In this document: positions 1 to 64,000 of the stretch, in pieces
Layout of the letters: each line of letters starts with the position of its first letter
How positions within the stretch are numbered: the first letter of the stretch is position 1
Assembly (NCBI GenBank): GCA_964242575.1
Contig: CAXTCN010000012.1
Coordinates: 3,204-67,203 of the forward strand
Direction: 5' to 3'
Length of the DNA: 64,000 nt
Origin: an uncultured Acetobacteraceae bacterium
GTDB taxonomy: Bacteria > Pseudomonadota > Alphaproteobacteria > Acetobacterales > Acetobacteraceae
Position numbers and translations under genes: made by a program
Notes under the pieces: model-generated
Told to the model about the DNA's origin: nothing
Seen by the model: only the letters and a program-made list of their open reading frames with translations
Databases searched by the model: none

Positions 1-176
1 CGCGACGCCATGGATGTGAACATGGTAGTCAAGCCTGTAGTATACTTTCCAATTAGTGTGACAAGGGCGGCCGATACCAACGCCGCGATCATTCCATACT
101 CCAAAGCCGTCACTGCGCGACGGTCCTGCCGTAGGGTCTGTAGGAACGCAATCTGGGTCTTGCAAAACTCGAACAT
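1..176 (-). CDS. Flp/Fap family type IVb pilin, 3' end runs off the window
   Basis: Absent from ORF track because there is no stop in the window. Minus-strand ATG at 176-174 is preceded by GGAAG. Translation MFEFCKTQIAFLQTLRQDRRAVTALEYGMIAALVSAALVTLIGKY... shows the Flp-type xxEYGxIAAL hydrophobic core. Confidence 0.6.
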   Translation of the reverse strand, partial: MFEFCKTQIAFLQTLRQDRRAVTALEYGMIAALVSAALVTLIGKYTTGLTTMFTSMAS

Positions 177-339
177 TTTTAGCTTCCTAGTACTCGTGAT
201 TGTTCACGAAGGCTGACGCATTAACTATAGGCATCCTGCCTTTCGCTCACGAAGGACTTCGCTTCCGCGGCTCCGTTTCACCATTAAGACAGCCAAAGCT
301 TAACATCCGGTAAACGCCCCCTTGGCTTGCAGAAAATTG

Positions 340-1029
340 TTATTTCATCGGCACGTAAACCACCGGCAGCCGCCGCATGGCGGTGAAGCGGGGCGCGGGG
401 CCGGCGGTGGGAACCAAGCCCGCCGGGCCGTAAACGCGGACCAGGGGCGACGCCGGGCGGGCCGCGAGGCCGGACCATGTTGCCAGCACGCGGGCGGCAT
501 ACGGCTCGGCGAACCCGGCGGTCAGGGAGTGGTACTGCCCGGCCGCCACCTCCCATGACCCGGCCGATGCGCGCAGGCCGGCGAGGAAGCGGGCGGCGTA
601 GCCAGCGTTGAGCGCCGGGTCGAACGCGTTGTCCAGGGTGGCGAACGCGCCGGGGTGGTGCAGCAGGTTGACCTGGAAGCAGCCCACGTCGATGGAGCGC
701 GCCCCGGCGGCCTGGGCCTGCCGCACATGGCCGATGGCGGCGGCGCGGTCCGCGAAGTGGCGGCCTGCGCCGGCCACGTTCACGGCATACGGCCAGGGCG
801 TGACCCGGCCAGTGCCGGGGTCGGCCCGGCCGCTCTCAACCTTGCCGATGGCGAGCAGCAGGCCGGGCGGGATGCCGGCGGCCTGTTCCGCGGCGGCGGC
901 GGCGTCGCCGCACGCCGTCCAGGGCGCGGGCGACGCTTGCGCCCATGCGCCGCCCGCGCTGCCCAACAGGGCGGCGGCGAACAGGGCCGGCAGGGCGCGG
1001 CGCGGGGTGCCGTGGAAGGGCGCGGACAT
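340..1029 (-). CDS. Secreted lytic transglycosylase (SLT domain)
   Basis: N-terminal signal peptide (ALPALFAAALLGSAGGAWA) and the SLT-like catalytic stretch LLLAIGKVESG followed by GCFQVN. Confidence 0.8.
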   Translation of the reverse strand: MSAPFHGTPRRALPALFAAALLGSAGGAWAQASPAPWTACGDAAAAAEQAAGIPPGLLLAIGKVESGRADPGTGRVTPWPYAVNVAGAGRHFADRAAAIGHVRQAQAAGARSIDVGCFQVNLLHHPGAFATLDNAFDPALNAGYAARFLAGLRASAGSWEVAAGQYHSLTAGFAEPYAARVLATWSGLAARPASPLVRVYGPAGLVPTAGPAPRFTAMRRLPVVYVPMK

Positions 1030-1256
1030 TACGTCAGGGTAACACGGCGTTGGTCAGGTGAAGTTAACCGCCATGGTGGCCGGCACTCCACGCCGCCGGG
1101 TCGGCGCGCCTGGATGGGCTTGCGGGGGCTGGCGCAAATTACATTAGTATCAATAGGATATGCATGGCCGGCTCAGTCGGCACGCGGGCCGGGCCGGGTG
1201 CGCAACGCCCCGGGCCGCCGGTTAGTTTATGTCAGGAAGTGTCGGGGTGCGTCCGG

Positions 1257-1643
1257 TCAGACCTGGCGGACTGGCCCGGGATACTGCGCCACCTGCGGGT
1301 CCAAGGTCAGCAACGTGATGCCCTCGGTCCCGGCCTGGGCCAGCAGGATGCGGTCGAACGGGTCCCGGTGCAGCGGCGGCAACGCGCTGACGGCGAAGGC
1401 GTGCTGGCTGGTGATCTCCAGCTCGGTGTAGCCGTTGTCCAATAGGTTGCGACGCAGTGCCCGTGGGTCCACCTGGAAGTCACTCCGGCCGAGGCCGTGC
1501 TTGATGGAGACCTCCCAGATGCTGGCGACGCTGAACACGCCCCGGGTATACGGGTCCGCCAGCAAAGCCTGTGCCACAACCGGCAGGCGCTCCGGAAACA
1601 GCGCAATCCAGAGCAGGATGTGGGTGTCGAGCAGGAACGTCAC
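1257..1643 (-). CDS. vapC: PIN-domain toxin, VapC family
   Basis: MTFLLDTHILLW start is typical of PIN toxins. 128 aa, with a 4-nt ATGA overlap with the upstream antitoxin gene. Confidence 0.8.
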   Translation of the reverse strand: MTFLLDTHILLWIALFPERLPVVAQALLADPYTRGVFSVASIWEVSIKHGLGRSDFQVDPRALRRNLLDNGYTELEITSQHAFAVSALPPLHRDPFDRILLAQAGTEGITLLTLDPQVAQYPGPVRQV

Positions 1644-1885
1644 CCGTAGAACATATCCTCGATTTCCTGCTGGCCCATGGTGTCGAAGTCGTCTGGAACC
1701 TGGCCCTGCCCCTTCATGAACCCGAATCGCTGGATGGGCCGGGGGTCCGGGGCATTGTACGGCACGACCTTGACCAGGGGCTTGCCGGCCTTGGCGATGA
1801 TGAACGGCTCGCCCTTGGTGGCCTGTTCGATTAGCCGGGACAGGTGGGTCTTGGCCTCGTGGATGTTGACGGTCTTCATATGCAC
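1640..1885 (-). CDS. Phd/YefM-type antitoxin
   Basis: KTVNIHEAKTHLSRLIEQATKGEPFIIAKAGKPLVKVVP matches the prevent-host-death antitoxin N-terminus. Translationally coupled to the PIN gene. Confidence 0.8.
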   Translation of the reverse strand: MHMKTVNIHEAKTHLSRLIEQATKGEPFIIAKAGKPLVKVVPYNAPDPRPIQRFGFMKGQGQVPDDFDTMGQQEIEDMFYG

Positions 1886-1938
1886 CTCCTGGACTAGGCC
1901 TAGTTAGTCCGGCCAGCCCAGGAATGCCAGGCGTTTCG

Positions 1939-2655
1939 TCACGCCAGCGCCAGCACGCCCATCGGGTCCAGCCGGTAGCCGCCGCCCTCGGTGACCAGCA
2001 GGCGGGCGTTGCCGGGGTCCGGCTCGATTTTTTGGCGCAGGCGGTAGATGTGGGTTTCCAGCGTGTGGGTGGTGACAGCGGCGTTGTAGCCCCACACCTC
2101 GTTCAACAGGACCTGCCGCGCCACGGGCCGCGTGCCGGCGCGGTAGAGGAACTTGAGGATCGCGGCCTCCTTTTCCGTGAGGCGGATGCGGCGGTTTTTG
2201 ATCGGCTCTTGCAGCAGCTTGGCGCTGGGGCGGAAGGTGTAGGGGCCGATGGTGAACACCGCGTCCTCGGAGTTCTCGAAGATGCGCAGTTGGGCGCGCA
2301 GCCGGGCCAATAGCTCGGCCAGGCGGAACGGCTTGGCGATGTAGTCGTTGGCGCCGGCGTCCAGGCCGCGCACCACGTCGGCCTCCTCGTCGGAGCCGGT
2401 CAGCATGATAATGGGGACGCGCAGCCCGCCGCGACGCAGGTTGGCGCACAGGTCCCGCCCGTCGCCATCCGGTAGGGTCACGTCGAGGATGATGGCGTCG
2501 AAGCGGGCGTTCTGCGCCGCAATCAGCTTTTCCGCCTCGCTGACGGTGCCGGCCTGGGCAGCCGTGAACTCGTGGTCGAGCTGAAGCTGCTCCACCAGGG
2601 TTTCCCGTATGGTCGCATCGTCATCGACGATTAAGATCGGACGCTCGGCATTCAT
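1939..2655 (-). CDS. OmpR-family response regulator (receiver + winged helix)
   Basis: From internal ATG 2655: MNAERPILIVDDDATIRE... receiver domain. C-terminal ...LTEKEAAILKFLYRAG...VWGYN...THTLETHIYRLRQKIE is a winged-helix output domain. Confidence 0.85.
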   Translation of the reverse strand: MNAERPILIVDDDATIRETLVEQLQLDHEFTAAQAGTVSEAEKLIAAQNARFDAIILDVTLPDGDGRDLCANLRRGGLRVPIIMLTGSDEEADVVRGLDAGANDYIAKPFRLAELLARLRAQLRIFENSEDAVFTIGPYTFRPSAKLLQEPIKNRRIRLTEKEAAILKFLYRAGTRPVARQVLLNEVWGYNAAVTTHTLETHIYRLRQKIEPDPGNARLLVTEGGGYRLDPMGVLALA

Positions 2656-2890
2656 ATAGCCAAATCCCTTCGTTGCCCGCCGGCCCGACCTGACCGGGGC
2701 GCTTGGGTGGATATCGCTTGCCTGGTCCAACGCACCAAACCGTGAGTAATCCTATCCGTGTTTTCGCTGCGATGCACACAAATTCGTGAATAATGTGTGA
2801 GTGGCCGATGTCCGGGGCCGGGCGGCTCAACCCGGCCCTGTGCGGAGCGGGGCTAGTCTGGCCTGGCGCGCGACGCACATACTACAGGGC

Positions 2891-4045
2891 ATGACCCCGA
2901 CCAGCATCCCCCACCCGCTGCCCGACCCCTTGCCGGACCCGTTTGTGCTGCGCCTGCGCGGCGTGCATCGCGCGGTGGCGGAGCTGCGGCGGGGGACGCC
3001 GGTGCTGCTGCAAGGGGCCGCGGATGACGGCCCGGGCGCGGACCTGGTGGTGCTGGCGGCGGAGACCGCGGGCGCCGGGGGAATGCGCGAGCTGATGGCG
3101 ATGGCCACCGGCCCGGCGCTGCTGCTGCTGGCGCCGGTGCGCGCGGCGGCCCTGCTGCGCCGCCCGGTCGAGGCGCCGGGTGCCACGGCGGTGGCGTTCC
3201 GCGCGGCGGGCGTGCTGGACGCGGCGGTGCTGCGCGGGCTGGCGGACCCGACCGCGCCGCAAATGGCGGAGGTGCCGGTGCCCGCGCCCACGCCGAGGCT
3301 GGCGGCGGCGGCGCTTGGCCTGGCGAAGCTGGCGCGGCTGCTGCCGGCGGTGCTGGCGGCGCCTGCGGACGGCGCGCGGGCCGGGGCGCTCGGGCTGTTG
3401 CGGGTCCCGGCGGCGGACGTGCTGGCGCATCCCGACGCGGAGGCCGGCGCGCTGGCGCGGGTGGCGGAAGCGTCGGTGCCGTTGGAGGACGCGCCGGACG
3501 CGCGCATCGTCGCGTTCCGCGCGCCGGACGCGGGGGTGGAGCACCTGGCGATTGTGGTGGGGCAGCCGGGCCATTCACAGGATGGGCTGCTGGCGCCGTT
3601 GGTGCGGCTGCACTCCGAGTGCTTCACCGGCGACCTGCTGGGCAGCCTGCGCTGCGATTGCGGGCCGCAACTGCGCGCCGCGCTGCGCCGCATTGGGCAC
3701 GAGGGCGCGGGCGTCGTGCTTTATATGGCGCAGGAGGGCCGCGGCATCGGCATCGCCGGCAAGCTGCGCGCCTACGCGTTGCAGGACCGCGGGCTGGACA
3801 CGCTGGACGCCAACCGGGCGCTGGGCTGGCACGCGGACGAGCGCAACTACCTGCTGGCCGCGACCATGCTGCGCGAGCTTGGCATCGGGCGGCTGCGGCT
3901 GCTGACCAACAACCCGGACAAGCTGGCGGCGCTGCGGGCGTGCGGGGTGGAGGTGGTGGCGCGCGAGCCGCTGGTGATTGCGCCGAACGGCACCAACGAC
4001 GGCTACCTGTCCACCAAGGCGCGGCGGTTCGGGCATCTTTTGTAG
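2891..4045 (+). CDS. ribA: GTP cyclohydrolase II with degenerate N-terminal DHBP-synthase-like domain
   Basis: LVRLHSECFTGDLLGSLRCDCGPQL...EGRGIGIAGKLRAYALQDRGLDTLDAN...LLTNNPDK are the RibA zinc/GTP motifs. ATG at 2891 is preferred over the GTG at 2801. Confidence 0.85.
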   Translation: MTPTSIPHPLPDPLPDPFVLRLRGVHRAVAELRRGTPVLLQGAADDGPGADLVVLAAETAGAGGMRELMAMATGPALLLLAPVRAAALLRRPVEAPGATAVAFRAAGVLDAAVLRGLADPTAPQMAEVPVPAPTPRLAAAALGLAKLARLLPAVLAAPADGARAGALGLLRVPAADVLAHPDAEAGALARVAEASVPLEDAPDARIVAFRAPDAGVEHLAIVVGQPGHSQDGLLAPLVRLHSECFTGDLLGSLRCDCGPQLRAALRRIGHEGAGVVLYMAQEGRGIGIAGKLRAYALQDRGLDTLDANRALGWHADERNYLLAATMLRELGIGRLRLLTNNPDKLAALRACGVEVVAREPLVIAPNGTNDGYLSTKARRFGHLL

Positions 4046-4075
4046 CGGTGGCACAGGACTTGCTACACCGGATGC

Positions 4076-4615
4076 ATGATCCTTCCAACGCCTGGCGCCG
4101 ATCCCGCTTCCCGCCTGCACGGCTGGGCCGACCCCGATGGCGCCGGGCCGATTGGGCCGGACCAGGCGTGGCCGCAGAAGGTGGACGTGCCGTTCGACCA
4201 GGTGATGAACGGGCTGAACCCGCTGCATTACGTGCCGGTGGTCGGCATGGTGTACCGGGCCGCGACGGGCGAGCAAATCCCGGCGACGATGCGGGTCATG
4301 GGCGCGGCCATCACCGGCGGGCCGCTGGGGGCGCTGGGCGCTGGGCTGATGGGGCTGCTGGAGGCGATTTTCACCATGGAGCCGGACCAGACGCGGCCCG
4401 CTGTTCCGGCTGGCATGTCGGCCACCGGGTCGGAGGCGGCGATGGAGCCGGTCTCGCCGGGGGAGCTGGCGGAGGGGGCCTACACCACGCTCGCGACCGT
4501 GACGCCGGAGTGGCTGGGCGGCGCCACGCAGTTCGCGTCACGCGGGGCGGCGGCGTACAGCATGGGGGTGACGGAGTGGCAGCGGACGCAGGCGCTGGAG
4601 AAGGGGTTGGCGTAG
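4076..4615 (+). CDS. Hypothetical protein
   Basis: 179-aa ORF with good GC3 bias. No recognisable motif. Confidence 0.5.
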   Translation: MILPTPGADPASRLHGWADPDGAGPIGPDQAWPQKVDVPFDQVMNGLNPLHYVPVVGMVYRAATGEQIPATMRVMGAAITGGPLGALGAGLMGLLEAIFTMEPDQTRPAVPAGMSATGSEAAMEPVSPGELAEGAYTTLATVTPEWLGGATQFASRGAAAYSMGVTEWQRTQALEKGLA

Positions 4616-4712
4616 GCAACTTCTGCCGGGCAGGTTCTTCCGGGTTGGGCCAATCCGGGGCATAACCCCCCGCCTGCCATGCCCGCAACGGGCTGCTTTG
4701 CAACGAGGCCCC

Positions 4713-5198
4713 ATGCTCGCCCAGCTTGAACACGGCATCCTGACGCTTGGCCCCAACCGCTACCGCGCGACGCTGGGCGCGGGCGGGGTGCGGGCGGACA
4801 AGCGGGAGGGGGACGGCGCCACGCCGCGCGGGCTGTTGCCGTTGCGGCGGGTGCTGTACCGCGCGGACCGGGTGGCGCGGCCTCGGGCCACGGCGCCAGT
4901 GCATCCGCTCGGGCCGCAGGACGGCTGGTGCGACGACCCGGCCGATGCGCGCTACAATCAGCCCGTGACGACGCCCTACCCCGCCCGGCACGAGGCGCTG
5001 TGGCGGGCGGACGGGCTGTACGACATCATCGGCGTGCTTGGCTGGAACGACGCGCCGGTGGAGCGGGGCCGGGGCAGCGCCATCTTCCTGCACGTGAGCC
5101 GGGCCGATGGCGGGCCGACCGCGGGCTGCGTGGGCCTGGCGCTGCCGGACTTGCAGGCCGTGCTGGCTGCGGGGCTTACGGAGTTGCAGGTCGCATGA
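4713..5198 (+). CDS. L,D-transpeptidase family protein (YkuD-like)
   Basis: C-terminal GSAIFLHVSRADGGPTAGCVGL carries the His...Gly-Cys catalytic signature of YkuD domains. Confidence 0.7.
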   Translation: MLAQLEHGILTLGPNRYRATLGAGGVRADKREGDGATPRGLLPLRRVLYRADRVARPRATAPVHPLGPQDGWCDDPADARYNQPVTTPYPARHEALWRADGLYDIIGVLGWNDAPVERGRGSAIFLHVSRADGGPTAGCVGLALPDLQAVLAAGLTELQVA

Positions 5199-6160
5199 AG
5201 TTTTGGCAGCGGGCCGGGCTGCGCGCCGGGCTGGCGTTCGGGGCGGCGGCGGGGAAGCCGATCCAGGCGCACGGGCTGGCGATGGACCCGGTGATGTCGG
5301 CGCTGGTGCGGTTCGCGCGCCGCGGGACGCCGCAGTTCGACGGGGTGGCGGCGATGCGCGCGGGCTACGCGGGCGGCCTGGCGGTCACCGGGCTGTGGCC
5401 GACGCCGGGCGTCAGGATGCGTTCCATGGAGGTGGCCGGGCAGCCCGGGCGGCAGTACGACCCGCCGGGCACGGCGCGCGGCAGCCTGCTGTACTTCCAC
5501 GGCGGCGGCTTCATGATGGGCAGCCCGGCCACGCATGACGGCCTGTGCCGGCGGCTGTGCGCGGCGGTGGGCGTGCGGGTGGTCAGCGCGTCGTACCGCC
5601 TGGCGCCCGAGCACCCGTTCCCGGCGGCGCACGAGGACGCGGCGGCGGCGCTGGCGTGGGCGCGGGACGAGCTGCCGGGTCCGTTGCTGGTGGGCGGCGA
5701 CAGCGCGGGGGCGAACCTCGCGGCGGGGCTGGCGGCCGGGCCGGGGCACGGGCTGGCGGCGCAGTTGCTGCTGTATCCCGTGGTGGACATGGTGCGGACG
5801 CCGGGGCGTTACCCCAGCCTGGAGCAGTTCGGCGAGGGCTTCCTGTTGACGACGGAGGCGCTGGAGCAGTGCCAGCAAATGCTGCTGCCGAACGGCGCGG
5901 ACATGGCGGACCCGCGGCTGTCGCCCCTCCGCCGGGACCTGTCGGGGGCGGCGCCGGCGGTGGTGGCGGTGGCGGGGTTCGACCCGTTGGCGGACCAGGG
6001 CCGCGCCTATGCGGCGGCGTTGCGGGCGGCGGGCGTTGATGCGGCGCTGCTGGACGAGGCTGGCCTGGTGCACGGCTACGCGGACTTCGCCGGGGTGGTG
6101 CCGGCGGCGCGCCGGGCGGTGGACCGGCTGGCGGCGGCGTTGGCGGAGCGGCTGCCGTGA
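5195..6160 (+). CDS. Alpha/beta hydrolase, hormone-sensitive-lipase family esterase
   Basis: Intact HGGGF oxyanion motif (LLYFHGGGFMMG) and GDSAG nucleophile elbow (VGGDSAGANLA). ATG 5195 overlaps the previous stop (ATGA). Confidence 0.85.
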   Translation: MKFWQRAGLRAGLAFGAAAGKPIQAHGLAMDPVMSALVRFARRGTPQFDGVAAMRAGYAGGLAVTGLWPTPGVRMRSMEVAGQPGRQYDPPGTARGSLLYFHGGGFMMGSPATHDGLCRRLCAAVGVRVVSASYRLAPEHPFPAAHEDAAAALAWARDELPGPLLVGGDSAGANLAAGLAAGPGHGLAAQLLLYPVVDMVRTPGRYPSLEQFGEGFLLTTEALEQCQQMLLPNGADMADPRLSPLRRDLSGAAPAVVAVAGFDPLADQGRAYAAALRAAGVDAALLDEAGLVHGYADFAGVVPAARRAVDRLAAALAERLP

Positions 6161-6229
6161 CACCACAGTATATAAGGACGGTGTGGGCGTGGTTGCGCCA
6201 GGGCCGGGAACAGGGTGCGGAGAGCTTGC

Positions 6230-6646
6230 ATGCGTAGAGACCCGGTGTTGTTCGCCTGGGTGGCCGGCCTCGGCCTGGCCGCGCTGGTGTATGTCGTGGG
6301 CCCGGACCGGTTCCTGTTCCGGCTGCTGGACACGCTGCACGTGCTGGGCTGGCAGATTGGCGAGTTCATCGCCGACCTGTCGAACCTAGCGTTGGACCTG
6401 GTGCGGGCGCTGGCGATCGGGCTGTATGCCACGTTCCTGGCGCTCGGCATCGCGGTGGCCCGGCGCGGCGGGCGCTCGCGCGGCGCGCTGCTGATCGTGA
6501 GCGTGCTGTTTTTCCTGCTGGCGAACGGGGCGCTGGAGGGCAGCGTGCCGAACGCGCGCTGGATGGCGGCGCTGGTGCTGACGGGCGCTGGAGCCGCGGT
6601 CATGACGGCCCGGCTGCGCCAGCCGGGCACCGTCACGTTACATTAA
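6230..6646 (+). CDS. Small integral membrane protein
   Basis: Four hydrophobic segments (VLFAWVAGLGLAALVYVV, LVRALAIGLYATFLALGIAV, ALLIVSVLFFLLA, MAALVLTGAGAAVM). Confidence 0.55.
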   Translation: MRRDPVLFAWVAGLGLAALVYVVGPDRFLFRLLDTLHVLGWQIGEFIADLSNLALDLVRALAIGLYATFLALGIAVARRGGRSRGALLIVSVLFFLLANGALEGSVPNARWMAALVLTGAGAAVMTARLRQPGTVTLH

Positions 6647-6660
6647 GGCGCGCCGCCGGG

Positions 6661-7038
6661 TCACAGCGTTGCGAGGGCCTCGGCCATGGTCGGCCACTCG
6701 CCGCAATCCGTGCCGGTGCGGCTGCACCAGACGGTGATGGCTTGGCCGTTGCGGGCCAGGCCCCAGCGGGACCATGGGTCGTTTTGGCAGTAAACCAGGG
6801 CGTAGGACGCGCAGTGCGGGCCGGTGTCCGGCAGGCCGGGTTCGATCACGACGCGGCCATAGCGGGCGGCGCCGGCGTGGTTGATCCAGTTATGCAGGGC
6901 GGCGCGGTCCTGCAAGGTGAACCCGCACGGCGGAGCCATGCCCTCGGGCAGGCGGCCGGCCAGGCGGCGCTGGAGCGGGAATTGCAGGATGGTGGCAGTC
7001 GGCGAGACGGCAGGCGATAAGTGTGCAGCGGTGATCAT
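6661..7038 (-). CDS. Hypothetical protein
   Basis: 125-aa ORF with GC3 bias, convergent with the previous gene. Confidence 0.45.
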   Translation of the reverse strand: MITAAHLSPAVSPTATILQFPLQRRLAGRLPEGMAPPCGFTLQDRAALHNWINHAGAARYGRVVIEPGLPDTGPHCASYALVYCQNDPWSRWGLARNGQAITVWCSRTGTDCGEWPTMAEALATL

Positions 7039-7294
7039 CGGATCCCCCTAACGCCCGGAAATTCGGGTCGTCAGCAATATCCAGGGCGTGAAGCGCTGCC
7101 GCTGTGACCTACGTCACACTGGGTTGCGTGGGGCAGGACTAGCAGCAAACGCGTTCACTTAGGCACCCCTTAATCTCGCATGAACTGTCGCAGGCGGTCT
7201 GGTGTGGCCTAAATGCAACTTCAGATTGTGGCGAAACTTTGTCCGCAAGCCACGCGGACCGGCGTGGGCTAGTGCCGCGTGGGCTTGCCAGGGG

Positions 7295-7423
7295 TTACTT
7301 CTTGCCGGGCTCGGGCCGCGGCGGCGGCGTGTTGCTGGCGGCGGCGGATTTGACAGCGGCGGCGGTCTTGGACGCCTTGGGCTTCTTGGCCTCGCGGTTG
7401 GACTTCTGTTCACCTTTTGCCAT
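7295..7423 (-). CDS. Small Lys/Ala-rich basic protein
   Basis: Internal ATG at 7423 gives MAKGEQKSNREAKKPKASKTAAAVKSAAASNTPPPRPEPGKK. The rest of the 156-aa track ORF upstream looks non-coding. Confidence 0.4.
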   Translation of the reverse strand: MAKGEQKSNREAKKPKASKTAAAVKSAAASNTPPPRPEPGKK

Positions 7424-7814
7424 GGCACGGCTCCTTGTTTGCGACATTTGCAACGCCCATAAAGTCCGCCCGGCCATTGTGGAATGCAAGGGGTTTGCAG
7501 GCCGCGCAAGACCGGCATGGGGCGTTGCCCGTCCCGGCCCAGCAGCGTTAACCGATTCTTCAGGTTTGGCGGGTAGCCTGTCCGGATGAGAGGGCGCGCA
7601 GCATCTGCATCGGCGGCGAGGTGGGTTCCGGATCGGTGTCGGGCGGCTCCTGCAACGGCGGCACGTCGTTCGGCGCGTCGCTAGGCGGCGGGTCCCAGAT
7701 GGGGATGGGCGTTGGCGTGGGGATGGGTTCTGGCATTTGCGCGCGCATGGTGTCCTCCGGTTCAAGGCGGTGCAGCGTTCTGGGTTAACGCAGGCGGGGC
7801 AGGTCGGATGCGTG

Positions 7815-7847
7815 CAAAAGCGAACCGGGCCTTGCGGGGCCCGGTTC
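7815..7847 (-). terminator. Rho-independent terminator downstream of the RTX-like gene
   Basis: Perfect 10-bp stem GAACCGGGCC/GGCCCGGTTC (7822-7831, 7838-7847) with a 6-nt loop. On the minus strand it is followed by CUUUUG. Confidence 0.6.
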
Positions 7848-7900
7848 CTGGCGGCTGTTGGGGTGGAAAGCGTGGGTTAACTGAACGTGCGGCGCACGGC

Positions 7901-9124
7901 TTAGCTGAACGTGGTGCCGCTGATGCTGCTGACGCCCAGGAAGTCGATCCGGGTGCCGTCCGTCAGCGTGACGCTGGTGCTGGCCACGCCTGCGACCACG
8001 GTGCGGGTGCCGGTGCCGCTCGGGCCGAGCGCGCCGGCCACCTCGTTGGCGCTGTAGCCGCCCAGGCTCACGCGGTCCTCGGGGGCGAAGTCCACGATCT
8101 GCACGGCGCCGCTGGCGCGGCCCTGGGCGATGGCGAACACGTCCCGGCTCGCGCCGCCGCTCACGGTGGAGTTCGCGCCGGCGAAGATGGTGTCGCTGCC
8201 CGCGCCGCCGTAGATGCGCGCGGCGCCCGCCACCGAGGCCACGAAGATGTTGTTGGCGGACGAGTTCGCGCCCGACAGCGTTTCGTTGCCCGCGCCGGCG
8301 AACAGCACGGTCTGGTTGGCGCCGTTGGCGAACAACTGGTCGCCGCTGGCGGCGCCGAACAGGGTGGAGCTTGCGCCGGTGCCGCCGACGATGGAGCTGT
8401 TGCCGCCGGTGCCGGCCGCGAACAGGCCGCCGCCGGAGCCTGCGAACACCGTGCTGCTGCCGGTGCCGCCCAGCACGGTGGCGCGGCCCGCGCCGCCCAC
8501 GAACAAGAAGTTGGAGGCGTTCTCGGCCACCAGCACGGTGCCGTTGCCGCCGAAGATGGTGTCGGTGCCGCCGGGCTGGGACGAGCCTGCGACGGTGTCG
8601 GACGTACCGGACAACGTGACCACGTCCGATCCGGTGCCGAGGAAGATGAGGTTCGCGCCGCCGCCGGCCGCGACGGTGTTGTTGCCGGACTGCGCGACGA
8701 TGGTGTCGTTGCCGGACCCGGTGGTGATGCTGAACCCCGCGCCGCCGATGGTCGGGATGCCAATGAGATTGTTGCCGTCGCCGGTGAGGATGATGCCGGA
8801 CCCGCCGCCGGCATTGAACGTGAGGTTGCCGCTGTCGGCCAGCACGCGCTGGCTCAATCCGCCCGCGCCCACGACCGTGCTGGCGCCGCCGGTGTTCACC
8901 ACGACGCTGGTGACGGCCGTTTGCAGGACGGTGGTGGTGTTCGGCGCCGTGGTCTGCACAAGGCCCGCGCCGGTCGGCGGGTTGGTGTTGCCGCCGACCG
9001 TCAGGGTCCCGGCGGTTATGGCCTGGTTGATGGCGGTCTGGATTGCGGTCGAAAGGCCGTTGCGGTCGTTCGACCCGGCGTTCACCGCAATCGTATTTCC
9101 ATTTGAGCCTGTAATGGTCGCCAT
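7901..9124 (-). CDS. Secreted Gly/Asn/Thr-rich repeat protein with RTX-like calcium-binding motifs
   Basis: No Cys and no signal peptide. Nonapeptide-like strings GGAGSDTIFAG, GTGSDVVTL, GSGNDTIVA, GDGNNLIG. Composition is typical of type I secretion substrates. Confidence 0.6.
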   Translation of the reverse strand: MATITGSNGNTIAVNAGSNDRNGLSTAIQTAINQAITAGTLTVGGNTNPPTGAGLVQTTAPNTTTVLQTAVTSVVVNTGGASTVVGAGGLSQRVLADSGNLTFNAGGGSGIILTGDGNNLIGIPTIGGAGFSITTGSGNDTIVAQSGNNTVAAGGGANLIFLGTGSDVVTLSGTSDTVAGSSQPGGTDTIFGGNGTVLVAENASNFLFVGGAGRATVLGGTGSSTVFAGSGGGLFAAGTGGNSSIVGGTGASSTLFGAASGDQLFANGANQTVLFAGAGNETLSGANSSANNIFVASVAGAARIYGGAGSDTIFAGANSTVSGGASRDVFAIAQGRASGAVQIVDFAPEDRVSLGGYSANEVAGALGPSGTGTRTVVAGVASTSVTLTDGTRIDFLGVSSISGTTFS

Positions 9125-9345
9125 CGGTGATAACCCCTTCTTAGTTTGGTTATCAAACCGATTAGCTCATGCCCCAGAGTCCGGCAACCATAAATTAAGG
9201 TCAAACGCAAAGTAGATTGAAACAATTCATGACAACGCAGCGCATGTCATAGCAACGACAGACCTCCTTTAACAGCATGTAACGCGGATTTACTACTAAC
9301 CTCGTAGTCTATAACGGTGTTGTAACGCGATGCCAGGGGTGGCCT

Positions 9346-10161
9346 TCACTGCTGTCGCAGGGCGGCGGCGACCGCGTCCTTGCCCCATTGCCGTTCTAGC
9401 CGCCGCACCGTGAAATGCGCGCGGGCCAGGGCGTCATACTGCGCCATGAACGCCGCGTTAATCGCGGCGCCGCACACCGCGCCCGCCACCGGCACCGCCT
9501 GCGCCGCCAGCTTCTGGCCGAGCTGCACGCCGTAGCGCGCCGCCACCTCGGACATCAGCCGCACCAACGAGCCGCCTTGCAGCAGCAGGCGGGTCGGGAA
9601 GTAGCCCGCCTCGTTGCTGGCGCCGTCCGGGCCGGGCAGGCCGGTGCGCAGCGCGAACACCTCTAGGCAGGCGCGGCGGCTGGTCTCGGTCGTGAGGTCC
9701 TCGCCCTCCTCCTGCGCGATGCGGGCGATGCGGCGCATGATCGCCAAGGTTGTGACCGCCGCGTCCGGCGCGAATCCAAGCAGCCCGGCCGCGCCGCCCG
9801 CCGCGCCGGACATCGCCACCCCAAAGCCGGCCCGGCGTCCGCTGGTGCGCGGCGGCGCGGCGCCGGCCGGGGCGGGCAGACCCAGCACCGCGATGTCGAA
9901 CGCGCGGGCCAGCGCGGTTTCGGCCACGCCCTGCAACGACGCGCTCAGGCCGGGCAACGCCAGCAACGTCCCGGCGCCCCAGCCGCCCAGCATTCCCAGC
10001 GCCATCCGCCCCGCGCCGCCGAGCGCGCTTCCCAGTATGTCCGCGAGCCGCGACGCGAGGCCCGGTCCCTGTTGCAGGCGCGCGTAGGCCGCCCGCAGCT
10101 CCGCACGGGCGGCGTCGGGCATAGCGGCGTCGGGCATGGTGGGTTGGACAGTGAGCGACAT
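9346..10161 (-). CDS. EcsC-family protein
   Basis: From ATG 10161: ...TTLAIMRRIARIAQEEGEDL...CLEVFAL... and C-terminal AVPVAGAVCGAAINAAFMAQYDALARAHFTVRRLERQWG resemble the EcsC family. The upstream 57 codons of the track ORF look non-coding. Confidence 0.55.
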   Translation of the reverse strand: MSLTVQPTMPDAAMPDAARAELRAAYARLQQGPGLASRLADILGSALGGAGRMALGMLGGWGAGTLLALPGLSASLQGVAETALARAFDIAVLGLPAPAGAAPPRTSGRRAGFGVAMSGAAGGAAGLLGFAPDAAVTTLAIMRRIARIAQEEGEDLTTETSRRACLEVFALRTGLPGPDGASNEAGYFPTRLLLQGGSLVRLMSEVAARYGVQLGQKLAAQAVPVAGAVCGAAINAAFMAQYDALARAHFTVRRLERQWGKDAVAAALRQQ

Positions 10162-10286
10162 GGCGGCCTCATGCAGTGGGAGGGAATTTGAACGCGGCAG
10201 AGTAAGCCTGGTTAGGAATTGTGAAACGGGTTGACCCTGGCCCGTTAGGAAAACTAGCTTCCAATTGGAACATTTAGAGAACGTAA

Positions 10287-10487
10287 ATGGCACAGAACGC
10301 GCCCTCGCCGATTTCGCCTGTCGAGGCTCCACGCCCGCCGCGCCGGCCGTTGTATGTAGTGCGCGGCCGGCCCGGGCGGGAGGACCGCGGGCCGTTGCCG
10401 TCGGGCCACGCGCTGTCCTGGGACGCCATCACCGCCGGCACCGTGCTGGACCAGGCGCAATACCCCTACCCCGTGTTCCCGCGTTGA
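10287..10487 (+). CDS. Hypothetical small protein, first gene of the replication-type module
   Basis: 66-aa ORF. Its TGA overlaps an in-frame TTG of the next ORF (TTGA coupling). Confidence 0.35.
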   Translation: MAQNAPSPISPVEAPRPPRRPLYVVRGRPGREDRGPLPSGHALSWDAITAGTVLDQAQYPYPVFPR

Positions 10488-10936
10488 CCGTCCAGGACCG
10501 CGAAGACGGCCAGCGCATCGGCTGGCATCCGCTGGACCCGCCGGGGCCGCACCGCGCGGCGTCGTTGCTGGGGCAACTGGTGGCGTCCGGCATGATGCCG
10601 CGGGACTGGGCGTTGCAGGCGTTGCTGGGCGCGGCCGAGCGGTTGCGCCCGCCGCACGCCAGCGCCACCGGGCTGCGGATGCGGCTGGCGCACCGGTTGG
10701 ACGACGCCGTGCGGGACCACGAACGCCTGCGCGCCCGCGCCACGACCGACGTGCGGCGCGCGGTGCTGGCGCCGATCCTGGCCCGGCGGCCCAAGGCAGA
10801 GCTGCTGGCGCTGGCCGCCGGCGCTGACCCGGATGAGGCGTTGCGCCCGCGCGAGCGTCTGGCGTTGATCGAAACCGAAGTGGCCTGGGCGCTGCGCACC
10901 GGCGCGTTGCGGACGGGCGTGCCGTGTGCCGGATAG
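10484..10936 (+). CDS. Hypothetical protein
   Basis: C-terminal 150 codons of track ORF 10265..10936, starting at TTG 10484. Overlaps the next gene by 11 nt. Confidence 0.4.
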   Translation: MTVQDREDGQRIGWHPLDPPGPHRAASLLGQLVASGMMPRDWALQALLGAAERLRPPHASATGLRMRLAHRLDDAVRDHERLRARATTDVRRAVLAPILARRPKAELLALAAGADPDEALRPRERLALIETEVAWALRTGALRTGVPCAG

Positions 10937-12167
10937 CGCGTGGAACCTGTATGACGGCCCTGCCTCGCCCGAGTTGCTGGCATGGCCGGCGTCGTTGCCG
11001 GAGGCGGAGGGCATTCCACCGCGCGAGTGGCTGCTGGGCACCCGGCTGGTGCGCCGCTTCGTGAGCCTGCTGGTGGCGCCCGGCGGCGTCGGCAAGTCTG
11101 CGTTGGCGCTGGCGACCGCGGTCAGCCTGGCGTCCGGGCGCAACATCCTGGACGAGCACGTGCATCACAGCGTGCCGGCCTGGGTTTTGAACCTGGAGGA
11201 CCCGGCCGATGAGCTGAACCGCCGGGTCGCGGCGCTGATGCGGCTGCACGGCATCGGGCCGGAGGCGCTGCACGACCGGCTGTTCCTGCACCACGGGCGG
11301 GACCGCCGCCTGGTGATGGCGGCCGGCGTCGATGGCGCGGTGACCTACCCGGACCAGGACGGCGTGCTGGCGCAGATGCGGCACCGGGGCATTGGCCTGG
11401 TGGTGGTGGACCCGTTCGTGAAGTCGCACACCTTGGACGAGAACAGCAACGCGCACATGGACGCTGCCGCGACGGCGTGGGCCGAGGTGGCGGAGGCCGC
11501 GGGGGCGGCGGTGCTGCTGGTGCACCACGTCCGCAAGGCCGGGACCAGCGGGCCGGAAACCTCGGTGGACGCGGCGCGCGGGGCCAAGGCGCTGTCGGAC
11601 GCCGCCCGCAGCGCCACGGTGCTGTCGCCCATGACGACGGACGAGGCCGAGCAGCTTGGCGTGGGCGCGGACGAGCGTTGGCGGCATGTGTGGCTGGACG
11701 ACGCCAAGGCGAACATGGCGCCGCGCGGGGGCAAGGCGCGCTGGTTCCGCATGGAAACGGTGACGCTCGGCAACGGCACGGCCCTGTATCCGCACGGGGA
11801 CCAGGTGGCGGCGATCCAGCCGTGGCGGCCCAGCAGCCCGTGGGCGGCGCACTCGACGGCGCTGTTGAACGCGGTGCTGGACCGGCTGGCGGCCGGGCCG
11901 TCGCCCGGGGTGCTGTACGCGCCGACGCGCCGCGGCCGGGTCGCGCCGGGGTGGGGCGGGCGTCCTCTGGTGCAGATGCTGGGCGTGGCGGAGGCGCAGG
12001 CGGCGGTGATGCTGGAGACGTGGCTGCGCAGCGGCGTGCTCACGGTGGTCAGCTACCGCGACCCGGTGCAGCGGCGCGAGCGCAACGGCCTCAATGTGGT
12101 GGACGCGCTGCGTCCGACGCGGGTGGCGGATTTTACCAATGAAGGGATGGACGATGAGCGGAATTGA
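10926..12167 (+). CDS. RepA-like RecA-fold ATPase (AAA_25 type) of plasmids/phages
   Basis: Walker A LVAPGGVGKSALAL, Walker B GLVVVDPFVKSH, LLVHHVRKAG sensor strand. This architecture is typical of RepA/primase-associated helicases. Confidence 0.75.
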   Translation: MPDSAWNLYDGPASPELLAWPASLPEAEGIPPREWLLGTRLVRRFVSLLVAPGGVGKSALALATAVSLASGRNILDEHVHHSVPAWVLNLEDPADELNRRVAALMRLHGIGPEALHDRLFLHHGRDRRLVMAAGVDGAVTYPDQDGVLAQMRHRGIGLVVVDPFVKSHTLDENSNAHMDAAATAWAEVAEAAGAAVLLVHHVRKAGTSGPETSVDAARGAKALSDAARSATVLSPMTTDEAEQLGVGADERWRHVWLDDAKANMAPRGGKARWFRMETVTLGNGTALYPHGDQVAAIQPWRPSSPWAAHSTALLNAVLDRLAAGPSPGVLYAPTRRGRVAPGWGGRPLVQMLGVAEAQAAVMLETWLRSGVLTVVSYRDPVQRRERNGLNVVDALRPTRVADFTNEGMDDERN

Positions 12168-12397
12168 TGCGGGAATTGATGCAGGCGGGACGCCACGAAT
12201 TGATGCGGCAATTGATGCGGGAGCGGGGCCTGTGGCCTCGGGCGCATCAATTCCCCCCAGTTCCACTGGGGGAATTGATGCGCCCGATGCCGCACGGCCG
12301 GGGAAAACAGCGGGAATTGATGCGCGTTCTGATGCGCGAATTGATGCGGGGGCGCGCCCTCGAGTTGATGCGGCTTTTGATGCGGCTTTTGATGCGC
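12161..12397. repeat. Iteron array: 12 copies of an AATTGATGCG-type motif, candidate origin
   Basis: Direct copies start at 12161, 12173, 12197, 12209, 12271, 12313, 12327, 12338, 12362, 12374 and 12386, with an inverted copy at 12243. Spacing is mostly 12 or 24 bp. Confidence 0.75.
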
Positions 12398-12438
12398 GGG
12401 CGCGCAACCCGGACGGCCAGCGCGCCGATGCGGCGTTC

Positions 12439-12843
12439 GTGCTGGCCCGGCTGCACGAGGCCGGGGCCACGTTGCTGTCGCTGCCGCACACCGGGCACGG
12501 CACGCAACTGCGCCAGGGCGGGTTGGAGTGGGTGCGGGACGCGGCCACGGGCTATGGCGCGGCACCCGCCCGGCTGCGTCCGCCGGTGCCGAGCGCCGCC
12601 GCGATCGACCGGATGGACGTGGCGCTGGCGTGGATTTCGCTCATTCCCGAGGACAAGCGCGTGCTGCGCCGGGTGGTGGGCGCGCGCAGCCTGATTAGCC
12701 CGATGACCGGGCGGCACGTTTACAGTTGGCGGCGGATCGGCGCGGCGGTGGGGGCGGACCACAAGGCGATGCAGCGGTGGCACGCGCAGGGGGTGGACCT
12801 TATCGTGGCGGCGTTGAACGCGCCGCGTACGAGTACGCGGTGA
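12439..12843 (+). CDS. HTH-like protein accompanying the RepA-like ATPase (DUF6362-like)
   Basis: The conserved-looking part is ...LLSLPHTGHGTQLRQGGLEW...ISLIPEDKRVLRRVVGARSL...SWRRIGAAVGADHKAMQRWHAQGVDLIVAAL. The track ORF starts at 12094 and an ATG lies at 12154, but that N-terminus is the translated iteron array. In-frame GTG at 12439 is proposed as the start. Confidence 0.5.
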   Translation: MLARLHEAGATLLSLPHTGHGTQLRQGGLEWVRDAATGYGAAPARLRPPVPSAAAIDRMDVALAWISLIPEDKRVLRRVVGARSLISPMTGRHVYSWRRIGAAVGADHKAMQRWHAQGVDLIVAALNAPRTSTR

Positions 12844-13774
12844 CGGGCAGCCGGGGTTCCGGCGACAGTGGCGCGCGGAGGCCGCGGAGCATGGCGGCGG
12901 CGATGCGCTTGAGCTGCGGCGTGCCGGCGGCGCGGGCGTGCTCGGCGCGCAGCACGCGGCCCATGGTGCGGACCGCCGCCACCATTCCGAAGTGCTTGCG
13001 CAGCAGTTGCGCGTAGCTGGCGTAGTACAGCCGGGTGACGGCCGGGCTGTACTCGCCGCCGGACGACGCGCCGCCCTCGTGCAGCAGCGTGGGGTCCGGC
13101 AGGTAATGGATGGGGATGCCGGCGGCATTGAGGCGCATGCAGAGGTCCACGTCCTCCCAATAGACGAAAAAGCTTTCGTCCAGCAGGCCGACCTGTTCCA
13201 GCGCCTCCAACGCTAAGCCGAGGCAGCAGCCGCTGGCGAAGTCCACTTGGCGCGGGGTGGGCGGGTCCTCGGGCCGGTACTCCTCGTGCTTGTTGGCGAA
13301 GGTCCAGCCGTAGTCCAGGTGGCCGCCGGCGTACCAGGAACGCGCCGGGTCATCGGTCCGCATGACGCGCGGCGCGACGACGGGCCACTCGTGCTCCATC
13401 CAGGTGTCCAGCAGGTCTTGCAGGAAGTTGGGCGGCGGCACGGTGTCGGGGTTCAGCAGCAGGAACCTTTGCGCGTCCTGTTCCGCGGCGGCGCGCAAGC
13501 CCTGGTTCACCGCGCGGGCGAAGCCGACGTTCGTGTCGTTGGCGATGATGGTGACGCGCGGGTCCGCGAGGGCGCGCAGGGTGTTCATGGACGTGTCGGC
13601 GGAGGCGTTGTCGATGGCGATGAGCCGCCAGTCCCCCATGCGCTGCGCCACCAGGTGCAGCCACAGCGTGGTGAAGGCCTCGTTGCTGTTGTACAGCACG
13701 GTGACGATGTGGATGAGGGGCGGGTTCATGGCGGAGGGTTGTCTAGCCGCAACGGAGCCGGCTGGGTAGGTCAT
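12800..13774 (-). CDS. Family 2 glycosyltransferase
   Basis: IVTVLYNS...LIAIDNASADTS...NDTNVGFARAVNQGL is the GT-A fold with a DxD-type motif. Start is either 13774 or 13729. Confidence 0.8.
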   Translation of the reverse strand: MTYPAGSVAARQPSAMNPPLIHIVTVLYNSNEAFTTLWLHLVAQRMGDWRLIAIDNASADTSMNTLRALADPRVTIIANDTNVGFARAVNQGLRAAAEQDAQRFLLLNPDTVPPPNFLQDLLDTWMEHEWPVVAPRVMRTDDPARSWYAGGHLDYGWTFANKHEEYRPEDPPTPRQVDFASGCCLGLALEALEQVGLLDESFFVYWEDVDLCMRLNAAGIPIHYLPDPTLLHEGGASSGGEYSPAVTRLYYASYAQLLRKHFGMVAAVRTMGRVLRAEHARAAGTPQLKRIAAAMLRGLRAPLSPEPRLPVTAYSYAARSTPPR

Positions 13775-13875
13775 AGGAATGGCGCCGCAACGACATATCG
13801 GTTAACCCACATTAACGTCGTTGTTTGTAGGGATAGTAATTTGCCTATGCCTGGCCAGGCTAGCCGACTGGTGCC

Positions 13876-15132
13876 GTGCAAGTCATTGGATGGCATTGCA
13901 CCATGAATACCCTTGTCGTCATGTACCTCCACATACCCTTGAAAGCAGACGATCATAACGGGTTGGTGCGGCGGTGCCGCGCGTTCCTGCACGCGCTGCA
14001 CGAGGTCAGCCACCAAATCACGCTGCTTCAGATAGTTCCCGCCGATCAGATCGACGCGGCCGGACCGCTTGACCGGCTCAGCCAGGCGCAGTCCGAGTTT
14101 TGGGGCGTGCCGTTGCGCATAGCCCTCGTGCCGCGCCGCCCCCGGACGGAGACGGCCTGGCGTCACTACGGAGCAGGCATCTTGAACGCCGAAGCGCAGC
14201 CGACCCTGTTCCCATACGGCGGCGAGGCGGTGGCGAACGCAGTGGCCGCTCACCTGGACCAACAGCCGGACCTGGTGTTCGCCCAGGGCCTGCCGGCGAT
14301 GCTGCCGATCCTGCGCAGCCGCCGCCGTCCGCGGCGCCTGGTGTTCGATATGATCGATGTCGAGCACAAAGTCATGTTCCGGCAGGCGTTCAGCGCCCCG
14401 CGCTATTTGGGCAAGCCGGCCCGGTTGTTGCAGGTTCCGGCCTTGATGGCGTTGGAGCGCCGGTCCGTGGCGGCGTCCCACTTGACGTTTGTTTGCTCCG
14501 ATACGGACCGCGCATACTTGCGGCGGACAGGCTTCGGCGACACAATTCGGGTCGTGCCGAACGCGTTGGCATTGCCCGCTGACCCGCCCGGCGTCGTCAA
14601 GGACGGCACGGTGCTGTTCCTGGGCGACGCGGGCTACCCGCCCAACCATTATGCCGCGGAACGGATGGCGCGCCGCATTTGGCCCCGGGTGCACGCGGCC
14701 ATGCCCGACGCGCGGCTGCTGATTGCGGGCCGGGGCTCGGACCTCCTGTTGTCCGCCGCCGAGGGCCTGCCGGGGGTGGAGCACTTGGGCTTCGTGCCGG
14801 ACCTCGATGCGCTGTATGCCCGGTCCCGCGTGGTGTGCGCGCCCATCATGACCGGCGGCGGCACGCGGTTGAAGCTGGTGGAGGCCGCGTCCTACGCGCG
14901 GCCCATGGTGTCCACGCGGATCGGCGCGGAAGGGCTGGACTTCGTGGACGGGCAACAGGCGCTGCTGCGCGACGACGACGCGGGGTTCGCCGACGCGTGC
15001 GTGGCGCTGCTGCGGGACGACGCGCTGTGCCGGCGGCTGGGCGAGGCGGCGCGGGCGGTGATGGCGGCGGAGTACGACGTGCGCCGGGTGGAGGCGCGCA
15101 TCGTGGAGATGATCGGTAGTGTCTCAGTTTGA
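13876..15132 (+). CDS. Group 1 (GT4-type) glycosyltransferase
   Basis: C-terminal ...RVVCAPIMTGGGTRLKLVEAASYARPMVSTRIGAEGL is the GT-B E-x7-E region. Alternative ATG at 13903. Confidence 0.75.
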   Translation: MQVIGWHCTMNTLVVMYLHIPLKADDHNGLVRRCRAFLHALHEVSHQITLLQIVPADQIDAAGPLDRLSQAQSEFWGVPLRIALVPRRPRTETAWRHYGAGILNAEAQPTLFPYGGEAVANAVAAHLDQQPDLVFAQGLPAMLPILRSRRRPRRLVFDMIDVEHKVMFRQAFSAPRYLGKPARLLQVPALMALERRSVAASHLTFVCSDTDRAYLRRTGFGDTIRVVPNALALPADPPGVVKDGTVLFLGDAGYPPNHYAAERMARRIWPRVHAAMPDARLLIAGRGSDLLLSAAEGLPGVEHLGFVPDLDALYARSRVVCAPIMTGGGTRLKLVEAASYARPMVSTRIGAEGLDFVDGQQALLRDDDAGFADACVALLRDDALCRRLGEAARAVMAAEYDVRRVEARIVEMIGSVSV

Positions 15133-15335
15133 GATCCCTGATACTCACCATCTGCACCAGAAGCCATTAACAATCCAGCTTTGAAGCATGTTAATCTTGT
15201 AGCTTACAATGTGCGAAAGGGTAAAATAATGCGCCCCTCGTAGAATACGTGCGCCTTCTATAACGTATGGATGGATCTTGTGATGAGTTGTGTATGGTTA
15301 ACGAGGCATTCCAATACGTACATTGATGCAAGTAT

Positions 15336-15938
15336 TTAATCCGCAAGAGCTATAAATTTTTCCCTCCGTTCAGGCCAAGTCGGGCTGAGGACAATGGAAG
15401 CATAGGGTTCCGGTATAGCTAACAAACGAGCAACTTCGGACGGCGTCATATGCTTCTCAACGAGGCGTGCAATTGCTTCTTCAGGACACAATACGGCCAA
15501 AGCCTGGTAAGTAGCAACTTCCTCGAAAAGAGCCATAGGACTCATTTCTGTGTCAACAAACCCATTGAGAGACATATTATTTAGAAGTTCTTCGCCCTTC
15601 TCGCGTGAATTTACTTTTAGCTCTTCTGGATCAAGTGCATGTATAAGCTCTTTTACACAGATAAGTCTTTGCCAATCTAGAGCGCTATTTCTGTTATATC
15701 TGACAACACAGTGAACAATACTTGCCCCATACGTAAGGGTATTCTCATAGATAATAATGTTCCCACGTAGATGCCCTACTGGGCCGTCGAATGGGGATAT
15801 GATGATACGATCATAGTATCCCCATTCGACTATTTGATTCCGGATTTCAGCGACTTCGACTGGAACTTTTGTAAAACGCGAAAACAGATTAACTAGTCTT
15901 CGGACAGTTATGCACTCGCCTTTGGTAAGAAAAGCCCT
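15336..15938 (-). CDS. 200-codon open frame, ImmA/IrrE-like with KExxH in place of HExxH; no canonical start in the first 121 codons
   Basis: AT-rich DNA, yet open from the TAG at 15941-15939 down to the stop at 15336. The first ATG/GTG/TTG is at 15575 (track ORF). WQRLICVKELIHAL aligns to the rqrFtlaHElgH metallopeptidase motif. Confidence 0.4.
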   Translation of the reverse strand, partial: RAFLTKGECITVRRLVNLFSRFTKVPVEVAEIRNQIVEWGYYDRIIISPFDGPVGHLRGNIIIYENTLTYGASIVHCVVRYNRNSALDWQRLICVKELIHALDPEELKVNSREKGEELLNNMSLNGFVDTEMSPMALFEEVATYQALAVLCPEEAIARLVEKHMTPSEVARLLAIPEPYASIVLSPTWPERREKFIALAD

Positions 15939-15955
15939 CTATTTGGAGGGCTTTT
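15930..15955 (-). terminator. Rho-independent terminator after the 81-aa gene
   Basis: AAAAGCCCTC-tatttg-GAGGGCTTTT. On the minus strand the GC stem is followed by UUUUCUU. Confidence 0.7.
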
Positions 15956-15958
15956 GAA

Positions 15959-16204
15959 TTACCGCAAAGTTAATACGTCTATCTTGGGTGAGTTGCTGAT
16001 TGGAGGAGCATCCAGCAAATTACCTTCATTTTCCCAAGTATGCGCAATTACCTCTTTGGCTGCTAGGCACATCTGATCCACAGTTAAATCTTTCGCGTTT
16101 CCACGAAAAAATTTAACGTTTAGAACCTTCTTATCATCTCTGTCGAACAGAAACGCGAGTAGCCTTTCCCGTTCAGTCATCAATCTCGTCCTTTCCACTC
16201 CCAC
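15959..16204 (-). CDS. Hypothetical small protein in the AT-rich islet
   Basis: 81-aa ORF (alternative ATG at 16180, MTERERLLAFLF...). No recognised motif. Confidence 0.45.
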   Translation of the reverse strand: MGVERTRLMTERERLLAFLFDRDDKKVLNVKFFRGNAKDLTVDQMCLAAKEVIAHTWENEGNLLDAPPISNSPKIDVLTLR

Positions 16205-16473
16205 CGCACCGCGATGGCTTGCTTAGCATCTCAACACCCCACTATTCCCTTGAGGCGCACGCAAGATATATAACACGTCCGGCGCATACCATCGTATTTC
16301 ATCATCGATAAATTAATTGGCTGCGTTGTGATAAAAATTCTGTGTTTCGCGCCAGCATGAGCGTCAGTGGCTTAGGATAATCAGCCTCAAGTTTAGATTC
16401 CATCAAACAATCGAGGGGTTGGCGGCGTAGGGTCATGCTGCGTGCACCCTACGCGCCAAACCTCACCAAACCC

Positions 16474-17541
16474 TTAACGCCGGGCGGGCACGGACGCCTC
16501 GTATCGCGTTAACCGGTTCTTTAGGGTCCGGGCCGCATAGTCCTCGGCGGCGGCGGCTTCGGGGATGGTGTCGCCCAGGCCGAAGAAGTCATGGGTGGTG
16601 CCAGGGAACATGCGGAAGCTGACGGGGATGCGCGCGGCCTGCAAGGTGGCGGCGAGGGTTTCGCCCTGGCTGCGCAGCGGGTCGATCTCGGCCACGATGA
16701 TGGTGGTGGGCGGCAAGCCATCGAGGTCCTGGCGGGACAGCAGGTCGAGCCTTGGGTCCCTAAGCTCGCGGCCGCTGTTCACGTACTCGTCCTGCGCCCA
16801 GTTGACGGTGCGGCGGGTGAGCGGGCGGCTGTTGCCGGACTCCGTCATGCTGGGGCTGGACAGGGAGGTGCCGACCAGGGGCGTGATGAGCAACAGGTGG
16901 TCCGGCACGGCCACGCCGCGGTCGCGGGCCAGGAGCGCGGTGCTGAGGGCGAGGTTCGCGCCGGGTCCGGTGCCCGCGAGCACGACGCGGGTGGGGTCGG
17001 CGCCCCAGGACCGGGCGGTGGCGCGCGCCCACTGGTATGCCGCGAAGGCGTCGTCGTGCGCGGCGGGGAAGGGGGACTCGGGCGCCTTGCGGGTGGCGAC
17101 GGTGACGACGGCCCAGCCGGTGCGGGCGCTGAGTTGGCGGGCGGTTTCGTCGGCGTGGTCCAGCCCGCCGGTGACCCAGGTGCCGCCGGGGAACAGGACG
17201 ATAAGCGGCGTGTCCCGCGCGAGAGCGGGGCGGTACAGGCGGGCGGACAGCGGGCCTTCGGCGCCGCTGGCGGTGAGCGGGGTGACCTGCGGCACCTCCG
17301 TCGTTGGCGCCGGCAGGCCGTGCACGTTGGGGATGGCGCGCGCGGCGTCGGCCAGGATGGGGACCTGTCGTGCCCGGTCGGCGCTGAGGCTCGCGAGGGG
17401 CTGGGGGCGGAGGACCTGGTACTCGGACAGCACCTCGGTCATGGCGGGGCTGGGCTGGTACGGCGTGCTGCCCTGGGGCGGCGTCGTGCCGCAGGCGGCG
17501 AGGAGGGCCATGAGGGCGAGGGGCGAGAGGCGCGGCGGCAT
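16474..17541 (-). CDS. Lipoprotein, alpha/beta-hydrolase (HSL-type) homolog lacking the catalytic Ser
   Basis: Lipobox LALMALLAACG. Family alignment to gene 5195..6160, but HGGG is replaced by FPGGTW and GDSAG by GTGPG, while the DPL and H(D)F positions remain. Confidence 0.7.
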   Translation of the reverse strand: MPPRLSPLALMALLAACGTTPPQGSTPYQPSPAMTEVLSEYQVLRPQPLASLSADRARQVPILADAARAIPNVHGLPAPTTEVPQVTPLTASGAEGPLSARLYRPALARDTPLIVLFPGGTWVTGGLDHADETARQLSARTGWAVVTVATRKAPESPFPAAHDDAFAAYQWARATARSWGADPTRVVLAGTGPGANLALSTALLARDRGVAVPDHLLLITPLVGTSLSSPSMTESGNSRPLTRRTVNWAQDEYVNSGRELRDPRLDLLSRQDLDGLPPTTIIVAEIDPLRSQGETLAATLQAARIPVSFRMFPGTTHDFFGLGDTIPEAAAAEDYAARTLKNRLTRYEASVPARR

Positions 17542-17660
17542 GGGGGAACCCTGGATCAGTGCCGGTGCAAGGTGCCGTGGACGCGGCGTACCGACAAGCA
17601 CTTTGCTGCGTGGGGGCTAAATAGCTTGCGTGCGAGATACTGGTGCCCTAGCGATCCGCC

Positions 17661-18077
17661 ATGGACCGGGTTGAGGATTGCATTTCGTTCCTGGTGAACA
17701 AGGCGGCGCAGTCGGTGTCGCGGCGGGCGCGCGACGGCTTGGCCGCGCATGGGGTGACGCCGACGCAGTTCGCGCTGCTGAAGGTGCTGTGGGAGCGGGA
17801 CGGGCAGTGCGGCGCGGACGTGGGCGCGCGGCTCATGGTGGACAGCGCGACCATGACCGGGGTGCTGGACCGGCTGGAGGCGGCCGGGCTGGTGGAGCGG
17901 CAGGCGTGCGCGGGGGATCGGCGGGTGCAGCGGCTGCACGTGACCGGGCGCGGCCATGCGGTGCGGCCGGAGCTGGAGGCCGCGATGGAGCAGGTGAACG
18001 AGGACGTGGCGCGGGAGCTGGGCGGGGCCGCCCCGGCGGTGTGGTCGGCACTGCGCCGGCTGGGCGAAGCGCGGTGA
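17661..18077 (+). CDS. MarR-family transcriptional regulator
   Basis: ...HGVTPTQFALLKVLWERDG...GARLMVDSATMTGVLDRLEAAGLVERQ...DRRVQRLHVT is the winged HTH of MarR. Confidence 0.85.
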   Translation: MDRVEDCISFLVNKAAQSVSRRARDGLAAHGVTPTQFALLKVLWERDGQCGADVGARLMVDSATMTGVLDRLEAAGLVERQACAGDRRVQRLHVTGRGHAVRPELEAAMEQVNEDVARELGGAAPAVWSALRRLGEAR

Positions 18078-18781
18078 GGCGTTGGATATGGGCGTTGTTG
18101 GCGTTGGCCGGGCCGGCACAGGCGCAGGGGTTTTATGAGGGCCGGGCCATCGTGACCGGCATGGACCAGCGCAGCCGCCCGGACGGGTTGCGCGCCGGGT
18201 TGGCGCAGGTGCTGGCGCGCGTGGCGGGGGACCCGGCGTTGCTCGATGACCCGCGCGTGGCGGCGCTGGACCCTGGGCCGACGCTGGTGGGTTTTGCCTA
18301 TTTGGACCGCATGTCCGACTTGCCGCGGCAGGACGAACAGGGGTCGCGCGACCGTCCTTATGACTTGGTGGCGCAGTTCGACCCGGCCGCCATCGCGGCG
18401 GCGCTGCGCGGGTTGGGCCGGACGGTGTGGCCCGAGGCGGCACGGCCGGTGCTGACGGTTGCCGTTTCCGTGACGCCGCGGGTGGGCGACGCTTTCACCT
18501 TGGCGCCGGACACCGACGTGGACGAACGGCACCGAGCGGCGCTGCTGGTGGCGGGCGCGCGGTTCGGCATGGCGCTGCGGATTGATGCGGCACCGGCGCT
18601 GGACGCGCGGGCGCTGCGGGGTGCGCTGGCGTGGGAGGACGGCGGCTGGCGGGCGTCGTGGAGCATTTTGGCTTCGGGCCGCACCCAGGAATGGACGATC
18701 GCCGGCGTGGGGTTCGACGCGGCGTATCGCAACGGCGTCGGCGGCGCGGCGCGGGCGCTTTCGGCTGAGTGGGCGAAATAA
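18074..18781 (+). CDS. DUF2066-like secreted protein
   Basis: GTG 18074 overlaps the marR stop. Signal peptide WIWALLALAGPAQAQG followed by FYEGRAIVTG..., typical of DUF2066. Confidence 0.55.
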   Translation: MRRWIWALLALAGPAQAQGFYEGRAIVTGMDQRSRPDGLRAGLAQVLARVAGDPALLDDPRVAALDPGPTLVGFAYLDRMSDLPRQDEQGSRDRPYDLVAQFDPAAIAAALRGLGRTVWPEAARPVLTVAVSVTPRVGDAFTLAPDTDVDERHRAALLVAGARFGMALRIDAAPALDARALRGALAWEDGGWRASWSILASGRTQEWTIAGVGFDAAYRNGVGGAARALSAEWAK

Positions 18782-18792
18782 GGGGCATCGGC

Positions 18793-20085
18793 ATGGCACG
18801 CATTCATCCGGCTTGGCGCGTGGCGGCGGTCACGTTCGTGGTGCTGCTGGTGGCGGCCGGCATCCGGTCCGCGCCCGGGGTGCTGATCGTGCCCTTGGAA
18901 GGCGAGTTCGGCTGGTCGCGCGCCACGACGGGTTTCGCGGTGGCGGTGAACATCGTGCTGTATGGGCTGGCCGGGCCGTTCGCGGCGGCCATCATCGAGC
19001 GGTTCGGCCTGCGGCGCACCGTCGGGACCGCGCTCGCTATCATGGCGCTGGGCGTCGGCCTCACGCCGTTCATGACGCAGCCCTGGCATTTGGTGGCGCT
19101 GTGGGGCGTCGTGGTGGGGGGTGCCTCTGGCGTGACAGCGCTGGTGCTGGCGACCACGGTGGCGAGCCGCTGGTTCTCGGCCCGGCGCGGCCTGGTGGTG
19201 GGCCTGCTGACCGCCAGCACGGCGACGGGGCAGCTCGTGTTCCTGCCGCTGCTGGCGCACCTGGCCAGCACGGTGGGGTGGCGGGCCATCAGCCTGTTGC
19301 TGGCGTGCGTGGCGGCGGCGTTGATCTTGCCGGTGCTGGGGTTCATGCGGGACCGGCCGGTGGATTTGGGCATCCCGCCGTATGGCGGCACGGCGGTGGT
19401 GCCGCGCGTCCGGCCCACCGTGAACCCGGCCGTGCGCGCCATGCTGGCGTTGCGCGACGGGCTGCGGTCCGGGGATTTCTGGCTGCTGGGCGGCACGTTC
19501 TTCGTGTGCGGCGCCAGCACCAACGGGCTGATCGGCACGCATTTGATCCCGGCGTGCATCGACAACGGCATCCCCGAGGTGATGGCGGCCGGGCTGCTGG
19601 CGGCGATGGGGGTGTTCGACATGGTGGGCACCACGCTGTCCGGCTGGCTGTCGGACCGGTATGACAACCGGGTTTTATTGGCGTGGTACTATGGGTTCCG
19701 CGGATTGAGCCTGCTGTTCCTGCCGTTCGCCTTGGCGGGCGGGCTGTTCGGGCCGGCCGGTCCGACGCCGTTGCTGTTGGGCATCTTTGCGGTGTTCTAC
19801 GGGCTGGACTGGATTGCGACGGTGCCGCCCACGGTGCGGCTGGCGGCGCGGTGTTTCGGCGAGGAGAACGCTCCGGTTATGTTCGGCTGGATCGCGTGCA
19901 TGCACCAGTTGGGCGCGGGCATGGCGGCGTGGGGCGCCGGGCTGATCCGCGTGGAGGCCGGGACCTACGTGCCGGCGTTCCTGGCGGCGGGGGCGCTTTG
20001 TTTGGTGGCGAGCGTCATGGTGGCGTTCATTGGCGGGGACCGGCGTGCGGTGGCGGGGGCGCCGGTTCCTGGGGCGGCGGCTTAG
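18793..20085 (+). CDS. MFS transporter
   Basis: About 12 hydrophobic segments and an ...IIERFGLRRT... loop 2-3 motif. ATG at 18793. Confidence 0.8.
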   Translation: MARIHPAWRVAAVTFVVLLVAAGIRSAPGVLIVPLEGEFGWSRATTGFAVAVNIVLYGLAGPFAAAIIERFGLRRTVGTALAIMALGVGLTPFMTQPWHLVALWGVVVGGASGVTALVLATTVASRWFSARRGLVVGLLTASTATGQLVFLPLLAHLASTVGWRAISLLLACVAAALILPVLGFMRDRPVDLGIPPYGGTAVVPRVRPTVNPAVRAMLALRDGLRSGDFWLLGGTFFVCGASTNGLIGTHLIPACIDNGIPEVMAAGLLAAMGVFDMVGTTLSGWLSDRYDNRVLLAWYYGFRGLSLLFLPFALAGGLFGPAGPTPLLLGIFAVFYGLDWIATVPPTVRLAARCFGEENAPVMFGWIACMHQLGAGMAAWGAGLIRVEAGTYVPAFLAAGALCLVASVMVAFIGGDRRAVAGAPVPGAAA

Positions 20086-20240
20086 CGCACCAGCCAGGCC
20101 GGGACGCTGGACAGCATAGGCTTGCCCAGGGTTCGGGCGATTGGGCTTGTGAGCGCCGGATACTTGCAACGAACGGCATTGCTGGTTGTGCGATGCTGGC
20201 GGGCACGCACTTCCGGGTGGGTGCGTGATGCGGATGATGC

Positions 20241-20264
20241 GCGTGAGCGTGAGCGTGAGCGTGA
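20241..20264. repeat. Hexanucleotide microsatellite (GCGTGA)x4
   Basis: Four perfect tandem copies, flanked by degenerate copies, about 100 bp upstream of the large ORF. Confidence 0.8.
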
Positions 20265-20365
20265 GGCGCAAGTGGGCGGACGGCCGTCATGCGATAGATG
20301 ATCCGGTGCCTGCACAATCATAAGTTGCTGTCGCAAAAGTTCGTCAGCAGCTTGACAATTCCGAG

Positions 20366-23300
20366 TTGTTTATGGTGCGATACCGCAATGAGGCCTATGG
20401 CGGGCCGCTCGCGTCGATAGCCGGCCGCGTCAGCGCTGGCAGCAGGGTTATGGTCATGGGAGCGATTGCCGAGTACGCCAAGGCTGCAGCTGCCGTTGCA
20501 AAGGATGCAGCCGCCGTTGCAGCCGTTGTCGCCAAGGATGCAGCAGCCGTTGCAGCCGTTGCTGTTGGGCTTTCAGTGCTGGCCTGGGTGATTGGCGTTG
20601 GCATTATTAGGTTGTGGCGCGGCAAGCGGGCTCCATTCGGTCTTGCGCCCTTTGTGGCTGCGCCTGAGTTGGATGCCAGCATCGGACCTATTGTCCGCAT
20701 GGCGCTCCTTATGGAGTTACGGCGGGCGTCCGCACTCTGGCATCAGCAGGTCCGTAAGCCACGGGATGGGAACGGGGGAAATGGCAGCGGGAACAAGGAA
20801 CTGCTCAGGATCGAGATAGCGACCCGGGGGCAAGTTCGCGCGATGCCGAGCTCAAGCTTGTCGCTCGTTTCCACTCCTTGGTCGAGCGGCACGGCCAGCG
20901 ACTACGAGAGCCTAAGGGGCAGATGGGACACATTGCCCGACGCTGCAGTCAGCCGCGTTTTGCCGCAATGGAGTGAGCCGAAGTCGTCTCTGCTTTCAAG
21001 CCATGTCTCGGCGCCCTCTTCCAAGTTCGAGAGCGACGCGATCGAGATTGGAAGCGCTGGCACGAAAATCGCCGTGCTGAAGTTGGCCAAAGCGCTGTGG
21101 AGGTGGAAACCGGACAAGTACGAACGCGAGGTTGAAGGATACATGGGGTGCCTCGACGGCCACCTGCGCGCGACCGCAGTGGTAAGGCCAAAAAGGTTCA
21201 TTGTTCGCACGCGTTCCCGGCTGGGGGAGCGCATCGGTCGCGCGTGCCGCTGGCTGGGAAGGCTGGGGGTTCGGGCGTGTCGTCGGCTGGGGGAGCGTGT
21301 CGTTCGCGCGTGCATCTGGCTGGGGGAGCGCATGGATCGCGCGTGCCGCGGGCTTGGAGAGCGCATGGATCGGGCGTGTTCCTGGTTCGAAGGGCCGGTG
21401 GTCCGGGCCTGCCGCTGGCTGGGGACGCGCATGAACTGGGCGTGCGTCTGGTTGGAGGGGCCGGTGGTCCGGGCCTGCCGCTGGCTGGGGGAGCGCATGG
21501 ATCGCGCGTGTTCCTGGTTGGAAGGGCCGGTGGTCCGGGCCTGTCGCTGGCTAGGGGAGCGCATGGACTGGGCGTGCATCTGGTTGGAGGGGCCGGTGCA
21601 TCGGGCCTGCCGCTGGCTCGCGGGGCACATCGTTCACGCGCCTCGCTGGCTGAAGGGGCGCCTAGTTCGTGCGCGTCGCTGGCTGGAGGGGCGCATAGTC
21701 CGCGTGCCTCGCTGGCTGGGTTTACTCAGGCCGCAGGGGGTTATGGGCCACCATGGCATCAAGGCCTGGGAGACGCGGGAACATGAGTGCGCGGCAAGGC
21801 TGGTGCATCCGGTGAGCGTCGCGGAACGAACGGGGGGACCGGGCGGGGCGGCGAGGGCGGCTGGACCCGATAATGCCGGGAAGGCCACGTCGGCCGACGT
21901 TGTTGAGAGGGCCGCCGAGCTTGGAGTCGAGCTGGCCTACAGGATACTGGCTGGCGGGACGGACGCTGGCTGGCAGGCGGACAAGCATTACGTCGCCGCC
22001 GTGGCGTGCTACAACCTTGGCGTAAGCAACGGCAAGAGCGAGCCACTGCGCCAAACTCTTGAACGCGTGAAGGAAATACGCAGGATCAGCCCAGGTTACG
22101 AACGCCTGCCGAACCTGATGATCGCAGTCTCCGACGAGCTGCTCAAGTTGCAGGACATCGAAGGCGCAGAGCAGGCGCTGCTTGCCGTGACGTCCGACTA
22201 CGACGCGCCCGGCAACACAGGTGCGGCAAGAACGCGGGTATGGGAGCGATCTGAGCGTGAGCGGATATACGAAAGCGAACGGATAGAGATTTTTTCGCGT
22301 CTAAGTTCGATTTACATCCGAAAAGGCAACCGCAAGGCAGCCAACTCAGCGCTGAAGCAATCCGAAGGTCTGGTGGAACGCAGTCCGAACAAAGCGGATT
22401 ATAATGATTACGTGAGGCAAGTAATAAGCCCAATTTCGGCTGCGCTCATGGCCTTGCCGAACGAAGACAGTGGTGAGACAGAAGATAACGACAGAATAAA
22501 AGCACAGAAAATTGTTGAGAGTTTGGTAACGGATATATACTCTGAAACTTCAAAGCCTATTTTCATCATACAGAAAAACAACGATAGTGAAATTAAACAA
22601 GGTCTGCGTGATATTGAAATTGCTGATCAGTTAGCAAAAATACACTTCAATGCAGATGCACTCGCAAGATACTTGAGTGCAGAGAGCACGCTTGGAAAGT
22701 TCGACCAGTTCAAAAATAATATGAGGTATATCCACTGGCGTCGTGGTGTTATGCATCAATTCACTTATCTTGAGGGTCGTCGCAAGGCCGAGGCTTCAGC
22801 CTTGGAATTTAGAAAGATTTGGAGGAAGTTGAGTGTGCATTTCGAACTGAAAGATAGCAGTGCAAAGAAAAAATTCGACGAGCTGTTTGAACAAGCGCCA
22901 AACTGGTTGCGTAACACAAAGGATTGGAGGAGAGAGTCCATACAAATAACGAAGATCGACGAGCACCGTAAAAAGGAACAACTAGCTCGCCTTAATGGAC
23001 AGCGAGATCGCCTTATTAGAAGCTTTGATGAATGTGCTCTAATTATAGCGCCAGCCAAAGAGGAAGAAAAAGACAAAGCAGAACAAGAAACAAAGACGTC
23101 GGAGTCTGTCGAGTGGTTAACTCAAGCAAGAACCTGCCTCGAAGCATTCTTGGAAGAATCTAATCAGGCCAAGACGGGTTTCAGTGATGCAGAGGACGCT
23201 TTCAGAGAAGCTACAATAGAAGCTGAAAGAATAGATCTGCTGCCTGGCCGGCGGCGCAAAAGAGTATTCGATTTATTTAACAAAAATAACAGAATCAGCG

Positions 23301-24496
23301 AAGAAAAACAAGAGAGCGATAAGTGGTACGTAGTCGAAGCATGGAATGATTTGGGGGTATTGCTTTCTGCAACAGATCGCCTTCCCGATGCTAAAGAAGA
23401 ACTCAATAAGGCATCACGCAAGGTAGCGACGGAGTGGGATATACAGCATAACCTCGCCTTAGTGGAAAACAAGATTCTTGAAACGTATGGCGCTAAGCGG
23501 ACCGCCGATGCACCGAAACAGGCTAGTGACAACAAGAGCCCAACCACCTTTGGCAAGGTTGTCGGACTTTACCATGACGCCATAACGCTCGCGCCCGCCG
23601 AAGCGCTCCCAAGGATCAACCTGGCTCAGCTTCTTGAACGCACCGGCAAGCACGAGGCTGCCCGGTTGCATTTTGCCGCTGCCCAGGCAAACGCCGCCGC
23701 GAGACGCGGCGTCGATGCGCTGCACGACTTAAAGCAGTGCATCTACGGCCAGGCCCGCGTTCTCGAAAGGCTTGGGCGCTTTAAGGAGGCGGCGGACATC
23801 TTGGAGGCGCATCATACCGTTGAACCGGAAAACGCGGGCATCGAACTTTACCTGGGACTACTGAAACTTAGGCAGGGCATGGTCACTGACGGAGACGGCC
23901 ATGAGCAGGCGCTCATTCACGTCCGGCGTTCACGCGACGTCGCCGCGAGCAGCAAGACGAGCCACGACGATGAACTGATCGAGCGTCTGGCTGATGAAAA
24001 TGAAGGGTTCATCTATCGCTGCATGGGCTTGCCCCGGATAGCTCGATCATACTTCGAGCGTTGCAAAGACGAGAGCGCCTATGCGTGCGCAAGCCTGTCG
24101 TTCATGGCCTATGAGGCTGAAAAGCTGGACGATGAGAAGAAGTATAGAACGCAAGCCTCGAAGCTGAGAGATGAGAAAAAGAGTGCGAACTTAAACACGG
24201 GCGGCAACCAGAACAAAAACGCGTGCGCCGAGAACTACATTGAAGCGTGCTTCAATACCTTGATTGGAGACACTGACAAGGCTTTCGAGTCTCTTGAGAA
24301 AGCGCTGATCTGGCAGCCCGGAATACGGGAGTGGTGCCGGGTGGACCCTGATTTCAAGCGCATCGCTCATACCAAGCGCTTCCAGGAGTTGCTCGGGCCA
24401 AAAAGAAAACCGGCCAAGGAGAACGGCGAGCTCGCAGTCCCGCCCTCACCGCACCAGCCAGGCCACAACGGCGCCCAGGAAGGAGAAGCCCGCTAA
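20366..24496 (+). CDS. Very large membrane-anchored repeat protein with TPR-like helical C-terminal region
   Basis: Uninterrupted 1376 codons across GC-rich and AT-rich DNA. One TM segment (GLSVLAWVIGVGIIRLW), 15 x 11-aa repeats, and a C-terminus ending ...AFESLEKALIWQPGIREWCRVDPDFKRIAHTKRFQELLG, typical of TPR proteins. Start is uncertain (TTG 20366, ATG 20372 or 20450). Confidence 0.65.
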   Translation: MFMVRYRNEAYGGPLASIAGRVSAGSRVMVMGAIAEYAKAAAAVAKDAAAVAAVVAKDAAAVAAVAVGLSVLAWVIGVGIIRLWRGKRAPFGLAPFVAAPELDASIGPIVRMALLMELRRASALWHQQVRKPRDGNGGNGSGNKELLRIEIATRGQVRAMPSSSLSLVSTPWSSGTASDYESLRGRWDTLPDAAVSRVLPQWSEPKSSLLSSHVSAPSSKFESDAIEIGSAGTKIAVLKLAKALWRWKPDKYEREVEGYMGCLDGHLRATAVVRPKRFIVRTRSRLGERIGRACRWLGRLGVRACRRLGERVVRACIWLGERMDRACRGLGERMDRACSWFEGPVVRACRWLGTRMNWACVWLEGPVVRACRWLGERMDRACSWLEGPVVRACRWLGERMDWACIWLEGPVHRACRWLAGHIVHAPRWLKGRLVRARRWLEGRIVRVPRWLGLLRPQGVMGHHGIKAWETREHECAARLVHPVSVAERTGGPGGAARAAGPDNAGKATSADVVERAAELGVELAYRILAGGTDAGWQADKHYVAAVACYNLGVSNGKSEPLRQTLERVKEIRRISPGYERLPNLMIAVSDELLKLQDIEGAEQALLAVTSDYDAPGNTGAARTRVWERSERERIYESERIEIFSRLSSIYIRKGNRKAANSALKQSEGLVERSPNKADYNDYVRQVISPISAALMALPNEDSGETEDNDRIKAQKIVESLVTDIYSETSKPIFIIQKNNDSEIKQGLRDIEIADQLAKIHFNADALARYLSAESTLGKFDQFKNNMRYIHWRRGVMHQFTYLEGRRKAEASALEFRKIWRKLSVHFELKDSSAKKKFDELFEQAPNWLRNTKDWRRESIQITKIDEHRKKEQLARLNGQRDRLIRSFDECALIIAPAKEEEKDKAEQETKTSESVEWLTQARTCLEAFLEESNQAKTGFSDAEDAFREATIEAERIDLLPGRRRKRVFDLFNKNNRISEEKQESDKWYVVEAWNDLGVLLSATDRLPDAKEELNKASRKVATEWDIQHNLALVENKILETYGAKRTADAPKQASDNKSPTTFGKVVGLYHDAITLAPAEALPRINLAQLLERTGKHEAARLHFAAAQANAAARRGVDALHDLKQCIYGQARVLERLGRFKEAADILEAHHTVEPENAGIELYLGLLKLRQGMVTDGDGHEQALIHVRRSRDVAASSKTSHDDELIERLADENEGFIYRCMGLPRIARSYFERCKDESAYACASLSFMAYEAEKLDDEKKYRTQASKLRDEKKSANLNTGGNQNKNACAENYIEACFNTLIGDTDKAFESLEKALIWQPGIREWCRVDPDFKRIAHTKRFQELLGPKRKPAKENGELAVPPSPHQPGHNGAQEGEAR
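21221..21715 (+). repeat. 15 tandem 33-bp (11-codon) repeats inside the large ORF
   Basis: Units LGERMDRACSW / LEGPVVRACRW alternate, giving a 66-bp super-repeat in the centre with degenerate edges. Confidence 0.9.
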
Positions 24497-24583
24497 TATC
24501 AGAATGGCGCGCAACGCGCCGCCCTGTAGCGTGGGGCCGAGCACGGTGCGTAGGACATTGTCGCTGGGATTGTTGTTGGCCAT
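24446..24583 (-). CDS. Possible 45-aa membrane peptide
   Basis: Below the track cutoff. ATG at 24583 is preceded by GAAGGAA. MANNNPSDNVLRTVLGPTLQGGALRAILILAGFSFLGAVVAWLVR. Overlaps the 3' end of the large ORF by 51 nt. Confidence 0.3.
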   Translation of the reverse strand: MANNNPSDNVLRTVLGPTLQGGALRAILILAGFSFLGAVVAWLVR

Positions 24584-24744
24584 CGGGAATTCCTTCTGCG
24601 AACGCTGGATACAGGCCGCCGCGCCGGTTGTGAAGCGCAGCGCCCATGCAGCATTAACGCTTTAGCAAGCTATCCCTTGTAGGTTTAGCTGGACCAAGGT
24701 GATACACAAAGCCAGGTTCGGAACACGGGGTGCGACAACCGGCC

Positions 24745-25608
24745 ATGCGGATCGCGGCGCTGACGATGGTTTACAACGAGCCGCTGTGGGCCAAGGCGTG
24801 GGCGCGGCACTATGCGGCGGAGCTGGGGGCGGAGCATTGCGTGATGCTCGACCATGGCTCCGACGACGGCAGCACGGCGGCGGACCGGTTGGGCGCGCCG
24901 GTGCGGGTGGAGCGGCTGCACCGGTCGCCGTTGGATGAGGAGTGGCGGCTGCGGGTGGTGACGGCGCGGGTGCGGGGGTTGCTGCGCGAGTACGACGCGG
25001 TGTTCCACTCGGACGTGGACGAGCTGCTGGTCGCGGACCCGGCGCGCTATGCCGGCCTGCGCGCGTTGGCGGAGGGCACAACCGCGCCGGTGCTGACGGC
25101 GGTGGGGCTGGACGTGCAGCACATGCCGGACGAGGCGGCGCTGGACCCTGGGCGGCCGGTGGGCGCGCAGCGGAGCTGGGTGCGGTTTTCGGCGGCGATG
25201 TGCAAGCCGGCGCTGGTGCGCCATCCCGTCGCGTGGTGCCCGGGGTTCCACAGCAGCGACGCGGACTTGATTTTCGATGGGTTGTACCTGTTGCATATGC
25301 GCTATGCGGATTTGGACGCCGGGCTGCTGCGGCTGGCGCGGACGCGGGGCCAGGCGTTCGCCGGGCCGGAGGTGGCGGTGCACCAGCGGGTGACGGACAC
25401 GGAGTTTGCGGCGATGATGCGCGCCATCGCCGGCCTGCCGCGGGGGACAGGCGAGCTTGACCCGGCCGCTGCGCCGTTGGCGCCCTGGCTCGACCGGCTG
25501 CGGCAGTCGCGCGCGGCGCGGGAGACGGAGCGGTTCAAGCTGGACTTGGCGCTGTCCGGCAACGAGCTTTGGCAGGCTGGCCGGCTGTTGCGGGCGGTGC
25601 GCGGCTAG
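24745..25608 (+). CDS. Glycosyltransferase family 2-like protein
   Basis: MRIAALTMVYNEPLW...VMLDHGSDDGS...FHSDVDELL is a GT-A-type N-terminus with a DxD motif. Confidence 0.6.
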   Translation: MRIAALTMVYNEPLWAKAWARHYAAELGAEHCVMLDHGSDDGSTAADRLGAPVRVERLHRSPLDEEWRLRVVTARVRGLLREYDAVFHSDVDELLVADPARYAGLRALAEGTTAPVLTAVGLDVQHMPDEAALDPGRPVGAQRSWVRFSAAMCKPALVRHPVAWCPGFHSSDADLIFDGLYLLHMRYADLDAGLLRLARTRGQAFAGPEVAVHQRVTDTEFAAMMRAIAGLPRGTGELDPAAAPLAPWLDRLRQSRAARETERFKLDLALSGNELWQAGRLLRAVRG

Positions 25609-26123
25609 GCGCGAGGGCAATGCCGCACCATGTCATGACGCACGACGTATGGGGATTGGGGATGACGGAGCGCAATACTCGGGCACGGGCGGTGGCGATC
25701 GCGTTGCGGCGGCAACGGCCGGACCCCGCGCCGTGGTGGATGTGGGCGGTGCTGGCGGTGGGCTTGTCGTTGGCGGCGGCGTCGTCGGCACGGGCGCAGC
25801 CGGCGGTGCCGGGGACCGGGCCGGGCGCGCAGCCCATCCCGGAGGTGGTGCGGCCCGGCGCGCCGACCTTGCCGCCGGGCGCAGGCGGGGACACCGGCCT
25901 GACGCAGCCCAGGAGCGAGACGCCGTCCGTGCCGGGCACCGGCGATGCGGCGCGGCCGGTGCCGGACGCGGGCGTGGTCGCGCCGGTGCCGCGCGGGACG
26001 ATCACGCCGCCGGCGGGCGCGGGCGGCGACACTCCGGTGATCCGGCCGCCATCGGCCAGCACGATGCCGGTGATCCGGCCGCCGGGCAGCCCGGGCGGCA
26101 ATCCGGACGTGGTGCCGAAGTAG
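25569..26123 (+). CDS. Pro/Gly-rich secreted or anchored protein
   Basis: Hydrophobic anchor WWMWAVLAVGLSLAAASSARA, then repeated PPGAGGDTG / PVIRPP strings. Start is uncertain. Confidence 0.4.
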   Translation: MAGWPAVAGGARLGARAMPHHVMTHDVWGLGMTERNTRARAVAIALRRQRPDPAPWWMWAVLAVGLSLAAASSARAQPAVPGTGPGAQPIPEVVRPGAPTLPPGAGGDTGLTQPRSETPSVPGTGDAARPVPDAGVVAPVPRGTITPPAGAGGDTPVIRPPSASTMPVIRPPGSPGGNPDVVPK

Positions 26124-26130
26124 GGCCGCG

Positions 26131-26481
26131 TCAGCGCGCCGGCGCAGCCAGGGCAAACGTGCAACGGGGGGTCACGTACTCCCCGGTCGCGGCCTCGCGC
26201 GTCCACTTGGCATTAAGCCGGGTCGTATAGGGCTGGCGGTCCGCGCCCCGGACGGTGCGCTCCGCGGTGATGGCGCCGTCGGCGGTGGCGGTGCCCTTGA
26301 GGGTCCATGTGCCCTCGTCCGGGTTGAACACCACCGCGCCGTCACGCAGCACCAGGGTCGCTTGGCTGGCGCGGCAGGCGGCGGAGGGTGCTGCGGGCGT
26401 CAGCGTGCCGATGAAGCGCATCGACGGCGTGGCCGGGGTGGCGCAGGCGGAAAGCAGCAGCAGCGGGAGCATCGGGCGCAT
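26131..26481 (-). CDS. Small lipoprotein
   Basis: Internal ATG 26481: MRPMLPLLLLSAC lipobox. Confidence 0.55.
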   Translation of the reverse strand: MRPMLPLLLLSACATPATPSMRFIGTLTPAAPSAACRASQATLVLRDGAVVFNPDEGTWTLKGTATADGAITAERTVRGADRQPYTTRLNAKWTREAATGEYVTPRCTFALAAPAR

Positions 26482-26644
26482 CGCGGCGGCATAGCGCGGG
26501 CGTGCCGGGCCGGCCAGCGTTAACGTTCGTGCAAGCTTTGCGCGGTATCCCTCATGCAGGCAGTGAACAAGGAACGTCATGCGACAGGGTGCGTTGGCTG
26601 GTGGAAGCGGCCGCAAGCGGGCCGGGCGCTAACGGGGGGCTGGG

Positions 26645-27451
26645 ATGCGGGTGCACCATCTGAACTGCGGGGCGATGCAGCCGTTGGGCGGCGTGCTGTT
26701 CGACGGGGTGACGCGCGGCCTCGGCCCGGCGACGCTGGCGTGCCACTGCCTGCTGCTGGAAAGCGCGTCCGGGCTGGTGCTGGTGGACACAGGCGTGGTG
26801 GGACAGGACGCGCGGCAGTCCCGGGAGGCGCACCATCCGGCGTTCCTGGCGGTGGACAACCCGCGGCTCGACCCGGCCGAAAGCGCCGCGGCGCAAGTGC
26901 GGGCGCTGGGGTTCCGCACCGAGGACGTGCGGCACGTCGTCATGACGCACCTGGACTTCGACCATGCCGCCGGGCTGGTGGATTTTCCTGGCGCGACGGT
27001 CCACCTGTCGGTCCAGGAGGCGGCGGCGGCGCGGCGGCCGGACGGGGCGAAGGCGCGCGCCCGCTACCGGCCGAAGCAGTGGGGCGCCATGGAGCGGTGG
27101 AAGGCCTGGGACTTCGACCGAACCTGGTTCGGACTGCCGGCAGTCGAGGCTTTGGGGGCGGAGCTGTTGCTGGTGAGCCTGCCGGGGCACACGCCGGGCC
27201 ACTGCGGGGTGGCGGTGCGGGACGGCGGCCGGTGGCTGCTGCACGCGGGGGACGCGGTGTTCTTCCGGCGGGAACTGGATGCCGCGCCATCGATGCCGAC
27301 GGGCGCGCGGGGCTACCAATGGTTCATGGAGACCAGCCAGCGCGACCGGCGGCGCTCGGTGCGGGCATTGCGGGGGCTGGTGGCGGAGCACGGGGACGAC
27401 GTGCGGGTGGTGTGCACGCACGACCCGCTGCTGGTGGACGCAGGGGTTTGA
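26645..27451 (+). CDS. MBL-fold metallo-hydrolase
   Basis: HVVMTHLDFDHAAG (HxDxDH variant) and LPGHTPGH. Confidence 0.8.
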   Translation: MRVHHLNCGAMQPLGGVLFDGVTRGLGPATLACHCLLLESASGLVLVDTGVVGQDARQSREAHHPAFLAVDNPRLDPAESAAAQVRALGFRTEDVRHVVMTHLDFDHAAGLVDFPGATVHLSVQEAAAARRPDGAKARARYRPKQWGAMERWKAWDFDRTWFGLPAVEALGAELLLVSLPGHTPGHCGVAVRDGGRWLLHAGDAVFFRRELDAAPSMPTGARGYQWFMETSQRDRRRSVRALRGLVAEHGDDVRVVCTHDPLLVDAGV

Positions 27452-27810
27452 TGGTGCGGTTGATAATGCCCGCGTTGCTCGCGGCGCTGCTGGCGGCGCC
27501 GGTTTCCGCGCGGGCGCAAACCATCCCGGTCCCGAGCGACACCCGGGCCAGCTACACCGTGCTGCAACTGACGCCGCGGCCGGACGGGCTGGTGGAGCTG
27601 CTGAACCAGCGGGTCGGCCCGTCCGGCACCAGCTTCGCGCGCCGCGAGGTGGACTGCCGCAACAACCAGTTCCGTTTCCTGGGCGACGGCGAGACGTTGG
27701 AGCAGGCCCAGCGCCCGTTGAAGGTGCCGCAGGTCAGCCAGCGGTTGATTAAGGACACGGTGCAGTGGGACGTGTTCCGCTTCGTGTGCGATGGCGGTGC
27801 GCCGCGGTGA
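27451..27810 (+). CDS. Small secreted protein
   Basis: ATG 27451 overlaps the previous TGA. Signal peptide MVRLIMPALLAALLAAPVSARA. Confidence 0.5.
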   Translation: MVRLIMPALLAALLAAPVSARAQTIPVPSDTRASYTVLQLTPRPDGLVELLNQRVGPSGTSFARREVDCRNNQFRFLGDGETLEQAQRPLKVPQVSQRLIKDTVQWDVFRFVCDGGAPR

Positions 27811-27928
27811 CGCGGCGGGCCGCGTTTAGGCGGGAGTACTGGGCGTAGGAAAAAATGCAAAAGCTATACTTTCCACAATCAAACAAGTAAGTGCACTATG
27901 AGCAGCCTTGTTCATTTGAGCTTGTCAT

Positions 27929-28948
27929 ATGGCGAGGTTGCCGGGTCAAGTAACACTGACTTTGGCTTGGCTCCTGGCTTTTCAAGGAAAGAGCGAGAGA
28001 GGAGTTTACTTGGTATTGTGCGCTTATGTGGATGATAGCGGTCGAGGAAATAAGCCCGTCTTCGTTTTAGCAGGACTTCTTGCTGATACCGCTTCCTGGG
28101 CCAGGTTTTCCGACGATTGAGATGAAGAACTAAAGAAAGAGCCGTTCAAAAGATACAGCAAAATGCAAGAGTATATGCGGCTTGATATATGGGATGATCC
28201 GACATCGCCGCAAAGGTTAGCAAAGCTTTATGCACTTCAAAGCATTATGAACAAACACGTAGAATGCGGATTTTCAATTTCGTTTCTCAGTGGCGATTAC
28301 AGGGAAATCTTCAAAGAGGCAGTTCCAAAACTCTGGCGTTCGGAATATCACTTTGCTGTTAGAGCTTTCATTTCTGAACTTCTTAATCACGAATACGAAA
28401 GCGGGCGAACGAGTAAGATCGACTTCATTTTCGATGAGCAGACTAACGAGAGCGCCGCTGTTGAGATTTCATGGAAGCGTCTAAAGCAAGGCGGTGCCTC
28501 GAGTAGATTTAGGAGAAGGATGGGATCTATCACTTACGGGTCCGACCAACACCTTAGGCCCCTTCAAGCTGCAGATATGATGGCTTGGCTATCTAGAAGG
28601 ATGTCTGCTGACATGCTTGGGGATGCCGGACAACTCTGGCCTGAAAACGCAGGTGAGCCACTTTACGATGCCAGAATTCTTAACATGGGGAACCCGAAAA
28701 TGGTTCTGGAGGCGATCCAGGCAGGGGACGGAACCCCCGCAGACGCGCATGCCATGGCTCTTAGGTTGTCCTCTAAAGCTTGGCACGCAGGGCGCGGCCT
28801 AAACATACCCATGAGAAACAGGTTTATCGATCGCGAGCAGCTGGAGATGCACCGAAACCGCTTAGTGGCAGCGGGTGAGCTTGTGCTCAAGCCAGATACA
28901 CCGCGCCTAACTAGGCGCCAGCGCAAGCAATTATCTCAAAATCAATGA
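27929..28948 (+). pseudogene. DUF3800-like gene interrupted by one in-frame TGA
   Basis: Track ORFs 27929..28120 and 28163..28948 are in the same frame, and the only interruption is the TGA at 28118-28120. The N-terminus LCAYVDDSGRG...VFVLAG is the DUF3800 signature. The AT-rich islet sits directly upstream of the terminase genes. Confidence 0.6.
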
Positions 28949-29185
28949 TTGTTTCCGAACTGTTTAGAGATAGTACAGGCAAATGCTCTCTCAGATTTTT
29001 AGCCGTTTCTCTCAAAGTAATCCTTGGTATCCGCCCCAAGTAAGACTATGCCTTCCAGTAGCGTGTAGGGTCGTGGTGCGCGCCAATACGCCGTTCCAAC
29101 CCTGGTTACAACGATAGTAACGAACGCGCGCTGTCCAGTACAGCGCCGGGTTCTGCACGCTGAATATGCAAGTCACGGAGGCCCC

Positions 29186-29404
29186 ATGCCGACGCCGCTG
29201 GAAGTGCTGCTGCGCGTGATGAACCGGAAATGGACGGAGGGGGACGAGGACGGGGCGGTGCAGTTGGCCAAGGCCGCCGCGCCGTATGTCCACCCGCGGG
29301 CGGCGGCGCGGGGGTCAGTGGATTTGGCGGAAGTGGGGGACGATGAGCTGGAACGGATGCACGGCGGCGACGGAGCGGGCGCTGCGGAGGGACCTCCGGA
29401 CTAG
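29186..29404 (+). CDS. Short terminase small-subunit-like protein
   Basis: GGAGG RBS. PLEVLLRVMN...AAKAAAPYVHPR resembles the C-terminal motif of small terminase subunits of alphaproteobacterial phages. Only 72 aa, overlapping the TerL start. Confidence 0.35.
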   Translation: MPTPLEVLLRVMNRKWTEGDEDGAVQLAKAAAPYVHPRAAARGSVDLAEVGDDELERMHGGDGAGAAEGPPD

Positions 29405-30740
29405 CTTCGCGCGCTGGGCCGGGTTCGCGTTGGCGCCGCTGGGCCAGGCGCCGGCGCGGCACCACCGGCTGATGATCCAGGAGCTTGAGGCGGTGGCGCG
29501 CGGGGATTGCGACCGGCTGATGCTGCTGATGCCGCCTGGTTCGGCCAAAAGCACCTACGCCAGCCTGCTGTTCCCGCCGTGGTTCATGGCCCGGCAACCT
29601 GGCGCGCAAGTCATCGCCGTGAGCCATACGGCGGCGCTCGCGGAGGCGTTCGGGCGCGGGGTGCGCGGGGCCGTCACGCAGCACGGCGCGCGGCTGGGCG
29701 TGCGGCTGGACGGCGCAAGCCGGGCGGCGGGGCGGTTCGGGACATCGGGCGGCGGCGGCTATTACGCGACCGGGGTGCGCGGGCCGGTGACCGGGCGCCG
29801 GGCGGATTTGCTGCTGATCGACGACCCGGTGAAGTCCCAGGCGGAGGCCGACAGCGCGCCCCTGCGGGACCGGGCGTGGGACTGGTATCGCTCGGACCTG
29901 GTGACGCGACTGCGTCCCGGCGGGCGGATCGTGCTGGTGATGACGCGCTGGCACCCGGACGACCTCGGCGGACGGCTGCTGGAGGCGGCCGAGCTGGGCG
30001 GGGAGCCGTGGCGCGTGGTGCGCCTGCCGGCGCTGGCGGAGGGCGCCGACGCGCTGGGCCGCGCCCCCGGCGAGGCGCTGTGGCCGGAGTGGGAGGGCGT
30101 GGCCGCGCTGGAACGGAAGCGCCTGGCGGTCGGCGAGCGGGCGTTCGAGGCGCTGTTCCAGCAAAACCCGCGCGTGCCCGGCGGACGGCTGTTCCAGGTC
30201 GGGCGCATGGCAGTGGCGGACCAGCCGGCGGAGGGCGTGAGCGTGCGGGCCTGGGATTTGGCCGCGAGCGCCGGCGGCGACTGGACCGCCGGCGTGCGCC
30301 TGGCGCGCGGCGACGCGGGCGCGTGGCAGGTGCGCGACGTGGTGCGGCTGCGCGGCGGCCCGGAGGACGTGGTGCAGGCCATCCTGCGCACCGCCGAGCG
30401 GGACGGCGCCGGCGTCGCCATCGGCTTGCCGCAGGACCCCGGGCAGGCCGGGCGCAGCCAGGTCGCGTTCCTGACGCGGGCGCTGGCGGGCTGGCGGGTC
30501 ATCAGCGGGCCGGAAAGCGGGGCCAAGGCGACGCGGGCCATGCCGGTCGCGAGCCAGGCGAACGCGGGCAACGTCAGCGTGTTGCGCGCCCCGTGGAACC
30601 GAGCTTTCCTGGAGGAGTTGCAGGACTTCCCGGGCGGCGCGAAGGACGACCAGGTGGACGCCCTGGCGCGGGCGTTCGGGATGCTGCTGGAGGCGCGGAC
30701 GCCGGCGCAGGTGCGGCGGATGGACTGGGGGTTGCGGTGA
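29343..30740 (+). CDS. terL: Terminase large subunit
   Basis: Walker A LMPPGSAKST, Walker B ADLLLIDDPVKS, coupling motif VMTRWHPDDL, and C-terminal nuclease DDQVDAL. Confidence 0.9.
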   Translation: MSWNGCTAATERALRRDLRTSFARWAGFALAPLGQAPARHHRLMIQELEAVARGDCDRLMLLMPPGSAKSTYASLLFPPWFMARQPGAQVIAVSHTAALAEAFGRGVRGAVTQHGARLGVRLDGASRAAGRFGTSGGGGYYATGVRGPVTGRRADLLLIDDPVKSQAEADSAPLRDRAWDWYRSDLVTRLRPGGRIVLVMTRWHPDDLGGRLLEAAELGGEPWRVVRLPALAEGADALGRAPGEALWPEWEGVAALERKRLAVGERAFEALFQQNPRVPGGRLFQVGRMAVADQPAEGVSVRAWDLAASAGGDWTAGVRLARGDAGAWQVRDVVRLRGGPEDVVQAILRTAERDGAGVAIGLPQDPGQAGRSQVAFLTRALAGWRVISGPESGAKATRAMPVASQANAGNVSVLRAPWNRAFLEELQDFPGGAKDDQVDALARAFGMLLEARTPAQVRRMDWGLR

Positions 30741-31712
30741 ATGCGGCGTCGGGCGTTGCTGCTGGGCGTGCTGGCGGCGGGGTGCGCGGGGGATGGCCCG
30801 GGCGTCGCCGCGGACATTGAGGCGGCGGCGGACACGGAGCTGCGGCGGCGTCCCGCGTTCTACGTGAACGGCGAGGCGCGGGGCTGGCTGGTGCGGCGCG
30901 ATGGCCATGAGGCCGGGCTGCTGTGGGGCACCTGGCATGTGGCATACGACGACGCCACGGTGATGCCGCGCGCCGTGCGGGCGCGGTTCAACGCCAGCGC
31001 CAGCCTTACGGTCGAGCGGCTGCTGTCGCGCTCGCAGTACGCGGCGCTGCGCGGCGCGCAGGAGGGCGCAGTGCGGCGTCCGGACCCGTCGGCGCTGTCC
31101 CGGCTGGGCGCGGAAACCTTGGCGGCGCTGGCGGAGGCCGGGGTGGACGCGGGCGACGCCGGGCTGAGCCTGCTGGGCTTGGCGGAGGCGGTCAGCGCCA
31201 ACGCCATGACGGAGCCGGCGCCCATGCTGCCGCACACGGGCATCGTGGACGCCAACCTGGTCGGGTTCGCGCAGAGCATCGGCGTCCCGGTGCGGGCGCT
31301 GGAGGCCGAGGACGGCTACGTTGACCCTTTATATCAAGAGCCGAACGGCCCGGCCGCGGCGGCTCTGCTGCGCCAGGTGCTGCGTCAGGGCCAGGACGCG
31401 CGGGCGTTCCGTCGCGCGCTGCGCTCGTTGTACGCGGCCGGCCGGGTGGACCGCGTGCTGGCCGCGACGGTGGGCTGGCGGGCGGAACCGGCGGACCTGG
31501 CGCGCGACGACGCGGCGCGCGACGGCCTGTTGACCCGGCGCAACCTCGCCTGGCTGCCGGGGCTGGAGCGGACGTTGCGGGAGGACGGGTTCCACTTCGT
31601 GGCGTTCGGCGCCGGGCACTTGATGGGGGATGACGGGGTGGTGGCGCTGTTGCGCGGGCGCGGGTGGGACGTGGCGGCGTGCGTGGCGGATCGGTGCGGG
31701 TTGCCAGCGTGA
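30741..31712 (+). CDS. TraB/GumN-family lipoprotein (cargo)
   Basis: Lipobox LLGVLAAGCAG. ...LLWGTWHV... and ...FVAFGAGHLMGDDGVVALLRGRGWDV are GumN-family end motifs. The ATG abuts the TerL stop (TGAATG). Confidence 0.65.
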   Translation: MRRRALLLGVLAAGCAGDGPGVAADIEAAADTELRRRPAFYVNGEARGWLVRRDGHEAGLLWGTWHVAYDDATVMPRAVRARFNASASLTVERLLSRSQYAALRGAQEGAVRRPDPSALSRLGAETLAALAEAGVDAGDAGLSLLGLAEAVSANAMTEPAPMLPHTGIVDANLVGFAQSIGVPVRALEAEDGYVDPLYQEPNGPAAAALLRQVLRQGQDARAFRRALRSLYAAGRVDRVLAATVGWRAEPADLARDDAARDGLLTRRNLAWLPGLERTLREDGFHFVAFGAGHLMGDDGVVALLRGRGWDVAACVADRCGLPA

Positions 31713-31861
31713 TGGCTTTGGGGGTGATGGGGCTTTGCTCCTGAAGCACTGTTGCCTGTATGCACGGTTTGAAGTGAACAGTTATTCTGAGCGACGCTGA
31801 CGCCCTGACGTCTGCTGGCTTATGGCGGAGATGCAAAGCGAAGCAGGCTGTCGCCAAGATT

Positions 31862-32206
31862 ATGGTGGATGATCGTGAGAATTGCCGCGAGGCATGGGTT
31901 GCGGCAGGGTTCGGCGTGGAGTTTGCCTTGAAGGCGTTAATTCTCAAGCGTGAGAGATTGAACGCGTGGCCTTCGCTGGAGCATCGCCCAGACCTCCATA
32001 TCCATAACCTCAAAAAGCTGTTCAAGATCGCGGGGCTTGATCCGAACGCCGCTCCGACAGACGTGAAGCCAGCGATCCGGCAGGTTTTGGATTGGAACCG
32101 GAATCACGACTATGTGGCCAGGCCGATGCCGCGTAAGGTGGCCCGGTCGATGGTTGAGGCGGCGTTCGGGCCTTCGGGGGTGGTGGAGTGGTTGAAGTCT
32201 CTTTGA
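31862..32206 (+). CDS. Small helical protein, HEPN-like pattern (weak)
   Basis: GFGVEFALKALILKRE...HNLKKLFKIAG...WNRNHDYVARP follows the HEPN helix pattern, but no clear Rx4-6H motif is present. The frame is open upstream to 31778 without a canonical start. Confidence 0.4.
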   Translation: MVDDRENCREAWVAAGFGVEFALKALILKRERLNAWPSLEHRPDLHIHNLKKLFKIAGLDPNAAPTDVKPAIRQVLDWNRNHDYVARPMPRKVARSMVEAAFGPSGVVEWLKSL

Positions 32207-32721
32207 CCTTGGACCCAAAGATCAGCGCCGCCGCCGAACGCGCGCTTGACAGCCGGCGCATGCAAGCCGGCAAGGAGTATCTGGACGCGCTGCATCGGCT
32301 GGGCCTTGAGCCGGATGTGTTTTGCTGGATTTACGACGCAGTCGAGGACGGGATTGAACTTGCCATTGTTACGTCCATCGCAGAGCGTATTGGCAGCCTG
32401 GACATCTACAAGCTCTTGTTCCGTGCTTATGAGGCTGCGGCGACGCCACGCGACATAGACCCGTTTATTGTATCCATCTATGGTCCCAACTCGTTCTATG
32501 GTGCCATGCTGCGCGAGCACATTCGCACTCTGGCGGCAGACGGAGCGTTCTCCGATCCTGGAAACGCCACGCGGTTCACGACAGTCATGGAAAACTCGGC
32601 CGAGCTTAAAGTCATGCTTGCCCGAGGTGTGTATGCGAGGGGAGACACTCGCAGGTCAGCAGCCCAAGATTTGAAGAGATGGAGCCGTTTTAAGCAGAAC
32701 GTGGAAGCGCTGGCTGCGTGA
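32188..32721 (+). CDS. Hypothetical protein coupled to the preceding gene
   Basis: GTG 32188 or TTG 32203 (TTGA overlap with the upstream stop). 170-177 aa with no recognised motif. Confidence 0.45.
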   Translation: MVEVSLTLDPKISAAAERALDSRRMQAGKEYLDALHRLGLEPDVFCWIYDAVEDGIELAIVTSIAERIGSLDIYKLLFRAYEAAATPRDIDPFIVSIYGPNSFYGAMLREHIRTLAADGAFSDPGNATRFTTVMENSAELKVMLARGVYARGDTRRSAAQDLKRWSRFKQNVEALAA

Positions 32722-32959
32722 AGGCGGCTTTCTCAAAGTATTGACAATCGAGGCGCCTGGCCGTGCGGCCAGTGGTCCTTTCCAACCCGCGACGCCGGAT
32801 GCGCCAGCGCCGCACCCGTAGCGGCTCGGCGCAGTGCCCTTATCTGGCATCCGGCGACAGTATGGTCGTGTGCGGCGCGTGCGCGCGACCACTGTGGGTT
32901 GCTGGCATTACGGTACGGCCGGCAGGCTGTTTCGGAACCACTTTCAGGCAGATGGATTG

Positions 32960-33574
32960 ATGGCGTCACGCCGGGATTACAAGGCTGCACTAAGCAATCT
33001 CCACAGGCTCCGACGAGTTGGGCCGGGCACCATGCCGCTGTTCAAGCAGCTACATCAGTGGATTCAATCTCTTGACGTGCATCATAGCGATGACCGAGAG
33101 GCAACGTTGATTGCGTTTACCTTCCTGGAACAGTCTCTTGAGATTCTGCTGTTGCAGCATTGGAGTCTGGTGGGGTCAGAACGAGGTTCGAAGCTATTTA
33201 ATTCGGCTGGTGAGCGGGATGCGGTGCTAGGTTCTGCATATTCTCGGGCCCTAATGGCAGAGTGTTTGGGATTGATAAGCAATAATACCTTCAAAGACGT
33301 ACAAACTGTAAACTTTATTAGGAACACATTTGCCCACTCAGGACACTCGATTAATTACGGTAATGATGATATTGAGACTTTATCCCACCTGAATACGATG
33401 GGCCAGTTTGGAGAAAGACACACAATAACGCTTGAGAATGGGTCTGCTCTGTTCAATCTTAATCTGAGTACTGCCAGGTCGCGTATTTTCTCCTTTATTC
33501 TGTTCTTTTCTCTTTACTGCACAGTCTCCCCTGCTGACGACGGTGAAAAGCCGTTTAAGTCTGTGTTCTCTTAA
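32960..33574 (+). CDS. MtlR-like HEPN-domain protein
   Basis: AVLGSAYSRALMAECLGLISNNTFKDVQTVNFIRNTFAHS matches the MtlR/HEPN helix pair, including R-N-x-x-A-H (Rx4H). ATG 32960 is chosen within track ORF 32834..33574. Confidence 0.6.
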   Translation: MASRRDYKAALSNLHRLRRVGPGTMPLFKQLHQWIQSLDVHHSDDREATLIAFTFLEQSLEILLLQHWSLVGSERGSKLFNSAGERDAVLGSAYSRALMAECLGLISNNTFKDVQTVNFIRNTFAHSGHSINYGNDDIETLSHLNTMGQFGERHTITLENGSALFNLNLSTARSRIFSFILFFSLYCTVSPADDGEKPFKSVFS

Positions 33575-33650
33575 GATAGCCCTAGCCAACGCGCCGGGCA
33601 CTTCCCCGTGGTCGCAAGCGGCAACCAAGGCGGCAGCAGCGGCAGAGTGC

Positions 33651-33929
33651 TCAGGAGGACGCCGCCGCGGATGGAGGTTGCCCGAACCCGAACACACCAA
33701 AGAAGCTGGCGCGATGCGCAGCCAGCCACGCCGGCGCGGCATGGCCCAGCGTGCCGGTGATCACCGACCGGTCAAGCGTCGCGATCTTGTCGAAACGCAC
33801 GACGGACGGCACCTTGAGGCCGGTGTCGGCAGTGGCGGCAATGGGCGCGGTGCCAGGCCCGGCACGCGGCACGGACGTGATGAAGCATACCACAGGGTCC
33901 GAACGCCCATCGTTGTCACGCGACACCAC
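33651..33929 (-). CDS. PemK/MazF-family toxin; conserved N-terminus lies upstream of the first canonical start
   Basis: ...VVSRDNDGRSDPVVCFITSV...GLKVPSVVRFDKIATLDRSVITGTLG is MazF-like. The preceding in-frame codons encode GSIVLARFPFTDLSGDKRRPAR. Confidence 0.65.
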   Translation of the reverse strand: MVSRDNDGRSDPVVCFITSVPRAGPGTAPIAATADTGLKVPSVVRFDKIATLDRSVITGTLGHAAPAWLAAHRASFFGVFGFGQPPSAAASS

Positions 33930-34007
33930 CCGGGCCGGACGGCGCTTGTCGCCCGACAGATCGGTGAACGGGAACCGCGCCAGGACGATGCTGCCGAACG
34001 CGCACGC

Positions 34008-34229
34008 CTACCAGCCCGGCCTCATCAAGTCGGCGTCAGTATAAAGGTCAGGCTCCTCAGCCAGCCAGTCGAACGCGCCGCCGGCCTGCGCCAAGGCCGC
34101 CATGGGCAAATCCGCGTCACCGATTACCTCCACCAGCACATGCACCCGCGTGCCGGCGGCGATGCCGCGGCGGACCAGTTCGGCCGAGACCTGTCCGGCC
34201 TCGGCGTCAAGCGCGATCTTCTGCATCAA
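34008..34229 (-). CDS. Putative antitoxin of the MazF-like gene
   Basis: 73-aa acidic ORF immediately upstream, ending ...FDWLAEEPDLYTDADL. Confidence 0.5.
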   Translation of the reverse strand: MMQKIALDAEAGQVSAELVRRGIAAGTRVHVLVEVIGDADLPMAALAQAGGAFDWLAEEPDLYTDADLMRPGW

Positions 34230-34383
34230 GCCGTCTCCCTCTCAACACCCAACCTACTCCGGCCAAGCCGCTCCTGTCCGCCCTGATGTGCGCAACAGGC
34301 GATGCGCGACGTTCGTAAGAAAACAATCCTTGCCCCGCAACCCCACAAAGTCCATGCCATCCCGATAGAATGCCGGGGGGCGC

Positions 34384-35766
34384 ATGTTCCAAACCATCTG
34401 CGACACGATACCGCGCGACCCGGACGCCTCCGCCCGAGCGCGCCGGCTGGAACTGATGGGGCAGGTGCTGGACGGCACCCTGTATGACGCCCTGCCGCAC
34501 GAGTTCCATGAGGAACGCTCGGCGTCCGGCGAGTACATCCCGCTGCGGCGCAGGCGCCCGTCGGTGCGGTACGCCCTGGCGCGCGTGGTGGTGGAGGACA
34601 GCGTGGCGCTGCTGTTCAGCGCCGGGCACTTCCCGGTGGTCGCCAGCGATAACGAGGCGGTGCGGGACGCCCTGTTGGCGCTGGGGCGGGAGTGCCGGTT
34701 GAACCGGGTGATGACCGACGCGGCCATCCGCGGCAGCGTCGGCTCGGTCGCCATCCTGATGCGCGTGCTGCAAGGCCGGGTGTTCCTGGACGTGCTGGAC
34801 ACGGCCTGGCTGGTCCCGGCGTGGGAGCCGGACGCGCCGGACGTGCTGGCGCGCGTGGTGGAGCGCTACAAGGTGCCGGGCGCCGAACTCGCGGCGGCGG
34901 GCTACGCCGTTGCGGACCCGGCCGCCGCGTACTGGTTCCAGCGGGAATGGGACACCGAGCACGAAACCTGGTTCCATCCGCACGCCGTGGGCGCGTCGGA
35001 TGCGCCGCAGCGGGACCGGGGGCGCAGCGTGCGGCACGGCCTGGGGTTCGTGCCGGTGGCGTGGATACGCAACCTGCCCGGCGGCATCGCCCCCGACGGC
35101 GCATGCACGTTCCGCGCGGCGGTCGAGACCGGGATCGAGATCGACTACCAGCTCAGCCAAGCCGGGCGGGGCCTCAAGTACTCGAGCGACCCTACGCTGC
35201 TCATCAAGGAACCCGCCGGCATCGAGGGCGAGCTGGTGCGCGGCGCGGGCAACGCCCTGGTGGTGGGGGAAAAGGGCGACGCGCGCCTGCTGGAGATCGG
35301 CGGCACAGCCGCTGCGGCGGTGCTGGACTACGTGCGGACGCTGCGGGAGCTGGCGCTGGAGGGCGTGCACGGCAACCGCGCGGACGCGAGCCGGCTGACC
35401 GCGCAGTCCGGCCGGGCGATGGAGATGATGAACCAGGGCCTGGTGTGGCTCGCGGACCAACTGCGCGTCAGTTACGGCGAGGGGCTGCTGCAACTGTGCC
35501 GGATGATGCTGCGGGCCGGCGCGCGCTATCCGCTGCGGGTGGGCGGCGCGCTGGTCGGGCCGCTGGATGCCGAGGCCGGGCTGAGCCTGGTGTGGCCGCC
35601 CTGGTACCCCGCCACCAGCGAGGACCGGGCGCGGGACGCGGGCACGGTCATTGCACTGGTGGAGGCCGGGCGCATGAGCGAGGCGACGGCGCTGCGATTG
35701 TTGGCGGCGGACTGGGGTTTCGACCCGGCTGCCGAGGCTAAACGCTTGGAAGGGAACGCGAAATGA
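34384..35766 (+). CDS. Putative portal protein
   Basis: 460 aa, the first large morphogenesis-size ORF after terminase, with a 4-nt overlap with the scaffold-like gene. Assigned by position and size only. Confidence 0.55.
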   Translation: MFQTICDTIPRDPDASARARRLELMGQVLDGTLYDALPHEFHEERSASGEYIPLRRRRPSVRYALARVVVEDSVALLFSAGHFPVVASDNEAVRDALLALGRECRLNRVMTDAAIRGSVGSVAILMRVLQGRVFLDVLDTAWLVPAWEPDAPDVLARVVERYKVPGAELAAAGYAVADPAAAYWFQREWDTEHETWFHPHAVGASDAPQRDRGRSVRHGLGFVPVAWIRNLPGGIAPDGACTFRAAVETGIEIDYQLSQAGRGLKYSSDPTLLIKEPAGIEGELVRGAGNALVVGEKGDARLLEIGGTAAAAVLDYVRTLRELALEGVHGNRADASRLTAQSGRAMEMMNQGLVWLADQLRVSYGEGLLQLCRMMLRAGARYPLRVGGALVGPLDAEAGLSLVWPPWYPATSEDRARDAGTVIALVEAGRMSEATALRLLAADWGFDPAAEAKRLEGNAK

Positions 35767-36128
35767 GCAACGAGAACGAGATTGAAGTCGAAGCCGAGGT
35801 GCCGGCGGAGGTGCTGGCGTTGCGTGCGCGCCTGGTGCAGGCCGAGTTGCGCACGGAGGCGGTGCGGGCGGGCATCGTGGACCTGGACGGGGTGAAGCTG
35901 CTGGACGCGACCGGGCTGTCGTTGAACGCGGCCGGGGAGCTGGAGGGCGGGCCTGCGTTGATCGCCGGGCTGCGGGCCTCGAAGCCGTGGCTGTTCGGCC
36001 GCAGCAGCAGCAGCGCGTCGGTGGCGCCGCGGGCCACGCCGCCCAAGCCGCGCCTGGCGACGGAGATGAGCCTGGAGGAGTGGCGGGCCGCGCGGGCGGA
36101 GTTGTTGCGCCGGGGCCGCGTCATCTAA
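35763..36128 (+). CDS. Putative scaffolding protein
   Basis: Acidic N-terminus, coiled-coil LALRARLVQAELRTEAVRAG, basic C-terminus. Sits between portal and capsid. Confidence 0.5.
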   Translation: MSNENEIEVEAEVPAEVLALRARLVQAELRTEAVRAGIVDLDGVKLLDATGLSLNAAGELEGGPALIAGLRASKPWLFGRSSSSASVAPRATPPKPRLATEMSLEEWRAARAELLRRGRVI

Positions 36129-36184
36129 ACCATTCCTTAACCTTCCGGGCGCATCCTGACACCAGGAAGCAGCGGTCTGCGGTT

Positions 36185-37921
36185 ATGGACGGTGGGATGG
36201 CAACAAAGGTCGGGCAGCGTCTGGAGGCGTGGGACAAGGCGGCGGACTTGCAGGCGCAAGTGCGCCTGCGGGACCGCGCGCTGGACAAGCTGCGCCAGGG
36301 CCTGTGCGTGTTCGACGGGCAACGGCGGCTGCTGCTGTTCAACAAGCGTTACGCGGAGATGTACAGCCTGCGGCCGGAGGACCTGTGGGTCGGCATGACG
36401 CTCACGCAGGTCACGGATTTGCGGGACGCGGCGGGCACCGGGCCAGACATGCTGATGGAGGAGTACTTGGCCTGGCGGAACCGCATCCAGGTCACGGTTG
36501 GCATGACCGAGACCGTCGTCACGCTGCGCAACGGCGACGTGCACGAAATCCATCATGAGCCGACGCCGGACGGCGGCTGGGTGGCGACGTTCGACGACAT
36601 CACCGAGCGGCGCCGGAGCGAGCGGCGCATCCAGCACATGGCGCACCACGACGCGCTGACTGGCTTGCCGAACCGGGCGCTGTTCGCGGAGCGGCTGGCC
36701 CGCATGGTGGAGCGTCTGGGCCGGGCCGACCCGCTGGTGGCGGTGCTGTGCCTGGACCTCGACCGGTTCAAGGAGGTGAACGACATGCTCGGGCACCCGG
36801 CCGGGGACCTGCTGCTGCGGCAGGTGTCGGAGCGGATGCGCCACGAGGTGCGGCAGGCGGACACGCTGGCGCGGCTGGGCGGGGACGAGTTCGCGGTGAT
36901 ATTGCACGCGCTGACGGCGCCCGCGGAGGCCGCCAAGTTCGCGGACCGCATCATCGCCGCGCTGTCGGCGCCGTTCGACCTTGAGGTGCAAACGGTGACG
37001 ATCGGCGTCAGCATCGGCATCGCGCTGTGTTCCGGCGGCGAGCGGCGGCTGGACCCGGACCACGTGCTGCGCTGCGCGGACACGGCGCTGTACCGGGCCA
37101 AGGCGGAGGGGCGGAACGGCTACCGGTTCTTCCAGCCCGGCATGGACCGGCGGCTGCAACAGCGCCGCTCCGTGGAACGCGACCTGCGGCAGGCGCTGGC
37201 GACGGGCCAGTTCACGCTGCACTACCAGCCGCAATTCGACCTCGTGACCCGGCGCATGACCGGCGTCGAGGCGCTGCTGCGCTGGCCGCACCCGGAGCGC
37301 GGCATGGTCCCGCCGACTGAGTTCATCCCGGTGTGCGAGGAAACCGGGCTGATCGTGCCGGTGGGCGCGTGGGCGCTGCGGACCGCGTGCGCGCAGGCGG
37401 CGCAGTGGCCCGGCATCAGGCTCGCGGTGAACCTGTCGCCGGTGCAGGTGCGCGGCAACGGGTTGGTGGACCTGGTGGCGGAGGTGCTGCGGGACACCGG
37501 CCTGGCGCCGGGCCTGCTGGACCTGGAAATCACCGAGGGCCTGCTATTGCAGGACACGGAGCAGGTGCTGGAGACGCTGCGTGGGATCCGCGCGCTGGGC
37601 GTGGGGATCGTGCTGGACGATTTCGGGACGGGGTATTCGAGCCTCAGCTACTTGCGGCGGTTCCCGTTCGACAAGCTGAAGATCGACCGCGGGTTCGTGG
37701 CGAACGTCACGGACGACGTGGGCGACGCGGCCATCGTGCAGGCGGTGGCGACGCTGGGCCGCGCGCTCGGGATGCGGGTGAACGCGGAGGGGATCGAGAC
37801 GCCGGGGCAGCTTGCGCGCTTGCAGGCGCTGGGGTGCGACGAGGGCCAGGGCTACTTGCTGGGCCGGCCGGCGGCGGCGGCGGATTTGGATGTGACGGAG
37901 CGCCTGGGTTTGCTGGGGTAG
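36185..37921 (+). CDS. PAS-GGDEF-EAL protein (diguanylate cyclase/phosphodiesterase), cargo
   Basis: RQADTLARLGGDEFAV carries the I-site RxxD plus GGDEF. EAL domain motifs are EALLRW, NLSPVQ, EITE, DDFGTGYSSLSYL, KIDRGFV, AEGIE and QGYLLGRP. ATG 36185; the upstream part of track ORF 35987 overlaps the scaffold gene and is discarded. Confidence 0.9.
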   Translation: MDGGMATKVGQRLEAWDKAADLQAQVRLRDRALDKLRQGLCVFDGQRRLLLFNKRYAEMYSLRPEDLWVGMTLTQVTDLRDAAGTGPDMLMEEYLAWRNRIQVTVGMTETVVTLRNGDVHEIHHEPTPDGGWVATFDDITERRRSERRIQHMAHHDALTGLPNRALFAERLARMVERLGRADPLVAVLCLDLDRFKEVNDMLGHPAGDLLLRQVSERMRHEVRQADTLARLGGDEFAVILHALTAPAEAAKFADRIIAALSAPFDLEVQTVTIGVSIGIALCSGGERRLDPDHVLRCADTALYRAKAEGRNGYRFFQPGMDRRLQQRRSVERDLRQALATGQFTLHYQPQFDLVTRRMTGVEALLRWPHPERGMVPPTEFIPVCEETGLIVPVGAWALRTACAQAAQWPGIRLAVNLSPVQVRGNGLVDLVAEVLRDTGLAPGLLDLEITEGLLLQDTEQVLETLRGIRALGVGIVLDDFGTGYSSLSYLRRFPFDKLKIDRGFVANVTDDVGDAAIVQAVATLGRALGMRVNAEGIETPGQLARLQALGCDEGQGYLLGRPAAAADLDVTERLGLLG

Positions 37922-37985
37922 GGCGTGTTGCGGACCTGGCGTGCGGTTGTGATTGCTTGAGCGGCGAACGGTCGCCTATCGACCC
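37817..37985 (+). repeat. Direct repeat copy A (3' end of EAL gene plus 64 bp downstream)
   Basis: Aligns with 38557..38722 over its full length with one 3-bp indel. Confidence 0.85.
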
Positions 37986-38045
37986 ACCGCGGATGTCCCG
38001 CGCTTTGGATTGCACACCTGCACGGATCGTGTTCAGCTTTGCAGC

Positions 38046-38471
38046 ATGTTCCGAGAAGCGGCGTGCCAGTGCGGACAGCTCGTGATCCGCTGCAGCGGCG
38101 AGCCGGCCGGTGTGTCGCTTTGCCACTGCTTCGATTGCCAGCGCCGAACGGGCTCGGCCTTCGGCATCGGAGCCTTCTTCGCCAGGGAACAGGTCACGGT
38201 CTCGAAGGGGTCGTCGAACCGGTTTAGGCGAGGGTCTGACAGCGGCTCGGAAATCACGGCCCACTTCTGCGGAGCCTGTGGATCGACGGTGTGGTGGGAG
38301 CCTGAGCGTTTCCCGTCAATGGTGGGCGTCGCGGTCGGCGCGTTCGCGGACCCGGACTTTCCCACGCCGGTGCAAGCCACCTGGGACAAGCGACGGCACC
38401 GGTGGCTGCAGCTTCCAGATGAGGTCGTCAGCCACCCGCAAAGCACTGTGCGGGTGGCGCCGCGCGAATGA
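38046..38471 (+). CDS. GFA-family (glutathione-dependent formaldehyde-activating/CENP-V-like) zinc protein
   Basis: CQCGQ...CHCFDCQRRTGSAF...HFCGACGSTVWWE cysteine pattern. Confidence 0.8.
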   Translation: MFREAACQCGQLVIRCSGEPAGVSLCHCFDCQRRTGSAFGIGAFFAREQVTVSKGSSNRFRRGSDSGSEITAHFCGACGSTVWWEPERFPSMVGVAVGAFADPDFPTPVQATWDKRRHRWLQLPDEVVSHPQSTVRVAPRE

Positions 38472-38556
38472 CCGCCAGCCACCACGGGCGGCGGTTCACA
38501 TTCTAAGCGAGCACAGCCACGGGCAGGGTCCATAACGCCCTGAAAGGCCAGTTTCG

Positions 38557-38722
38557 CGCCTGCAGGCGCTGGGGTGCGACGAGGGCCAGGGCTACTTGCT
38601 GGGCCGACCGGCGGCGGCGGATTTGGACGTGACGGAGCGCCTGGGCCTGTTGGGCTAGAGGGTGTTGCGGACCTCGCCTGCGGTTGCGGCGGCTCAGGCG
38701 GCTAACGGTCGCCTATCGACCC
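38557..38722 (+). repeat. Direct repeat copy B: orphan 3' fragment of an EAL gene
   Basis: Encodes RLQALGCDEGQGYLLGRPAAADLDVTERLGLLG-stop with no upstream EAL domain. Confidence 0.85.
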
Positions 38723-38741
38723 CTAAGAAGTGCGGCTCCGA

Positions 38742-38972
38742 TCAGCGGCCCAGCTTGAGCCTGGTTTCAGCCCTCGCCAACAACTCCTCAAACAACTCGG
38801 TCGCAGTTTCTATGTTGATTTCTTCGTCTTCGTCGGCTGGTTGGTAGTGTTTGAGCTGGCTTATGACGCCTTTGCAGCGACGAATGACGCTTTGCATGTC
38901 CGTTTCCCTGCGAGCACCTTCATACAAAGACAACGCCTGCTCGACGAACAGCGAAAATCCTGGCCTCGGCAA
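38742..38972 (-). CDS. Hypothetical small protein (antisense cargo)
   Basis: 76-aa ORF in an AT-richer patch. Confidence 0.4.
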   Translation of the reverse strand: MPRPGFSLFVEQALSLYEGARRETDMQSVIRRCKGVISQLKHYQPADEDEEINIETATELFEELLARAETRLKLGR

Positions 38973-38986
38973 CCCCTACACTTGCT

Positions 38987-39175
38987 TCAAGACTTTGCTG
39001 TTTCCTTGAGTTCCAGGCCGACTGGTTTTGCGAGGAGGCGTTCAACAAACGGGTTTATCTCTGTTTCCTGACTTCCCCTTTCGCGCAGCTTCCGTGCGGC
39101 AATTCGCCGGAACGCATCCTCGCCGCTTTCGGTCATCGACTTTCGTTCGTCGAACATGAGCGACTTAAAAGACAT
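38987..39175 (-). CDS. Hypothetical small protein (antisense cargo)
   Basis: Internal ATG 39175: MSFKSLMFDERKSMTESGEDAFRRIAARKLRERG... Confidence 0.35.
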   Translation of the reverse strand: MSFKSLMFDERKSMTESGEDAFRRIAARKLRERGSQETEINPFVERLLAKPVGLELKETAKS

Positions 39176-39481
39176 CGTCACCTCCGCTGTGAACAATACT
39201 CCGAACAGCGTGGAGGTGCTACCTCGCTGGCCGGCGAGGCCTGCTTCCCCGCACAGCTTCTCCGAAGCGGACCGGCTGCTCCCCATTACAGGCGGCGGCT
39301 CATAGTCTAGGAGGGCGTCGCCGGCAGGGAAAAAATTCCTTGACCGCGCGCCCCACGAAGTCGATACCTTTTACCCATGATGGCGGCCCCCGCGATGCGG
39401 ATGGGCCGGCGTCGACCGGGACGATTAACCCGGCGTGGCCCCAGGGCTGCGCCGGGCTTCATGCGTTTGTGGGGTTTATTC

Positions 39482-40804
39482 ATGGGCATCCAAAACTTTC
39501 CGGCCATTCTCCAACCGATCATCCAACAGGGCTTCCTGGAGCGGGAGTTCCAGCAGGCCATGCACTCGCGGCTGGGGTACCGGGCCTGCGCGGACCGGCA
39601 GGAGTTCGCGGTCGGCATCGGCGAGACGCTGACCAAGACACGGGCCGGGCTGAAGGCGGCGGTGACGACGCCGATGCCGCCGGCCACCAACACCAACTTC
39701 GACAACGGCCTGACGCCGACCGGGTGGGGGGTGGAGCAGTACACGCTGACCATCAACCACTACGCCGCCACGACGGACCTTAATATGGTGACCTCGCGGG
39801 TCGGCATCCAGGGCCAGTTCCTGCAGAACGCCGCCATCAACGGCGAGCAGGCGGCGCGTTCCCTGGACGAATTGGCGCGCAACGCGTTGTTCGCGCCGTA
39901 TTTCGGCGGCAACACGCGGGTGCGGACGGCGCTCGGCACGGCCGGGCCGGTGGTGGCGGTCGATGACTTGCGCGGGTTCATGACGGCGTTCGTGAACGGG
40001 GTGCAGGGTCCGGTCGGCGGCGTCACGAGCCTCACCATCACGCTCAGCGCCGGGGTGTATCAGGTGGTCGGCACCACGGCGGACGCGACCAGCGTCAGCC
40101 TCACGCCCGGCGGCGTGTCGGGCACGCTCACGCTGTCGAGCAACGCCAGCGTGTCGGACGCGGCGCTGAATAGCCCGGTGCAGTCGTCCAACGCCAGCGT
40201 GGTGATCCGGCCCGGTGGGCGCGGCACGACGGCGGCGTTGCAGGCGGGCGACACGCTCAGCATCGGCTCCCTGTTGGACGCCGTGAGCAAGCTGCGGCTG
40301 AACGCGGTGCCGGAAATCGACGGCGCTTACAACTGCTACCTCGACCCCGTGAGCGCGCGGCAACTGTTCTCGGACGGGGATTTCCGCCAGTTGTTCCAAG
40401 GCTCCATCGGCGCGAACCAAGTGTTCCAGCAGGGAATGGTCAACGATTTCCTGGGGTTGCGCTTTGTATCCACCACGGAGGCTTACGTGCAGCCGCATCC
40501 GTCGCTCGCGGGCGTGGTGGTGCGGCGTCCGCTCGTGGTCGGCCAGGGCGCGCTCATTGAGGGCGACTTCGCCGGCATGGCCGCCAGCGACATCGCGCCG
40601 CGCGACAGCCTGGTGAGCGTGGTGGACGGGATCGCGATGGTGACGCGGGAGCCGATGGACCGGTTGCAGCAGATCATCGCGCAAAGCTGGTACTGGATCG
40701 GCGGCTTCTGCGCGCCGAGCGACACGCTGACCAACCCGAGCGTGGTGCCGACCGCGACCAACGCGGCGTTCAAGCGGGCGGTGATGATCGAGCACGTGGG
40801 GTAA
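39482..40804 (+). CDS. Putative major capsid protein
   Basis: 440 aa from ATG 39482, following the scaffold-like gene. No Cys, and a balanced composition typical of capsid proteins. Confidence 0.6.
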   Translation: MGIQNFPAILQPIIQQGFLEREFQQAMHSRLGYRACADRQEFAVGIGETLTKTRAGLKAAVTTPMPPATNTNFDNGLTPTGWGVEQYTLTINHYAATTDLNMVTSRVGIQGQFLQNAAINGEQAARSLDELARNALFAPYFGGNTRVRTALGTAGPVVAVDDLRGFMTAFVNGVQGPVGGVTSLTITLSAGVYQVVGTTADATSVSLTPGGVSGTLTLSSNASVSDAALNSPVQSSNASVVIRPGGRGTTAALQAGDTLSIGSLLDAVSKLRLNAVPEIDGAYNCYLDPVSARQLFSDGDFRQLFQGSIGANQVFQQGMVNDFLGLRFVSTTEAYVQPHPSLAGVVVRRPLVVGQGALIEGDFAGMAASDIAPRDSLVSVVDGIAMVTREPMDRLQQIIAQSWYWIGGFCAPSDTLTNPSVVPTATNAAFKRAVMIEHVG

Positions 40805-40807
40805 GTC

Positions 40808-41185
40808 ATGCTGACCGATGCCGAGCGGACGGACACGCGCCGTTACTTGGGGTATCCCGCGTACGGCTCGGAGCGCGAGGGCAACATGGGCTGGCGGTTC
40901 TATGGGACCAACGGCTCGGTCGAGTATCGTCTCGGCAACCTTAGCGCCTCGGAACAAGCGGTGCTTCGGGGTTACTTGCTGACGCTCGCAACCTTGGAGC
41001 AGGCCATTCCGGAGGCGGGCGTGGGGCTTGATACCGGGTCCGCCGCCGGGTGGGTGCGCAACCCGCAGGAAATGGCGGAGCGCGAGCGGCTGTTCGACGG
41101 CTGGCGGCGTCGGCTGTGCGCGTTCCTCGGCGTGCCCAACGGACCGGCGCTCGTGTCGCGCACCAACGTGACGTTGGTCGTGTGA
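40808..41185 (+). CDS. Phage head-associated hypothetical protein
   Basis: Tightly packed after the capsid gene. Confidence 0.5.
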   Translation: MLTDAERTDTRRYLGYPAYGSEREGNMGWRFYGTNGSVEYRLGNLSASEQAVLRGYLLTLATLEQAIPEAGVGLDTGSAAGWVRNPQEMAERERLFDGWRRRLCAFLGVPNGPALVSRTNVTLVV

Positions 41186-41195
41186 TGGGGGTGGC

Positions 41196-41831
41196 GTGAT
41201 GGACCATGCGCTGTTGCAGGACCGGCTCAGCCGGGGAATGGGCGCGGCGGCGCGGGTGTTCGGCGCGCCGTACGACCTGATGCGGCCACGCGGGACCGCC
41301 GCGCCGACCCGGACGGAGTGGCGGGTGCTAAGGCTATCGGCGGCGTTCGACGGCGGGGACCCGGGCTACCGGCGTCCGCGCGGCTATGACCGGGCGCTGC
41401 GCGGCACGTTCGACAGCGCCTATGTGGCGGTCGGCGACTACCTCGTGGGGCCGCGCGGCACGCTGTTCGTGGCGCTGCTGCCGCCGCTGCACCGGCCGCT
41501 GTGCGTGCTGACGAATGCGGTGCTGGACCTCGTGCGGCCCGGCGGCGCAATCGAGCCGGGGCTGAACCCGTACGGCGGCGTCGGGCCAGGCGGGTTCATG
41601 CCGCTGTTGCAAGGTTGGCCGGCGCAGGTGCTGGTGGGCGGCGCGGGCCGGCCCGGCAGCTTGCCCGGCGACGGCGCGCTGTCCGAGCACGCGGTGCTGC
41701 TGCCCCCGACGCCGGCGTCGATCCAGGGCGGAGACGTGCTGCGGGACCAAGCCGGACGCCGGTTCGTGGTGAACGCGGCGGAGCTGTCCGAGCCGGGCTG
41801 GCGCATTTCCGCGCGCCTCGTGGGGGTATGA
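41196..41831 (+). CDS. Phage hypothetical protein (head completion/neck region)
   Basis: Position and GC3 bias. Confidence 0.45.
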   Translation: MMDHALLQDRLSRGMGAAARVFGAPYDLMRPRGTAAPTRTEWRVLRLSAAFDGGDPGYRRPRGYDRALRGTFDSAYVAVGDYLVGPRGTLFVALLPPLHRPLCVLTNAVLDLVRPGGAIEPGLNPYGGVGPGGFMPLLQGWPAQVLVGGAGRPGSLPGDGALSEHAVLLPPTPASIQGGDVLRDQAGRRFVVNAAELSEPGWRISARLVGV

Positions 41832-42641
41832 ATGCCGGACCAATCCGACGTGGAGGACGCGCTGGCGGCGCTGGTGGCGGGCGCGCTGTATCCGGCCGGG
41901 CCGTCGCGGGCGTCCGTGGTGGGGTCCGTGGTGCGGGTGTTCCGCGGCTGGCCGGTGGCGTCGGCCTTGGCGGCGGATTTGGCGGCGGAGGTCGTGCAGG
42001 TCGCGGTCCAGCCGGTCGCAAATAGTTGGCGGGACGCGTCGCGCTACTCCAACGAGTGGCAGGTGACGCGGACGGGCGTGCCCACGATGGTGGGCGAGGT
42101 TGTGGACGAGGCCGTGCAGTTCACTGGCCAGGCGGCGGCCGGGCAGGTCGCGGGCCTGCGGGTGGACGGCCGGGCATACGCCTACCGCGTGCGGGACGGC
42201 GACGCGGCCGGGCTGGTGGCGGCGGTGCTGGCGGACCTGGTGCGGGCGGACCGTCCGGCGGTGCTGTCCGGGGCGCGCGTGGAGTTGCCCGGCGGCGTTG
42301 GCCTCGCGGCCCGCGTGGTGGCGGACGGGTTCGGCGGCCAGGAGTTAAGCCGGCAAACCATGGGCTTCCGCGTGGCCGTGTGGGCGCCGGACTTCGCAAC
42401 GCGGGACCGCGTGGCGGCCTGCATCGAGCGGGCGTTGGCCGGCACGCCGTTCCTGGACGTGCGCGGCTGGGGCTGCCGGATGCTGCCGGGCGGCGGCGCG
42501 GTGACGGACGAGGGCGCTCCGGCCGGCATGTGGCGGCGGGACGCCGTTGCAACCATTGAGTTCCCGACGGTCGCGGAGGCGGACCTGTCCTCGATGCTGT
42601 TCGGCGTGAGTGTCGTGAACGGCGTCGCTGCGCTGGCCTAA
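41832..42641 (+). CDS. Phage hypothetical protein (neck/tail terminator region)
   Basis: The ATG abuts the previous stop. Assigned by position. Confidence 0.45.
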   Translation: MPDQSDVEDALAALVAGALYPAGPSRASVVGSVVRVFRGWPVASALAADLAAEVVQVAVQPVANSWRDASRYSNEWQVTRTGVPTMVGEVVDEAVQFTGQAAAGQVAGLRVDGRAYAYRVRDGDAAGLVAAVLADLVRADRPAVLSGARVELPGGVGLAARVVADGFGGQELSRQTMGFRVAVWAPDFATRDRVAACIERALAGTPFLDVRGWGCRMLPGGGAVTDEGAPAGMWRRDAVATIEFPTVAEADLSSMLFGVSVVNGVAALA

Positions 42642-42679
42642 TGCCGGGCGGCGCGTCCCTTTACTGTAGGAAATAATTC

Positions 42680-42820
42680 ATGATGCATGTGGTCGTGGTG
42701 CGAGCGTTCGGGCCGTACCGGGTGGGCGACGTGGTGAACGACGCGGAGGCCATCGAGCGCATCCTGGCGTCCGAGCACGCCGGCCACGTCGTGCGCATCA
42801 ACCCGCCAGAGGAGATTTAA
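42680..42820 (+). CDS. 46-aa phage protein
   Basis: Below the track cutoff: MMHVVVVRAFGPYRVGDVVNDAEAIERILASEHAGHVVRINPPEEI. Fills the gap before the sheath gene. Confidence 0.4.
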   Translation: MMHVVVVRAFGPYRVGDVVNDAEAIERILASEHAGHVVRINPPEEI

Positions 42821-42822
42821 CG

Positions 42823-44394
42823 ATGCCGATCGTGCAGGCTGGGGCGCTGAACACCACGGCTTTGGTGGTGCCGGACCTTTACGTGCAGGTGGTGCCGCCG
42901 CAGAACCTCGTGCTGAACGGGGTGCCGACCAACGTGGTGGGCGTGGTGGGCGCGGCGTCGTGGGGGCCGACGCACCAGCCGGTGATCGTGGCGTCGATGG
43001 CGAACTACGCCCGCGCCTTTGGGCCGCTGGGTCCGCGCCGGCATGACATGGGCACCCAGGTGGCGACCGCGGTGCAGCAGGGCGCGCAGAACTTCCGCTG
43101 CGTGCGCGTCACCGACGGGTCGGACACGGCGGCGAGCTACGCGGTGTTCTATGCCGACGGCAACTACCCCCTGCTGCTGACGGCGCGCTACACCGGGACG
43201 GTGGGCAACGGGATCGGGCTTGGCATCGGGCCGGGCAGCGCGGCCGGGACTTGGCGGCTGACGCTCGGTTTGCCGGGTCAGGTGGCCGAGAGCTTCGACA
43301 ACCTGGCCGCGCCCGACCCGGCGGCGTTCTGGACCAACATGGCGGCGGCGGTGAACGAGGGCCAGGGCGCGCTGCGCGGTCCGAGCCAGTTGTGCGTCGC
43401 GAGCCTGGGCGGCGCCACCACGACGGCGCCGGCCGCGTTGAGCCGGCAGACCCTGCTGTCCGGCTCCGACGGGGCCGGGGTGCAGGCGGCGGACCTGGTG
43501 GGCCAGGACGGGCTGCCGCGGCGGGGCATGTACGCGCTGCGCGGCCAGGGCTGTTCGCTGCTGGTGCTGGCGGACGCGGATGACGCCGGGACCTGGACCA
43601 CGCAGGCCGGTTTCGCGCTTCAGGAAGGCTGCTACGCCATCCTGACCGGAGCGTCCGGGCAGGGCATCTTGGAAGCCATTGCGGCCAAGGCGGCAGCGGG
43701 GCTGGACAGCTACGCGGCCAAGCTGATGTTCGGCGACTGGGTGCACTGGTCGGACCCGGTGTCCGGCATGGTGCGGCTGGTCAGCCCGCAGGGGTTCGTG
43801 GCGGGGCGGCTGTCCAACCGCAGCCCGGAACAAAGCAGCCTGAACAAGCCGTTGTACGGCGTGGTGGGGACGCAGCGCGCGGGCGTGCCGGGCTCGGCGC
43901 AGACCAGCGGCTACAGCACGGCGGAATTGACGGCGCTGCTGGGGAGCGGGCTGGACGTTATCAGCAACCCGCAGCCGGCCGGGTCATTCTGGGGGGTGCG
44001 CGGCGGGCACAACAGTAGCTCGAACGCGGCCACCAACGGCGACAACTACACGCGCCTCACCAACTTCTTGGCCAGCACCTTGGCGGCGGGGATGGGGCAG
44101 TACGTGGGCCAGGTCATCACCGCCCAACTGTTCCGGCGCATCCGCAGCACGCAGTTGTCGTTCCTGCAAGCGCTGCTGGGCCAGGGCATCCTTGGCAGCA
44201 CGGACGGCGCGCAGCCGTTCAGCGTGGTGTGCGACACCAGCAACAACCCGGCCAGCCGCACCGGCCTCGGTTACGTGCAATCGGACGCGCAGGTGCAGTA
44301 CCAGGCGATCAACGAGCGGTTCATCGTCAATATCGAGGGTGGGCAGACCGTGCAGGTGACGCGGCAGACCTTGCCGGCTGGCCAGATTAATTAG
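42823..44394 (+). CDS. Contractile tail sheath protein
   Basis: The N-terminus ...VPDLYVQVVPPQ...GVPTNVVGVVGAASWGP and its size are typical of sheath proteins. Followed by a tube-sized gene. Confidence 0.8.
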   Translation: MPIVQAGALNTTALVVPDLYVQVVPPQNLVLNGVPTNVVGVVGAASWGPTHQPVIVASMANYARAFGPLGPRRHDMGTQVATAVQQGAQNFRCVRVTDGSDTAASYAVFYADGNYPLLLTARYTGTVGNGIGLGIGPGSAAGTWRLTLGLPGQVAESFDNLAAPDPAAFWTNMAAAVNEGQGALRGPSQLCVASLGGATTTAPAALSRQTLLSGSDGAGVQAADLVGQDGLPRRGMYALRGQGCSLLVLADADDAGTWTTQAGFALQEGCYAILTGASGQGILEAIAAKAAAGLDSYAAKLMFGDWVHWSDPVSGMVRLVSPQGFVAGRLSNRSPEQSSLNKPLYGVVGTQRAGVPGSAQTSGYSTAELTALLGSGLDVISNPQPAGSFWGVRGGHNSSSNAATNGDNYTRLTNFLASTLAAGMGQYVGQVITAQLFRRIRSTQLSFLQALLGQGILGSTDGAQPFSVVCDTSNNPASRTGLGYVQSDAQVQYQAINERFIVNIEGGQTVQVTRQTLPAGQIN

Positions 44395-44409
44395 CGGGAG
44401 GCGATTGGA

Positions 44410-44859
44410 ATGCCAGCGAATACATTCTCGACGGGCCGGGACTGCCAGCTTGTGGTGATCGGCCCGGCCGGCGCGGGCGGGCAGGCCGGGCAGCGGGTGG
44501 ACCTTACGCACGTCACCGGCTTCGACAGCCGGCAGATGACGCACCCGATCCGCATCGACCGCATGGACGGCGTGCATTTGGCAGCCGAGCTGCCGAAGGG
44601 CTGGGAGGGGCACTTCGAATTGGAGCGCGGCAGCCCGGCGGCGGACGACTTCATCTCCACGCTGGAGAACGCCTGGCACACCGAGGGGCGGCTCGCGGGC
44701 AGCACGCTGTATCAGTACATCAGCGAGAACGACGGCAGCACCAGCACCTACCAGTTCGAGGGCGCGGTGTTCCGCATGACCAACGCCGGGCAGTGGAAGG
44801 GCGACGCGGCGGTGCGCCAGCGCATGGAGTTCTTTGCCAGCCGCCGGAAGCGCATCTGA
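44410..44859 (+). CDS. Tail tube protein
   Basis: 149 aa, directly after the sheath gene. Confidence 0.65.
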   Translation: MPANTFSTGRDCQLVVIGPAGAGGQAGQRVDLTHVTGFDSRQMTHPIRIDRMDGVHLAAELPKGWEGHFELERGSPAADDFISTLENAWHTEGRLAGSTLYQYISENDGSTSTYQFEGAVFRMTNAGQWKGDAAVRQRMEFFASRRKRI

Positions 44860-45203
44860 TGCCGTTAACCAATGAGCAACCTTCGCAGGGCATAGTCTCG
44901 GCGGCGGCCCGGATATGGCGGGTCACGGACAAGGAAGGGCGGGTGCTGGAGGTGAAGCGGCCCGGCGCATTGGACCGGCTGCGGCTGTTCAAGGCGGTGG
45001 GGCCGGTGCTGGCGGAGAACGCGCGGTATGTCGGCTACGGCATGTTGGCGATGTGCGTGCAGTCCATCGACGGCGTGCCGGTGCCTGCGCCCGCGACGGA
45101 GGGGCAGTTGGAGGCTCTGGTGGACCGGCTGGGGGACGTTGGGCTGGTGGCGGTGGGCGACGCGCTGGACCCACCGGAGGGCGATACGCCGGGAAACGCT
45201 TAG
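44859..45203 (+). CDS. Tail assembly chaperone (G/gpE-type)
   Basis: Position between tube and tape measure. TGATG coupling with the tube gene. Confidence 0.65.
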   Translation: MPLTNEQPSQGIVSAAARIWRVTDKEGRVLEVKRPGALDRLRLFKAVGPVLAENARYVGYGMLAMCVQSIDGVPVPAPATEGQLEALVDRLGDVGLVAVGDALDPPEGDTPGNA

Positions 45204-45415
45204 GCGCGGACGGTGCCCGACCGGGGGACCGTGCCGCGCAACGGGCGCTGTCCCGCAATGCCGACTTGGTGGACCCGCTGGAATTGGTGCGCAACGGCGT
45301 GCCGTTCGACGTGGCGTTCAGCCTGTCGCCAGAAGACCGGCTGGTGTGGGTGGTGGTGATGGGTGAGCTGTCCGGCCGGCGATGGGATTGGGGCGACATG
45401 GCGTGGAACGAATGA
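44859..45415 (+). CDS. Tail assembly chaperone, -1 frameshift extension product (GT/gpE+E' type)
   Basis: A slip at GGGAAAC (45191-45197) joins the -1 frame, reading GKRLGADG...DLVDPLELVRNGVPFDVAFSLSPEDRLVWVVVMGELSGRRWDWGDMAWNE. Confidence 0.6.
45191..45239 (+). other. Programmed -1 ribosomal frameshift signal (slippery heptamer plus stem-loop)
   Basis: G_GGA_AAC lies in the zero frame two codons before the stop. After a 6-nt spacer, a stem GCGCGGACGGT / ACCGTGCCGCGC (45204-45214, 45228-45239) forms with a one-base bulge. Confidence 0.6.
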
Positions 45416-45608
45416 CGGAGGGCGCAATGCCATACGGCGCGGACAGCATCACCGTGCCGTTCGACGTGCCGGCGGGGATGCGCGGCCAGTCTAGCGGTCC
45501 TGCGGGACGGCGGCGGGATAGCGGCGCGGCGGCGGCGGCGGCGCGTCCGGCACGGGGCGGCGGCATGGCGCGGCTGCGGATCGTGGCGGGCGTGGACGGG
45601 AGGACGGC

Positions 45609-46703
45609 ATGGACGCGCAGGCAATCGGACAGCGGACGCTGACGCAGGCGGGCCGGGCGGCGGCGGTGCTGCACCCGGCGGCGCTGCAACGGGCGGCGCT
45701 GCGGGTGCGGGAGCCGGCGGGCCTGCGGACGCCGGGCTGGCGGCGCGGGCACCCGGTCGCAACCGGGGCATCGCGGGCCAGGAGCGCTCGCGTGGTGGTT
45801 GGGGCGGAGCCGGTTGAGGTGGCGATGCCGCCCGAGGTTGGCGTGGCCGCCCAGGCGGTGGCGCGGACGGCGGAGGCGGCGGTGCGCGCCGCGGCGGCGT
45901 GGCCACGCAACGAGGCCGCGCCGAGGCGTGCGGAGGATGCCGTGCGGGACCCGGTGCGCCGGGCCGTTGCGCCGTTGGCGCTGCGCGGTCCGGTGGCGGC
46001 GCGTCCGGACGCGACAGCGGACCGGACCAGCGCCGATGCGGCGGCGCGGGCGGAGTGGATGGCGGCGGACGTGCCGGGCGTGCCGGAGCTTGCCGCGTCC
46101 GGTTCCGCGCCAGCGATGGAGCGTGCGCTGGCCGCGTTCGCCGGGGCGGACCCGGTGGCGCGGCGGGCGGAGTTTGCCCGGTCCGGCACCGCCGCGGCGC
46201 GTGCTGCGGACATGCCGGCCACGGACGCGCCGGTGGCGGCGCGGGCGGATACGGCCATGCCACGGTGGCCGGTGCTGGCGGACGTGTCCCTGCCGCAAAT
46301 AATGGACGCCGCGGGCGCGCCGGCGTTGCGCGGGGATCTGGCGTTCGCCGGGCCGGTGGCGACGCGGACCCGCGCGGCATCCCGGGCGGACAGCTCTGGC
46401 GGCAGGTTCGAGGCGGACCGGCCGGGCGGTGATAATTTGGGCCGGACAGGCGCAAGCAGCCCTGGCGCGGACAGCTTCGCCGACGGCGCTGCGGGCAACT
46501 CCGGCGCGGACGGGTCCGATGGCGAGGCGGGCGAGCCGGCCTCGGACCAGGGGCCGAGCGGCGGCACGATAACGCTGGATGGCCGGCTGGTCGGGCATTG
46601 GCTGGCGGAGCGCATGGGCCGCGACGCTGTGCGGCCTCGGGCGGGGCTGACCGGGTTCGACGCCAAGCAAGCGCCGGCTTGGGGGCCGTCATGGATGTCG
46701 TAG
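45609..46703 (+). CDS. Putative tape measure protein (short)
   Basis: Ala/Arg-rich, 364 aa, strong GC3 bias, position after the chaperone. C-terminal GTITLDGRLVGHWLAERM. Confidence 0.5.
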   Translation: MDAQAIGQRTLTQAGRAAAVLHPAALQRAALRVREPAGLRTPGWRRGHPVATGASRARSARVVVGAEPVEVAMPPEVGVAAQAVARTAEAAVRAAAAWPRNEAAPRRAEDAVRDPVRRAVAPLALRGPVAARPDATADRTSADAAARAEWMAADVPGVPELAASGSAPAMERALAAFAGADPVARRAEFARSGTAAARAADMPATDAPVAARADTAMPRWPVLADVSLPQIMDAAGAPALRGDLAFAGPVATRTRAASRADSSGGRFEADRPGGDNLGRTGASSPGADSFADGAAGNSGADGSDGEAGEPASDQGPSGGTITLDGRLVGHWLAERMGRDAVRPRAGLTGFDAKQAPAWGPSWMS

Positions 46704-46727
46704 GCGCGGAACGCGAAGGAGGCTCCG

Positions 46728-47246
46728 ATGGTCGTGCTGGGTCCGGTGCTGTTCAGAGGGTTCGAGGTGCCGGAGCGGATCGCCCTCGGCGGCCGGCAGC
46801 GGCTGGCGGTGCACCGCTTGCCCGGCGGCGTGCGGGTGGTGGATGCGCTGGGCGGCGACGACGCGGAGATCGGCTGGACTGGCGTGATGGCCGGGCCGGA
46901 CGCGGCCGGGCGGGTGCGGCTGCTGGACGGGCTGCGGCAGGGCGGGCAGCAATGGCCGCTGGCGTGGGACGGCTGGCGCTACACCGTCGTGGTGTCGAAG
47001 TTCGAGGCCGCGACCAGCGGGCCGTTCTGGGCGCCGTACCGCATCCGCTGCACCGTGGTGTGCGAGGGCGAGCCGTCCATCATCGAGGCCGTGCTGGCGG
47101 TGGGCGCGCTGCTGGACCCCGGCATCGACGCGCGCATGGCGGAAGCGGGCGCGGGGCTGGACGCGCCGGGGCTGCCGGAGGTGTTGGCGTCGGCTGGCGC
47201 GCTGGCGCAGTTGGCGCAACTCCGGGTGTTTGGGAACATATCATGA
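46728..47246 (+). CDS. Tail protein, P2 gpU-like
   Basis: N-terminus MVVLGPVLFRGFEVP... and its size and position are as for gpU. Confidence 0.55.
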   Translation: MVVLGPVLFRGFEVPERIALGGRQRLAVHRLPGGVRVVDALGGDDAEIGWTGVMAGPDAAGRVRLLDGLRQGGQQWPLAWDGWRYTVVVSKFEAATSGPFWAPYRIRCTVVCEGEPSIIEAVLAVGALLDPGIDARMAEAGAGLDAPGLPEVLASAGALAQLAQLRVFGNIS

Positions 47247-47437
47247 ACAATCTCCGGGTCGTCACGGTCGTCGGCGGGAACCTGTTCCGGCTGGCTATGC
47301 TGCACCTGGGCGACGCCACGCAGTGGAACCGCATCGCCCGGCTGAACGGCCTGGATGACCCGGTGCTGGACGGCCTGATGACCCTGCGGCTGCCCCCGCG
47401 CGACGCCGGCGCCGGGGGCGGCGTTGAGCGGAGTTAG
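47243..47437 (+). CDS. Tail protein X-like (LysM-like)
   Basis: 64 aa: ...GGNLFRLAMLHLGDATQWNRIARLNGLDDPVLDGLMTLRLP. Confidence 0.6.
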   Translation: MNNLRVVTVVGGNLFRLAMLHLGDATQWNRIARLNGLDDPVLDGLMTLRLPPRDAGAGGGVERS

Positions 47438-48395
47438 GGCGCCGCGCCTCCGCGTGCTGGCGGACGGGGCGGAGCTTCCCGGCGTGCTGGCGGCGGACGT
47501 GTTCTCGCGCGCCCACCCGTGCGCCGACCGGTTCCGCATCAAGCTGGCCGGGCGGGACGCGGGCGTCGTGTCCGCGCCGGGCTTGCGGCTGGAGGTGCAG
47601 GCAGGGTTCGGCGAGGCGTGGACCAGCCTCATCACCGGCGTCGCCGACACCGTGCAGGCCGACCCGTTGCGCGGCACGCTCGACATCGAGGGCCGGGACC
47701 TGGCGGCGCTGCTGATCGAGGCGCGGGCCGGGGAGTTGTTCCTGAACCGCACCGCCAGCGAGATTGCGAACGAGATCGCCACCCGGCACGGCCTGGGCGC
47801 GGCGGTCACCAGCACCACCACGCCGGTCGGGCGTTACTACCAGGCGGAGCACGGCCGGCTGCTGCTGGGCCGCTCGCAGTCCGGCACCGAGTGGGACCTA
47901 CTGGCGAAGCTGGCGGCGCAGGAGGGGTTCGAGCTTGGGATGCTCGGCGACCGGCTGCTGTTCGGGCCGCGGCCCGACCTGACGCCGGCGCCCGTTTCGG
48001 TCACGGACTGCGTCGCGGTGGAGCTGGAGCACCAGCTCGGGTTGTCGCGCGGCATCGAGCTTACGGTGCAAAGCTGGGGTACGCATGACGCGGCGGCGGT
48101 GGTGGCGCGGCGCGGCCAGGGCGCCATCCGCTACCGGATCGTGCGGCCGAACCTGTCGGACGAACAGGCGCAGCGCATGGCGGAGCGGGCGCTGGCGGAC
48201 CTCATGCGGCACGAACGGACGGCCGGGCTGACGATGCCCGGCGAACTCAATCTGACCGCCTGGAGCCTGGTGGCGCTGCAAGGCGCCGGCGCGGAGTGGG
48301 ACCGGACCTACGCGGTGGCCGCGCTGGACCGGCATCTCGACGTGCGGCGCGGGTTCACCCAGGGCGTGCGATTACAAGGAGTTCCCAATGGATAG
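47424..48395 (+). CDS. Late control gene D-like tail/baseplate hub protein
   Basis: Size and position after X. ...FLNRTASEIANEIATRHGL... is typical of gpD. Confidence 0.65.
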   Translation: MSGVRAPRLRVLADGAELPGVLAADVFSRAHPCADRFRIKLAGRDAGVVSAPGLRLEVQAGFGEAWTSLITGVADTVQADPLRGTLDIEGRDLAALLIEARAGELFLNRTASEIANEIATRHGLGAAVTSTTTPVGRYYQAEHGRLLLGRSQSGTEWDLLAKLAAQEGFELGMLGDRLLFGPRPDLTPAPVSVTDCVAVELEHQLGLSRGIELTVQSWGTHDAAAVVARRGQGAIRYRIVRPNLSDEQAQRMAERALADLMRHERTAGLTMPGELNLTAWSLVALQGAGAEWDRTYAVAALDRHLDVRRGFTQGVRLQGVPNG

Positions 48396-48903
48396 CCTGC
48401 TCAACGCCATCCGCGGCCAGTCGGCGGCGCAGGACGCGGCCTGGGGCCAGCCGGCGTTCGGCGTCGTGACCTCGGTGGACCCGGCCGCCGGCACCGTGCG
48501 CGTGCAGTTGCAGCCAGAGGGCGTGCTGACGGGATGGCTGCCGGTGCTAAGCCCGTGGGTCGGCGCGGGATGGGGCATGAGCTGCCCGCCCAGCCCCGGC
48601 GACCAGGTTTTGGTATTGCCGCAGGAGGGCAGCGCCGAGCACGGCGTGGTGGCGGCGCGGTGCTGGAGCGCCAAGGCGCCTGCGCCGGGCACTCCGGTGG
48701 GCGAGCTTTGGCTGACGCACCGCAGCGGCAGCCACTTGCGGCTGCTGAACGACGGCACGGTGTCCGTGAAGGGCGACCTGCATGTCGAGGGCGACGTGTA
48801 CGACCGCCAGGGATCGTTGGACCGGTTGCGCCAACGATACAACCAGCACCGGCACGGCGACCCGCAGGGCGGCATCGTGAGCAAGACGGAACTGCCGGAT
48901 TGA
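48388..48903 (+). CDS. Baseplate assembly protein V (spike)
   Basis: AAGGAG RBS. GVVTSVDPAAGTVRVQLQPEGVLTGWLPVL...PGDQVLVL is an OB-fold spike motif. Confidence 0.75.
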   Translation: MDSLLNAIRGQSAAQDAAWGQPAFGVVTSVDPAAGTVRVQLQPEGVLTGWLPVLSPWVGAGWGMSCPPSPGDQVLVLPQEGSAEHGVVAARCWSAKAPAPGTPVGELWLTHRSGSHLRLLNDGTVSVKGDLHVEGDVYDRQGSLDRLRQRYNQHRHGDPQGGIVSKTELPD

Positions 48904-48916
48904 GGGGGGAACGCGC

Positions 48917-49285
48917 ATGGCGGACTTGGATCATGCCTGGGCCGGGGACGTGGCGGCCGGGCCGACCGGGGACTTGGCGACGGTGGAGGGCGGGCCGCTC
49001 GGCACCCAGCGCGTGCTGCGCCGGCTGTTGACCAACCCCGGCGACTACGTGTGGCACCCGGAGTACGGCGCGGGGCTGGGGCGGTTCGTCGGCCGGCCCA
49101 GCGACCCCCGGGGCATCGCGGCGCTGGTCCGGGCGCAGATGCTGCGCGAACCCGCGGTGGCGCGTGCGCCGGAGCCGGTGATCCTGGTGCAGAGCGACGC
49201 CGGCGGCACGCTCGCGGTGCAGGTCCGCTACGCCGACGCCGAGACCGCCGAGACGCGCACCCTCAACATCCAGCTTCCGGAGTAG
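48917..49285 (+). CDS. Baseplate protein W (gp25-like)
   Basis: ...RVLRRLLTNPGDYVWHPEYGAGL. Confidence 0.7.
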   Translation: MADLDHAWAGDVAAGPTGDLATVEGGPLGTQRVLRRLLTNPGDYVWHPEYGAGLGRFVGRPSDPRGIAALVRAQMLREPAVARAPEPVILVQSDAGGTLAVQVRYADAETAETRTLNIQLPE

Positions 49286-49289
49286 GCGC

Positions 49290-50390
49290 ATGGCATTGGC
49301 GTTGCAGGATTTCGCCGCCCTGGTGCGGACCCAGGCGGCGGCGGTCACCGGCTCGGCGCGCACGCTGATCGACACGTCGGTCGGCAGCGTGCTGCGCGCG
49401 GTGCTGGAGGCCAATGCCGGCGTCGCGCTGTGGCTGCAGTGGCTGATCGTCGAGGTGCTGGCGACCACGCGCGCCGCAACCAGCCGGGGGGCGGACCTCG
49501 ATAGCTGGATGCTGGATTTCGGCCTGGAGCGGCTGCCGGCGGAGCCAGCGCACGGTACGGTGACATTCAGCCGCGCCACGCCGGGCTTGGCCACGGAGGT
49601 GCCGGTGGGCGCGCTGGCGCGGGGCGGGGACATGCTGTTCCGCGTCGTGGAGGACGGCGGGCACCCGGCCTGGACCGGCACCGGCTACGCGCTGCCGGCG
49701 GGCGCCGTGTCGGTCGATGCGCCGGTGGCGGCGGTCGTGCCGGGCCGCGCGGGCAACGTGCGGGCAGGGGAAATCAAGCTGCTGGCCAGCGCCATCGCCG
49801 GCGTGGACCTGGTGACCAACGCGGCCGGCCTGACGGGCGGGCTGGACACGGAGGCGGACGACGCGCTGCGCACCCGGTTCAGCGTGTTCCTCGACAGCCG
49901 CAGCCGCGCCACGCTGGACGCGGTGGTGTTCGCCATCAGGGGCGTGCGGCAGGGCCTGGATTTCCGCATCCAGGAGCGCGTGGACGCCGCCGGCCAGCCG
50001 CGCGACGGGCACTTCACCGTGACAATCGACGACGGCACCGGCTTCCCGCCCGCGGCGCTATTGGCGGACGTGGCGCTGGCGATTGAACGCGTGCGGCCCA
50101 TCGGCGGCACCTTCAGCGTGCGCGCGCCCTTGGTGGTGCGGGCGGCTGTGGCAATGCGGGTGTCCGGCCCAGACGCGGCGCGGGCGGCGGTACGGGCGGC
50201 GCTCGGCGAGTGGATCGCCACCCGGCCCATCGGCGACGGGCTGGTGCTGTCCAAGCTCACCCAAGTCGCCCACAGCGCGCACCCGGCGGTGGTCAGCGTG
50301 TTCGGCCTCACCATCAACGGCGTGGCGGACGACCTCAGGGTGCCGCCGTTCGGCATGGTGCGCGCCAGCGGCATCGAGGTCACGGCATGA
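49290..50390 (+). CDS. Baseplate J-like protein
   Basis: 366 aa after W. ...TGGLDTEADDALRTRF... is the motif of J/gp47. Confidence 0.7.
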   Translation: MALALQDFAALVRTQAAAVTGSARTLIDTSVGSVLRAVLEANAGVALWLQWLIVEVLATTRAATSRGADLDSWMLDFGLERLPAEPAHGTVTFSRATPGLATEVPVGALARGGDMLFRVVEDGGHPAWTGTGYALPAGAVSVDAPVAAVVPGRAGNVRAGEIKLLASAIAGVDLVTNAAGLTGGLDTEADDALRTRFSVFLDSRSRATLDAVVFAIRGVRQGLDFRIQERVDAAGQPRDGHFTVTIDDGTGFPPAALLADVALAIERVRPIGGTFSVRAPLVVRAAVAMRVSGPDAARAAVRAALGEWIATRPIGDGLVLSKLTQVAHSAHPAVVSVFGLTINGVADDLRVPPFGMVRASGIEVTA

Positions 50391-50989
50391 GCGGCGCAGG
50401 GCCGGTCGGCGCGCCGGACGCGTCGCGCGTGGTCGGCAGCGCCATGGACATCAGCCAGCGCATCCGCGCGGTGCTGCCGGAACGCTGGTTCGCGGACGAC
50501 GCGCCGGTGCTGGACGGGCTGCTGGCCGGATTGTCATCGGCGTGGGCCGGGCTGCACGGCTTGCTGGCGGTGGTGCGGCGGCAATCGCGGCTGCTGACCG
50601 CCACCGACACGTTCCTGGACATGGCGGCGGCGGACCTGTTCGGCGTCCGCGTGGCCCGGCGGGACGGTGAGCCGGACGCGGACTTCCGCGCGCGCATCAT
50701 GAAGGCGATGGCGCGGCCGAGGGTGACGCGGGCGGCGATGCTGGCGGCGGTGGCGGACGCGGACGCCGAGCTGGTGCGGCTGTTCGAGCCGGGCCGCGCC
50801 ACGGACACCGGCGTGTACGGCGGGCCGGGGCTGGCCTGGAACGCGGCCGGCGGCTGGGGTTCGCTGGCGATGCCGCTGCAAAGCCTAGTGACGGTGCGGC
50901 TCAGTGGCGCGGACGCGGAAACGGTGCGGCTGGCGGTGGCCGACGCCGTGCCAGTGGGCGGCGCGGCCTGGCTGCGGTTCGAGGAATAG
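50387..50989 (+). CDS. Baseplate/tail protein I-like
   Basis: ATGA overlap with J; 200 aa. Confidence 0.5.
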   Translation: MSGAGPVGAPDASRVVGSAMDISQRIRAVLPERWFADDAPVLDGLLAGLSSAWAGLHGLLAVVRRQSRLLTATDTFLDMAAADLFGVRVARRDGEPDADFRARIMKAMARPRVTRAAMLAAVADADAELVRLFEPGRATDTGVYGGPGLAWNAAGGWGSLAMPLQSLVTVRLSGADAETVRLAVADAVPVGGAAWLRFEE

Positions 50990-51035
50990 CCCCCCCGCGC
51001 CTTCACCACCGGTTAATCAATTCAGGAGATAATGC

Positions 51036-52268
51036 ATGGATCGGCAGATCGTCTATCCCGGCTCGGTCCCGCTCGACACGGACCTGCTGCACATCCAGCG
51101 GCACGCGATGGCGGCGCTCGGCGTCTTCGCGCGTTGCGTGCTGGGGACGGAGCCGGTGGCGGACGGGTTCGATTGCGCGCCTGGCGGCGGCCTCAACGTC
51201 ACGGTGGGGCCGGGCAGCCTGACGGCGTTTGGGGTGATGGACGGCCTCGACTACGGCTCGTTGGCGGCGGACGCCTCGGGGCTGGTGCGGACCGGGGTGA
51301 ACCGGGACGCGGTGGCGTTCGCGGTCGGGCCAGCGCCGGGGGCAGGGCAGGCGGTGTGCTGGCTGGTCCAGGCGCGGCTGGCGGAGGCGGACGAGGGACC
51401 TATCGCGTTGCCGTACTGGAACGCGCAGGAGCCGTCGGCGCCATGGAGCGGGCCGGGCAACTCCGGCCTGGCGCAGATGACGCGGCGGGTGATGCGGGTG
51501 GCGCTGGACGTGAAGCCCGGCGCGCTGGCCGCCAGCGGCACGGAACAGCCGCCGGCGCCGGACCCGGGCTGGGTCGGGCTGCATCGCGTGACGGTGCGGG
51601 CCGGCCAGGCGGACGTGGCGGCGCAGGACATCGTGCGGCTGCCGGGCGGGCCGCAACTGGCGTTCCGCTTGCCGCAGCTCACGCCGGGGTTCAGCCGTCA
51701 GGAGACGTTCGCCACCAACACGGTCTGGCCGGTGCCGTCCGGGGTGCGGCTGGCGCGGGTGCGGCTGGTGGGCGCGGGCGGCGGCGGCGGTGGCGGCGAC
51801 ACGGGATACGGCGGCGGCGGCGGCGGCGCGGGCGGCTATGCGGAGGCCGTGGTCGGCTTGGAACCCGGTGCGGTCATGCCGGTCGTGGTCGGGCGCGGCG
51901 GCGCGGGCGGCGGGCCGAACGGCACCGGCGCCGGCGGCGGCGTCACGCTGTTCGGCGGCGGCCTGGTGGGCGCGTCGGCCGGGTTGGGCGGCGCGTCGGA
52001 CAACCCGGACAGCGCCGGCGGGCAAGGCGGCGTCGGCACCGGCGGGTTAATTCTACTACGCGGCGGGTTCGGGTCGGACAGGCCGCGCATCGCCTCTGCG
52101 CCGGCCGGGGCAGGGGGCGCGGGGGCGTTCGGCGGCGGCGGGCGCGGGGCCTACCTCGGCGGCGCGCCGGCGGACGGGCAAGCGCCGGGGTCGGGCGGCG
52201 GCGGGGGATACGGGCCGTCCACCACCGGCGGCTCCGGCGCGGCGGGACTCGTCATCGTCGAGTATTAA
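51036..52268 (+). CDS. Tail fibre protein with Gly-rich C-terminal domain
   Basis: AGGAGA RBS. MDRQIVYPGSVPLDTDLL fibre-type N-terminus. The C-terminal 170 aa are dominated by GGxG strings. Confidence 0.65.
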   Translation: MDRQIVYPGSVPLDTDLLHIQRHAMAALGVFARCVLGTEPVADGFDCAPGGGLNVTVGPGSLTAFGVMDGLDYGSLAADASGLVRTGVNRDAVAFAVGPAPGAGQAVCWLVQARLAEADEGPIALPYWNAQEPSAPWSGPGNSGLAQMTRRVMRVALDVKPGALAASGTEQPPAPDPGWVGLHRVTVRAGQADVAAQDIVRLPGGPQLAFRLPQLTPGFSRQETFATNTVWPVPSGVRLARVRLVGAGGGGGGGDTGYGGGGGGAGGYAEAVVGLEPGAVMPVVVGRGGAGGGPNGTGAGGGVTLFGGGLVGASAGLGGASDNPDSAGGQGGVGTGGLILLRGGFGSDRPRIASAPAGAGGAGAFGGGGRGAYLGGAPADGQAPGSGGGGGYGPSTTGGSGAAGLVIVEY

Positions 52269-52306
52269 AGTCGGCCCACAAATAACGATCCAGTATTGGA
52301 GGTTCC

Positions 52307-52792
52307 ATGCCAACCACCGCGTCTCATGTATGGCGGCCGAGCGCCGCGCGGATACTGGTGCTGGACGGCTTCGTGCCGACGCCGCGCGGCACGCCGGTGC
52401 GGGCGCGCGCGCTGCCGGCCTGGCCCGCCAAGGACCCGGCCGACGTGCTGGACTACCAGTTCGACATCACCCCCGCGCTGACCGGCAACGACGGCGACGC
52501 GCTGTCCACCCTGGACGTGAGCATCAGCCCGGCCACGCCCGGGGACCTCGCGCTGGTGTCCGCGGCGGCGGACGGCGCTCGCGCGGTGCTGTGGCTCGGC
52601 GCAGGGCGCGCGGGCACCACGTATGTCGTGACCCTCACCCTCGGCACCCAGTCCGGCCGCACCCTGGCGCGCTCCGTGTTGTTGCCGGTGACGTTGCTGA
52701 CCGCGCCGCCCGCCGGGGTGGACCGGTTGCTGACCGAGACCGGCGACGCGGTGCGGGACGAAACCGGCGAGCCGCTGACAGTGGGGGCGTAG
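52307..52792 (+). CDS. Phage hypothetical protein in the fibre cluster
   Basis: TGGAGG RBS; 161 aa. Confidence 0.45.
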   Translation: MPTTASHVWRPSAARILVLDGFVPTPRGTPVRARALPAWPAKDPADVLDYQFDITPALTGNDGDALSTLDVSISPATPGDLALVSAAADGARAVLWLGAGRAGTTYVVTLTLGTQSGRTLARSVLLPVTLLTAPPAGVDRLLTETGDAVRDETGEPLTVGA

Positions 52793-55333
52793 ATGCCGAC
52801 CATCAAGGAGCTGGACGCGGCGCTGGCGGCGGCCGACGACGACCTGATCCCCATCAGCCAGGCCGGCATCGCGCGCTGGGCCACGCGGGCGCAGATGGTG
52901 GCGGGGTTGCAGCGGACGGTGGTGCTGTCCCCGGGCCTGCTGGGCCGCAGCAGCGCGGGGCTGGGCGGGCCGGAGCGGATCGGCGTCGGCGCGAACCTGC
53001 GCCTGCAGGGCGGCGTGCTGTCCGGGCCTGCGCCGTTCAGCGTGGCGGGACTGCCGGGCGGCGTCGCGCCGGGCGTCATGGACTTGTTCCCCACGTACCA
53101 GGGCGGCCGGGATTCGACGGTGCCGTACGGCGCGCTGATGGCCGGGCTGGGCGGCCTCGCGGGGATCGACCTTTCGGCGCACCGGGTGCGGCTGCCGGGC
53201 GGCGCGGGGCGCAGCCTGTGGGAGTGGATGGCGGACGCGGCCCCGGTCGAGGCGTTCGGCGCCTTGGGCAACGGCGTGGCGGACGACACCGCCGCGTTCG
53301 ACCGCGCGGTGGCGTCGGGCCGGCCGGTCCGGCTGGGCGCCAAGACCTACGTCGTGAACGGCCAGTGGACCGTGACCCGCAGCGCCACCCTGATCGGCGT
53401 GCCCGGCCGCTCCGTCCTGCGGCGCATCAGCCAGTCCGGCGGCGCGTGGATCAGCGTGCAGGCGCCCGCGTTCACCGCGCTGGGCGTGACGTTCGACGCC
53501 GGGCGGCTGAACGGCGAAAGCTGGGGCGTGCTGGTGACGCCGCAATGCACCGAGACGCTGTTCGAGCACTGCGTGTTCCGCGGCGCGACCGGCGCCACGC
53601 TCGGCAGCGGCCTCACCATCCAGGCGCGCGACGGCCAGGCTGGGAACGCGGCCAACAACGCAGGCAATCAGTCGCGGCACCGGGTGCTGGGCTGCGAGGC
53701 GGCGGACAACCGGGCGCACGGCATCTGGATACAGGCGGCGGCCGGCGCATTGGTCGAGGGCTGCCTGCTGCACGGCAACGGCGCGTACGGCGTGTGCCTC
53801 GATTTCAACGACCCGAACTTCAGCCAAACGGTGCGCGGCGGGCGGGTGCTGGGGTGCCGGGCCTGGGGCAACGCGCGCGGCATCTCGGTCGGCAACTACA
53901 ACGAAACCAACCGGGAGCCGCCGCGCTGGGGCAACCTGAACCCGGACGCGGCGGACGTGCTGGTGCAGGGCAACGTGTGCGAGGGCAACAGCGCGTATGG
54001 CATCGCGGTGGCCGGGCGCGGCATCCAGGTGCTGGGCAACCACGTCGTGCCGGGGCCGAACCAGGCCGCCGGCATCTTGCTGAACGCGGTGCTGTCCCGC
54101 GTGTGCGGCAACGTTATTACCGGCTCCGGCGGCTTCGGCATCGACGCCGGCGGCTGCATCGAGTGCGACGTGTCGGACAACCTGGTGCAGGGCTGCGCCA
54201 CCGGCATCAACCCGGGCGGCAGCCGCGGCATGAGGGTGTCCGGCAACCAGTTGGTCGGCAATGTCTGGGCCATCACGGTGTATGACGTGGAAACCGACGG
54301 CGCCGGGCAGAACTTCGGCATGGCCACCCAGGGCATGACCATCGAGGGCAACCGCATCACGCTGCGCGACGGCTCGGGCGGCGGCATCTTCCTGATCGAC
54401 GCGCCGCAGGGGGTAGTGGTGGCGCGCAACGCCTTTTTCCCCGGCGCGGGCAGCTCGCCGAGCCAGGCGCTGTGGGCGCACACCGACGGCATGGTCGTGC
54501 GGGACAACGTTTGGGACAACCAGGCGCGCACCATCTGCAACCCCGTGAACCTCGGCGCCGTGCAGCAGGTGCAGGTGCCGGACATGCTGGACGAGGCGAT
54601 GCTGACCTCGGCGCCGCGCGGCGTCACCAGCATCATGGGCCAGCACCAGGCGTCGATGGCCGGGCGGGTCGCGTTCGTGCGCGTGACCTCGGGCGGCGGC
54701 GGCTACACCCGGGCGGCGGTGTCTATCACCGGCGCGGGCGCGCAGGCCACGGCGTACTTGCGGGACGGCCGGGTCATCGGCGTCGCCATGCAGTCCAACG
54801 GCGCGGGCTACGGCGCGGGCCTCAGCCCCGTGACCGTCAGCATCGCCGGGGACGGCCAGGGCGCGGCGGCGGTGGCGACGGTCGGGCTGCCGGTGCCGGA
54901 GGGCCGCCGGCTGCGGCTGCACTGCAACGGCGCCGTGCGGTTCCAGCGCGCCGGCAGCGTGCCGTTCCAGGACAACTGGACCGGCGCGGACATCCTGGTG
55001 CCGGCGGCCTCGGCGGTCGAGTGGGTCGGCGCATGGGGCGGCTGGCAGGCGCTCGGGTTCCAGTCGGCGGACTACCTCGCCCCGCCCGGCGATGGCAGCT
55101 TGGTGGTGCGGACCCAGGCCGGGGACCTGGTGCTGCACCCCGCCGGACGGGTGCGCGTGGGGTCGGACACTGAGCCGTTCGGCTACGCGGCGACGCTCGG
55201 GCGCGGCAGCCCAGAGGGCGTGGTGGCCGCGCCGCCGGGTTCCGACTACCGCAACCTCAACGGCGGCGCGGGCGCGACCTTGTGGGTCAAGCGCACCGGG
55301 ACCGGGCCGGTGGGGTGGTTCGCGCTCGCCTGA
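52793..55333 (+). CDS. Tailspike with right-handed parallel beta-helix (depolymerase-like)
   Basis: Repeated ...G(I/V)x(V/I)...N...V.GN... rungs, e.g. HGIWIQAAAGALVEGCLLHGNGAYGV, RGISVGN, YGIAVAGRGIQVLGN. 846 aa. Confidence 0.7.
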   Translation: MPTIKELDAALAAADDDLIPISQAGIARWATRAQMVAGLQRTVVLSPGLLGRSSAGLGGPERIGVGANLRLQGGVLSGPAPFSVAGLPGGVAPGVMDLFPTYQGGRDSTVPYGALMAGLGGLAGIDLSAHRVRLPGGAGRSLWEWMADAAPVEAFGALGNGVADDTAAFDRAVASGRPVRLGAKTYVVNGQWTVTRSATLIGVPGRSVLRRISQSGGAWISVQAPAFTALGVTFDAGRLNGESWGVLVTPQCTETLFEHCVFRGATGATLGSGLTIQARDGQAGNAANNAGNQSRHRVLGCEAADNRAHGIWIQAAAGALVEGCLLHGNGAYGVCLDFNDPNFSQTVRGGRVLGCRAWGNARGISVGNYNETNREPPRWGNLNPDAADVLVQGNVCEGNSAYGIAVAGRGIQVLGNHVVPGPNQAAGILLNAVLSRVCGNVITGSGGFGIDAGGCIECDVSDNLVQGCATGINPGGSRGMRVSGNQLVGNVWAITVYDVETDGAGQNFGMATQGMTIEGNRITLRDGSGGGIFLIDAPQGVVVARNAFFPGAGSSPSQALWAHTDGMVVRDNVWDNQARTICNPVNLGAVQQVQVPDMLDEAMLTSAPRGVTSIMGQHQASMAGRVAFVRVTSGGGGYTRAAVSITGAGAQATAYLRDGRVIGVAMQSNGAGYGAGLSPVTVSIAGDGQGAAAVATVGLPVPEGRRLRLHCNGAVRFQRAGSVPFQDNWTGADILVPAASAVEWVGAWGGWQALGFQSADYLAPPGDGSLVVRTQAGDLVLHPAGRVRVGSDTEPFGYAATLGRGSPEGVVAAPPGSDYRNLNGGAGATLWVKRTGTGPVGWFALA

Positions 55334-55363
55334 CGCGCTGCACTCTCAAGACATGAGGCACCG

Positions 55364-57388
55364 ATGCCGACCATCAAGCAACTGCCGCTCGCCGCCACGG
55401 TGAGCGCCACGGACGAGCTGCCACTAAGCCAGGGCGGCTTCACCAGAAGCGTGCGCGCCAGCGTGCTGCTGGGCGGCACGCAGGCCGCCATCACGCTGGC
55501 GCAGAACAAGCTGCTGGGCCGCGTCAGCACGTCGCCGGGCGGCCCGGAACCCATCGGCGTCGGCGCGGGCCTGGGCGTGCAGGCCGGCGTGCTGGCCGCC
55601 ACCGGCGCGGACCACGCGGCGTTCCAGCCGGCGGCCGGGCTGTCCACCGGGGACGAGGTGGTGATCAACAGCGGCGGCGCGCCGAAGCGCATCGCCGCCA
55701 CCGGGCTGCGCGGCCTGTTCAGCGCCGGCGCGGGCGTCACCATCCAGGGCGGCGTCATCAGCGCGCCCAACGCCGGCGCAACGGGTCCGGCCGGGCCGAA
55801 GGGCGACACCGGCGCGGGCGCGGTGGTGGGCACGGCCGCCGGCACCGTGGCGGCGGGGGACGACCCGCGCATCGTCGGCGCGACAAGGCGCGAGGCCAAC
55901 CTCGGCGACCTGCCGTCCGTGGCGGCGGCGCGGGTGAACCTCGGCTTAGCGCCGGTCGCGGCTACCGGGGCGTATGCGGACCTGCGCGGCCGGCCGACGC
56001 TGCCGACCGACAACAGCGAGCTTGGCAACGGCCGCGGCTTCGTCAACACGCAGGGCGCGGCGGCGGCGGCGGCGGGCGTCATCACCGTGAACGGCGCGCC
56101 CAACGCCGGCGGCGCGCTCGGCACCCACATGGACATCTACAACCCCGGCACCACCGCGCCGACCGAGATCGTTTACGGCACGCGCATCACCTACACCAAC
56201 ACCGCGCCGGGCCAGACCACGTATGACTTCTGCCATGCGGTGCAGGCGGTGTGGCAGGTCGCGCCCGGGGTGCCCGGCGGGCAGATGTTCGGGCTGTGGA
56301 CCATCGCCGAGGGGCCGAAGGACAACACGAGCACCTGGGGCATCGTCGGCTACGAGATCAACGTGGTGAACCGCGGCGACGACACGGGATGGACGTACTC
56401 GCGCGGGCTGTTGCCGCGGTTCAGCGCCGGGCTGCAGCTTGCGCCGGAGGGCAACACCTTCACCCACGGCGGCACGGCGCAGAACGTGACGGCGGCGTTG
56501 GTGATCGGCCAAAGCCCGACGCCCGGCGCGGGCGGCATCCCGGTGCGCAACCACTCGGGCGTGCTGATCGAGCCGAACGCCATCACCGGCCGGGTCGGGC
56601 GCGCGTTCACCGTGACGGGGGACATCACCAGCGCCACGCCCGCCGACAGCACGCCGTGGGGGCTGATGACGGTGCTGGGCGCGTGGCTGCACGGCATCGA
56701 CACCAAGGACGCGACCATCTTCGACAACCTGGCGCTGCGGATGCCGTCGAACCACCGGCTGGGCTGGGCCAACGTGCCGGGCACGCAGACGGCGTACGTC
56801 GGCTCGAACGAGGCCGGGGAAATCCTGCTGGTCCCGGCGTCCGGCCAGGCGGTCCGGGTCGGCGGGCAGGCGGTGTGGCACGCGGGCAGCCTGCGGTTCG
56901 GCGCGGGCCTCACGCTGTCGGCCGGCGTGCTGTCGGCGTCCGGCGGCGCGGGGCCGGCGGTCGGCACCACGGCGGGCACGGTCGCGGCCGGGGACGACGC
57001 GCGGATCGTGGGCGCGGCTGCGCGGGCGGCCAACCTGTCGGACCTCGGCAGCCCCATGCTGGCGCGGGCCAACGTCAACCGCGGCCTGCTGGTGCTGGCG
57101 GGCGGGACCAGCATCGCCACCGACGCCGCCGCCGGGAATGCGTTCACCGTCCTGCTCGGCGTGAATGCCACGTTGCAGAACCCGTCCAACCTTGCGGCCG
57201 GCGCGTCCTATGTGTGGACGCTGCGGCAGGACAGCGCCGGCGGGCGCACGCTGGCGTTCGGCGCAGCGTTCCGCTGGTCCGGCGGCACCGCGCCCACGCT
57301 GTCCACGACGCCGGGCGCGGTGGACGTGCTGTCGGCGGTTTCGGACGGCACGTCGCTGTTCGCGGTGCTGTCCAAGGGGTTCGCGTAG
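55364..57388 (+). CDS. Second tail fibre with short collagen-like segment
   Basis: Shares the MPTIK(E/Q)L...(I/L)S(Q)(A/G)G N-terminus with the tailspike. GATGPAGPKGDTGAG gives five G-X-Y triplets. Confidence 0.65.
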   Translation: MPTIKQLPLAATVSATDELPLSQGGFTRSVRASVLLGGTQAAITLAQNKLLGRVSTSPGGPEPIGVGAGLGVQAGVLAATGADHAAFQPAAGLSTGDEVVINSGGAPKRIAATGLRGLFSAGAGVTIQGGVISAPNAGATGPAGPKGDTGAGAVVGTAAGTVAAGDDPRIVGATRREANLGDLPSVAAARVNLGLAPVAATGAYADLRGRPTLPTDNSELGNGRGFVNTQGAAAAAAGVITVNGAPNAGGALGTHMDIYNPGTTAPTEIVYGTRITYTNTAPGQTTYDFCHAVQAVWQVAPGVPGGQMFGLWTIAEGPKDNTSTWGIVGYEINVVNRGDDTGWTYSRGLLPRFSAGLQLAPEGNTFTHGGTAQNVTAALVIGQSPTPGAGGIPVRNHSGVLIEPNAITGRVGRAFTVTGDITSATPADSTPWGLMTVLGAWLHGIDTKDATIFDNLALRMPSNHRLGWANVPGTQTAYVGSNEAGEILLVPASGQAVRVGGQAVWHAGSLRFGAGLTLSAGVLSASGGAGPAVGTTAGTVAAGDDARIVGAAARAANLSDLGSPMLARANVNRGLLVLAGGTSIATDAAAGNAFTVLLGVNATLQNPSNLAAGASYVWTLRQDSAGGRTLAFGAAFRWSGGTAPTLSTTPGAVDVLSAVSDGTSLFAVLSKGFA

Positions 57389-58224
57389 TGCTGCTGTTGC
57401 CGGTCGGGCTGATGGCGTCGGCGCCGGCGCCCGTGGCCGTGCTGGACGGCATCAGCCCCGCGCCGTCGTTCGCGTTCGGGCTGCGCCGCCTGCTGTCCGC
57501 CTACGCCGGCACGGCGCTGCGGGTGCGGCGCGGATCGGACAACGCGGAGGCCGACATCGGCTTCGGCGCCAACGGCCTGCTGGACACCGCGGCGCTGCTG
57601 GCGTTCTGCGGCGACGCCGGCTGGGTGTCCCGCTGGCACGACCAGGCCGGCGGCGCGCCCGCGTCCCAGACCAACGCCGCGTTGCAGCCCGGCATCGTCG
57701 CGGGCGGCGCGGTCACGCTGATGGGCGGCGCGCCGGGCTTGGCGTTCGCGCAGGGGCGGATGCTGACCGCCGGCGCAAGCCTCGGCGGCGACGTGAGCCT
57801 GGTCGTGGCCGGGATGCGCAGCTCGGCGGCGTCGGGGTTCCAGGTGGTGGACCAAGCGGTCTGCACCAAGTTCGGCGGCGGCAACGCGGGGCTGCACTTC
57901 AACCTCGGCAACGGCTACGGCCCGGCCAATGACGCGGGGCGGGCGCGGGTGGACGCGGGCGGAGCGCCGGCAGCCGGCTGGCTGGACGGCGTGAAGCAGG
58001 CCAACACGAACCCGTTCGACGCCGGGACTGCGGCCGGGCAGGCGGCGGCGTTCGGCTTCACTATCGTGGGCCTCGCGCCCAACCGGCCCATGACGCTCGG
58101 CTCGGACGGCGCGGGCAACGGGCTCACCGGCGCGCTGGGGACGGTCGTGGCGGTGCCGGCGGTGCTGCCGGACAGCGGCATGGCGGCGCTCACCACCGCG
58201 TTCAAACGAATGCTCCAGCCATGA
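57388..58224 (+). CDS. Phage hypothetical protein after the fibre genes
   Basis: C-terminal part of track ORF 56251..58224. GTG 57388 (TAGTG overlap) or ATG 57412. Confidence 0.45.
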   Translation: MLLLPVGLMASAPAPVAVLDGISPAPSFAFGLRRLLSAYAGTALRVRRGSDNAEADIGFGANGLLDTAALLAFCGDAGWVSRWHDQAGGAPASQTNAALQPGIVAGGAVTLMGGAPGLAFAQGRMLTAGASLGGDVSLVVAGMRSSAASGFQVVDQAVCTKFGGGNAGLHFNLGNGYGPANDAGRARVDAGGAPAAGWLDGVKQANTNPFDAGTAAGQAAAFGFTIVGLAPNRPMTLGSDGAGNGLTGALGTVVAVPAVLPDSGMAALTTAFKRMLQP

Positions 58225-58601
58225 CCCGGCCCCGGATGCGTGACGGGCTGTTCGCGGTCCACGTGGCGCTCACCGCCGTGATGGCGTGGCTGGCGGTGGC
58301 GCTGGCTGCGCCGAACGACACCTTCGGCAGCAGCGCGGCGTACCGCGCCATGGCCCGGCTCGGCTCTGAGACCGGGTGGGCGATGGCGTTCTGGGCGGCG
58401 GCGTGCCTCGGCGTCGCCGGGCTGTGCACCCCGTCGCGCTGGCTGCGGCTGCTGTCGGTGCTGGCGCTCGCGACCATGAACGGCCTGGTCGCGCTGTGCT
58501 TCGCCACCGGCAACCCCACCGGCACCGGCGCCGGCACCTACGCCGTGCTGGCGGGGCTTGGCTATTACCTGGCCTGGAGGCGCAGCGATGAGGGCGTATG
58601 A
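58221..58601 (+). CDS. Phage membrane protein (holin-class candidate)
   Basis: Four hydrophobic helices; ATGA overlap with the upstream gene. Confidence 0.45.
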   Translation: MTRPRMRDGLFAVHVALTAVMAWLAVALAAPNDTFGSSAAYRAMARLGSETGWAMAFWAAACLGVAGLCTPSRWLRLLSVLALATMNGLVALCFATGNPTGTGAGTYAVLAGLGYYLAWRRSDEGV

Positions 58602-59016
58602 TTTCGGCTTGGGCCACCTGGCGCGCACCACCAAGCAGGCGTTCCGGCGGGAACCCTGGTGGGCCGAGTTCTGGTCCGCCGTCACCGCCATCGGCTGGGC
58701 CGTCGTGTCCTGGACCAGCCCGGACGCCCTGGGCGCATGGCCGTCCATGCAGGTGCTGTTGCGCGTCGGCGGCGAACAGTTCTGGCAACTGGCGGGCTTC
58801 GGCCTGGGCGTGGGGCAGCTCTGGTTCCTGGTGGCGGACCGGCGATGGCTGCGATGGGGAGTTGCCGTGATGATGTGCTGGTTTTGGGCGGTGCTGACGC
58901 TGGGCGTGTGGACGGCGTTGCCGGGCGCGCCGGGCGCGCCGGGCGCGGCGGTGTACGCGGGCTGGTGCGGGATCAACGTGTTCTCGATCCTGCGCCTGCT
59001 GCGGCAATACGGCTGA
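58588..59016 (+). CDS. Phage membrane protein, Trp-rich
   Basis: Four hydrophobic helices; ATG 58588. Confidence 0.45.
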   Translation: MRAYDFGLGHLARTTKQAFRREPWWAEFWSAVTAIGWAVVSWTSPDALGAWPSMQVLLRVGGEQFWQLAGFGLGVGQLWFLVADRRWLRWGVAVMMCWFWAVLTLGVWTALPGAPGAPGAAVYAGWCGINVFSILRLLRQYG

Positions 59017-59023
59017 CCCGGGG

Positions 59024-59512
59024 GTGGCAATGGACACGAATCTCTGGTGGGTGGTCACCGCCGCCGCCGTGCCCTCGGTCGCGAGCGGCCTGTGGGTGTT
59101 CTGGCGCTGGTGGCTGGAGCGCAACGACAAACGCAAGGACAGCACCCTCACGCGGGAACAGGCGTCGCTGCGGGACCTGGAAACGCAGCGCGCGGCGCTG
59201 GTGCGGGAGCACGCGGACCTGTTCGACCGGATGCGCGCCGAGTTGCTGCGGGCCTTGGCGCGATTGGTCGAGATGGAGCGCGACCGCGACCGCGGCTGGG
59301 ACCTGGCGCGCTGGTGGCACCGCCGCGCGCACGAGCTGCGGCTTGCCGGGCTGAACGCGCAGGTGATGGTGGCCGGGCTGAGCGCGCGGGAGGAAGTGCC
59401 GGTGCCGGCCTGGCCGGACATGACGGTGCCGGTGCTGGAAGGCCCGAAGCCGGATGCCATGAAGCTCGACGCCCTGAAGCCGGATGACCCCAAATTAGGT
59501 GACGCCCCATGA
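59024..59512 (+). CDS. Membrane-anchored coiled-coil protein (spanin-like candidate)
   Basis: N-terminal TM WWVVTAAAVPSVASGLWVFWRWW followed by a charged helical region, adjacent to the endolysin. Confidence 0.4.
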   Translation: MAMDTNLWWVVTAAAVPSVASGLWVFWRWWLERNDKRKDSTLTREQASLRDLETQRAALVREHADLFDRMRAELLRALARLVEMERDRDRGWDLARWWHRRAHELRLAGLNAQVMVAGLSAREEVPVPAWPDMTVPVLEGPKPDAMKLDALKPDDPKLGDAP

Positions 59513-60030
59513 GCGCGTTCGAACAGGCGTTCGCCATCATCGTCGGCCACGAGGGCGGGTTCACCGCCAACCCGCAGGACCCTGGCAACTGGACCGGCGG
59601 CGCGGTCGGGCGGGGCGCGTGCCGCGGCACCAACTGGGGCGTCTCGGCGGCGTCCTACCCCACGCTCGACATCGCGGGCCTGACTTTGGACGGCGCGCGG
59701 GGGGTGTACCGGCGGGATTACTGGGACCGGGTGCGCGGGGACGATTTGCCGGCGCCGCTGGCGTTGCTGGTGTTCGACGCGGCGGTGAACGCCGGCGTGG
59801 GCCGCGCCGCCCGCTGGCTGCAAGGCGCCGTGGGCGCGAAACCCGACGGCCTGCTCGGCCCGGCGACGCTGGCGGCGGCGCGGGCGGCGGATGCGACGGA
59901 GGCGATGGCCGAGTTCCAGGCGCAGCGCCTGGCGTTCATGGCGTCGTTGCCGGGGTGGCGGATTTTCGGTCTCGGCTGGGCGCGCCGGCTGTGCCGGCTG
60001 CCGTACCAGGCGATTGCAATGGAGGCTTAG
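59509..60030 (+). CDS. Endolysin, GH108 lysozyme with peptidoglycan-binding domain
   Basis: FAIIVGHEGGFTANPQDPGNWTGG (GH108 EGG motif) and ...VFDAAVNAGVGRAARWLQGAVGAKPDGLLGPATL (PG_binding_3). Confidence 0.85.
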   Translation: MSAFEQAFAIIVGHEGGFTANPQDPGNWTGGAVGRGACRGTNWGVSAASYPTLDIAGLTLDGARGVYRRDYWDRVRGDDLPAPLALLVFDAAVNAGVGRAARWLQGAVGAKPDGLLGPATLAAARAADATEAMAEFQAQRLAFMASLPGWRIFGLGWARRLCRLPYQAIAMEA

Positions 60031-60031
60031 C

Positions 60032-60559
60032 ATGGTTCAGGACAACACAGGCTTGAGCGCCGCCGGCGTCGTGGCGTTGAACCTGGCGCCCGAGATCGGC
60101 CGCTGGCTGTTTGGCCCGGACGCGGCGCAGGTGGCGGCGGCGGTGCAGTCGGCGCTCGTTGCCACGACCGGCACCGCCGACCCGGCCGCCCAGGTCGCCG
60201 CGCTGGAGAACTCGGACACCGCGGCCGCGCTCCGCGTGGCGCTGGCCGCCATCGCCGACGCCCACGCGGCAGCGGCGGACACGGCTGGCGCGCAGGCGGC
60301 GTCCGCGCTTTCGCAGGACCGTAGCCCGATGGCCTGGGGCGCGCCCATCGTGAGCGTCGTGGTGCTGGTGACGTTCGGCGCCGTGGTGTCCATCGCGCTG
60401 TTCCGCCCGGTGCCCCCGGCGTCGGAGGCGATGCTGAACGTGCTGTTGGGCACGTTGGGGGCGATGGCGACCAGCGTGGTGGCCTACTGGGTGGGGTCGT
60501 CCGTGGGCAGCGCGCGGAAGGACGAGCGGCTGGCGCGGCTGGTGGAGCGGGAGCGTTAG
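60032..60559 (+). CDS. Holin-like protein (GTA/3-TM holin type)
   Basis: The C-terminal half has hydrophobic helices (APIVSVVVLVTFGAVVSIALF, LNVLLGTLGAMATSVVAYWVG). Follows the endolysin. Confidence 0.55.
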   Translation: MVQDNTGLSAAGVVALNLAPEIGRWLFGPDAAQVAAAVQSALVATTGTADPAAQVAALENSDTAAALRVALAAIADAHAAAADTAGAQAASALSQDRSPMAWGAPIVSVVVLVTFGAVVSIALFRPVPPASEAMLNVLLGTLGAMATSVVAYWVGSSVGSARKDERLARLVERER

Positions 60560-63102
60560 GCCGCTTTGGTCCCGCCATGGACCGGGTACCGCGACACCCA
60601 CGACGCCAGCCTGCCCATCGGCCTTGCGTCGTGGCGCGCCAGCATGGCCGGGTTCGCGAACACGACGAAGCTGTCCTTGGCACGGGACACTGCCACGTTC
60701 AGCAGGTTCGGCTTCTGGTCAAGGAAGCCGGTCGCGGCGGGGTTCGTGGCACAGACCGAAAACACCACCACCGGAGCCTCGGCGCCCTGGAGCCTGTGCA
60801 CGGTTCCCACGATCAAACCATCCAAAGCGGCGTAATCGCCCGCGAGGGCCTCGCGGATGCGGTTGTCAAGCAGCTTCGCATGCGCACGGTACGGCGTGAC
60901 GAACGCCACCGCCCGGCCAAGCGGCCCATACTTGTCTTCGATGGCCGCGCGGTTTTGCCGCAGCCATTGGACAATGGCCTCGGCCTCGATGGGGTTCTGC
61001 TGCGATCCACCGGAGGGCCGCTCCGCCACGCTGGGCACCGCGATGTGGCCGACGGGCTGGATCGGACCGGTCTCAGTGAGTTTCCGGTGCGTGGTCATGC
61101 GCCCCTCGTAAACCACCTCGTTGCACCAGCTGATGATTTGCGGCAGGCAGCGGTAATGCCTCGACAGCATGACCGGTTTATGAGCGCTGACGCGCTCGGC
61201 CATCAGCATGGCGCTGCCCTTGGAAATCGATCCAGCGCCCTCGGCAAGCGCCAGGTCCGGCCCCCGAAGGCGGCACGCGGTCCGGAGGAAGCGGTCGCCT
61301 GCTGGGGTTTCGGACCACACGGGGTCGAGTTGCTTCGTGTCGCCGACGATGAGCGCACGCCGGGCTAGCGCAAGCGAGGCCGAAACGATCTCCGCCGGCG
61401 CCTGGCCCGCCTCGTCGACGATCAACAAGTCAGCCGCGCCCCAAGCTTGGTTGCGATAGGCAGATGCAAAGCGCGGAAGCGAATGGGCCGTGGCCACCAC
61501 GCAGGGCGCCAGCATCAGCATGGGGCCGATTTCCTCGCGAAGACGGTCGATAGCCTTGGCCGGCGGCTGGTACATGGCATTCGAGCGTATGGCCTGTTCG
61601 CGCCCTTGCAGGTGCAGCAGGAATCTCGCCTCCCAATACCGCGCAGCCAAGTGGAACGCCTCAACCCTCGGCCCCACGTCGATCGCGTCCTCAAGCGCGT
61701 GGAAGGCGGCAAAACCGTCGGGTAAGTCTCCCGTTTCCAGTTTCCGCGCCAGTTCGATAAAGGTGGATCGCTGTGCGCCGCCGCCGAGCAGCCGCCCGGC
61801 CAAATCCACGAAACCCCGGGACGCCGCCGCAAGCATCGAACTCGCGGCAAGCCATCGCGACCACCGCGCCGCGACCGTTTCCATGGCGGCAACACGGGTT
61901 TGGGCGTCCGCAAGCCGCTCGTAATGCCCGGCGATCTCAGTTTTGGTGGCGTCCAGCAGCGTCAATGCCGCCGCGGCGTCGTCCTCCATGCCAAGGGGGA
62001 TTTGCGGCATCAGCAGACGCGCTTGCCGGACGGCGGCGACCGCCTGGGTGCGCTCGCCCCGCCCCGTAAACAGGCGCCGCAGCTTGGACCAAAACGTTCG
62101 CGGCGGGCTCAGGGCCGTGACCGCGCGCTCCAGCCCATCTCGCCTCTCCTGCCACCCGGCAATGGCTTGCGCTTGCGCCCGTTCATCGTTCCGGGCTTGT
62201 GGAAGCTCGGCCGCCATGGCCTCGTCGCCTGCCAAAAGCTGCTGTCGCGCGAGGCGGCTCGCGTCGAGCAGGGGCAGGAGCTTGCGGAACCCGGCACGCA
62301 CCGCGCGCTGCTTGCCAACCACGTCCGAGACGGCGCTGCGCAGGAGCCGCGTTGCGCTTAACAGGTCAATGGCAGCGTCGCCGGTGAACGCCCGGCACTT
62401 TTCCAGCCAAGCCGCGGCCACAGGCCCAACGTCGCCCGTCTGCATCCCGCTCGCGCTGCCATGGGGCGTGGGCAGGGCAGGGCGGTCCATGGATGGGCTG
62501 GCCTCCCGGATCAGCAGCTGGAACCGCCCCCAATCCTGCCGGTCCCGTTCGGCTTGCGGGCGGTCTCGTGGCGGGAGCTTGGCAAGGTCGGTCGTAAACG
62601 CGCGCGCAATGCGCCCGCTCGGGGCGAACCAGCCATATGAGGCGATGTCCGGCAACCAGCGGGCGAACACATCCGCATCGTCATGCAACGCGGCAACCCC
62701 ATCAAACCCGCCGATGACGTTGGTCACCGCCTTATTCGTGGCGGCGGTCGCAAGGATGAGCGCGGGGGCAGGGCTTGGCGCGCTGCTGAGCAGCGGGTCC
62801 GTCATCGCCGATGCGGCCACGGCCCGCATCATCGAGGTTTTGCCAGTGCCGGGCGGTCCCTGGACGGCCATGATATCCGACCGCGACGCAGTAAGCACGG
62901 CGACGCGCTGCGACGACTCAAGGGGAAACGCCACGCGTCCCATCCCAGCCGCCTTTGGGTTGCTGTCCATGTGCGCGACATGGCCGTCCGCCGCGTCCAG
63001 CAGCGCCCGGAGGTCTAGTTCCGGCTGCCGGGTCGCATCCGGGCCGGTCCAGCAGCCCCGGTTTGGCTGGCATGCGCAGGACAGCGTCGTAAAGGCCCGC
63101 AA
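60556..63102 (-). CDS. Superfamily 1 helicase, Upf1/DNA2-like (AAA_11/AAA_12)
   Basis: Walker A VQGPPGTGKT, large insertion, then LIVDEAGQAP, VGDTKQLDPV, LSRHYRCLPQI, GTVHRLQGAEAPVVVFS and NVAVSRAKDSFVVF. Confidence 0.85.
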   Translation of the reverse strand: MRAFTTLSCACQPNRGCWTGPDATRQPELDLRALLDAADGHVAHMDSNPKAAGMGRVAFPLESSQRVAVLTASRSDIMAVQGPPGTGKTSMMRAVAASAMTDPLLSSAPSPAPALILATAATNKAVTNVIGGFDGVAALHDDADVFARWLPDIASYGWFAPSGRIARAFTTDLAKLPPRDRPQAERDRQDWGRFQLLIREASPSMDRPALPTPHGSASGMQTGDVGPVAAAWLEKCRAFTGDAAIDLLSATRLLRSAVSDVVGKQRAVRAGFRKLLPLLDASRLARQQLLAGDEAMAAELPQARNDERAQAQAIAGWQERRDGLERAVTALSPPRTFWSKLRRLFTGRGERTQAVAAVRQARLLMPQIPLGMEDDAAAALTLLDATKTEIAGHYERLADAQTRVAAMETVAARWSRWLAASSMLAAASRGFVDLAGRLLGGGAQRSTFIELARKLETGDLPDGFAAFHALEDAIDVGPRVEAFHLAARYWEARFLLHLQGREQAIRSNAMYQPPAKAIDRLREEIGPMLMLAPCVVATAHSLPRFASAYRNQAWGAADLLIVDEAGQAPAEIVSASLALARRALIVGDTKQLDPVWSETPAGDRFLRTACRLRGPDLALAEGAGSISKGSAMLMAERVSAHKPVMLSRHYRCLPQIISWCNEVVYEGRMTTHRKLTETGPIQPVGHIAVPSVAERPSGGSQQNPIEAEAIVQWLRQNRAAIEDKYGPLGRAVAFVTPYRAHAKLLDNRIREALAGDYAALDGLIVGTVHRLQGAEAPVVVFSVCATNPAATGFLDQKPNLLNVAVSRAKDSFVVFANPAMLARHDARPMGRLASWVSRYPVHGGTKAA

Positions 63103-63952
63103 TGGCTTGCACCGGGCCCGCCGCTGTCTCCACCGGCACGAGCCGCGTCATCAAGGGCGTCCGCCCCGCCATGGCGCCCGGCGCACGCCCCAAGTCCTGC
63201 TGCAAGGGATCCACGCCCGTCACCTCCCGTAGCAGGCCGAGGCCACGCCCGATCCACTCCGCAAGGCTTTCTGCATCCGGCAGATCCACCGCCTTGGCAG
63301 TCCAGGCCTCCGCCGCCTCCAAGGCGCCGATGTCCGTCTCTTTCGGTTCAGCGCCGGGTTGCTCCAGGTAGCTGGCGTTGAGGCGTGGGAGGGCGTCGCC
63401 CGGCACCGCGATGCGGAACTTGTCCTGATTCAGCGGCTCTGGCTCGACCAGCAACGGCACCGCGAGCAGCACGCTGGGGCGGCCCGCAAAACGGCCCACC
63501 AGCAGCAAATGCTGGCCCTCCCCAAAGCTGTCGTCCTCTGGAAGTTCGGTCTCGTCCCAGATGGCGCGGTCCGGGCCAACCGGGTCAGCATCCTTCGCCA
63601 AGGCGTCGAGGTTCTCATTGCCGATCGCGTTTCGCCAATACCCGATTACGGTGCCAGCCCCGGCGGCGCGGCGGACCTCGCTGGACGGGCGGTACATCCA
63701 CCGCTCGAAGCCATTGGTCGCAACTCCAGCGGGGATAAACCAGTGCTTCACGCTGCGATCCCAGCCGGCGCCCCGGTCCTTTGCGGCGTCCTTTTCAGAA
63801 AACGGAACGTTAAGCCAAACGCCACCGTCTCCCCGCGACGGAGGAGGGGTCCTGCGCGTTGCGGCGTGCCGCTTGCCGGTACGGCCGTTCGAAACTCCTT
63901 GGCCCATCCACACTACCTCTCTGGCACGCCAAGCGTATTGAGGAGAAGTCAT
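62918..63952 (-). CDS. DUF5710-like N-terminal domain protein, probably the 5' part of the helicase gene
   Basis: VWLNVPFSEKDAAKDRGAGWDRSVKHWFIP is the DUF5710-type motif seen at N-termini of primases and helicases. The last ~45 codons look out of frame, and the ORF overlaps the helicase ORF by 185 nt. Confidence 0.55.
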   Translation of the reverse strand: MTSPQYAWRAREVVWMGQGVSNGRTGKRHAATRRTPPPSRGDGGVWLNVPFSEKDAAKDRGAGWDRSVKHWFIPAGVATNGFERWMYRPSSEVRRAAGAGTVIGYWRNAIGNENLDALAKDADPVGPDRAIWDETELPEDDSFGEGQHLLLVGRFAGRPSVLLAVPLLVEPEPLNQDKFRIAVPGDALPRLNASYLEQPGAEPKETDIGALEAAEAWTAKAVDLPDAESLAEWIGRGLGLLREVTGVDPLQQDLGRAPGAMAGRTPLMTRLVPVETAAGPVQAIAGLYDAVLRMPAKPGLLDRPGCDPAAGTRPPGAAGRGGRPCRAHGQQPKGGWDGTRGVSP

Positions 63953-64000
63953 TGCGGCAACGTGGGAAGCGCGGCGGTCTCACCGCCAGCATGACAGCCC

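Follow-up and report, generated by a model that had tools for sequence, protein, structure and literature searches.

A cargo islet between the terminase and portal genes

The large terminase gene (TerL, ending at 30740) and the portal gene (starting at 34384) of the prophage studied here lie 3,643 bp apart, and a sequence-only reading of this DNA had proposed that the junction is a candidate defence hotspot. We asked whether the junction is such a hotspot, what its genes are, and how they came to lie there. Throughout, the window denotes the whole stretch of 64,000 nucleotides that was analysed. PHROG matches to both flanking genes, together with Pfam matches to TerL, confirmed the proposed boundaries, with six non-structural genes inside 30741-34383:

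29286..30740, + strand: large terminase subunit, left flank (PHROG 38, 5.3e-95; Pfam Terminase_6N and Terminase_6C)
30741..31712, + strand: TraB/PrgY/GumN-family protein, 323 aa (Pfam PF01963)
31787..32206, + strand: basic HEPN-fold protein p139 (AlphaFold model and Foldseek)
32188..32721, + strand: acidic partner p177, 177 aa, pI 5.5, overlapping the p139 gene by 19 nt
32960..33574, + strand: stand-alone MtlR-type HEPN protein p204, 204 aa (motif I-R121-N-T-F-A-H126)
33651..34007, - strand: MazF/PemK-type toxin frame, 118 codons, no start codon (Pfam PemK_toxin)
34008..34226, - strand: acidic antitoxin-like partner, 72 aa, pI 4.2 (in Roseomonas plasmids the same gene directly precedes that of the toxin)
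34384..35766, + strand: portal protein, right flank (PHROG 145, 1.2e-10)

Along 99% of its length the portal protein is 52% identical (E 1e-132) to the portals of the Ralstonia phages Hyacinthe and Raharianne, and TerL is 49% identical to the terminase of Acetobacter phage phiAO1. A 72-aa ORF upstream of TerL was considered as a truncated small terminase and rejected, as relatives carry the same small ORF at 83–90 aa. Searches for other sequence features added little: Rfam gave no match over 27.5–39.5 kb, the window holds no tRNA genes, NCBIfam returned nothing relevant for the islet genes, and a scan for sigma-70 promoters and terminators scored no better than shuffled sequence. A repeat search over the islet recovered short repeats at chance level, with no att-like or IS ends.

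By composition the islet falls into four blocks rather than the three that had been described, namely the GumN-family gene (GC 0.757, host-like; GC3 0.92), the p139/p177 pair (0.58), the p204 gene (0.47), and the MazEF pair (0.68). The GumN-family identity of the first gene was borne out by Pfam (PF01963, 103.3 bits against a cut-off of 26.8, 2.7e-29, profile positions 3-261 of 263 covered). Its product probably carries a lipoprotein signal, MRRRALLLGVLAAG|C, judging from the lipobox in the sequence, and we would assign it no role in conflict.

The junction in related prophages

To place the islet in context, we compared TerL–portal spacing across 51 related Acetobacteraceae prophage loci that carry both genes. 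The estimated spacing was ~213 bp or less in 48 of these (median 32 bp), and only three loci (L011, L021, and L028) were occupied, with spacings of 1.1–3.9 kb. The three inserts differ from one another and from that of the window. Their identifiable genes encode PEP-CTERM proteins and a zinc metallopeptidase (Peptidase_Mx), and the insert of L021 includes visibly degraded sequence with a fragment of a HEPN motif. Phage phiAO1, the closest TerL relative and an integrase-less element described as 'incomplete' (PMC8566455), likewise has cargo immediately behind its terminase gene, at the equivalent position; this consists of genes for a sulfurtransferase, a peroxiredoxin, and a superoxide dismutase.

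None of the six islet genes was present in 83 related loci, which makes the islet private to this element. The hotspot proposal itself fared less well. Its premise of variable inserts between conserved flanks stood, but the expected variability across related prophages was confined to 3/51 loci, the remaining 48 being empty, and PADLOC 2.0 matched none of the six islet proteins. Most related elements thus have no cargo at the junction, the cargo shows no enrichment in recognised defence systems, and the hotspot reading is weakly supported. In its strongest form, the TerL–portal junction would be a dedicated, recurrently exchanged anti-phage slot across the phage group, similar to the P2 and P4 hotspots. 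We consider this improbable: different inserts do occur at conserved flanks in the window and in three relatives, phiAO1 bears yet another cargo, and the window islet is rich in HEPN and toxin-antitoxin genes, but nearly all relatives are empty at this position, and there is no known defence gene among the peptidase and PEP-CTERM genes of the relatives or the redox enzymes of phiAO1. The junction is a permissive insertion site and not a lineage-wide defence hotspot. Insertions may be tolerated there because the site lies between two genes that would need no shared regulatory sequence.

A coupled HEPN-fold cassette

The first gene of the coupled pair had been called HEPN-like, and this was upheld at the level of predicted fold. 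The AlphaFold model of p139 (pLDDT 92.8) retrieved HEPN proteins as all of its top five Foldseek matches (including 1wol, 1ufb, 4nqf, and 2hsb; TM 0.46–0.70, probability 0.98–1.0), the best being 1wol and 1ufb (TM 0.6–0.7), which supports a HEPN helical bundle. It was the fold search alone that succeeded, as the p139 family profile found nothing among PDB sequences, and PF05168 matched only 6 of 28 family members, weakly (best E 0.0021) and never above the gathering score, with no match to the p139 of the window. A profile-profile comparison of p139 with p204 was not significant and gave no evidence that the two are paralogues. In the p139 family alignment, K49, H73, R105, and Y109 are invariant and E45 is nearly so, giving an E45-x3-K49 motif; the Rx4-6H catalytic motif is absent from the family, since position 107 can be H, Q, or R and the spacing does not fit. 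The start of the gene is also unusual. The family form of 139–140 aa would begin at CTG 31787, where relatives have TTG, and the first canonical start (ATG 31862) gives 114 aa, although the 25 residues absent from this shorter version are encoded in frame from 31787. Given the missing Rx4-6H motif and the lack of a canonical start at the family position, p139 may be poorly expressed or non-catalytic.

The partner p177 (18 homologues found) has no match in Pfam, and Foldseek searches of PDB and BFVD with its model (pLDDT 88.4, pTM 0.85) gave no fold match (all E > 0.01, TM < 0.3). With its pI of 5.5 it is set against a basic p139 (pI 9.7). The p177 gene directly follows the p139 gene in 12/12 loci from six independent lineages, with overlaps of 4–25 nt, and in those lineages the pair occurs without the other genes of the islet. 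All contexts are phage-like accessory positions: after TerL (L084), before the tail sheath gene on an IMG/VR contig (L102), after lysozyme and tail genes (L093), and near a D5_N primase (L091). Further copies of the cassette were limited to one IMG/VR contig and two from a metagenome scan, and the module is rare. These loci show that p139 and p177 form a two-gene cassette, coupled in translation, which moves between phage genomes as one unit. The remaining islet genes do not accompany it, and GC varies from block to block, so the six genes do not make up a single system.

With regard to function, we propose a toxin-antitoxin or abortive-infection role for the cassette, in which p139 would be an RNA-directed effector held at a low level by its weak TTG/CTG start, and p177, made by translational coupling, would neutralise or regulate it. 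As a defence or toxin-antitoxin candidate, the cassette is reasonable but unproven.

A solitary MtlR-type HEPN gene

For p204 we took ATG 32960 as the start, in preference to that of a 246-aa ORF, because the sole close homologue starts there. At E <= 1e-3, a full HMMER scan with p204 recovered 924 representatives. Across 42 aligned members of the family, R121, N122, and H126 are invariant (motif RNxFAH), so that the R121-N-T-F-A-H126 stretch conforms to Rx4-6H with a polar residue after the arginine. Pfam MtlR (PF05068) matches 20 of these 42 members; p204 of the window taken alone is below threshold (13.9 bits, cut-off 25.2). The family profile has significant similarity to the MtlR structures 6kcr (4.7e-8) and 3brj (9e-6), followed by HepS (9oij, 0.095). 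This supports the earlier identification of p204 as an MtlR-type HEPN protein bearing an Rx4H motif. One homologue (P0021) stands alone amid metabolic genes, and PADLOC on the 42 relatives gave only sporadic generic HEPN matches. The foreign GC of the p204 gene implies that it was recently acquired.

Possibly, p204 works in the manner of HepS, Tha, and other defences that consist of one HEPN protein; it would be kept inactive until triggered and would then cleave tRNA or rRNA via the composite Rx4H site of a dimer. This solo, HepS-like HEPN is likewise a reasonable, as yet unproven, defence or toxin-antitoxin candidate.

The two HEPN proteins could instead serve the phage, as takeover or counter-defence RNases expressed from the late operon during lytic growth, with the partner as an immunity protein. 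The p139/p177 and p204 genes do share a strand with the late operon, and in several unrelated phages p139/p177 sits within clusters of structural genes. However, in each lineage the modules occur seldom and are dispensable, and their foreign GC and intergenic spacers of 150–240 bp suggest independent expression units, which makes such a role very improbable in our estimation.

A MazEF remnant and the state of the prophage

The MazF-type pair was also only partly as described: it is present, but its toxin gene lacks a start codon. The conceptual translation of the frame (117 aa) contains a PemK/MazF toxin domain (PF02452, 43.1 bits against a cut-off of 23.1, 5.4e-11, profile positions 3-96 of 109). 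In a DNA alignment, homologues read TAG-ATG or TAG-GTG at the start position, and the window reads TAG-GCG. The first canonical in-frame start, GTG 33929, would cost 26 residues, and the 92-aa ORF is the tail of the frame. A translatable toxin gene beside the antitoxin is accordingly lacking, and by its sequence the MazF frame is probably a pseudogene. The antitoxin gene looks intact, with a GGGAG Shine-Dalgarno sequence, and its 72-aa product matched no Pfam, NCBIfam, or PADLOC family. The MazEF remnant may now supply the antitoxin alone.

Such lesions raise the question of whether the whole islet is decaying. Under this alternative the prophage is dead and the islet is neutral junk with selfish addiction modules, toxin-antitoxin genes that secure their own retention; it would help neither host nor phage, and its HEPN and MazF genes would be turning into pseudogenes. 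Three junctions of the prophage are enlarged, by ~23 kb in total and never all together in relatives; the MazF start codon is lost; a CTG takes the place of the family start codon in p139; and the insert of relative L021 is visibly degraded, with its HEPN motif fragment. Nonetheless, the frames are otherwise intact, with no frameshift or stop relative to homologues of 72–79% identity, and the late structural genes beside the islet are full length. In addition, the ATG start, full motif, and very foreign GC (0.47) of p204 imply recent arrival rather than long decay. We regard wholesale decay as unlikely, while noting that for the start lesions in two of the three toxin-type genes, decay fits as well as attenuation.

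Origin and significance of the islet

The best explanation, which we hold with confidence only slightly above even, is that at least four separate insertions of accessory (moron-type) cargo built up the interval as a mosaic, at the TerL–portal junction of an apparently grounded, oversized prophage. The host element would be a myovirus-type prophage in a Roseomonas-like Acetobacteraceae chromosome, and the islet modules would be functionally independent of one another. Inserts of 3.2 kb and 16.3 kb break up two other junctions of the same prophage, pointing to an element that is grounded and oversized; given these two large insertions, the islet may reflect a relaxed size constraint and not a selected hotspot. 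The islet is ordinary prophage cargo rich in conflict-type genes.

A bolder joint reading is that p139/p177 is a new, rare phage-borne toxin-antitoxin or abortive-infection system and p204 a HepS-like sensor-effector of the MtlR clade, so that the islet would hold two undescribed anti-phage modules. In that case the neutralising or sensing partner could have a fold absent from PDB and BFVD, and its HEPN protein could work without Rx4-6H. We put this forward as a tentative possibility. Accessory islets of prophages have already yielded new anti-phage systems, and an active p139/p177 would contribute a HEPN module whose partner is non-MNT and of unmatched fold and whose active site is non-canonical; an active p204 would broaden the recently described solo-HEPN defences, HepS and Tha, to take in the MtlR clade and the Alphaproteobacteria. 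More generally, packaging and head-operon junctions of this prophage lineage occasionally accept cargo and are unreliable as defence hotspots, and blind mining of such junctions would mostly yield ordinary host genes.

Comparison with known systems

As in the P2 and P4 prophage accessory hotspots (PMC9122126), the islet comprises foreign-GC cargo between conserved phage core genes, and its content varies among relatives. The difference is that this junction is rarely occupied and that the cargo of the relatives looks non-defence.

The remnant toxin pair closely resembles MazEF/PemIK of Roseomonas plasmids, with 74–79% protein identity between the MazF proteins, an identical-type 72-aa upstream partner, and an antitoxin stop codon that abuts the toxin start in one reading frame. 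It differs in the GCG at the toxin start, which leaves only the antitoxin looking expressible.

The p139/p177 cassette shares with HEPN-MNT (HepT/MntA) type II/VII modules a small PF05168-like HEPN-fold protein, an overlapping two-gene operon, and a predicted basic toxin with an acidic partner. In contrast to those modules, the islet pair has the HEPN gene first, p139 conserves only E-x3-K, H73, R105, and Y109 in place of Rx4-6H, and p177 is no minimal nucleotidyltransferase, a candidacy we rejected since its family alignment has no GS/DxD motifs and its fold is unmatched.

HepS of Gifsy-1 (PMC13043305) and Tha of S. aureus prophages (PMC11087260) are abortive-infection defences of a single HEPN protein each, with their genes in accessory loci of prophages. 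In the same way p204 (~200 aa) stands alone, has an RNxxxH motif, and is encoded among the accessory genes of a prophage. Across the helix-motif region ('kI..A.aLGl......IRN.fAH') the p204 family profile can be aligned to HepS, although that sequence match is borderline and the MtlR repressor structures match better.

Terminase–portal interval of the prophage

Within the window (window GC, 69%), the late genes of a myovirus-type prophage occupy 29.2-60.0 kb, with the following features:

29186-29404, small TerS-like ORF
29286-30740, TerL, left flank of the islet
34384-35766, portal gene, right flank of the islet
35763-36128, scaffold-like gene
39377-40804, major head protein gene
within 29.2-60.0 kb, tail sheath, baseplate and fibre genes
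59509-60030, GH108 endolysin gene

The closest relatives of the portal belong to prophages of Acidiphilium, Acidocella and other Acetobacteraceae genomes (≤66% identity), with Ralstonia phages (genus Rahariannevirus) at 52%. Among phages, Acetobacter phage phiAO1 has the nearest TerL (49% identity). Because the portals of betaproteobacterial phages and prophages (loci L002 and L054-L083) are 47-56% identical to that of the window, yet their TerL went undetected by the window TerL at E 1e-5, sequence comparison indicates that the terminase was mosaically exchanged relative to the portal/head module. Directly after the endolysin gene, where the late region ends on the right, comes the gene for an 848-aa SF1 helicase (AAA_11/AAA_12; 60556-63102, minus strand), which may be one more gene of accessory or defence type on the border of the prophage.

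The TerL stop (30740) and the portal start (34384) lie just where the sequence-only reading had placed them, and the 3,643 bp in between do hold the six non-morphogenetic genes that it described:

30741-31712, TraB/PrgY/GumN family gene
31862-32206, p139 gene, 114-aa form
32188-32721, p177 gene, 177 aa, overlapping the p139 gene by 19 nt
32960-33574, p204 gene, solo HEPN protein of 204 aa
33651-34007, minus strand, MazF-type toxin frame
34008-34226, minus strand, antitoxin-like gene

Extrapolating gene ends from tblastn alignments, for 51 related loci holding both TerL and portal, put the two at most 213 bp apart in 48 loci (median 32), and the remaining three carried inserts of 1.1, 1.8 and 3.9 kb; Komagataeibacter phage phiKX1 and Ralstonia phage Hyacinthe likewise have the two genes side by side. 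The interval is thus genuine, and atypical of its lineage. Homologues of the six islet genes were found in none of 83 related loci. By GC the islet falls into four blocks instead of the three proposed earlier: the GumN-family gene (0.757, resembling the 0.762 of TerL), the overlapping p139 and p177 genes (0.586 and 0.573), the p204 gene (0.472) and the MazEF-like pair (0.69 and 0.68), next to a portal gene at 0.725. The GumN identity is upheld by a Pfam score of 103 bits, and the N-terminus of this protein, MRRRALLLGVLAAG-C, resembles a lipoprotein signal.

The proposal that the junction is a variable defence hotspot is weakly supported. Junction cargo does differ between elements, but the site is occupied in only 3/51 loci, the cargo identified there comprises PEP-CTERM proteins (L011 and L028) and a zinc metallopeptidase (L021, together with a 349-aa ORF without identification and degraded sequence), and PADLOC recognised no gene in the islet of the window. 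It is more aptly called a permissive moron site than a hotspot for defence, and a true lineage-wide hotspot appears quite improbable. Conflict-type genes nevertheless predominate in the cargo of the window, with a MazEF remnant and two HEPN-fold proteins. In phiAO1 (L001 3752-6918), genes for a sulfurtransferase, a peroxiredoxin and a Cu-Zn superoxide dismutase lie directly past the terminase gene, before the next large (457-aa) gene. The degraded stretch of L021 (6100-7500) has no long ORFs, and the fragment '...DEVRRIRNDVMHFDPDG' within it is what remains of an RNxxxH motif of HEPN type.

Further interruptions and size of the prophage

Besides the terminase–portal islet, the same prophage has two further interruptions, listed here with the genes in and beside them:

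10926-12167, primase/helicase-type gene
12094-12843, PHROG 6836 gene
12844-29185, 16.3-kb block from the PHROG 6836 gene up to the small TerS-like ORF, the third and larger interruption
28163-28948, DUF3800 gene (GC 0.50), just ahead of the TerS-like ORF and TerL
36129-39376, second islet, between the scaffold-like and major head protein genes
about 36185-37921, PAS-GGDEF-EAL gene in the second islet
37953-38471, GFA-family gene in the second islet

The second islet also includes ~0.9 kb of lower-GC sequence (GC 0.60) without a clear gene, and the portal–capsid distance is 3,610 bp in the window compared with a median near 510 bp among 74 relatives. This junction exceeds 1.5 kb in 6 of the 74. 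In the window, 16.3 kb separate the PHROG 6836 gene from the small TerS-like ORF that lies downstream of it; in three related loci (L008, L013 and L016) the gene is about 0.6 kb upstream of that ORF, and L046 also has it upstream of TerL. Host-like genes in the 16.3-kb block encode glycosyltransferases, an esterase, an MFS transporter and a metallo-beta-lactamase-fold protein; the block further holds a lower-GC gene for a 1,376-aa TPR protein and the low-GC DUF3800 gene, which had no PHROG or PADLOC match.

At least the 1.9-60 kb stretch (roughly 58 kb) belongs to the prophage, and about 23 kb of it is cargo; its phage relatives total 46 kb. No relative had more than one expanded junction in the comparison of junction spacing. 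We infer that the prophage is probably free of capsid-capacity constraint, that is, grounded or domesticated. This reading fits phiAO1, the closest TerL relative, which lacks an integrase and is classed as an incomplete prophage while still forming particles (PMC8566455).

The p139/p177 cassette

Members of the p139 family are 139-140 aa long according to the family alignment. The window does encode, in frame and directly past a stop codon at 31775, the 25 residues absent from the 114-aa form, with CTG (31787) at the position where L088 and L100 begin their homologue with TTG. For the 139-aa form, AlphaFold gives a confident model (pLDDT 92.8). HEPN proteins (ST0689 1wol, TT1696 1ufb, 4nqf and 2hsb; TM 0.46-0.70) supply all of its top PDB matches, which bears out the earlier HEPN-like call for the first gene of the pair. 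PF05168 was matched weakly by 6/28 family members. Conserved positions are E45-x3-K49, H73, R105 and Y109; the Rx4-6H motif is not conserved in the family alignment. The second protein, p177, also yields a confident model (pLDDT 88.4, pTM 0.85), with no fold match in PDB or BFVD and no family match in Pfam, PADLOC, PHROG or NCBIfam. It is acidic (pI 5.5) in contrast to the basic p139 (pI 9.7), and has 18 detectable homologues.

A p177 homologue directly follows the p139 homologue in all 12 loci bearing the latter, across six independent lineages, and the called genes overlap by 4-25 nt. The cassette is rare (one IMG/VR contig and two metagenome loci were found), and its surroundings are phage-like wherever flanks are informative. 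It lies directly upstream of the tail sheath gene in the IMG/VR contig (L102 7249-8180), past tail and lysozyme genes in L093, and close to a D5_N primase in L091; in L084 (7597-8501), a phage contig unrelated to L102, it follows a Terminase_6 TerL after a few intervening small genes. In both L102 and L084, the cassette lies between phage late genes. Its partner protein is not an MNT and has an unmatched fold, and the canonical motif is missing; the cassette is a candidate for a system undescribed so far within the libraries at hand.

The solo HEPN protein p204

The 246-aa ORF in fact encodes a protein of 204 aa, p204, as the sole close homologue (72% identity) begins at the internal ATG. HMMER, run in full over 1.84 billion representatives, returned 924 relatives at E ≤ 1e-3, mostly 170-220 aa long. 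R121, N122 and H126 (IRNTFAH) are the sole invariant columns among 42 aligned sequences, 20 of which match Pfam MtlR, 7 DUF4145 and 4 HEPN_RiboL-PSP. The family profile matches the MtlR structures 6kcr (4.7e-8) and 3brj (9e-6), so that the description of p204 as an MtlR-type HEPN protein with an Rx4H motif holds. MtlR was placed in the HEPN superfamily by Anantharaman et al. (PMC3710099), who predicted motif-retaining members to be active RNases. A homologue of 41% identity is solitary beside metabolic genes, and in loci bearing the p139/p177 pair the p204 gene is never adjacent to it. An MtlR-clade solo HEPN in a prophage is a further candidate for something undescribed within these libraries.

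The MazEF-like pair

Both members of the proposed MazF pair are present (PemK/MazF, 43 bits on conceptual translation; partner of 72 aa, pI 4.2), but the toxin start codon is GCG. The frame is 74-79% identical to MazF genes of Roseomonas plasmids. In those plasmids the same 72-aa gene likewise lies just upstream, and the ATG or GTG of the toxin comes immediately after the TAG stop of that gene, in the same frame. The first canonical in-frame start in the window is GTG 33929, at a cost of 26 residues including the first strand. Judging from these start codons, the toxin is most likely not made. The antitoxin gene retains a GGGAG Shine-Dalgarno sequence and an ATG start, and the MazF frame is otherwise intact. 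Start-codon lesions affect two of the three toxin-type genes of the window. Pure decay and selfish persistence of the islet genes is a conceivable but doubtful account.

Proposed roles and known systems

We lean, with slightly better than even confidence, towards independent accessory modules: the p139/p177 pair as a toxin–antitoxin or abortive-infection module, p204 as a triggered RNase, and the MazEF remnant providing antitoxin only. A function of the islet genes in the lytic cycle seems a rather unlikely explanation. Basic, HEPN-fold p139 would be the effector, kept scarce by a weak start (TTG in the family, the still weaker CTG in the window), while acidic p177, produced through translational coupling, would neutralise or regulate it. 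Lacking the Rx4-6H motif, p139 might work through another site (H73, R105, Y109) or without catalysis, as Anantharaman et al. suggested for motif-less HEPN proteins (PMC3710099).

The cassette and p204 are candidates and not demonstrated systems. The finding as a whole is ordinary, since prophage cargo islets carrying HEPN and toxin–antitoxin genes are well known. Among described systems, HepS (9oij) matches the p204 family profile weakly (E 0.095) across the helix-plus-motif region. The likeness to HepS (PMC13043305) and Tha (PMC11087260), in which paired RNxxxH motifs of an oligomer form a triggered RNase site, lies in the predicted arrangement of p204, whose dimer or tetramer would bring such motifs together into an RNase site switched on by a trigger.

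Follow-up and report, generated by a model that had tools for sequence, protein, structure and literature searches.

Two small overlapping genes, here called A and B, sit among head genes in the window, the whole 64,000-nt stretch of Acetobacteraceae DNA that was analysed. What do they encode, do they act as one unit, and could that unit still work in a genome in which A has no usual start codon at its full length? Features of the locus are listed below by position in the window.

29286-30740: T4-type large terminase gene, left of the pair
30741-31712: gene for a TraB/GumN protein, left of the pair
31754..32856, + strand: block shared with contig L008 at 75% nucleotide identity, from 33 nt 5′ of A to about 135 nt 3′ of B
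31775..31777, + strand: in-frame TGA bounding the gene A frame on its 5′ side; L008 has the same stop four codons before its start
31787..32206, + strand: gene A at full family length, 139 aa, predicted to be of HEPN-T type; the first codon is CTG, where homologues have TTG, GTG or ATG
31862..32206, + strand: canonically started form of gene A, ATG to TGA, 114 aa, without helix 1 (P0001 in public data)
32188..32206, + strand: A/B overlap of 19 nt; B lies in the +1 frame, and translation is presumed to be coupled here
32188..32721, + strand: gene B, GTG to TGA, 177 aa, ending in -ALAA; homologues of 175-181 aa have the same N-terminus
32795..32856, + strand: conserved non-coding element 3′ of B, ~60 nt, with 9-bp perfect inverted arms GCCGGATGC / GCATCCGGC
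32960-33574: third ORF of the islet, with a canonical Rx4H (RNTFAH)
33651-34229, − strand: MazF/PemK-like toxin remnant with a conserved N-terminus (GSIVLARFPFTDLSGDKRRPARVV...) and no canonical start
34384-35766: portal gene, right of the pair

The DNA around the pair stands out by composition, forming an islet of 3.6 kb with 45-61% G+C against a background of 73-79%; the A-B module has 55-61%. The terminase and portal genes of related genomes lie next to each other, separated by gaps of 31-137 bp or overlapping; the islet is thus an insertion, and the A-B pair appears from these comparisons to be cargo in low-GC DNA placed between the two genes.

Gene A: a HEPN-like protein and its start codon

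The original prediction had placed gene A between ATG 31862 and TGA 32206, had noted that its frame stays open for 28 more codons from 31778 without an ATG, GTG or TTG, and had taken this stretch for the usual first helix. Both ORFs of the pair lie at their predicted coordinates, and the gene A frame is indeed open up to the TGA at 31775-31777, with none of the three start codons before 31862. A search of 5.8 billion proteins returned 32 gene A relatives, mostly of 137-142 aa, and the 28 upstream codons align residue by residue with the N-termini of the ~139-aa homologues. An AF2 model of the 142-aa translation agrees with this alignment, with helix 1 spanning residues 12-29. The upstream codons are thus true coding sequence for the first long helix, as had been suggested.

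Comparison with relatives indicates how the start came to be missing. In the closest one, contig L008 (81% identity), the sequence TGA-ACA-TCC-GCT-TTG (TTG at 362) stands where the window has TGA-ACA-GTT-ATT-CTG (31775-31789; CTG at 31787), and L009 carries a GTG one codon past the position of the window CTG. All 22 of the other distinct close gene A loci have an ATG, GTG or TTG at HMM position -2 to +5; the window alone has none. The start-region bases were identical in an independent Logan assembly of the same organism's reads, at 17x. A canonical start is lacking because the family start codon is CTG in the window, and it appears to have been lost by a TTG to CTG change in this genome. Either translation initiates weakly at CTG, or only the 114-aa form without helix 1 can be made. 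On this alignment the public annotation would need correcting, with gene A spanning 139 codons from a CTG start in place of the 114-aa protein.

Family assignment drew on both fold and distant relatives. Window gene A falls below every Pfam threshold, including that of PF05168, and has no PADLOC or NCBIfam match; its only PHROGs match is phrog_5737, whose function is not assigned, and a PDB sequence search with its profile returned no match. The AF2 model is all-helical (pLDDT 92.8), and its best PDB fold match is 4nqf_A, a 'HEPN domain protein', with prob 0.99 and TM 0.57 at a weak Foldseek E of 0.13. Further fold matches, at E of at least 0.13, were 3o10 (sacsin HEPN), 3brj (MtlR), 5yep_C and 7bxo_G, with HepT-type toxins among the list. 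PF05168 is matched weakly by 4 of 24 close gene A members (best E 0.016), and its gathering threshold of 22 bits is passed by the distant relatives L044 (27.8 bits) and L074 (22.2 bits), which are tied to gene A by profile at E about 1e-17. The fold match and these relatives bear out the HEPN-like character first read from the letters, and point to gene A as a HEPN-fold protein of the PF05168 'HEPN-T' kind.

Across 100 distinct family sequences, E48, L51, K52, H76 and L81 are invariant, and W106 (97%) and Y112 (95%) nearly so. An arginine occupies either position 111 (Y-1; 70%) or position 108 (Y-4; 26%), the latter in the window's clade. The canonical Rx4-6H, which the original prediction had found missing, is absent in the alignment as well: the window reads R108-N-H-D-Y, no His follows at +5 to +7, and H110 is not conserved. 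Conservation nonetheless follows what looks like an enzyme-like polar set. The protein has a pI of 9.7.

For HEPN-T domains, Anantharaman et al. 2013 (PMC3710099) describe the loss of the motif His and the presence of another conserved His on the N-terminal side of the motif, which may combine with a retained basic residue into an alternative site. Gene A shares with them the fold, the G-x-A-V-E-x-A-L-K-A helix, the T-H-x-L segment and the W...R-Y region; it likewise lacks the motif His while H76 is invariant N-terminal to the motif and a basic residue is retained. It differs in that the window gene and its close clade fall below the PF05168 threshold, in that the Arg of this clade is shifted from Y-1 to Y-4, and in that its partner, which is not a minimal nucleotidyltransferase, sits downstream rather than upstream.

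Gene B and its pairing with gene A

Two starts had been offered for gene B, GTG 32188 or a TTG within the TTGA at 32203-32206. The first stands, since L008 has an ATG at the position of the GTG and 177-aa relatives begin MVE there; TTG 32203, with its 4-nt overlap, was rejected because the homologues back the GTG. This comparison makes gene B 177 aa long, against 153 aa in the public annotation.

Gene B is 73% identical to its nearest relative and belongs to a family of 237 clusters at 50% identity, gathered by exhaustive profile search. Its confident structure model (pLDDT 88.5) is mixed alpha/beta and has no fold match in PDB or BFVD, Foldseek giving nothing better than E 0.05 with TM below 0.3. 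The window gene has no match in Pfam, NCBIfam or PADLOC, 47 family members yielded no consistent Pfam match and no sensor domain, and no DNA-binding domain for autoregulation was seen in gene B. A PDB match of the profile to a designed helical-repeat protein covers the 'LGLDPD' turn only and was discarded as spurious. Over 150 members the conserved positions are structural only (A27, G28, L38, G39, W47, L58, G69, L77, A80, Y81, P87, P92), and no polar residue reaches 90% conservation in these sequences. Gene B appears to have no conserved catalytic residue and to be non-enzymatic.

A GS-x18-DID string is present in gene B (G69-S70 ... D89-I-D91), which the original prediction had considered insufficient for calling a nucleotidyltransferase. 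That caution was well placed: the string is not a conserved signature, position 70 being Pro in 72% of the family and D91 conserved in 73% only, and hhalign against an MNT profile from related genomes gave 0.56%. With no Pfam match in the 47 members and no nucleotidyltransferase fold match either, this assignment was rejected.

The C-terminus is the single conspicuous feature of the protein. Among 166 relatives, 149 end in -AA and 104 in -LAA. An -LAA-type end is the ssrA-type ClpXP C-motif 1 (PMC9775585 Table 2), and the gene B tail resembles such a degradation tag, making it a putative one. Short partner subfamilies, the E. coli one included, lack the -AA end, and a degron is therefore not the general mechanism of the pair. 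The pI of gene B is 5.5, and some partners at other loci are basic.

The two genes occur together well beyond this genome. A complete overlapping downstream ORF in the +1 frame is present in 117 of the 130 loci with a gene A homologue, the overlap measuring 16-34 nt across these 117 and 22 nt in distant clades. Wherever the available DNA is long enough, A is followed by such a partner. This is the co-occurring, coupled pair that had been predicted, with coupling itself presumed from the overlap. The gene B profile matches most overlapping partners, the main exception being the E. coli-type clade. Partner subfamilies of about 127-134, 160-180 and ~190 aa are mutually homologous (hhalign 82.6-99.1%) and have in common a core of the N-terminal ~100 residues, with a varying C-terminal part. 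In the same loci A profiles match at E about 1e-17 versus 1e-5 to 1e-10 for B profiles, and gene B appears to evolve faster than gene A. By these comparisons A and B make up a single module of a widespread family, carried mostly on phages and prophages.

Some ORFs resemble rearranged forms of the pair. P0184 and P0122, from the representative library, look like in-frame A-B fusions; P0130 and P0151 are long ORFs resembling a frameshifted A read into the B frame; and P0131 has an internal deletion joining A and B sequences.

Loci bearing the pair were found in Sphingomonas aerolata, a Caulobacter MAG, IMG/VR contigs (41 loci), metagenomes (80 loci examined out of at least 347 matches) and E. 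coli lambdoid prophages. Occurrence is sporadic: 1 of 61 relatives has the pair, as do 3 of 401 genomes of the class; among complete E. coli genomes, 190 of 5426 carry the pair, at an identity of at least 99%. Its position varies, mostly over sites usual for phage cargo: beside a lambda-type terminase, among tail genes (L007 and L005), or, in one case, as a stand-alone chromosomal cassette with no phage genes (L006). The E. coli prophage relative of gene A matches PADLOC model PDLC04558 (candidate PDC-M28A) at 1.8e-7, a likeness of this member of the gene A superfamily to component A of PDC-M28; in contrast, window A and B and all partners tested match no PADLOC model. The literature searched contained nothing on the A-B pair, on PDC-M28 or on the protein accessions of the E. 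coli pair.

The distant E. coli-type pair lies between replication gene P and ybcN/ninE, in the lambdoid nin region (L044 9917-10713; L160, E. coli E2865, 6001-6797). Its HEPN protein has 138 aa, and the overlapping partner, of 133 aa, has no -AA end; RefSeq names the two 'HEPN domain-containing protein' and 'hypothetical protein'. The RefSeq accessions of the E. coli prophage pair are WP_001038620.1 and WP_000520500.1.

A candidate toxin-antitoxin module and its alternatives

How the family decays is informative about the roles of the two genes. Gene A is damaged with its partner intact in five loci: the window (start codon), L059, L065, L082 (split A) and L162 (IS insertion). The reverse was seen once, in an isolate-derived IMG/VR contig (L016 10354-10856) where B is frameshifted and A intact. 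That frameshift is either a sequencing error or a counter-example to the idea that A is toxic alone; if real, it would mean that A alone is tolerated. At L162 (G315:C3, 182-2213) an IS256-type transposase gene replaces the N-terminal part of the A homologue, and the short-type partner downstream is intact.

We consider the pair most likely, with slightly better than even confidence, to be a type II-like toxin-antitoxin or abortive-infection module in which A is the toxin and B a labile antitoxin, the toxin being attenuated in this genome. We read A as the toxin and B as its labile, coupled antitoxin because A is basic and has invariant polar residues, while B has none, evolves faster, is acidic and carries a tag-like end. 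A is also read as the toxin because it is the gene found damaged in the five loci against a single reverse case, and because the MazF-like toxin nearby likewise has no start. The gene layout is that of type II toxin-antitoxin systems in general: two small, co-directional, overlapping genes that co-occur and are sporadic. Caution comes from L016, from the subfamilies without -AA and from the lack of a defence-database match for the window's clade. Also counting against the model are the missing canonical HEPN motif of A, its weak Foldseek E and sub-threshold Pfam scores, the absence of a visible DNA-binding domain in B and the lack of a promoter or terminator consensus.

Under this toxin-antitoxin model, A would be the effector, an RNase or RNA-binding toxin acting via the alternative His/Arg site proposed for HEPN-T. 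B, presumably translated by coupling from a start inside the last codons of A, would bind and neutralise it, and the C-terminal -LAA would make B a ClpXP substrate that must be made continuously. If host expression were stopped, by phage infection for instance, B would be lost by decay and A would become active, with abortive infection, superinfection exclusion or addiction to the element as the outcome. In this genome the CTG start would leave toxin A probably poorly made, or made as a truncated, inactive 114-aa form, next to an intact B.

As the closest working analogue of this model we propose RnlAB. In that system a HEPN toxin gene precedes the gene of an antitoxin whose instability depends on Lon/ClpX, and the system's anti-T4 activity involves loss of the antitoxin when host expression stops (PMC11869752). 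The A-B pair has in common with RnlA-RnlB and LsoA-LsoB the toxin-first order with a HEPN-superfamily toxin, and an unstable antitoxin is the model proposed for B. It differs in that A and B have no Pfam RnlA or RnlB matches and no sequence relation to either system, and in that A is a bare 139-aa HEPN domain, whereas RnlA is a much larger multi-domain protein. HepT/MntA (HEPN-MNT, type VII) also combines a small HEPN protein with one adjacent overlapping gene, often on mobile DNA. However, B is no MNT (no relation to PF01909, hhalign 0.56%, and no conserved GS...DxD), A is without the Rx4HxY motif and its AMPylated Tyr, and the gene order is reversed; for these reasons neutralisation by AMPylation is not expected.

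A bolder version of the model, which we offer tentatively and hold to be less than an even chance, is that the pair represents a new toxin-antitoxin or abortive-infection family of broad distribution. In it a minimal HEPN-T protein with a non-canonical His/Arg/Tyr/Lys/Glu site would be restrained by an antitoxin of new fold whose stability is set by an ssrA-like -LAA tail of its own, so that the module would read out ClpXP activity and translation, and the E. coli prophage copy would serve in anti-phage defence.

Other arrangements would account for parts of the same evidence. The pair could be a phage-defence sensor-effector in which B, by its variable C-terminal half, detects a protein or signal of the phage and frees or activates A, the HEPN effector, with turnover of B not being the trigger. 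Such a division would suit partners that keep an N-terminal core of ~100 residues and differ by subfamily in their C-terminal part (127-134, 160-180 and ~190 aa), as is often so in sensors; it would also suit the subfamilies that have no -AA end, the moron or hotspot positions in phages (E. coli nin region, beside terminase, between tail genes) and the match of the E. coli A to PDC-M28A. We nonetheless regard it as unlikely, given that B contains no known sensor domain that we could find, that the strong conservation of -LAA in two subfamilies is better explained by turnover, and that L006 is a chromosomal copy standing apart from any phage genes. Far less probable still is a reversal of roles, in which B would be the harmful protein, kept low by ClpXP via -LAA, and A a non-catalytic HEPN-fold antitoxin or adaptor. 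Caulobacter SocAB offers a precedent, in which ClpXP keeps the harmful SocB low; A is the leading gene of the operon, the usual place of an antitoxin, and has no Rx4-6H, and it is B that bears the degradation-tag-like end. Yet the invariant polar residues typical of an active site are in A and none are in B, B is the faster-evolving of the two, and the loss of A beside an intact B at five loci, once by IS insertion, would be lethal if A were the antidote.

The remaining two readings concern this genome and this element in particular. In the window the pair might be a decaying remnant, with A a pseudogene through start loss, B an orphan, and no present function. The CTG start, unlike that of all 22 close relatives, speaks for this, as do the neighbouring MazF-like toxin that is also without a start and the fact that the islet is an insertion; but the A frame is otherwise intact over 139 codons with all conserved residues kept, B is intact at 73% identity to its nearest relative, and table 11 allows CTG as a bacterial start, though a weak one. 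We judge a remnant distinctly improbable, and a remnant here would in any case be compatible with the toxin-antitoxin explanation for the family as a whole. Scarcely credible, finally, is an accessory role for A and B in virion assembly or packaging of the phage-like element: they do lie among head genes here and among tail genes in L007 and L005, but terminase and portal adjoin without A-B in the element's relatives, the position differs from phage to phage (nin region, beside a lambda-type terminase) and extends to plain chromosome, and the G+C content of A-B is foreign to the element.

Among defence effectors, HEPN toxins form a major class, and a HEPN toxin module on mobile DNA is already known as a kind of system. 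To our knowledge, small HEPN modules are either neutralised by nucleotidyltransferases (HepT/MntA) or found within large multi-domain toxins (RnlA). In the A-B pair a bare HEPN-T domain has another kind of partner, from a family without a Pfam, PDB or BFVD relative, and the pairing spans soil Alphaproteobacteria to E. coli prophages. The literature searched contains no description of this partner family, of a toxin-first overlapping layout for a bare HEPN-T or of the -LAA end built into B. If the toxin-antitoxin model is right, B would have a new antitoxin fold, A could serve to test the alternative active site proposed for HEPN-T, and the pair would illustrate in simple form how a genetically encoded ssrA-like degron can work as a timer. 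Through its E. coli version the pair is open to direct testing in laboratory strains.

The islet and the element that carries it

Regulatory sequence was sought around the cassette. No usable promoter or terminator consensus was found there, and Rfam gave no match on it. The element at 32795-32856 is about 85% conserved with L008, against 75% for the coding parts; it has no Rfam match, no second copy in the window and none in IMG/VR, and its fold z-score of -1.2 is not significant. Possible roles for it are those of a terminator, of a regulatory RNA or of a site of recombination.

At the left edge of the variable DNA, biocrust metagenome contigs match the 3′ end of the TraB/GumN gene (31651-31701) and diverge at about 31697-31701. 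Repeats flanking the A-B cassette are short and at chance level. A perfect 13-nt direct repeat, GCGCCGGGCACTT, at 31609-31621 and 33591-33603, 1982 bp apart, brackets the part containing A, B and the third ORF, and is itself near chance level.

Of 121 genomes of the family, 69 have a single copy of the portal gene, at 60-79% identity, and in relatives the terminase adjoins it directly (29286-35766; loci L133-L141). Given this conservation and adjacency, the 'prophage' resembles an element of phage origin, perhaps GTA-like, that is conserved by vertical descent and takes up cargo between terminase and portal. At the same terminase-portal site L135 carries about 1 kb.

The third ORF (32960-33574) lies outside the cassette common with L008 and has weak MtlR-type HEPN matches (PF05068, E 0.054; phrog_22031, 1.3e-6). 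The MazF-like gene follows the TAG of its antitoxin ORF in the same frame; the antitoxin is intact, and the gene is the second toxin of the islet without a usable start.

What the first reader, a model, noticed from the sequence alone, without database searches (positions are those of the whole stretch)
60556..63952. DUF5710-like domain plus Upf1-like SF1 helicase read as two ORFs overlapping by 185 nt: likely one ~1150-aa gene with a +1 frame change, convergent on the prophage lysis cassette
ORF 62918..63952 starts with a DUF5710-type motif (VWLNVPFSEKDAAKDRGAGWDRSVKHWFIP) and reads like protein up to ...GLYDAVLRMPAKPGLLDRP. It then turns into Gly/Arg/Pro noise. ORF 60556..63102 starts with implausible sequence (TTG; MRAFTTLSCACQPNRGCWTGP) and becomes protein-like from DATRQPELDLRALLD. 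It carries a complete SF1B/Upf1-like motif set, with a ~470-aa insertion between Walker A and DEAGQ. The two good segments meet at the GC run GACCGGCCCGGATGCGACC (about 63030-63048) and differ by +1. This points to a single-base indel (mutation or sequencing error) or programmed recoding. The gene ends back to back with the holin gene: the stop codons overlap as TTAG at 60556-60559 with no terminator between them. Large stand-alone Upf1-like helicases at prophage ends are found both in phage replication modules and in helicase-based anti-phage systems, and this N-terminal combination is not one I can name.
Basis: partly seen in the sequence, partly recalled or inferred. Interest (0 to 1): 0.6.

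Follow-up and report, generated by a model that had tools for sequence, protein, structure and literature searches.

The report
Broken nuclease-less Mokosh-like helicase gene
The two overlapping reading frames are one 1119-codon gene for a rare helicase related to the Mokosh type II anti-phage protein; it lacks Mokosh's nuclease, carries a small DUF5710 domain at its head, and in this genome is disabled by what looks like an 8-base deletion.

Summary
ORF 62918..63952 (DUF5710, Pfam 59 bits) and ORF 60556..63102 (Upf1-like SF1 helicase) overlap by 185 nt and differ by +1. All four complete relatives found (46-67% identity) are single polypeptides of about 1100-1130 aa, so this is one gene, most likely starting at ATG 63907.

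The break is probably not a one-base indel. Frame A reads the conserved PGLLDR and frame B the conserved WTG from the same eight bases, TGGACCGG (63044-63051). This fits loss of one copy of a tandem 8-mer. Read through that way, the protein aligns without gaps and keeps 339 of 357 clade-invariant residues, which points to recent inactivation. Programmed recoding is unlikely: relatives are in frame there, and a second broken relative is broken elsewhere.

The protein matches PADLOC's MkoC model (E 2e-138 here, 6e-143 for the intact relative P0001) over its N-domain, helicase and coiled-coil arm. It ends where MkoC's PLD nuclease would begin. In a tree it falls in a branch of Toprim-tailed and effector-less relatives. 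The clade is very rare.

The gene abuts the right end of a myovirus-like prophage but has a different base composition. Function is inferred, not shown.

The parts
60556..63907 (-). Whole (disrupted) gene for a DUF5710 + MkoC-like SF1B helicase. It gives 1119 codons when read through the break.
   Evidence: Single-polypeptide homologs. tblastn of P0001 gives two abutting matches in different frames, query residues 3-290 and 289-1114. The read-through aligns without gaps.
63695..63820 (-). DUF5710 domain (VWLNVPFSEKDAAKDRGAGWDRSVKHWFIP...).
   Evidence: Pfam PF18974, E 3.8e-16, 59 bits, cut-off 26.5. The fold is beta-alpha-beta-beta with pLDDT 76-94 in the N-terminal model. It matches DUF5710 proteins of phages and giant viruses in BFVD.
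63044..63655 (-). Family-specific N-terminal alpha/beta domain shared with MkoC-type helicases.
   Evidence: In intact relatives the PADLOC MkoC model is covered from position ~106. AF2 pLDDT is mostly 75-94. No PDB fold match has E<0.2.
63044..63051 (-). Break point: a single TGGACCGG read as (L)DR in frame A and as WTG in frame B. Inferred remnant of a tandem 8-mer after loss of one copy.
   Evidence: Sequence. Homolog proteins and DNA read ...LL[DG]R WT[GE].... R290 and W291 are invariant in the clade.
62918..63043 (-). Out-of-frame tail of ORF A (PGCDPAAGTRPPGAAGRGG...), 41 codons to the TGA.
   Evidence: It has no counterpart in the homologs. The same DNA in frame B reads conserved sequence, including the HVAHMDS motif.
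62836..62859 (-). Walker A / motif I, GPPGTGKT.
   Evidence: nearly invariant columns in alignment A1.
61417..62718 (-). Insertion of about 470 aa between motif Ia and motif II, mostly long helices (coiled-coil arm).
   Evidence: In the AF2 model of P0001, helices run over residues 495-780 with pLDDT mostly above 85. The region is covered by the MkoC model.
61402..61416 (-). Motif II, DEAGQ (Walker B).
   Evidence: invariant columns.
60559..61401 (-). Rest of RecA1 and RecA2 (HYRCLP, TVHRLQGAE, VAVSRAK) and the natural C-terminus. No nuclease domain follows.
   Evidence: Pfam AAA_12, E 5.8e-24. The C-terminus aligns with those of P0001 and P0002. The MkoC model match stops at 963 of 1136.
60032..60559 (+). 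Last gene of the prophage (phrog_1544, two hydrophobic segments), convergent with the helicase gene. Stops overlap as TTAG.
   Evidence: Synteny with related prophages in G003 and G043 ends here.

Best explanation
Positions 60556-63907 (minus strand) hold one gene. Its intact form is a stand-alone protein of about 1119 aa with this layout:
- an N-terminal DUF5710 module;
- a family-specific alpha/beta N-domain;
- a Upf1-like SF1B helicase whose first RecA domain carries a long coiled-coil arm;
- no nuclease domain.

In this genome the gene is inactivated, or at least split. One copy of an inferred tandem TGGACCGG TGGACCGG has been lost at 63044-63051. Such a deletion is typical of replication slippage. 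It shifts the frame so that translation from ATG 63907 ends after 41 out-of-frame codons at 62918. Everything else in the gene is intact, so the lesion is recent.

The protein belongs to the wider family of Mokosh type II (MkoC) helicases, in which one conserved motor is combined with exchangeable end domains (PLD, topoisomerase-type Toprim, others, or none). By inference, the intact protein is an ATP-driven 5'-3' translocase acting on single-stranded nucleic acid of invading or replicating mobile DNA. DUF5710 is a module otherwise found in plasmid Rep and primase proteins and in phage replication proteins; here it would serve as a docking module, not a catalytic one. Most likely the protein acts in conflicts between mobile elements, as defence or exclusion. 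It was acquired separately from the adjacent prophage, at that prophage's right end.

Shown: gene unity, break position, domain content, absence of a nuclease, family placement, rarity. Inferred: the 8-nt slippage history, the loss of function, and the biological role.

The confidence given (0.7) is for the structural part: one gene, a real disabling lesion, and a nuclease-less MkoC-like helicase. For the defence or exclusion role alone I would give about 0.45.
For: Gene unity:
- Four intact single-polypeptide homologs.
- tblastn of P0001 splits into two abutting frames at residues 289/290.

The break:
- Frame A gives PGLLDR and frame B gives WTG from the same 8 nt.
- R290 and W291 are clade-invariant.
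- With 8 nt restored, the junction is gap-free and 339 of 357 invariant residues are kept.
- A one-base model would delete the invariant W.

Family:
- PADLOC MkoC E 2e-138 for ORF B and 5.9e-143 for P0001, covering model positions ~106-964 of 1136. True MkoC (P0028) covers 6-1133 and has PLDc_2.
- AF2 model of P0001: pLDDT 83, pTM 0.81. Top PDB fold matches are SETX, Upf1, IGHMBP2 and Aquarius.
- In the tree, the window groups with P0001 and P0002 (support 99), then with four effector-less relatives (99). All of these sit inside a 78-row Toprim-dominated clade (100) that is separate from the 69 PLD rows.

Context:
- P0004 lies beside Shango SngA/SngB (SngB E 5.8e-172).
- P0001 lies beside a TrwC relaxase.
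- Toprim relatives lie beside QatABCD or integrase/TnsA.
- The window copy sits exactly where synteny with related prophages ends. Its GC is 67-70% against 72-77% for the prophage, and GC3 is 0.80 against about 0.92.

DUF5710 as a module of mobile-element replication proteins:
- Rep_3-DUF5710 plasmid initiators (PMC11233732).
- An ArdC-DUF5710-Toprim primase protein in the same genome.
- Phage Pol III epsilon-like proteins in BFVD.
Against: - An assembly artefact or a mixed population is therefore not excluded.
- The tandem 8-mer is inferred. No relative close enough to show it was found, and P0001 and P0002 use other codons at that site.
- The defence role rests on family similarity and neighbourhood only. 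The domain that Millman et al. found essential for Mokosh defence (PLD) is absent. No conserved partner gene was found.
- One relative sits among metabolic genes.
- DUF5710 and the relaxase neighbour would fit a role in the mobile element's own replication or transfer equally well.
- The N-domain has no fold relative, so a hidden activity cannot be excluded.
Confidence: 0.7

Rival explanations
1. The frame break is an assembly or sequencing artefact, or a minority allele. The organism really carries an intact 1119-codon gene.
For: The genome is a 451-contig draft. Reads could not be inspected. The rest of the gene is perfectly conserved. A second relative (L021, from a metagenome assembly) has a one-base G-run insertion of a kind that can be an error.
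Against: Loss of a whole 8-nt unit is not a typical short-read or homopolymer error. Assembly k-mers span such a short repeat. Other cargo genes of this prophage region were also noted as decayed (earlier notes e1-3016226 and e1-3016228; not re-tested here).
Confidence: 0.12
2. The split is tolerated. Two proteins are made: a 329-aa DUF5710 + N-domain protein, and a helicase restarted at an internal start. Together they act like a two-gene system, as Mokosh type I splits functions over two genes.
For: An in-frame ATG (ORF B Met54, 62941-62943) lies 21 nt upstream of ORF A's TGA, so termination-reinitiation is conceivable. A second relative is also broken in the same linker, about 40 codons downstream. 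All helicase motifs are intact.
Against: A restart at Met54 would remove the clade-invariant H..HMD motif. No RBS is evident. Four relatives are fused. The two breaks differ in site and type, as expected for random damage in a gene that is costly to keep.
Confidence: 0.08
3. Programmed +1 ribosomal frameshifting, or another form of recoding, joins the two frames.
For: The two frames differ by +1 and overlap.
Against: The site is in frame in P0001-P0004. No known +1 shift motif is present. Any single-base shift would skip the invariant Trp, which requires 8 more bases. The other broken relative is broken at a different place.
Confidence: 0.02
4. The intact protein is not a defence factor. It is an accessory replication or conjugation helicase of mobile elements, recruited through DUF5710 like the Rep and primase proteins that carry the same module.
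For: DUF5710 occurs in Rep_3 initiators, in an ArdC-primase polyvalent protein of this genome and in phage replication proteins. P0001 sits two genes from a TrwC relaxase. P0005 is near a T2SSE/VirB11-type ATPase. No nuclease domain is present.
Against: The motor, N-domain and coiled-coil arm are those of the MkoC defence family, with E values around 1e-140. Sister proteins carry Toprim or PLD effector domains and sit in defence islands. The gene is not a conserved part of any element: only one other of 185,579 species genomes has it. Two of about seven known copies are broken, which is typical of costly accessory genes.
Confidence: 0.28

Closest known systems
Mokosh type II, MkoC (Millman et al. 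2022, preprint 10.1101/2022.05.11.491447; PADLOC PDLC03924; E. coli YjhR type)
   Same: It shares the family-specific N-terminal domain, the Upf1-like SF1B helicase and the long helical insertion. HMM E values are 1e-138 to 1e-143 over model positions ~106-964. Like MkoC it is a single-gene unit found on mobile elements and in defence islands.
   Different: It has no C-terminal PLD nuclease, which Millman et al. found essential for defence. It has an added N-terminal DUF5710. It falls in a separate tree branch from the PLD-bearing proteins. This copy is frameshifted.
Unnamed Toprim-tailed MkoC-like helicases (P0006, P0009, P0014; 1410-1450 aa), found in a conserved four-gene operon
   Same: These are the nearest large sister group in the tree, with clade support 100. 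They have the same N-domain, motor and arm. Some also carry an N-terminal DUF5710 (P0059, P0169, P0182).
   Different: They end in a topoisomerase-type Toprim domain and are followed by three conserved genes of about 260, 134-144 and 360 aa. The window's clade has neither.
Eukaryotic Upf1-like helicases (Upf1, SETX/Sen1, IGHMBP2, Aquarius)
   Same: The helicase core has the same fold (Foldseek E 1e-12 to 1e-17) and the same motif set.
   Different: Identity is only 12-14%. The accessory domains are different. The bacterial protein has the MkoC-type N-domain and coiled-coil arm.
DUF5710-bearing proteins of mobile elements (Rep_3-DUF5710 initiators of Acinetobacter plasmids, PMC11233732; ArdC-DUF5710-Toprim primase polyvalent proteins)
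   Same: They share the same module of about 44 aa (Pfam PF18974).
   Different: The rest of each protein is unrelated. The function of the module is unknown in all of them.

Membership tests
Mokosh type II (MkoC) | Upf1-like (COG1112-type) SF1 helicase with intact ATP-binding motifs | tested here: met
   AAA_11/AAA_12 domains. GPPGTGKT, DEAGQ, TVHRLQGAE and VAVSRAK are present. The fold matches Upf1 and SETX. The reading frame upstream of the helicase is broken.
Mokosh type II (MkoC) | Family-specific N-terminal domain and helical insertion, as modelled by PADLOC PDLC03924 | tested here: met
   Model positions 239-963 are matched by ORF B and ~106-964 by the intact relatives P0001 and P0004.
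Mokosh type II (MkoC) | C-terminal PLD (HxK) nuclease domain fused to the helicase | tested here: not met
   There is no PLDc_2 hit. The model match ends at 963/964 of 1136. The protein's C-terminus is conserved with P0001 and P0002. By contrast, P0027 and P0028 have PLDc_2 and cover the model to 1132-1133.
Mokosh type II (MkoC) | Groups with PLD-bearing MkoC proteins in a family tree | tested here: not met
   FastTree of 164 proteins places the window inside a 78-row clade (support 100) of Toprim-tailed and effector-less proteins, with no PLD row. This is a quick tree without bootstrap.
Mokosh type II (MkoC) | Protects cells against phage, dependent on the ATPase and the nuclease | not testable with these tools
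   Requires phage challenge of an intact relative.
DUF5710 (Pfam PF18974) | Match to the Pfam model above its gathering score | tested here: met
   59 bits against 26.5, residues 45-86 of ORF A.
Programmed frameshift gene | Frame change conserved at the same site in homologs, with a recognisable shift signal | tested here: not met
   Four homologs are in frame at the site. The other broken homolog is broken about 40 codons away by a G insertion.
Prophage gene (part of the adjacent myovirus-like prophage) | Conserved synteny with related prophages and matching base composition | tested here: not met
   Related prophages in G003 and G043 match up to window ~60541-60562 and then continue with host-type genes. 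The helicase gene has GC 67-70% against 72-77% for the prophage. No phage record carries a full-length relative.

The most novel reading that the evidence does not exclude
The DUF5710 clade may be a nuclease-free immune or exclusion helicase. It would borrow the docking module that plasmid initiators, conjugative primases and phage replication proteins use. That would let it load onto the replication or transfer intermediates of rival mobile DNA and dismantle them by motor activity alone, or by recruiting a host nuclease. This would be a Mokosh-type sensor-motor retargeted by mimicking mobile-element replication proteins. The repeated breakage of the gene (2 of about 7 copies) would then reflect its cost to the host or to resident elements.
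Probability: 0.12. Interest if true: 0.7.

Novelty: new variant of a known kind. Interest (0 to 1): 0.33.

Why it matters
- For annotation: two overlapping public gene calls should be merged into one disrupted gene. P0054 is the 329-aa head. It should not be counted as a working defence system, even though its helicase part scores strongly against the MkoC model.
- For biology: the locus is one more example that the Mokosh type II motor is a modular chassis. In a sample of 197 relatives, 71 end in PLD, 62 end in a topoisomerase-type Toprim domain, and more than 50 have no recognisable effector.
- DUF5710 is an uncharacterised module common in replication and transfer proteins of mobile elements. 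It has been attached to this chassis several times, at either end.
- Finding out what DUF5710 binds would explain a widespread domain. It would also show how nuclease-less Mokosh-like helicases can work.
- This particular copy is broken and the clade is very rare, so the finding is a lead, not a discovery.

Tried and rejected
- Close relatives that would show the intact tandem 8-mer: none found in 40 related genomes, in 185,579 species genomes, or in plasmid and phage collections.
- A word-based search with the N-terminal 330 residues found only P0001 and P0002.
- Single-base indel model: rejected, because it removes the invariant Trp and two more residues, whereas the 8-nt model is gap-free.
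- Hidden nuclease in the N-terminal region: the N-terminal model has no significant PDB match, best E 0.26. In BFVD only the DUF5710 part of about 45 aa matches.
- Conserved partner gene for the DUF5710 clade: downstream genes of L011, L014 and L016 are unrelated, and P0005's neighbours are uninformative.
- att sites and tRNA at the prophage end: no convincing direct repeat and no tRNA in the window.
- NCBIfam: no model reaches its cut-off.
- P0003 as a DUF5710-less member: rejected, because its gene call simply starts too late.


Full report
**Observation**

The two ORFs are exactly as described. ORF A is 62918..63952 (minus strand, 344 aa). ORF B is 60556..63102 (minus strand, 848 aa). They overlap by 185 nt.

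ORF A carries DUF5710 at residues 45-86 (Pfam E 3.8e-16, 59 bits, cut-off 26.5). ORF B carries the AAA_11/AAA_12 signature of Upf1-like SF1 helicases. Walker A (GPPGTGKT) lies at ORF B residues 82-89 and DEAGQ at 563-567, so the insertion between them is 473 aa.

The helicase gene's stop overlaps the stop of the last phage gene as TTAG at 60556-60559. No terminator-like site lies at that junction.

**One gene or two**

A search of the 5.8-billion-protein collection with ORF B found these relatives:
- P0001: 1119 aa, 66% identity;
- P0002: 1082 aa;
- P0004: 1128 aa, Roseomonas nepalensis EAH89_15670, named 'DUF5710 domain-containing protein';
- P0003: 1048 aa.

Each holds DUF5710, the region that follows it and the helicase in one polypeptide. 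P0003 seemed to lack DUF5710, but its locus shows the domain in frame just upstream of a start that was called too late.

A six-frame search of the window's own genome with P0001 gives two abutting matches in different frames, at query residues 3-290 and 289-1114. So this is one gene.

Its probable start is ATG 63907, preceded by GAGAGG. That start gives 1119 codons when the break is read through, the same length as P0001. The public gene call for the head (P0054, 329 aa) starts there too.

**The lesion**

Homologs read ...PGLL[D/G]R-WT[G/E].... In the window, frame A reads PGLLDR-P... and frame B reads ...C-WTGPDATRQPELDL. The codons for (L)DR in frame A and for WTG in frame B use the same eight bases, TGGACCGG, at 63051-63044.

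This is what remains if an ancestral CTGC-TGGACCGG-TGGACCGG-CCCG lost one copy of a perfect tandem 8-mer. Loss of 8 nt is equivalent to a +1 frame difference.

With those 8 nt read back in, for alignment only, the junction is gap-free against five relatives. The protein then keeps 339 of 357 clade-invariant positions, and the 18 differences are mostly conservative.

I therefore prefer the 8-nt deletion.

This history is inferred. The closest relatives use other codons at the site and have no repeat there. No nearer relative exists in 40 related genomes or in 185,579 species genomes.

The window also lacks three linker residues (QGR/QRR) just upstream. That gap is in frame.

**Real or artefact**

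I could not test this. Loss of an 8-nt unit is not a usual short-read error, so I put about 12% on an artefact or minority allele.

**Programmed frameshift**

This is rejected, for three reasons:
- The site is in frame in all intact relatives.
- A single-base shift cannot restore the conserved Trp.
- A second broken relative, found by the exhaustive HMMER search (P0185, locus L021), is broken about 40 codons further on by one extra G in a G-run.

Two of about seven known copies are thus damaged, at different sites. That looks like random decay of a dispensable or costly gene.

**What the protein is**

Against PADLOC, ORF B matches MkoC (Mokosh type II, PDLC03924) at E 2e-138. The intact relatives match at about 1e-140. 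The match always covers model positions ~106-964 of 1136 and stops where the protein ends.

True MkoC proteins (P0027, P0028) cover the model to its end and carry PLDc_2 there. Another large group (P0006, P0009 and others, 1410-1450 aa) carries a topoisomerase-type Toprim domain instead.

Millman et al. define type II Mokosh as helicase plus C-terminal PLD, and found both to be required for defence. The window's protein therefore fails a defining feature and should not be filed as Mokosh type II.

An AlphaFold2 model of P0001 (pLDDT 83, pTM 0.81) shows four parts:
- a small beta-alpha-beta-beta DUF5710;
- an alpha/beta N-domain;
- two RecA domains;
- a long helical arm at residues ~495-780.

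The PDB fold matches are SETX, Upf1, IGHMBP2 and Aquarius.

A separate model of the window's own N-terminal 288 residues (pLDDT 78.5) has no significant PDB match. In the viral library only the DUF5710 part of about 45 aa matches. The matching proteins come from phages and giant viruses, and some are annotated as Pol III epsilon-like. No nuclease fold was found.

**Family structure**

The exhaustive search gave 12,115 hits, 865 of them below 1e-30. Full-length relatives of the DUF5710 type number only three or four clusters.

I scored 197 collected family members with home-made HMMs for the three end domains:

| End domain | Members |
|---|---|
| PLD | 71 |
| Toprim only | 59 |
| DUF5710 and Toprim | 3 |
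| DUF5710 only | 8 |
| None of the three | 56 |

DUF5710 can sit at the N- or the C-terminus (P0060, P0120). Of 28 proteins from the 'none' and DUF5710 groups scanned against Pfam, 28 had the helicase domains and only a few had anything else (TPR, TIR, topoisomerase).

A quick tree of 164 proteins places the window as follows:
- with P0001 and P0002 (support 99);
- then with P0004, P0003 and P0053 (100);
- then with four effector-less proteins (99).

All of these lie inside a 78-row clade (100) dominated by Toprim-tailed proteins and containing no PLD protein. This is a FastTree result with local support only.

**Surroundings**

The window holds a myovirus-like prophage: terminase, portal, major head, sheath, fibres and endolysin.

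Related prophages in a same-genus genome (G003) and a same-family genome (G043) are syntenic up to window ~60541-60562. After that point they continue with host-type genes, a luciferase-like monooxygenase in one and a GGDEF-EAL protein in the other. The helicase gene therefore starts exactly at the prophage's right boundary.

Its GC content is 67-70% against 72-77% for the prophage, and its GC3 is 0.80 against about 0.92. It was acquired separately.

Contexts of relatives:
- P0004 lies next to Shango (SngB E 5.8e-172, SngA 2.4e-78) and a PDDEXK plus UvrD pair.
- P0001 lies two genes from a TrwC relaxase.
- P0003 lies among metabolic genes.
- Toprim relatives sit in a conserved four-gene operon beside QatABCD or beside integrase/TnsA.

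No partner gene is conserved for the DUF5710 clade.

**How it most likely works (inference)**

The intact protein would be an ATP-driven 5'-3' translocase or helicase of the Mokosh II chassis. Its end module is not a nuclease but DUF5710.

The same module is found in Rep_3 plasmid initiators (PMC11233732), in an ArdC-DUF5710-Toprim primase protein of this very genome (C79) and in phage replication proteins. This suggests docking to replication or transfer intermediates, or to a replisome component.

I give about 45% to a defence or exclusion role and about 28% to a role in the element's own replication or transfer. In this genome the gene is most likely non-functional.

**Earlier notes of this scan**

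Earlier notes describe other Mokosh-like variants: a HEPN tail, a dead PLD, a nuclease-less form, and an N-domain with no known fold. They agree with the modular picture. I treated them as leads only and re-tested the relevant points here.

**Verdict**

The object is a disrupted copy of a rare, uncharacterised, nuclease-less variant of the Mokosh type II helicase family. Interest is moderate to low.

Noticed in passing
L016:6460-13065; L019:8001-14536: Toprim-tailed MkoC-like helicases (1411-1452 aa) are followed by three conserved genes of about 260, 134-144 and 360 aa. In L016 the last has a weak Topoisom_bac hit. The C-terminal Toprim resembles the N-terminus of topoisomerase I. In L019 the operon lies next to QatABCD. 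In L016 it lies next to an integrase and TnsA. This looks like an unnamed four-gene defence-type system.
   Followed up: partly
L021:384-3693: A second member of the DUF5710-helicase clade, from a metagenome assembly, is split into 373-aa and 747-aa calls. The cause is one extra G (GGG to GGGG) about 40 codons downstream of the window's break.
   Followed up: yes
L015:9839-10000: The public gene call for P0003 starts 54 codons too late and so misses its DUF5710 domain, which is in frame upstream.
   Followed up: yes
genome contig C79:13303-15621 (not in the window): The same genome encodes a polyvalent protein of about 770 aa: ArdC-N, a zincin-like motif (HELGH), DUF5710 and a Toprim primase-like C-terminus. 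This is typical of conjugative elements. Its DUF5710 is 49% identical to that of P0001.
   Followed up: partly
L032:7374-7976 (= window coordinates 64170-64772, just beyond the window): A 200-aa ORF matches glycosyltransferase family 2 only from profile position ~75-80 onwards. It is a 5'-truncated remnant lying between the helicase gene and host genes.
   Followed up: partly
L032:15453-16556 and L032:13923-13998: An MmeI-type DNA methyltransferase domain (E 3.7e-24) lies at the end of the contig, and a tRNA-Thr(TGT) lies about 7 kb beyond the window. They may mark the edge of a larger variable region.
   Followed up: no
P0060 (886-928), P0120 (1067-1107), P0059, P0169, P0182: In other MkoC-like helicases DUF5710 sits at the C-terminus, or at the N-terminus together with a C-terminal Toprim domain. 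The module has been attached to this chassis more than once.
   Followed up: partly
L014:1-6692: The Roseomonas nepalensis homolog lies beside a complete-looking Shango system: a TerB-type SngA, SngB, and a DEAD-box helicase in the position of SngC.
   Followed up: partly
window 63062-63070 region (protein level): The window lacks three linker residues (QGR/QRR in P0001 and P0002) just before PGLLDR. This is an in-frame gap next to the frame break, so the linker is length-variable.
   Followed up: partly
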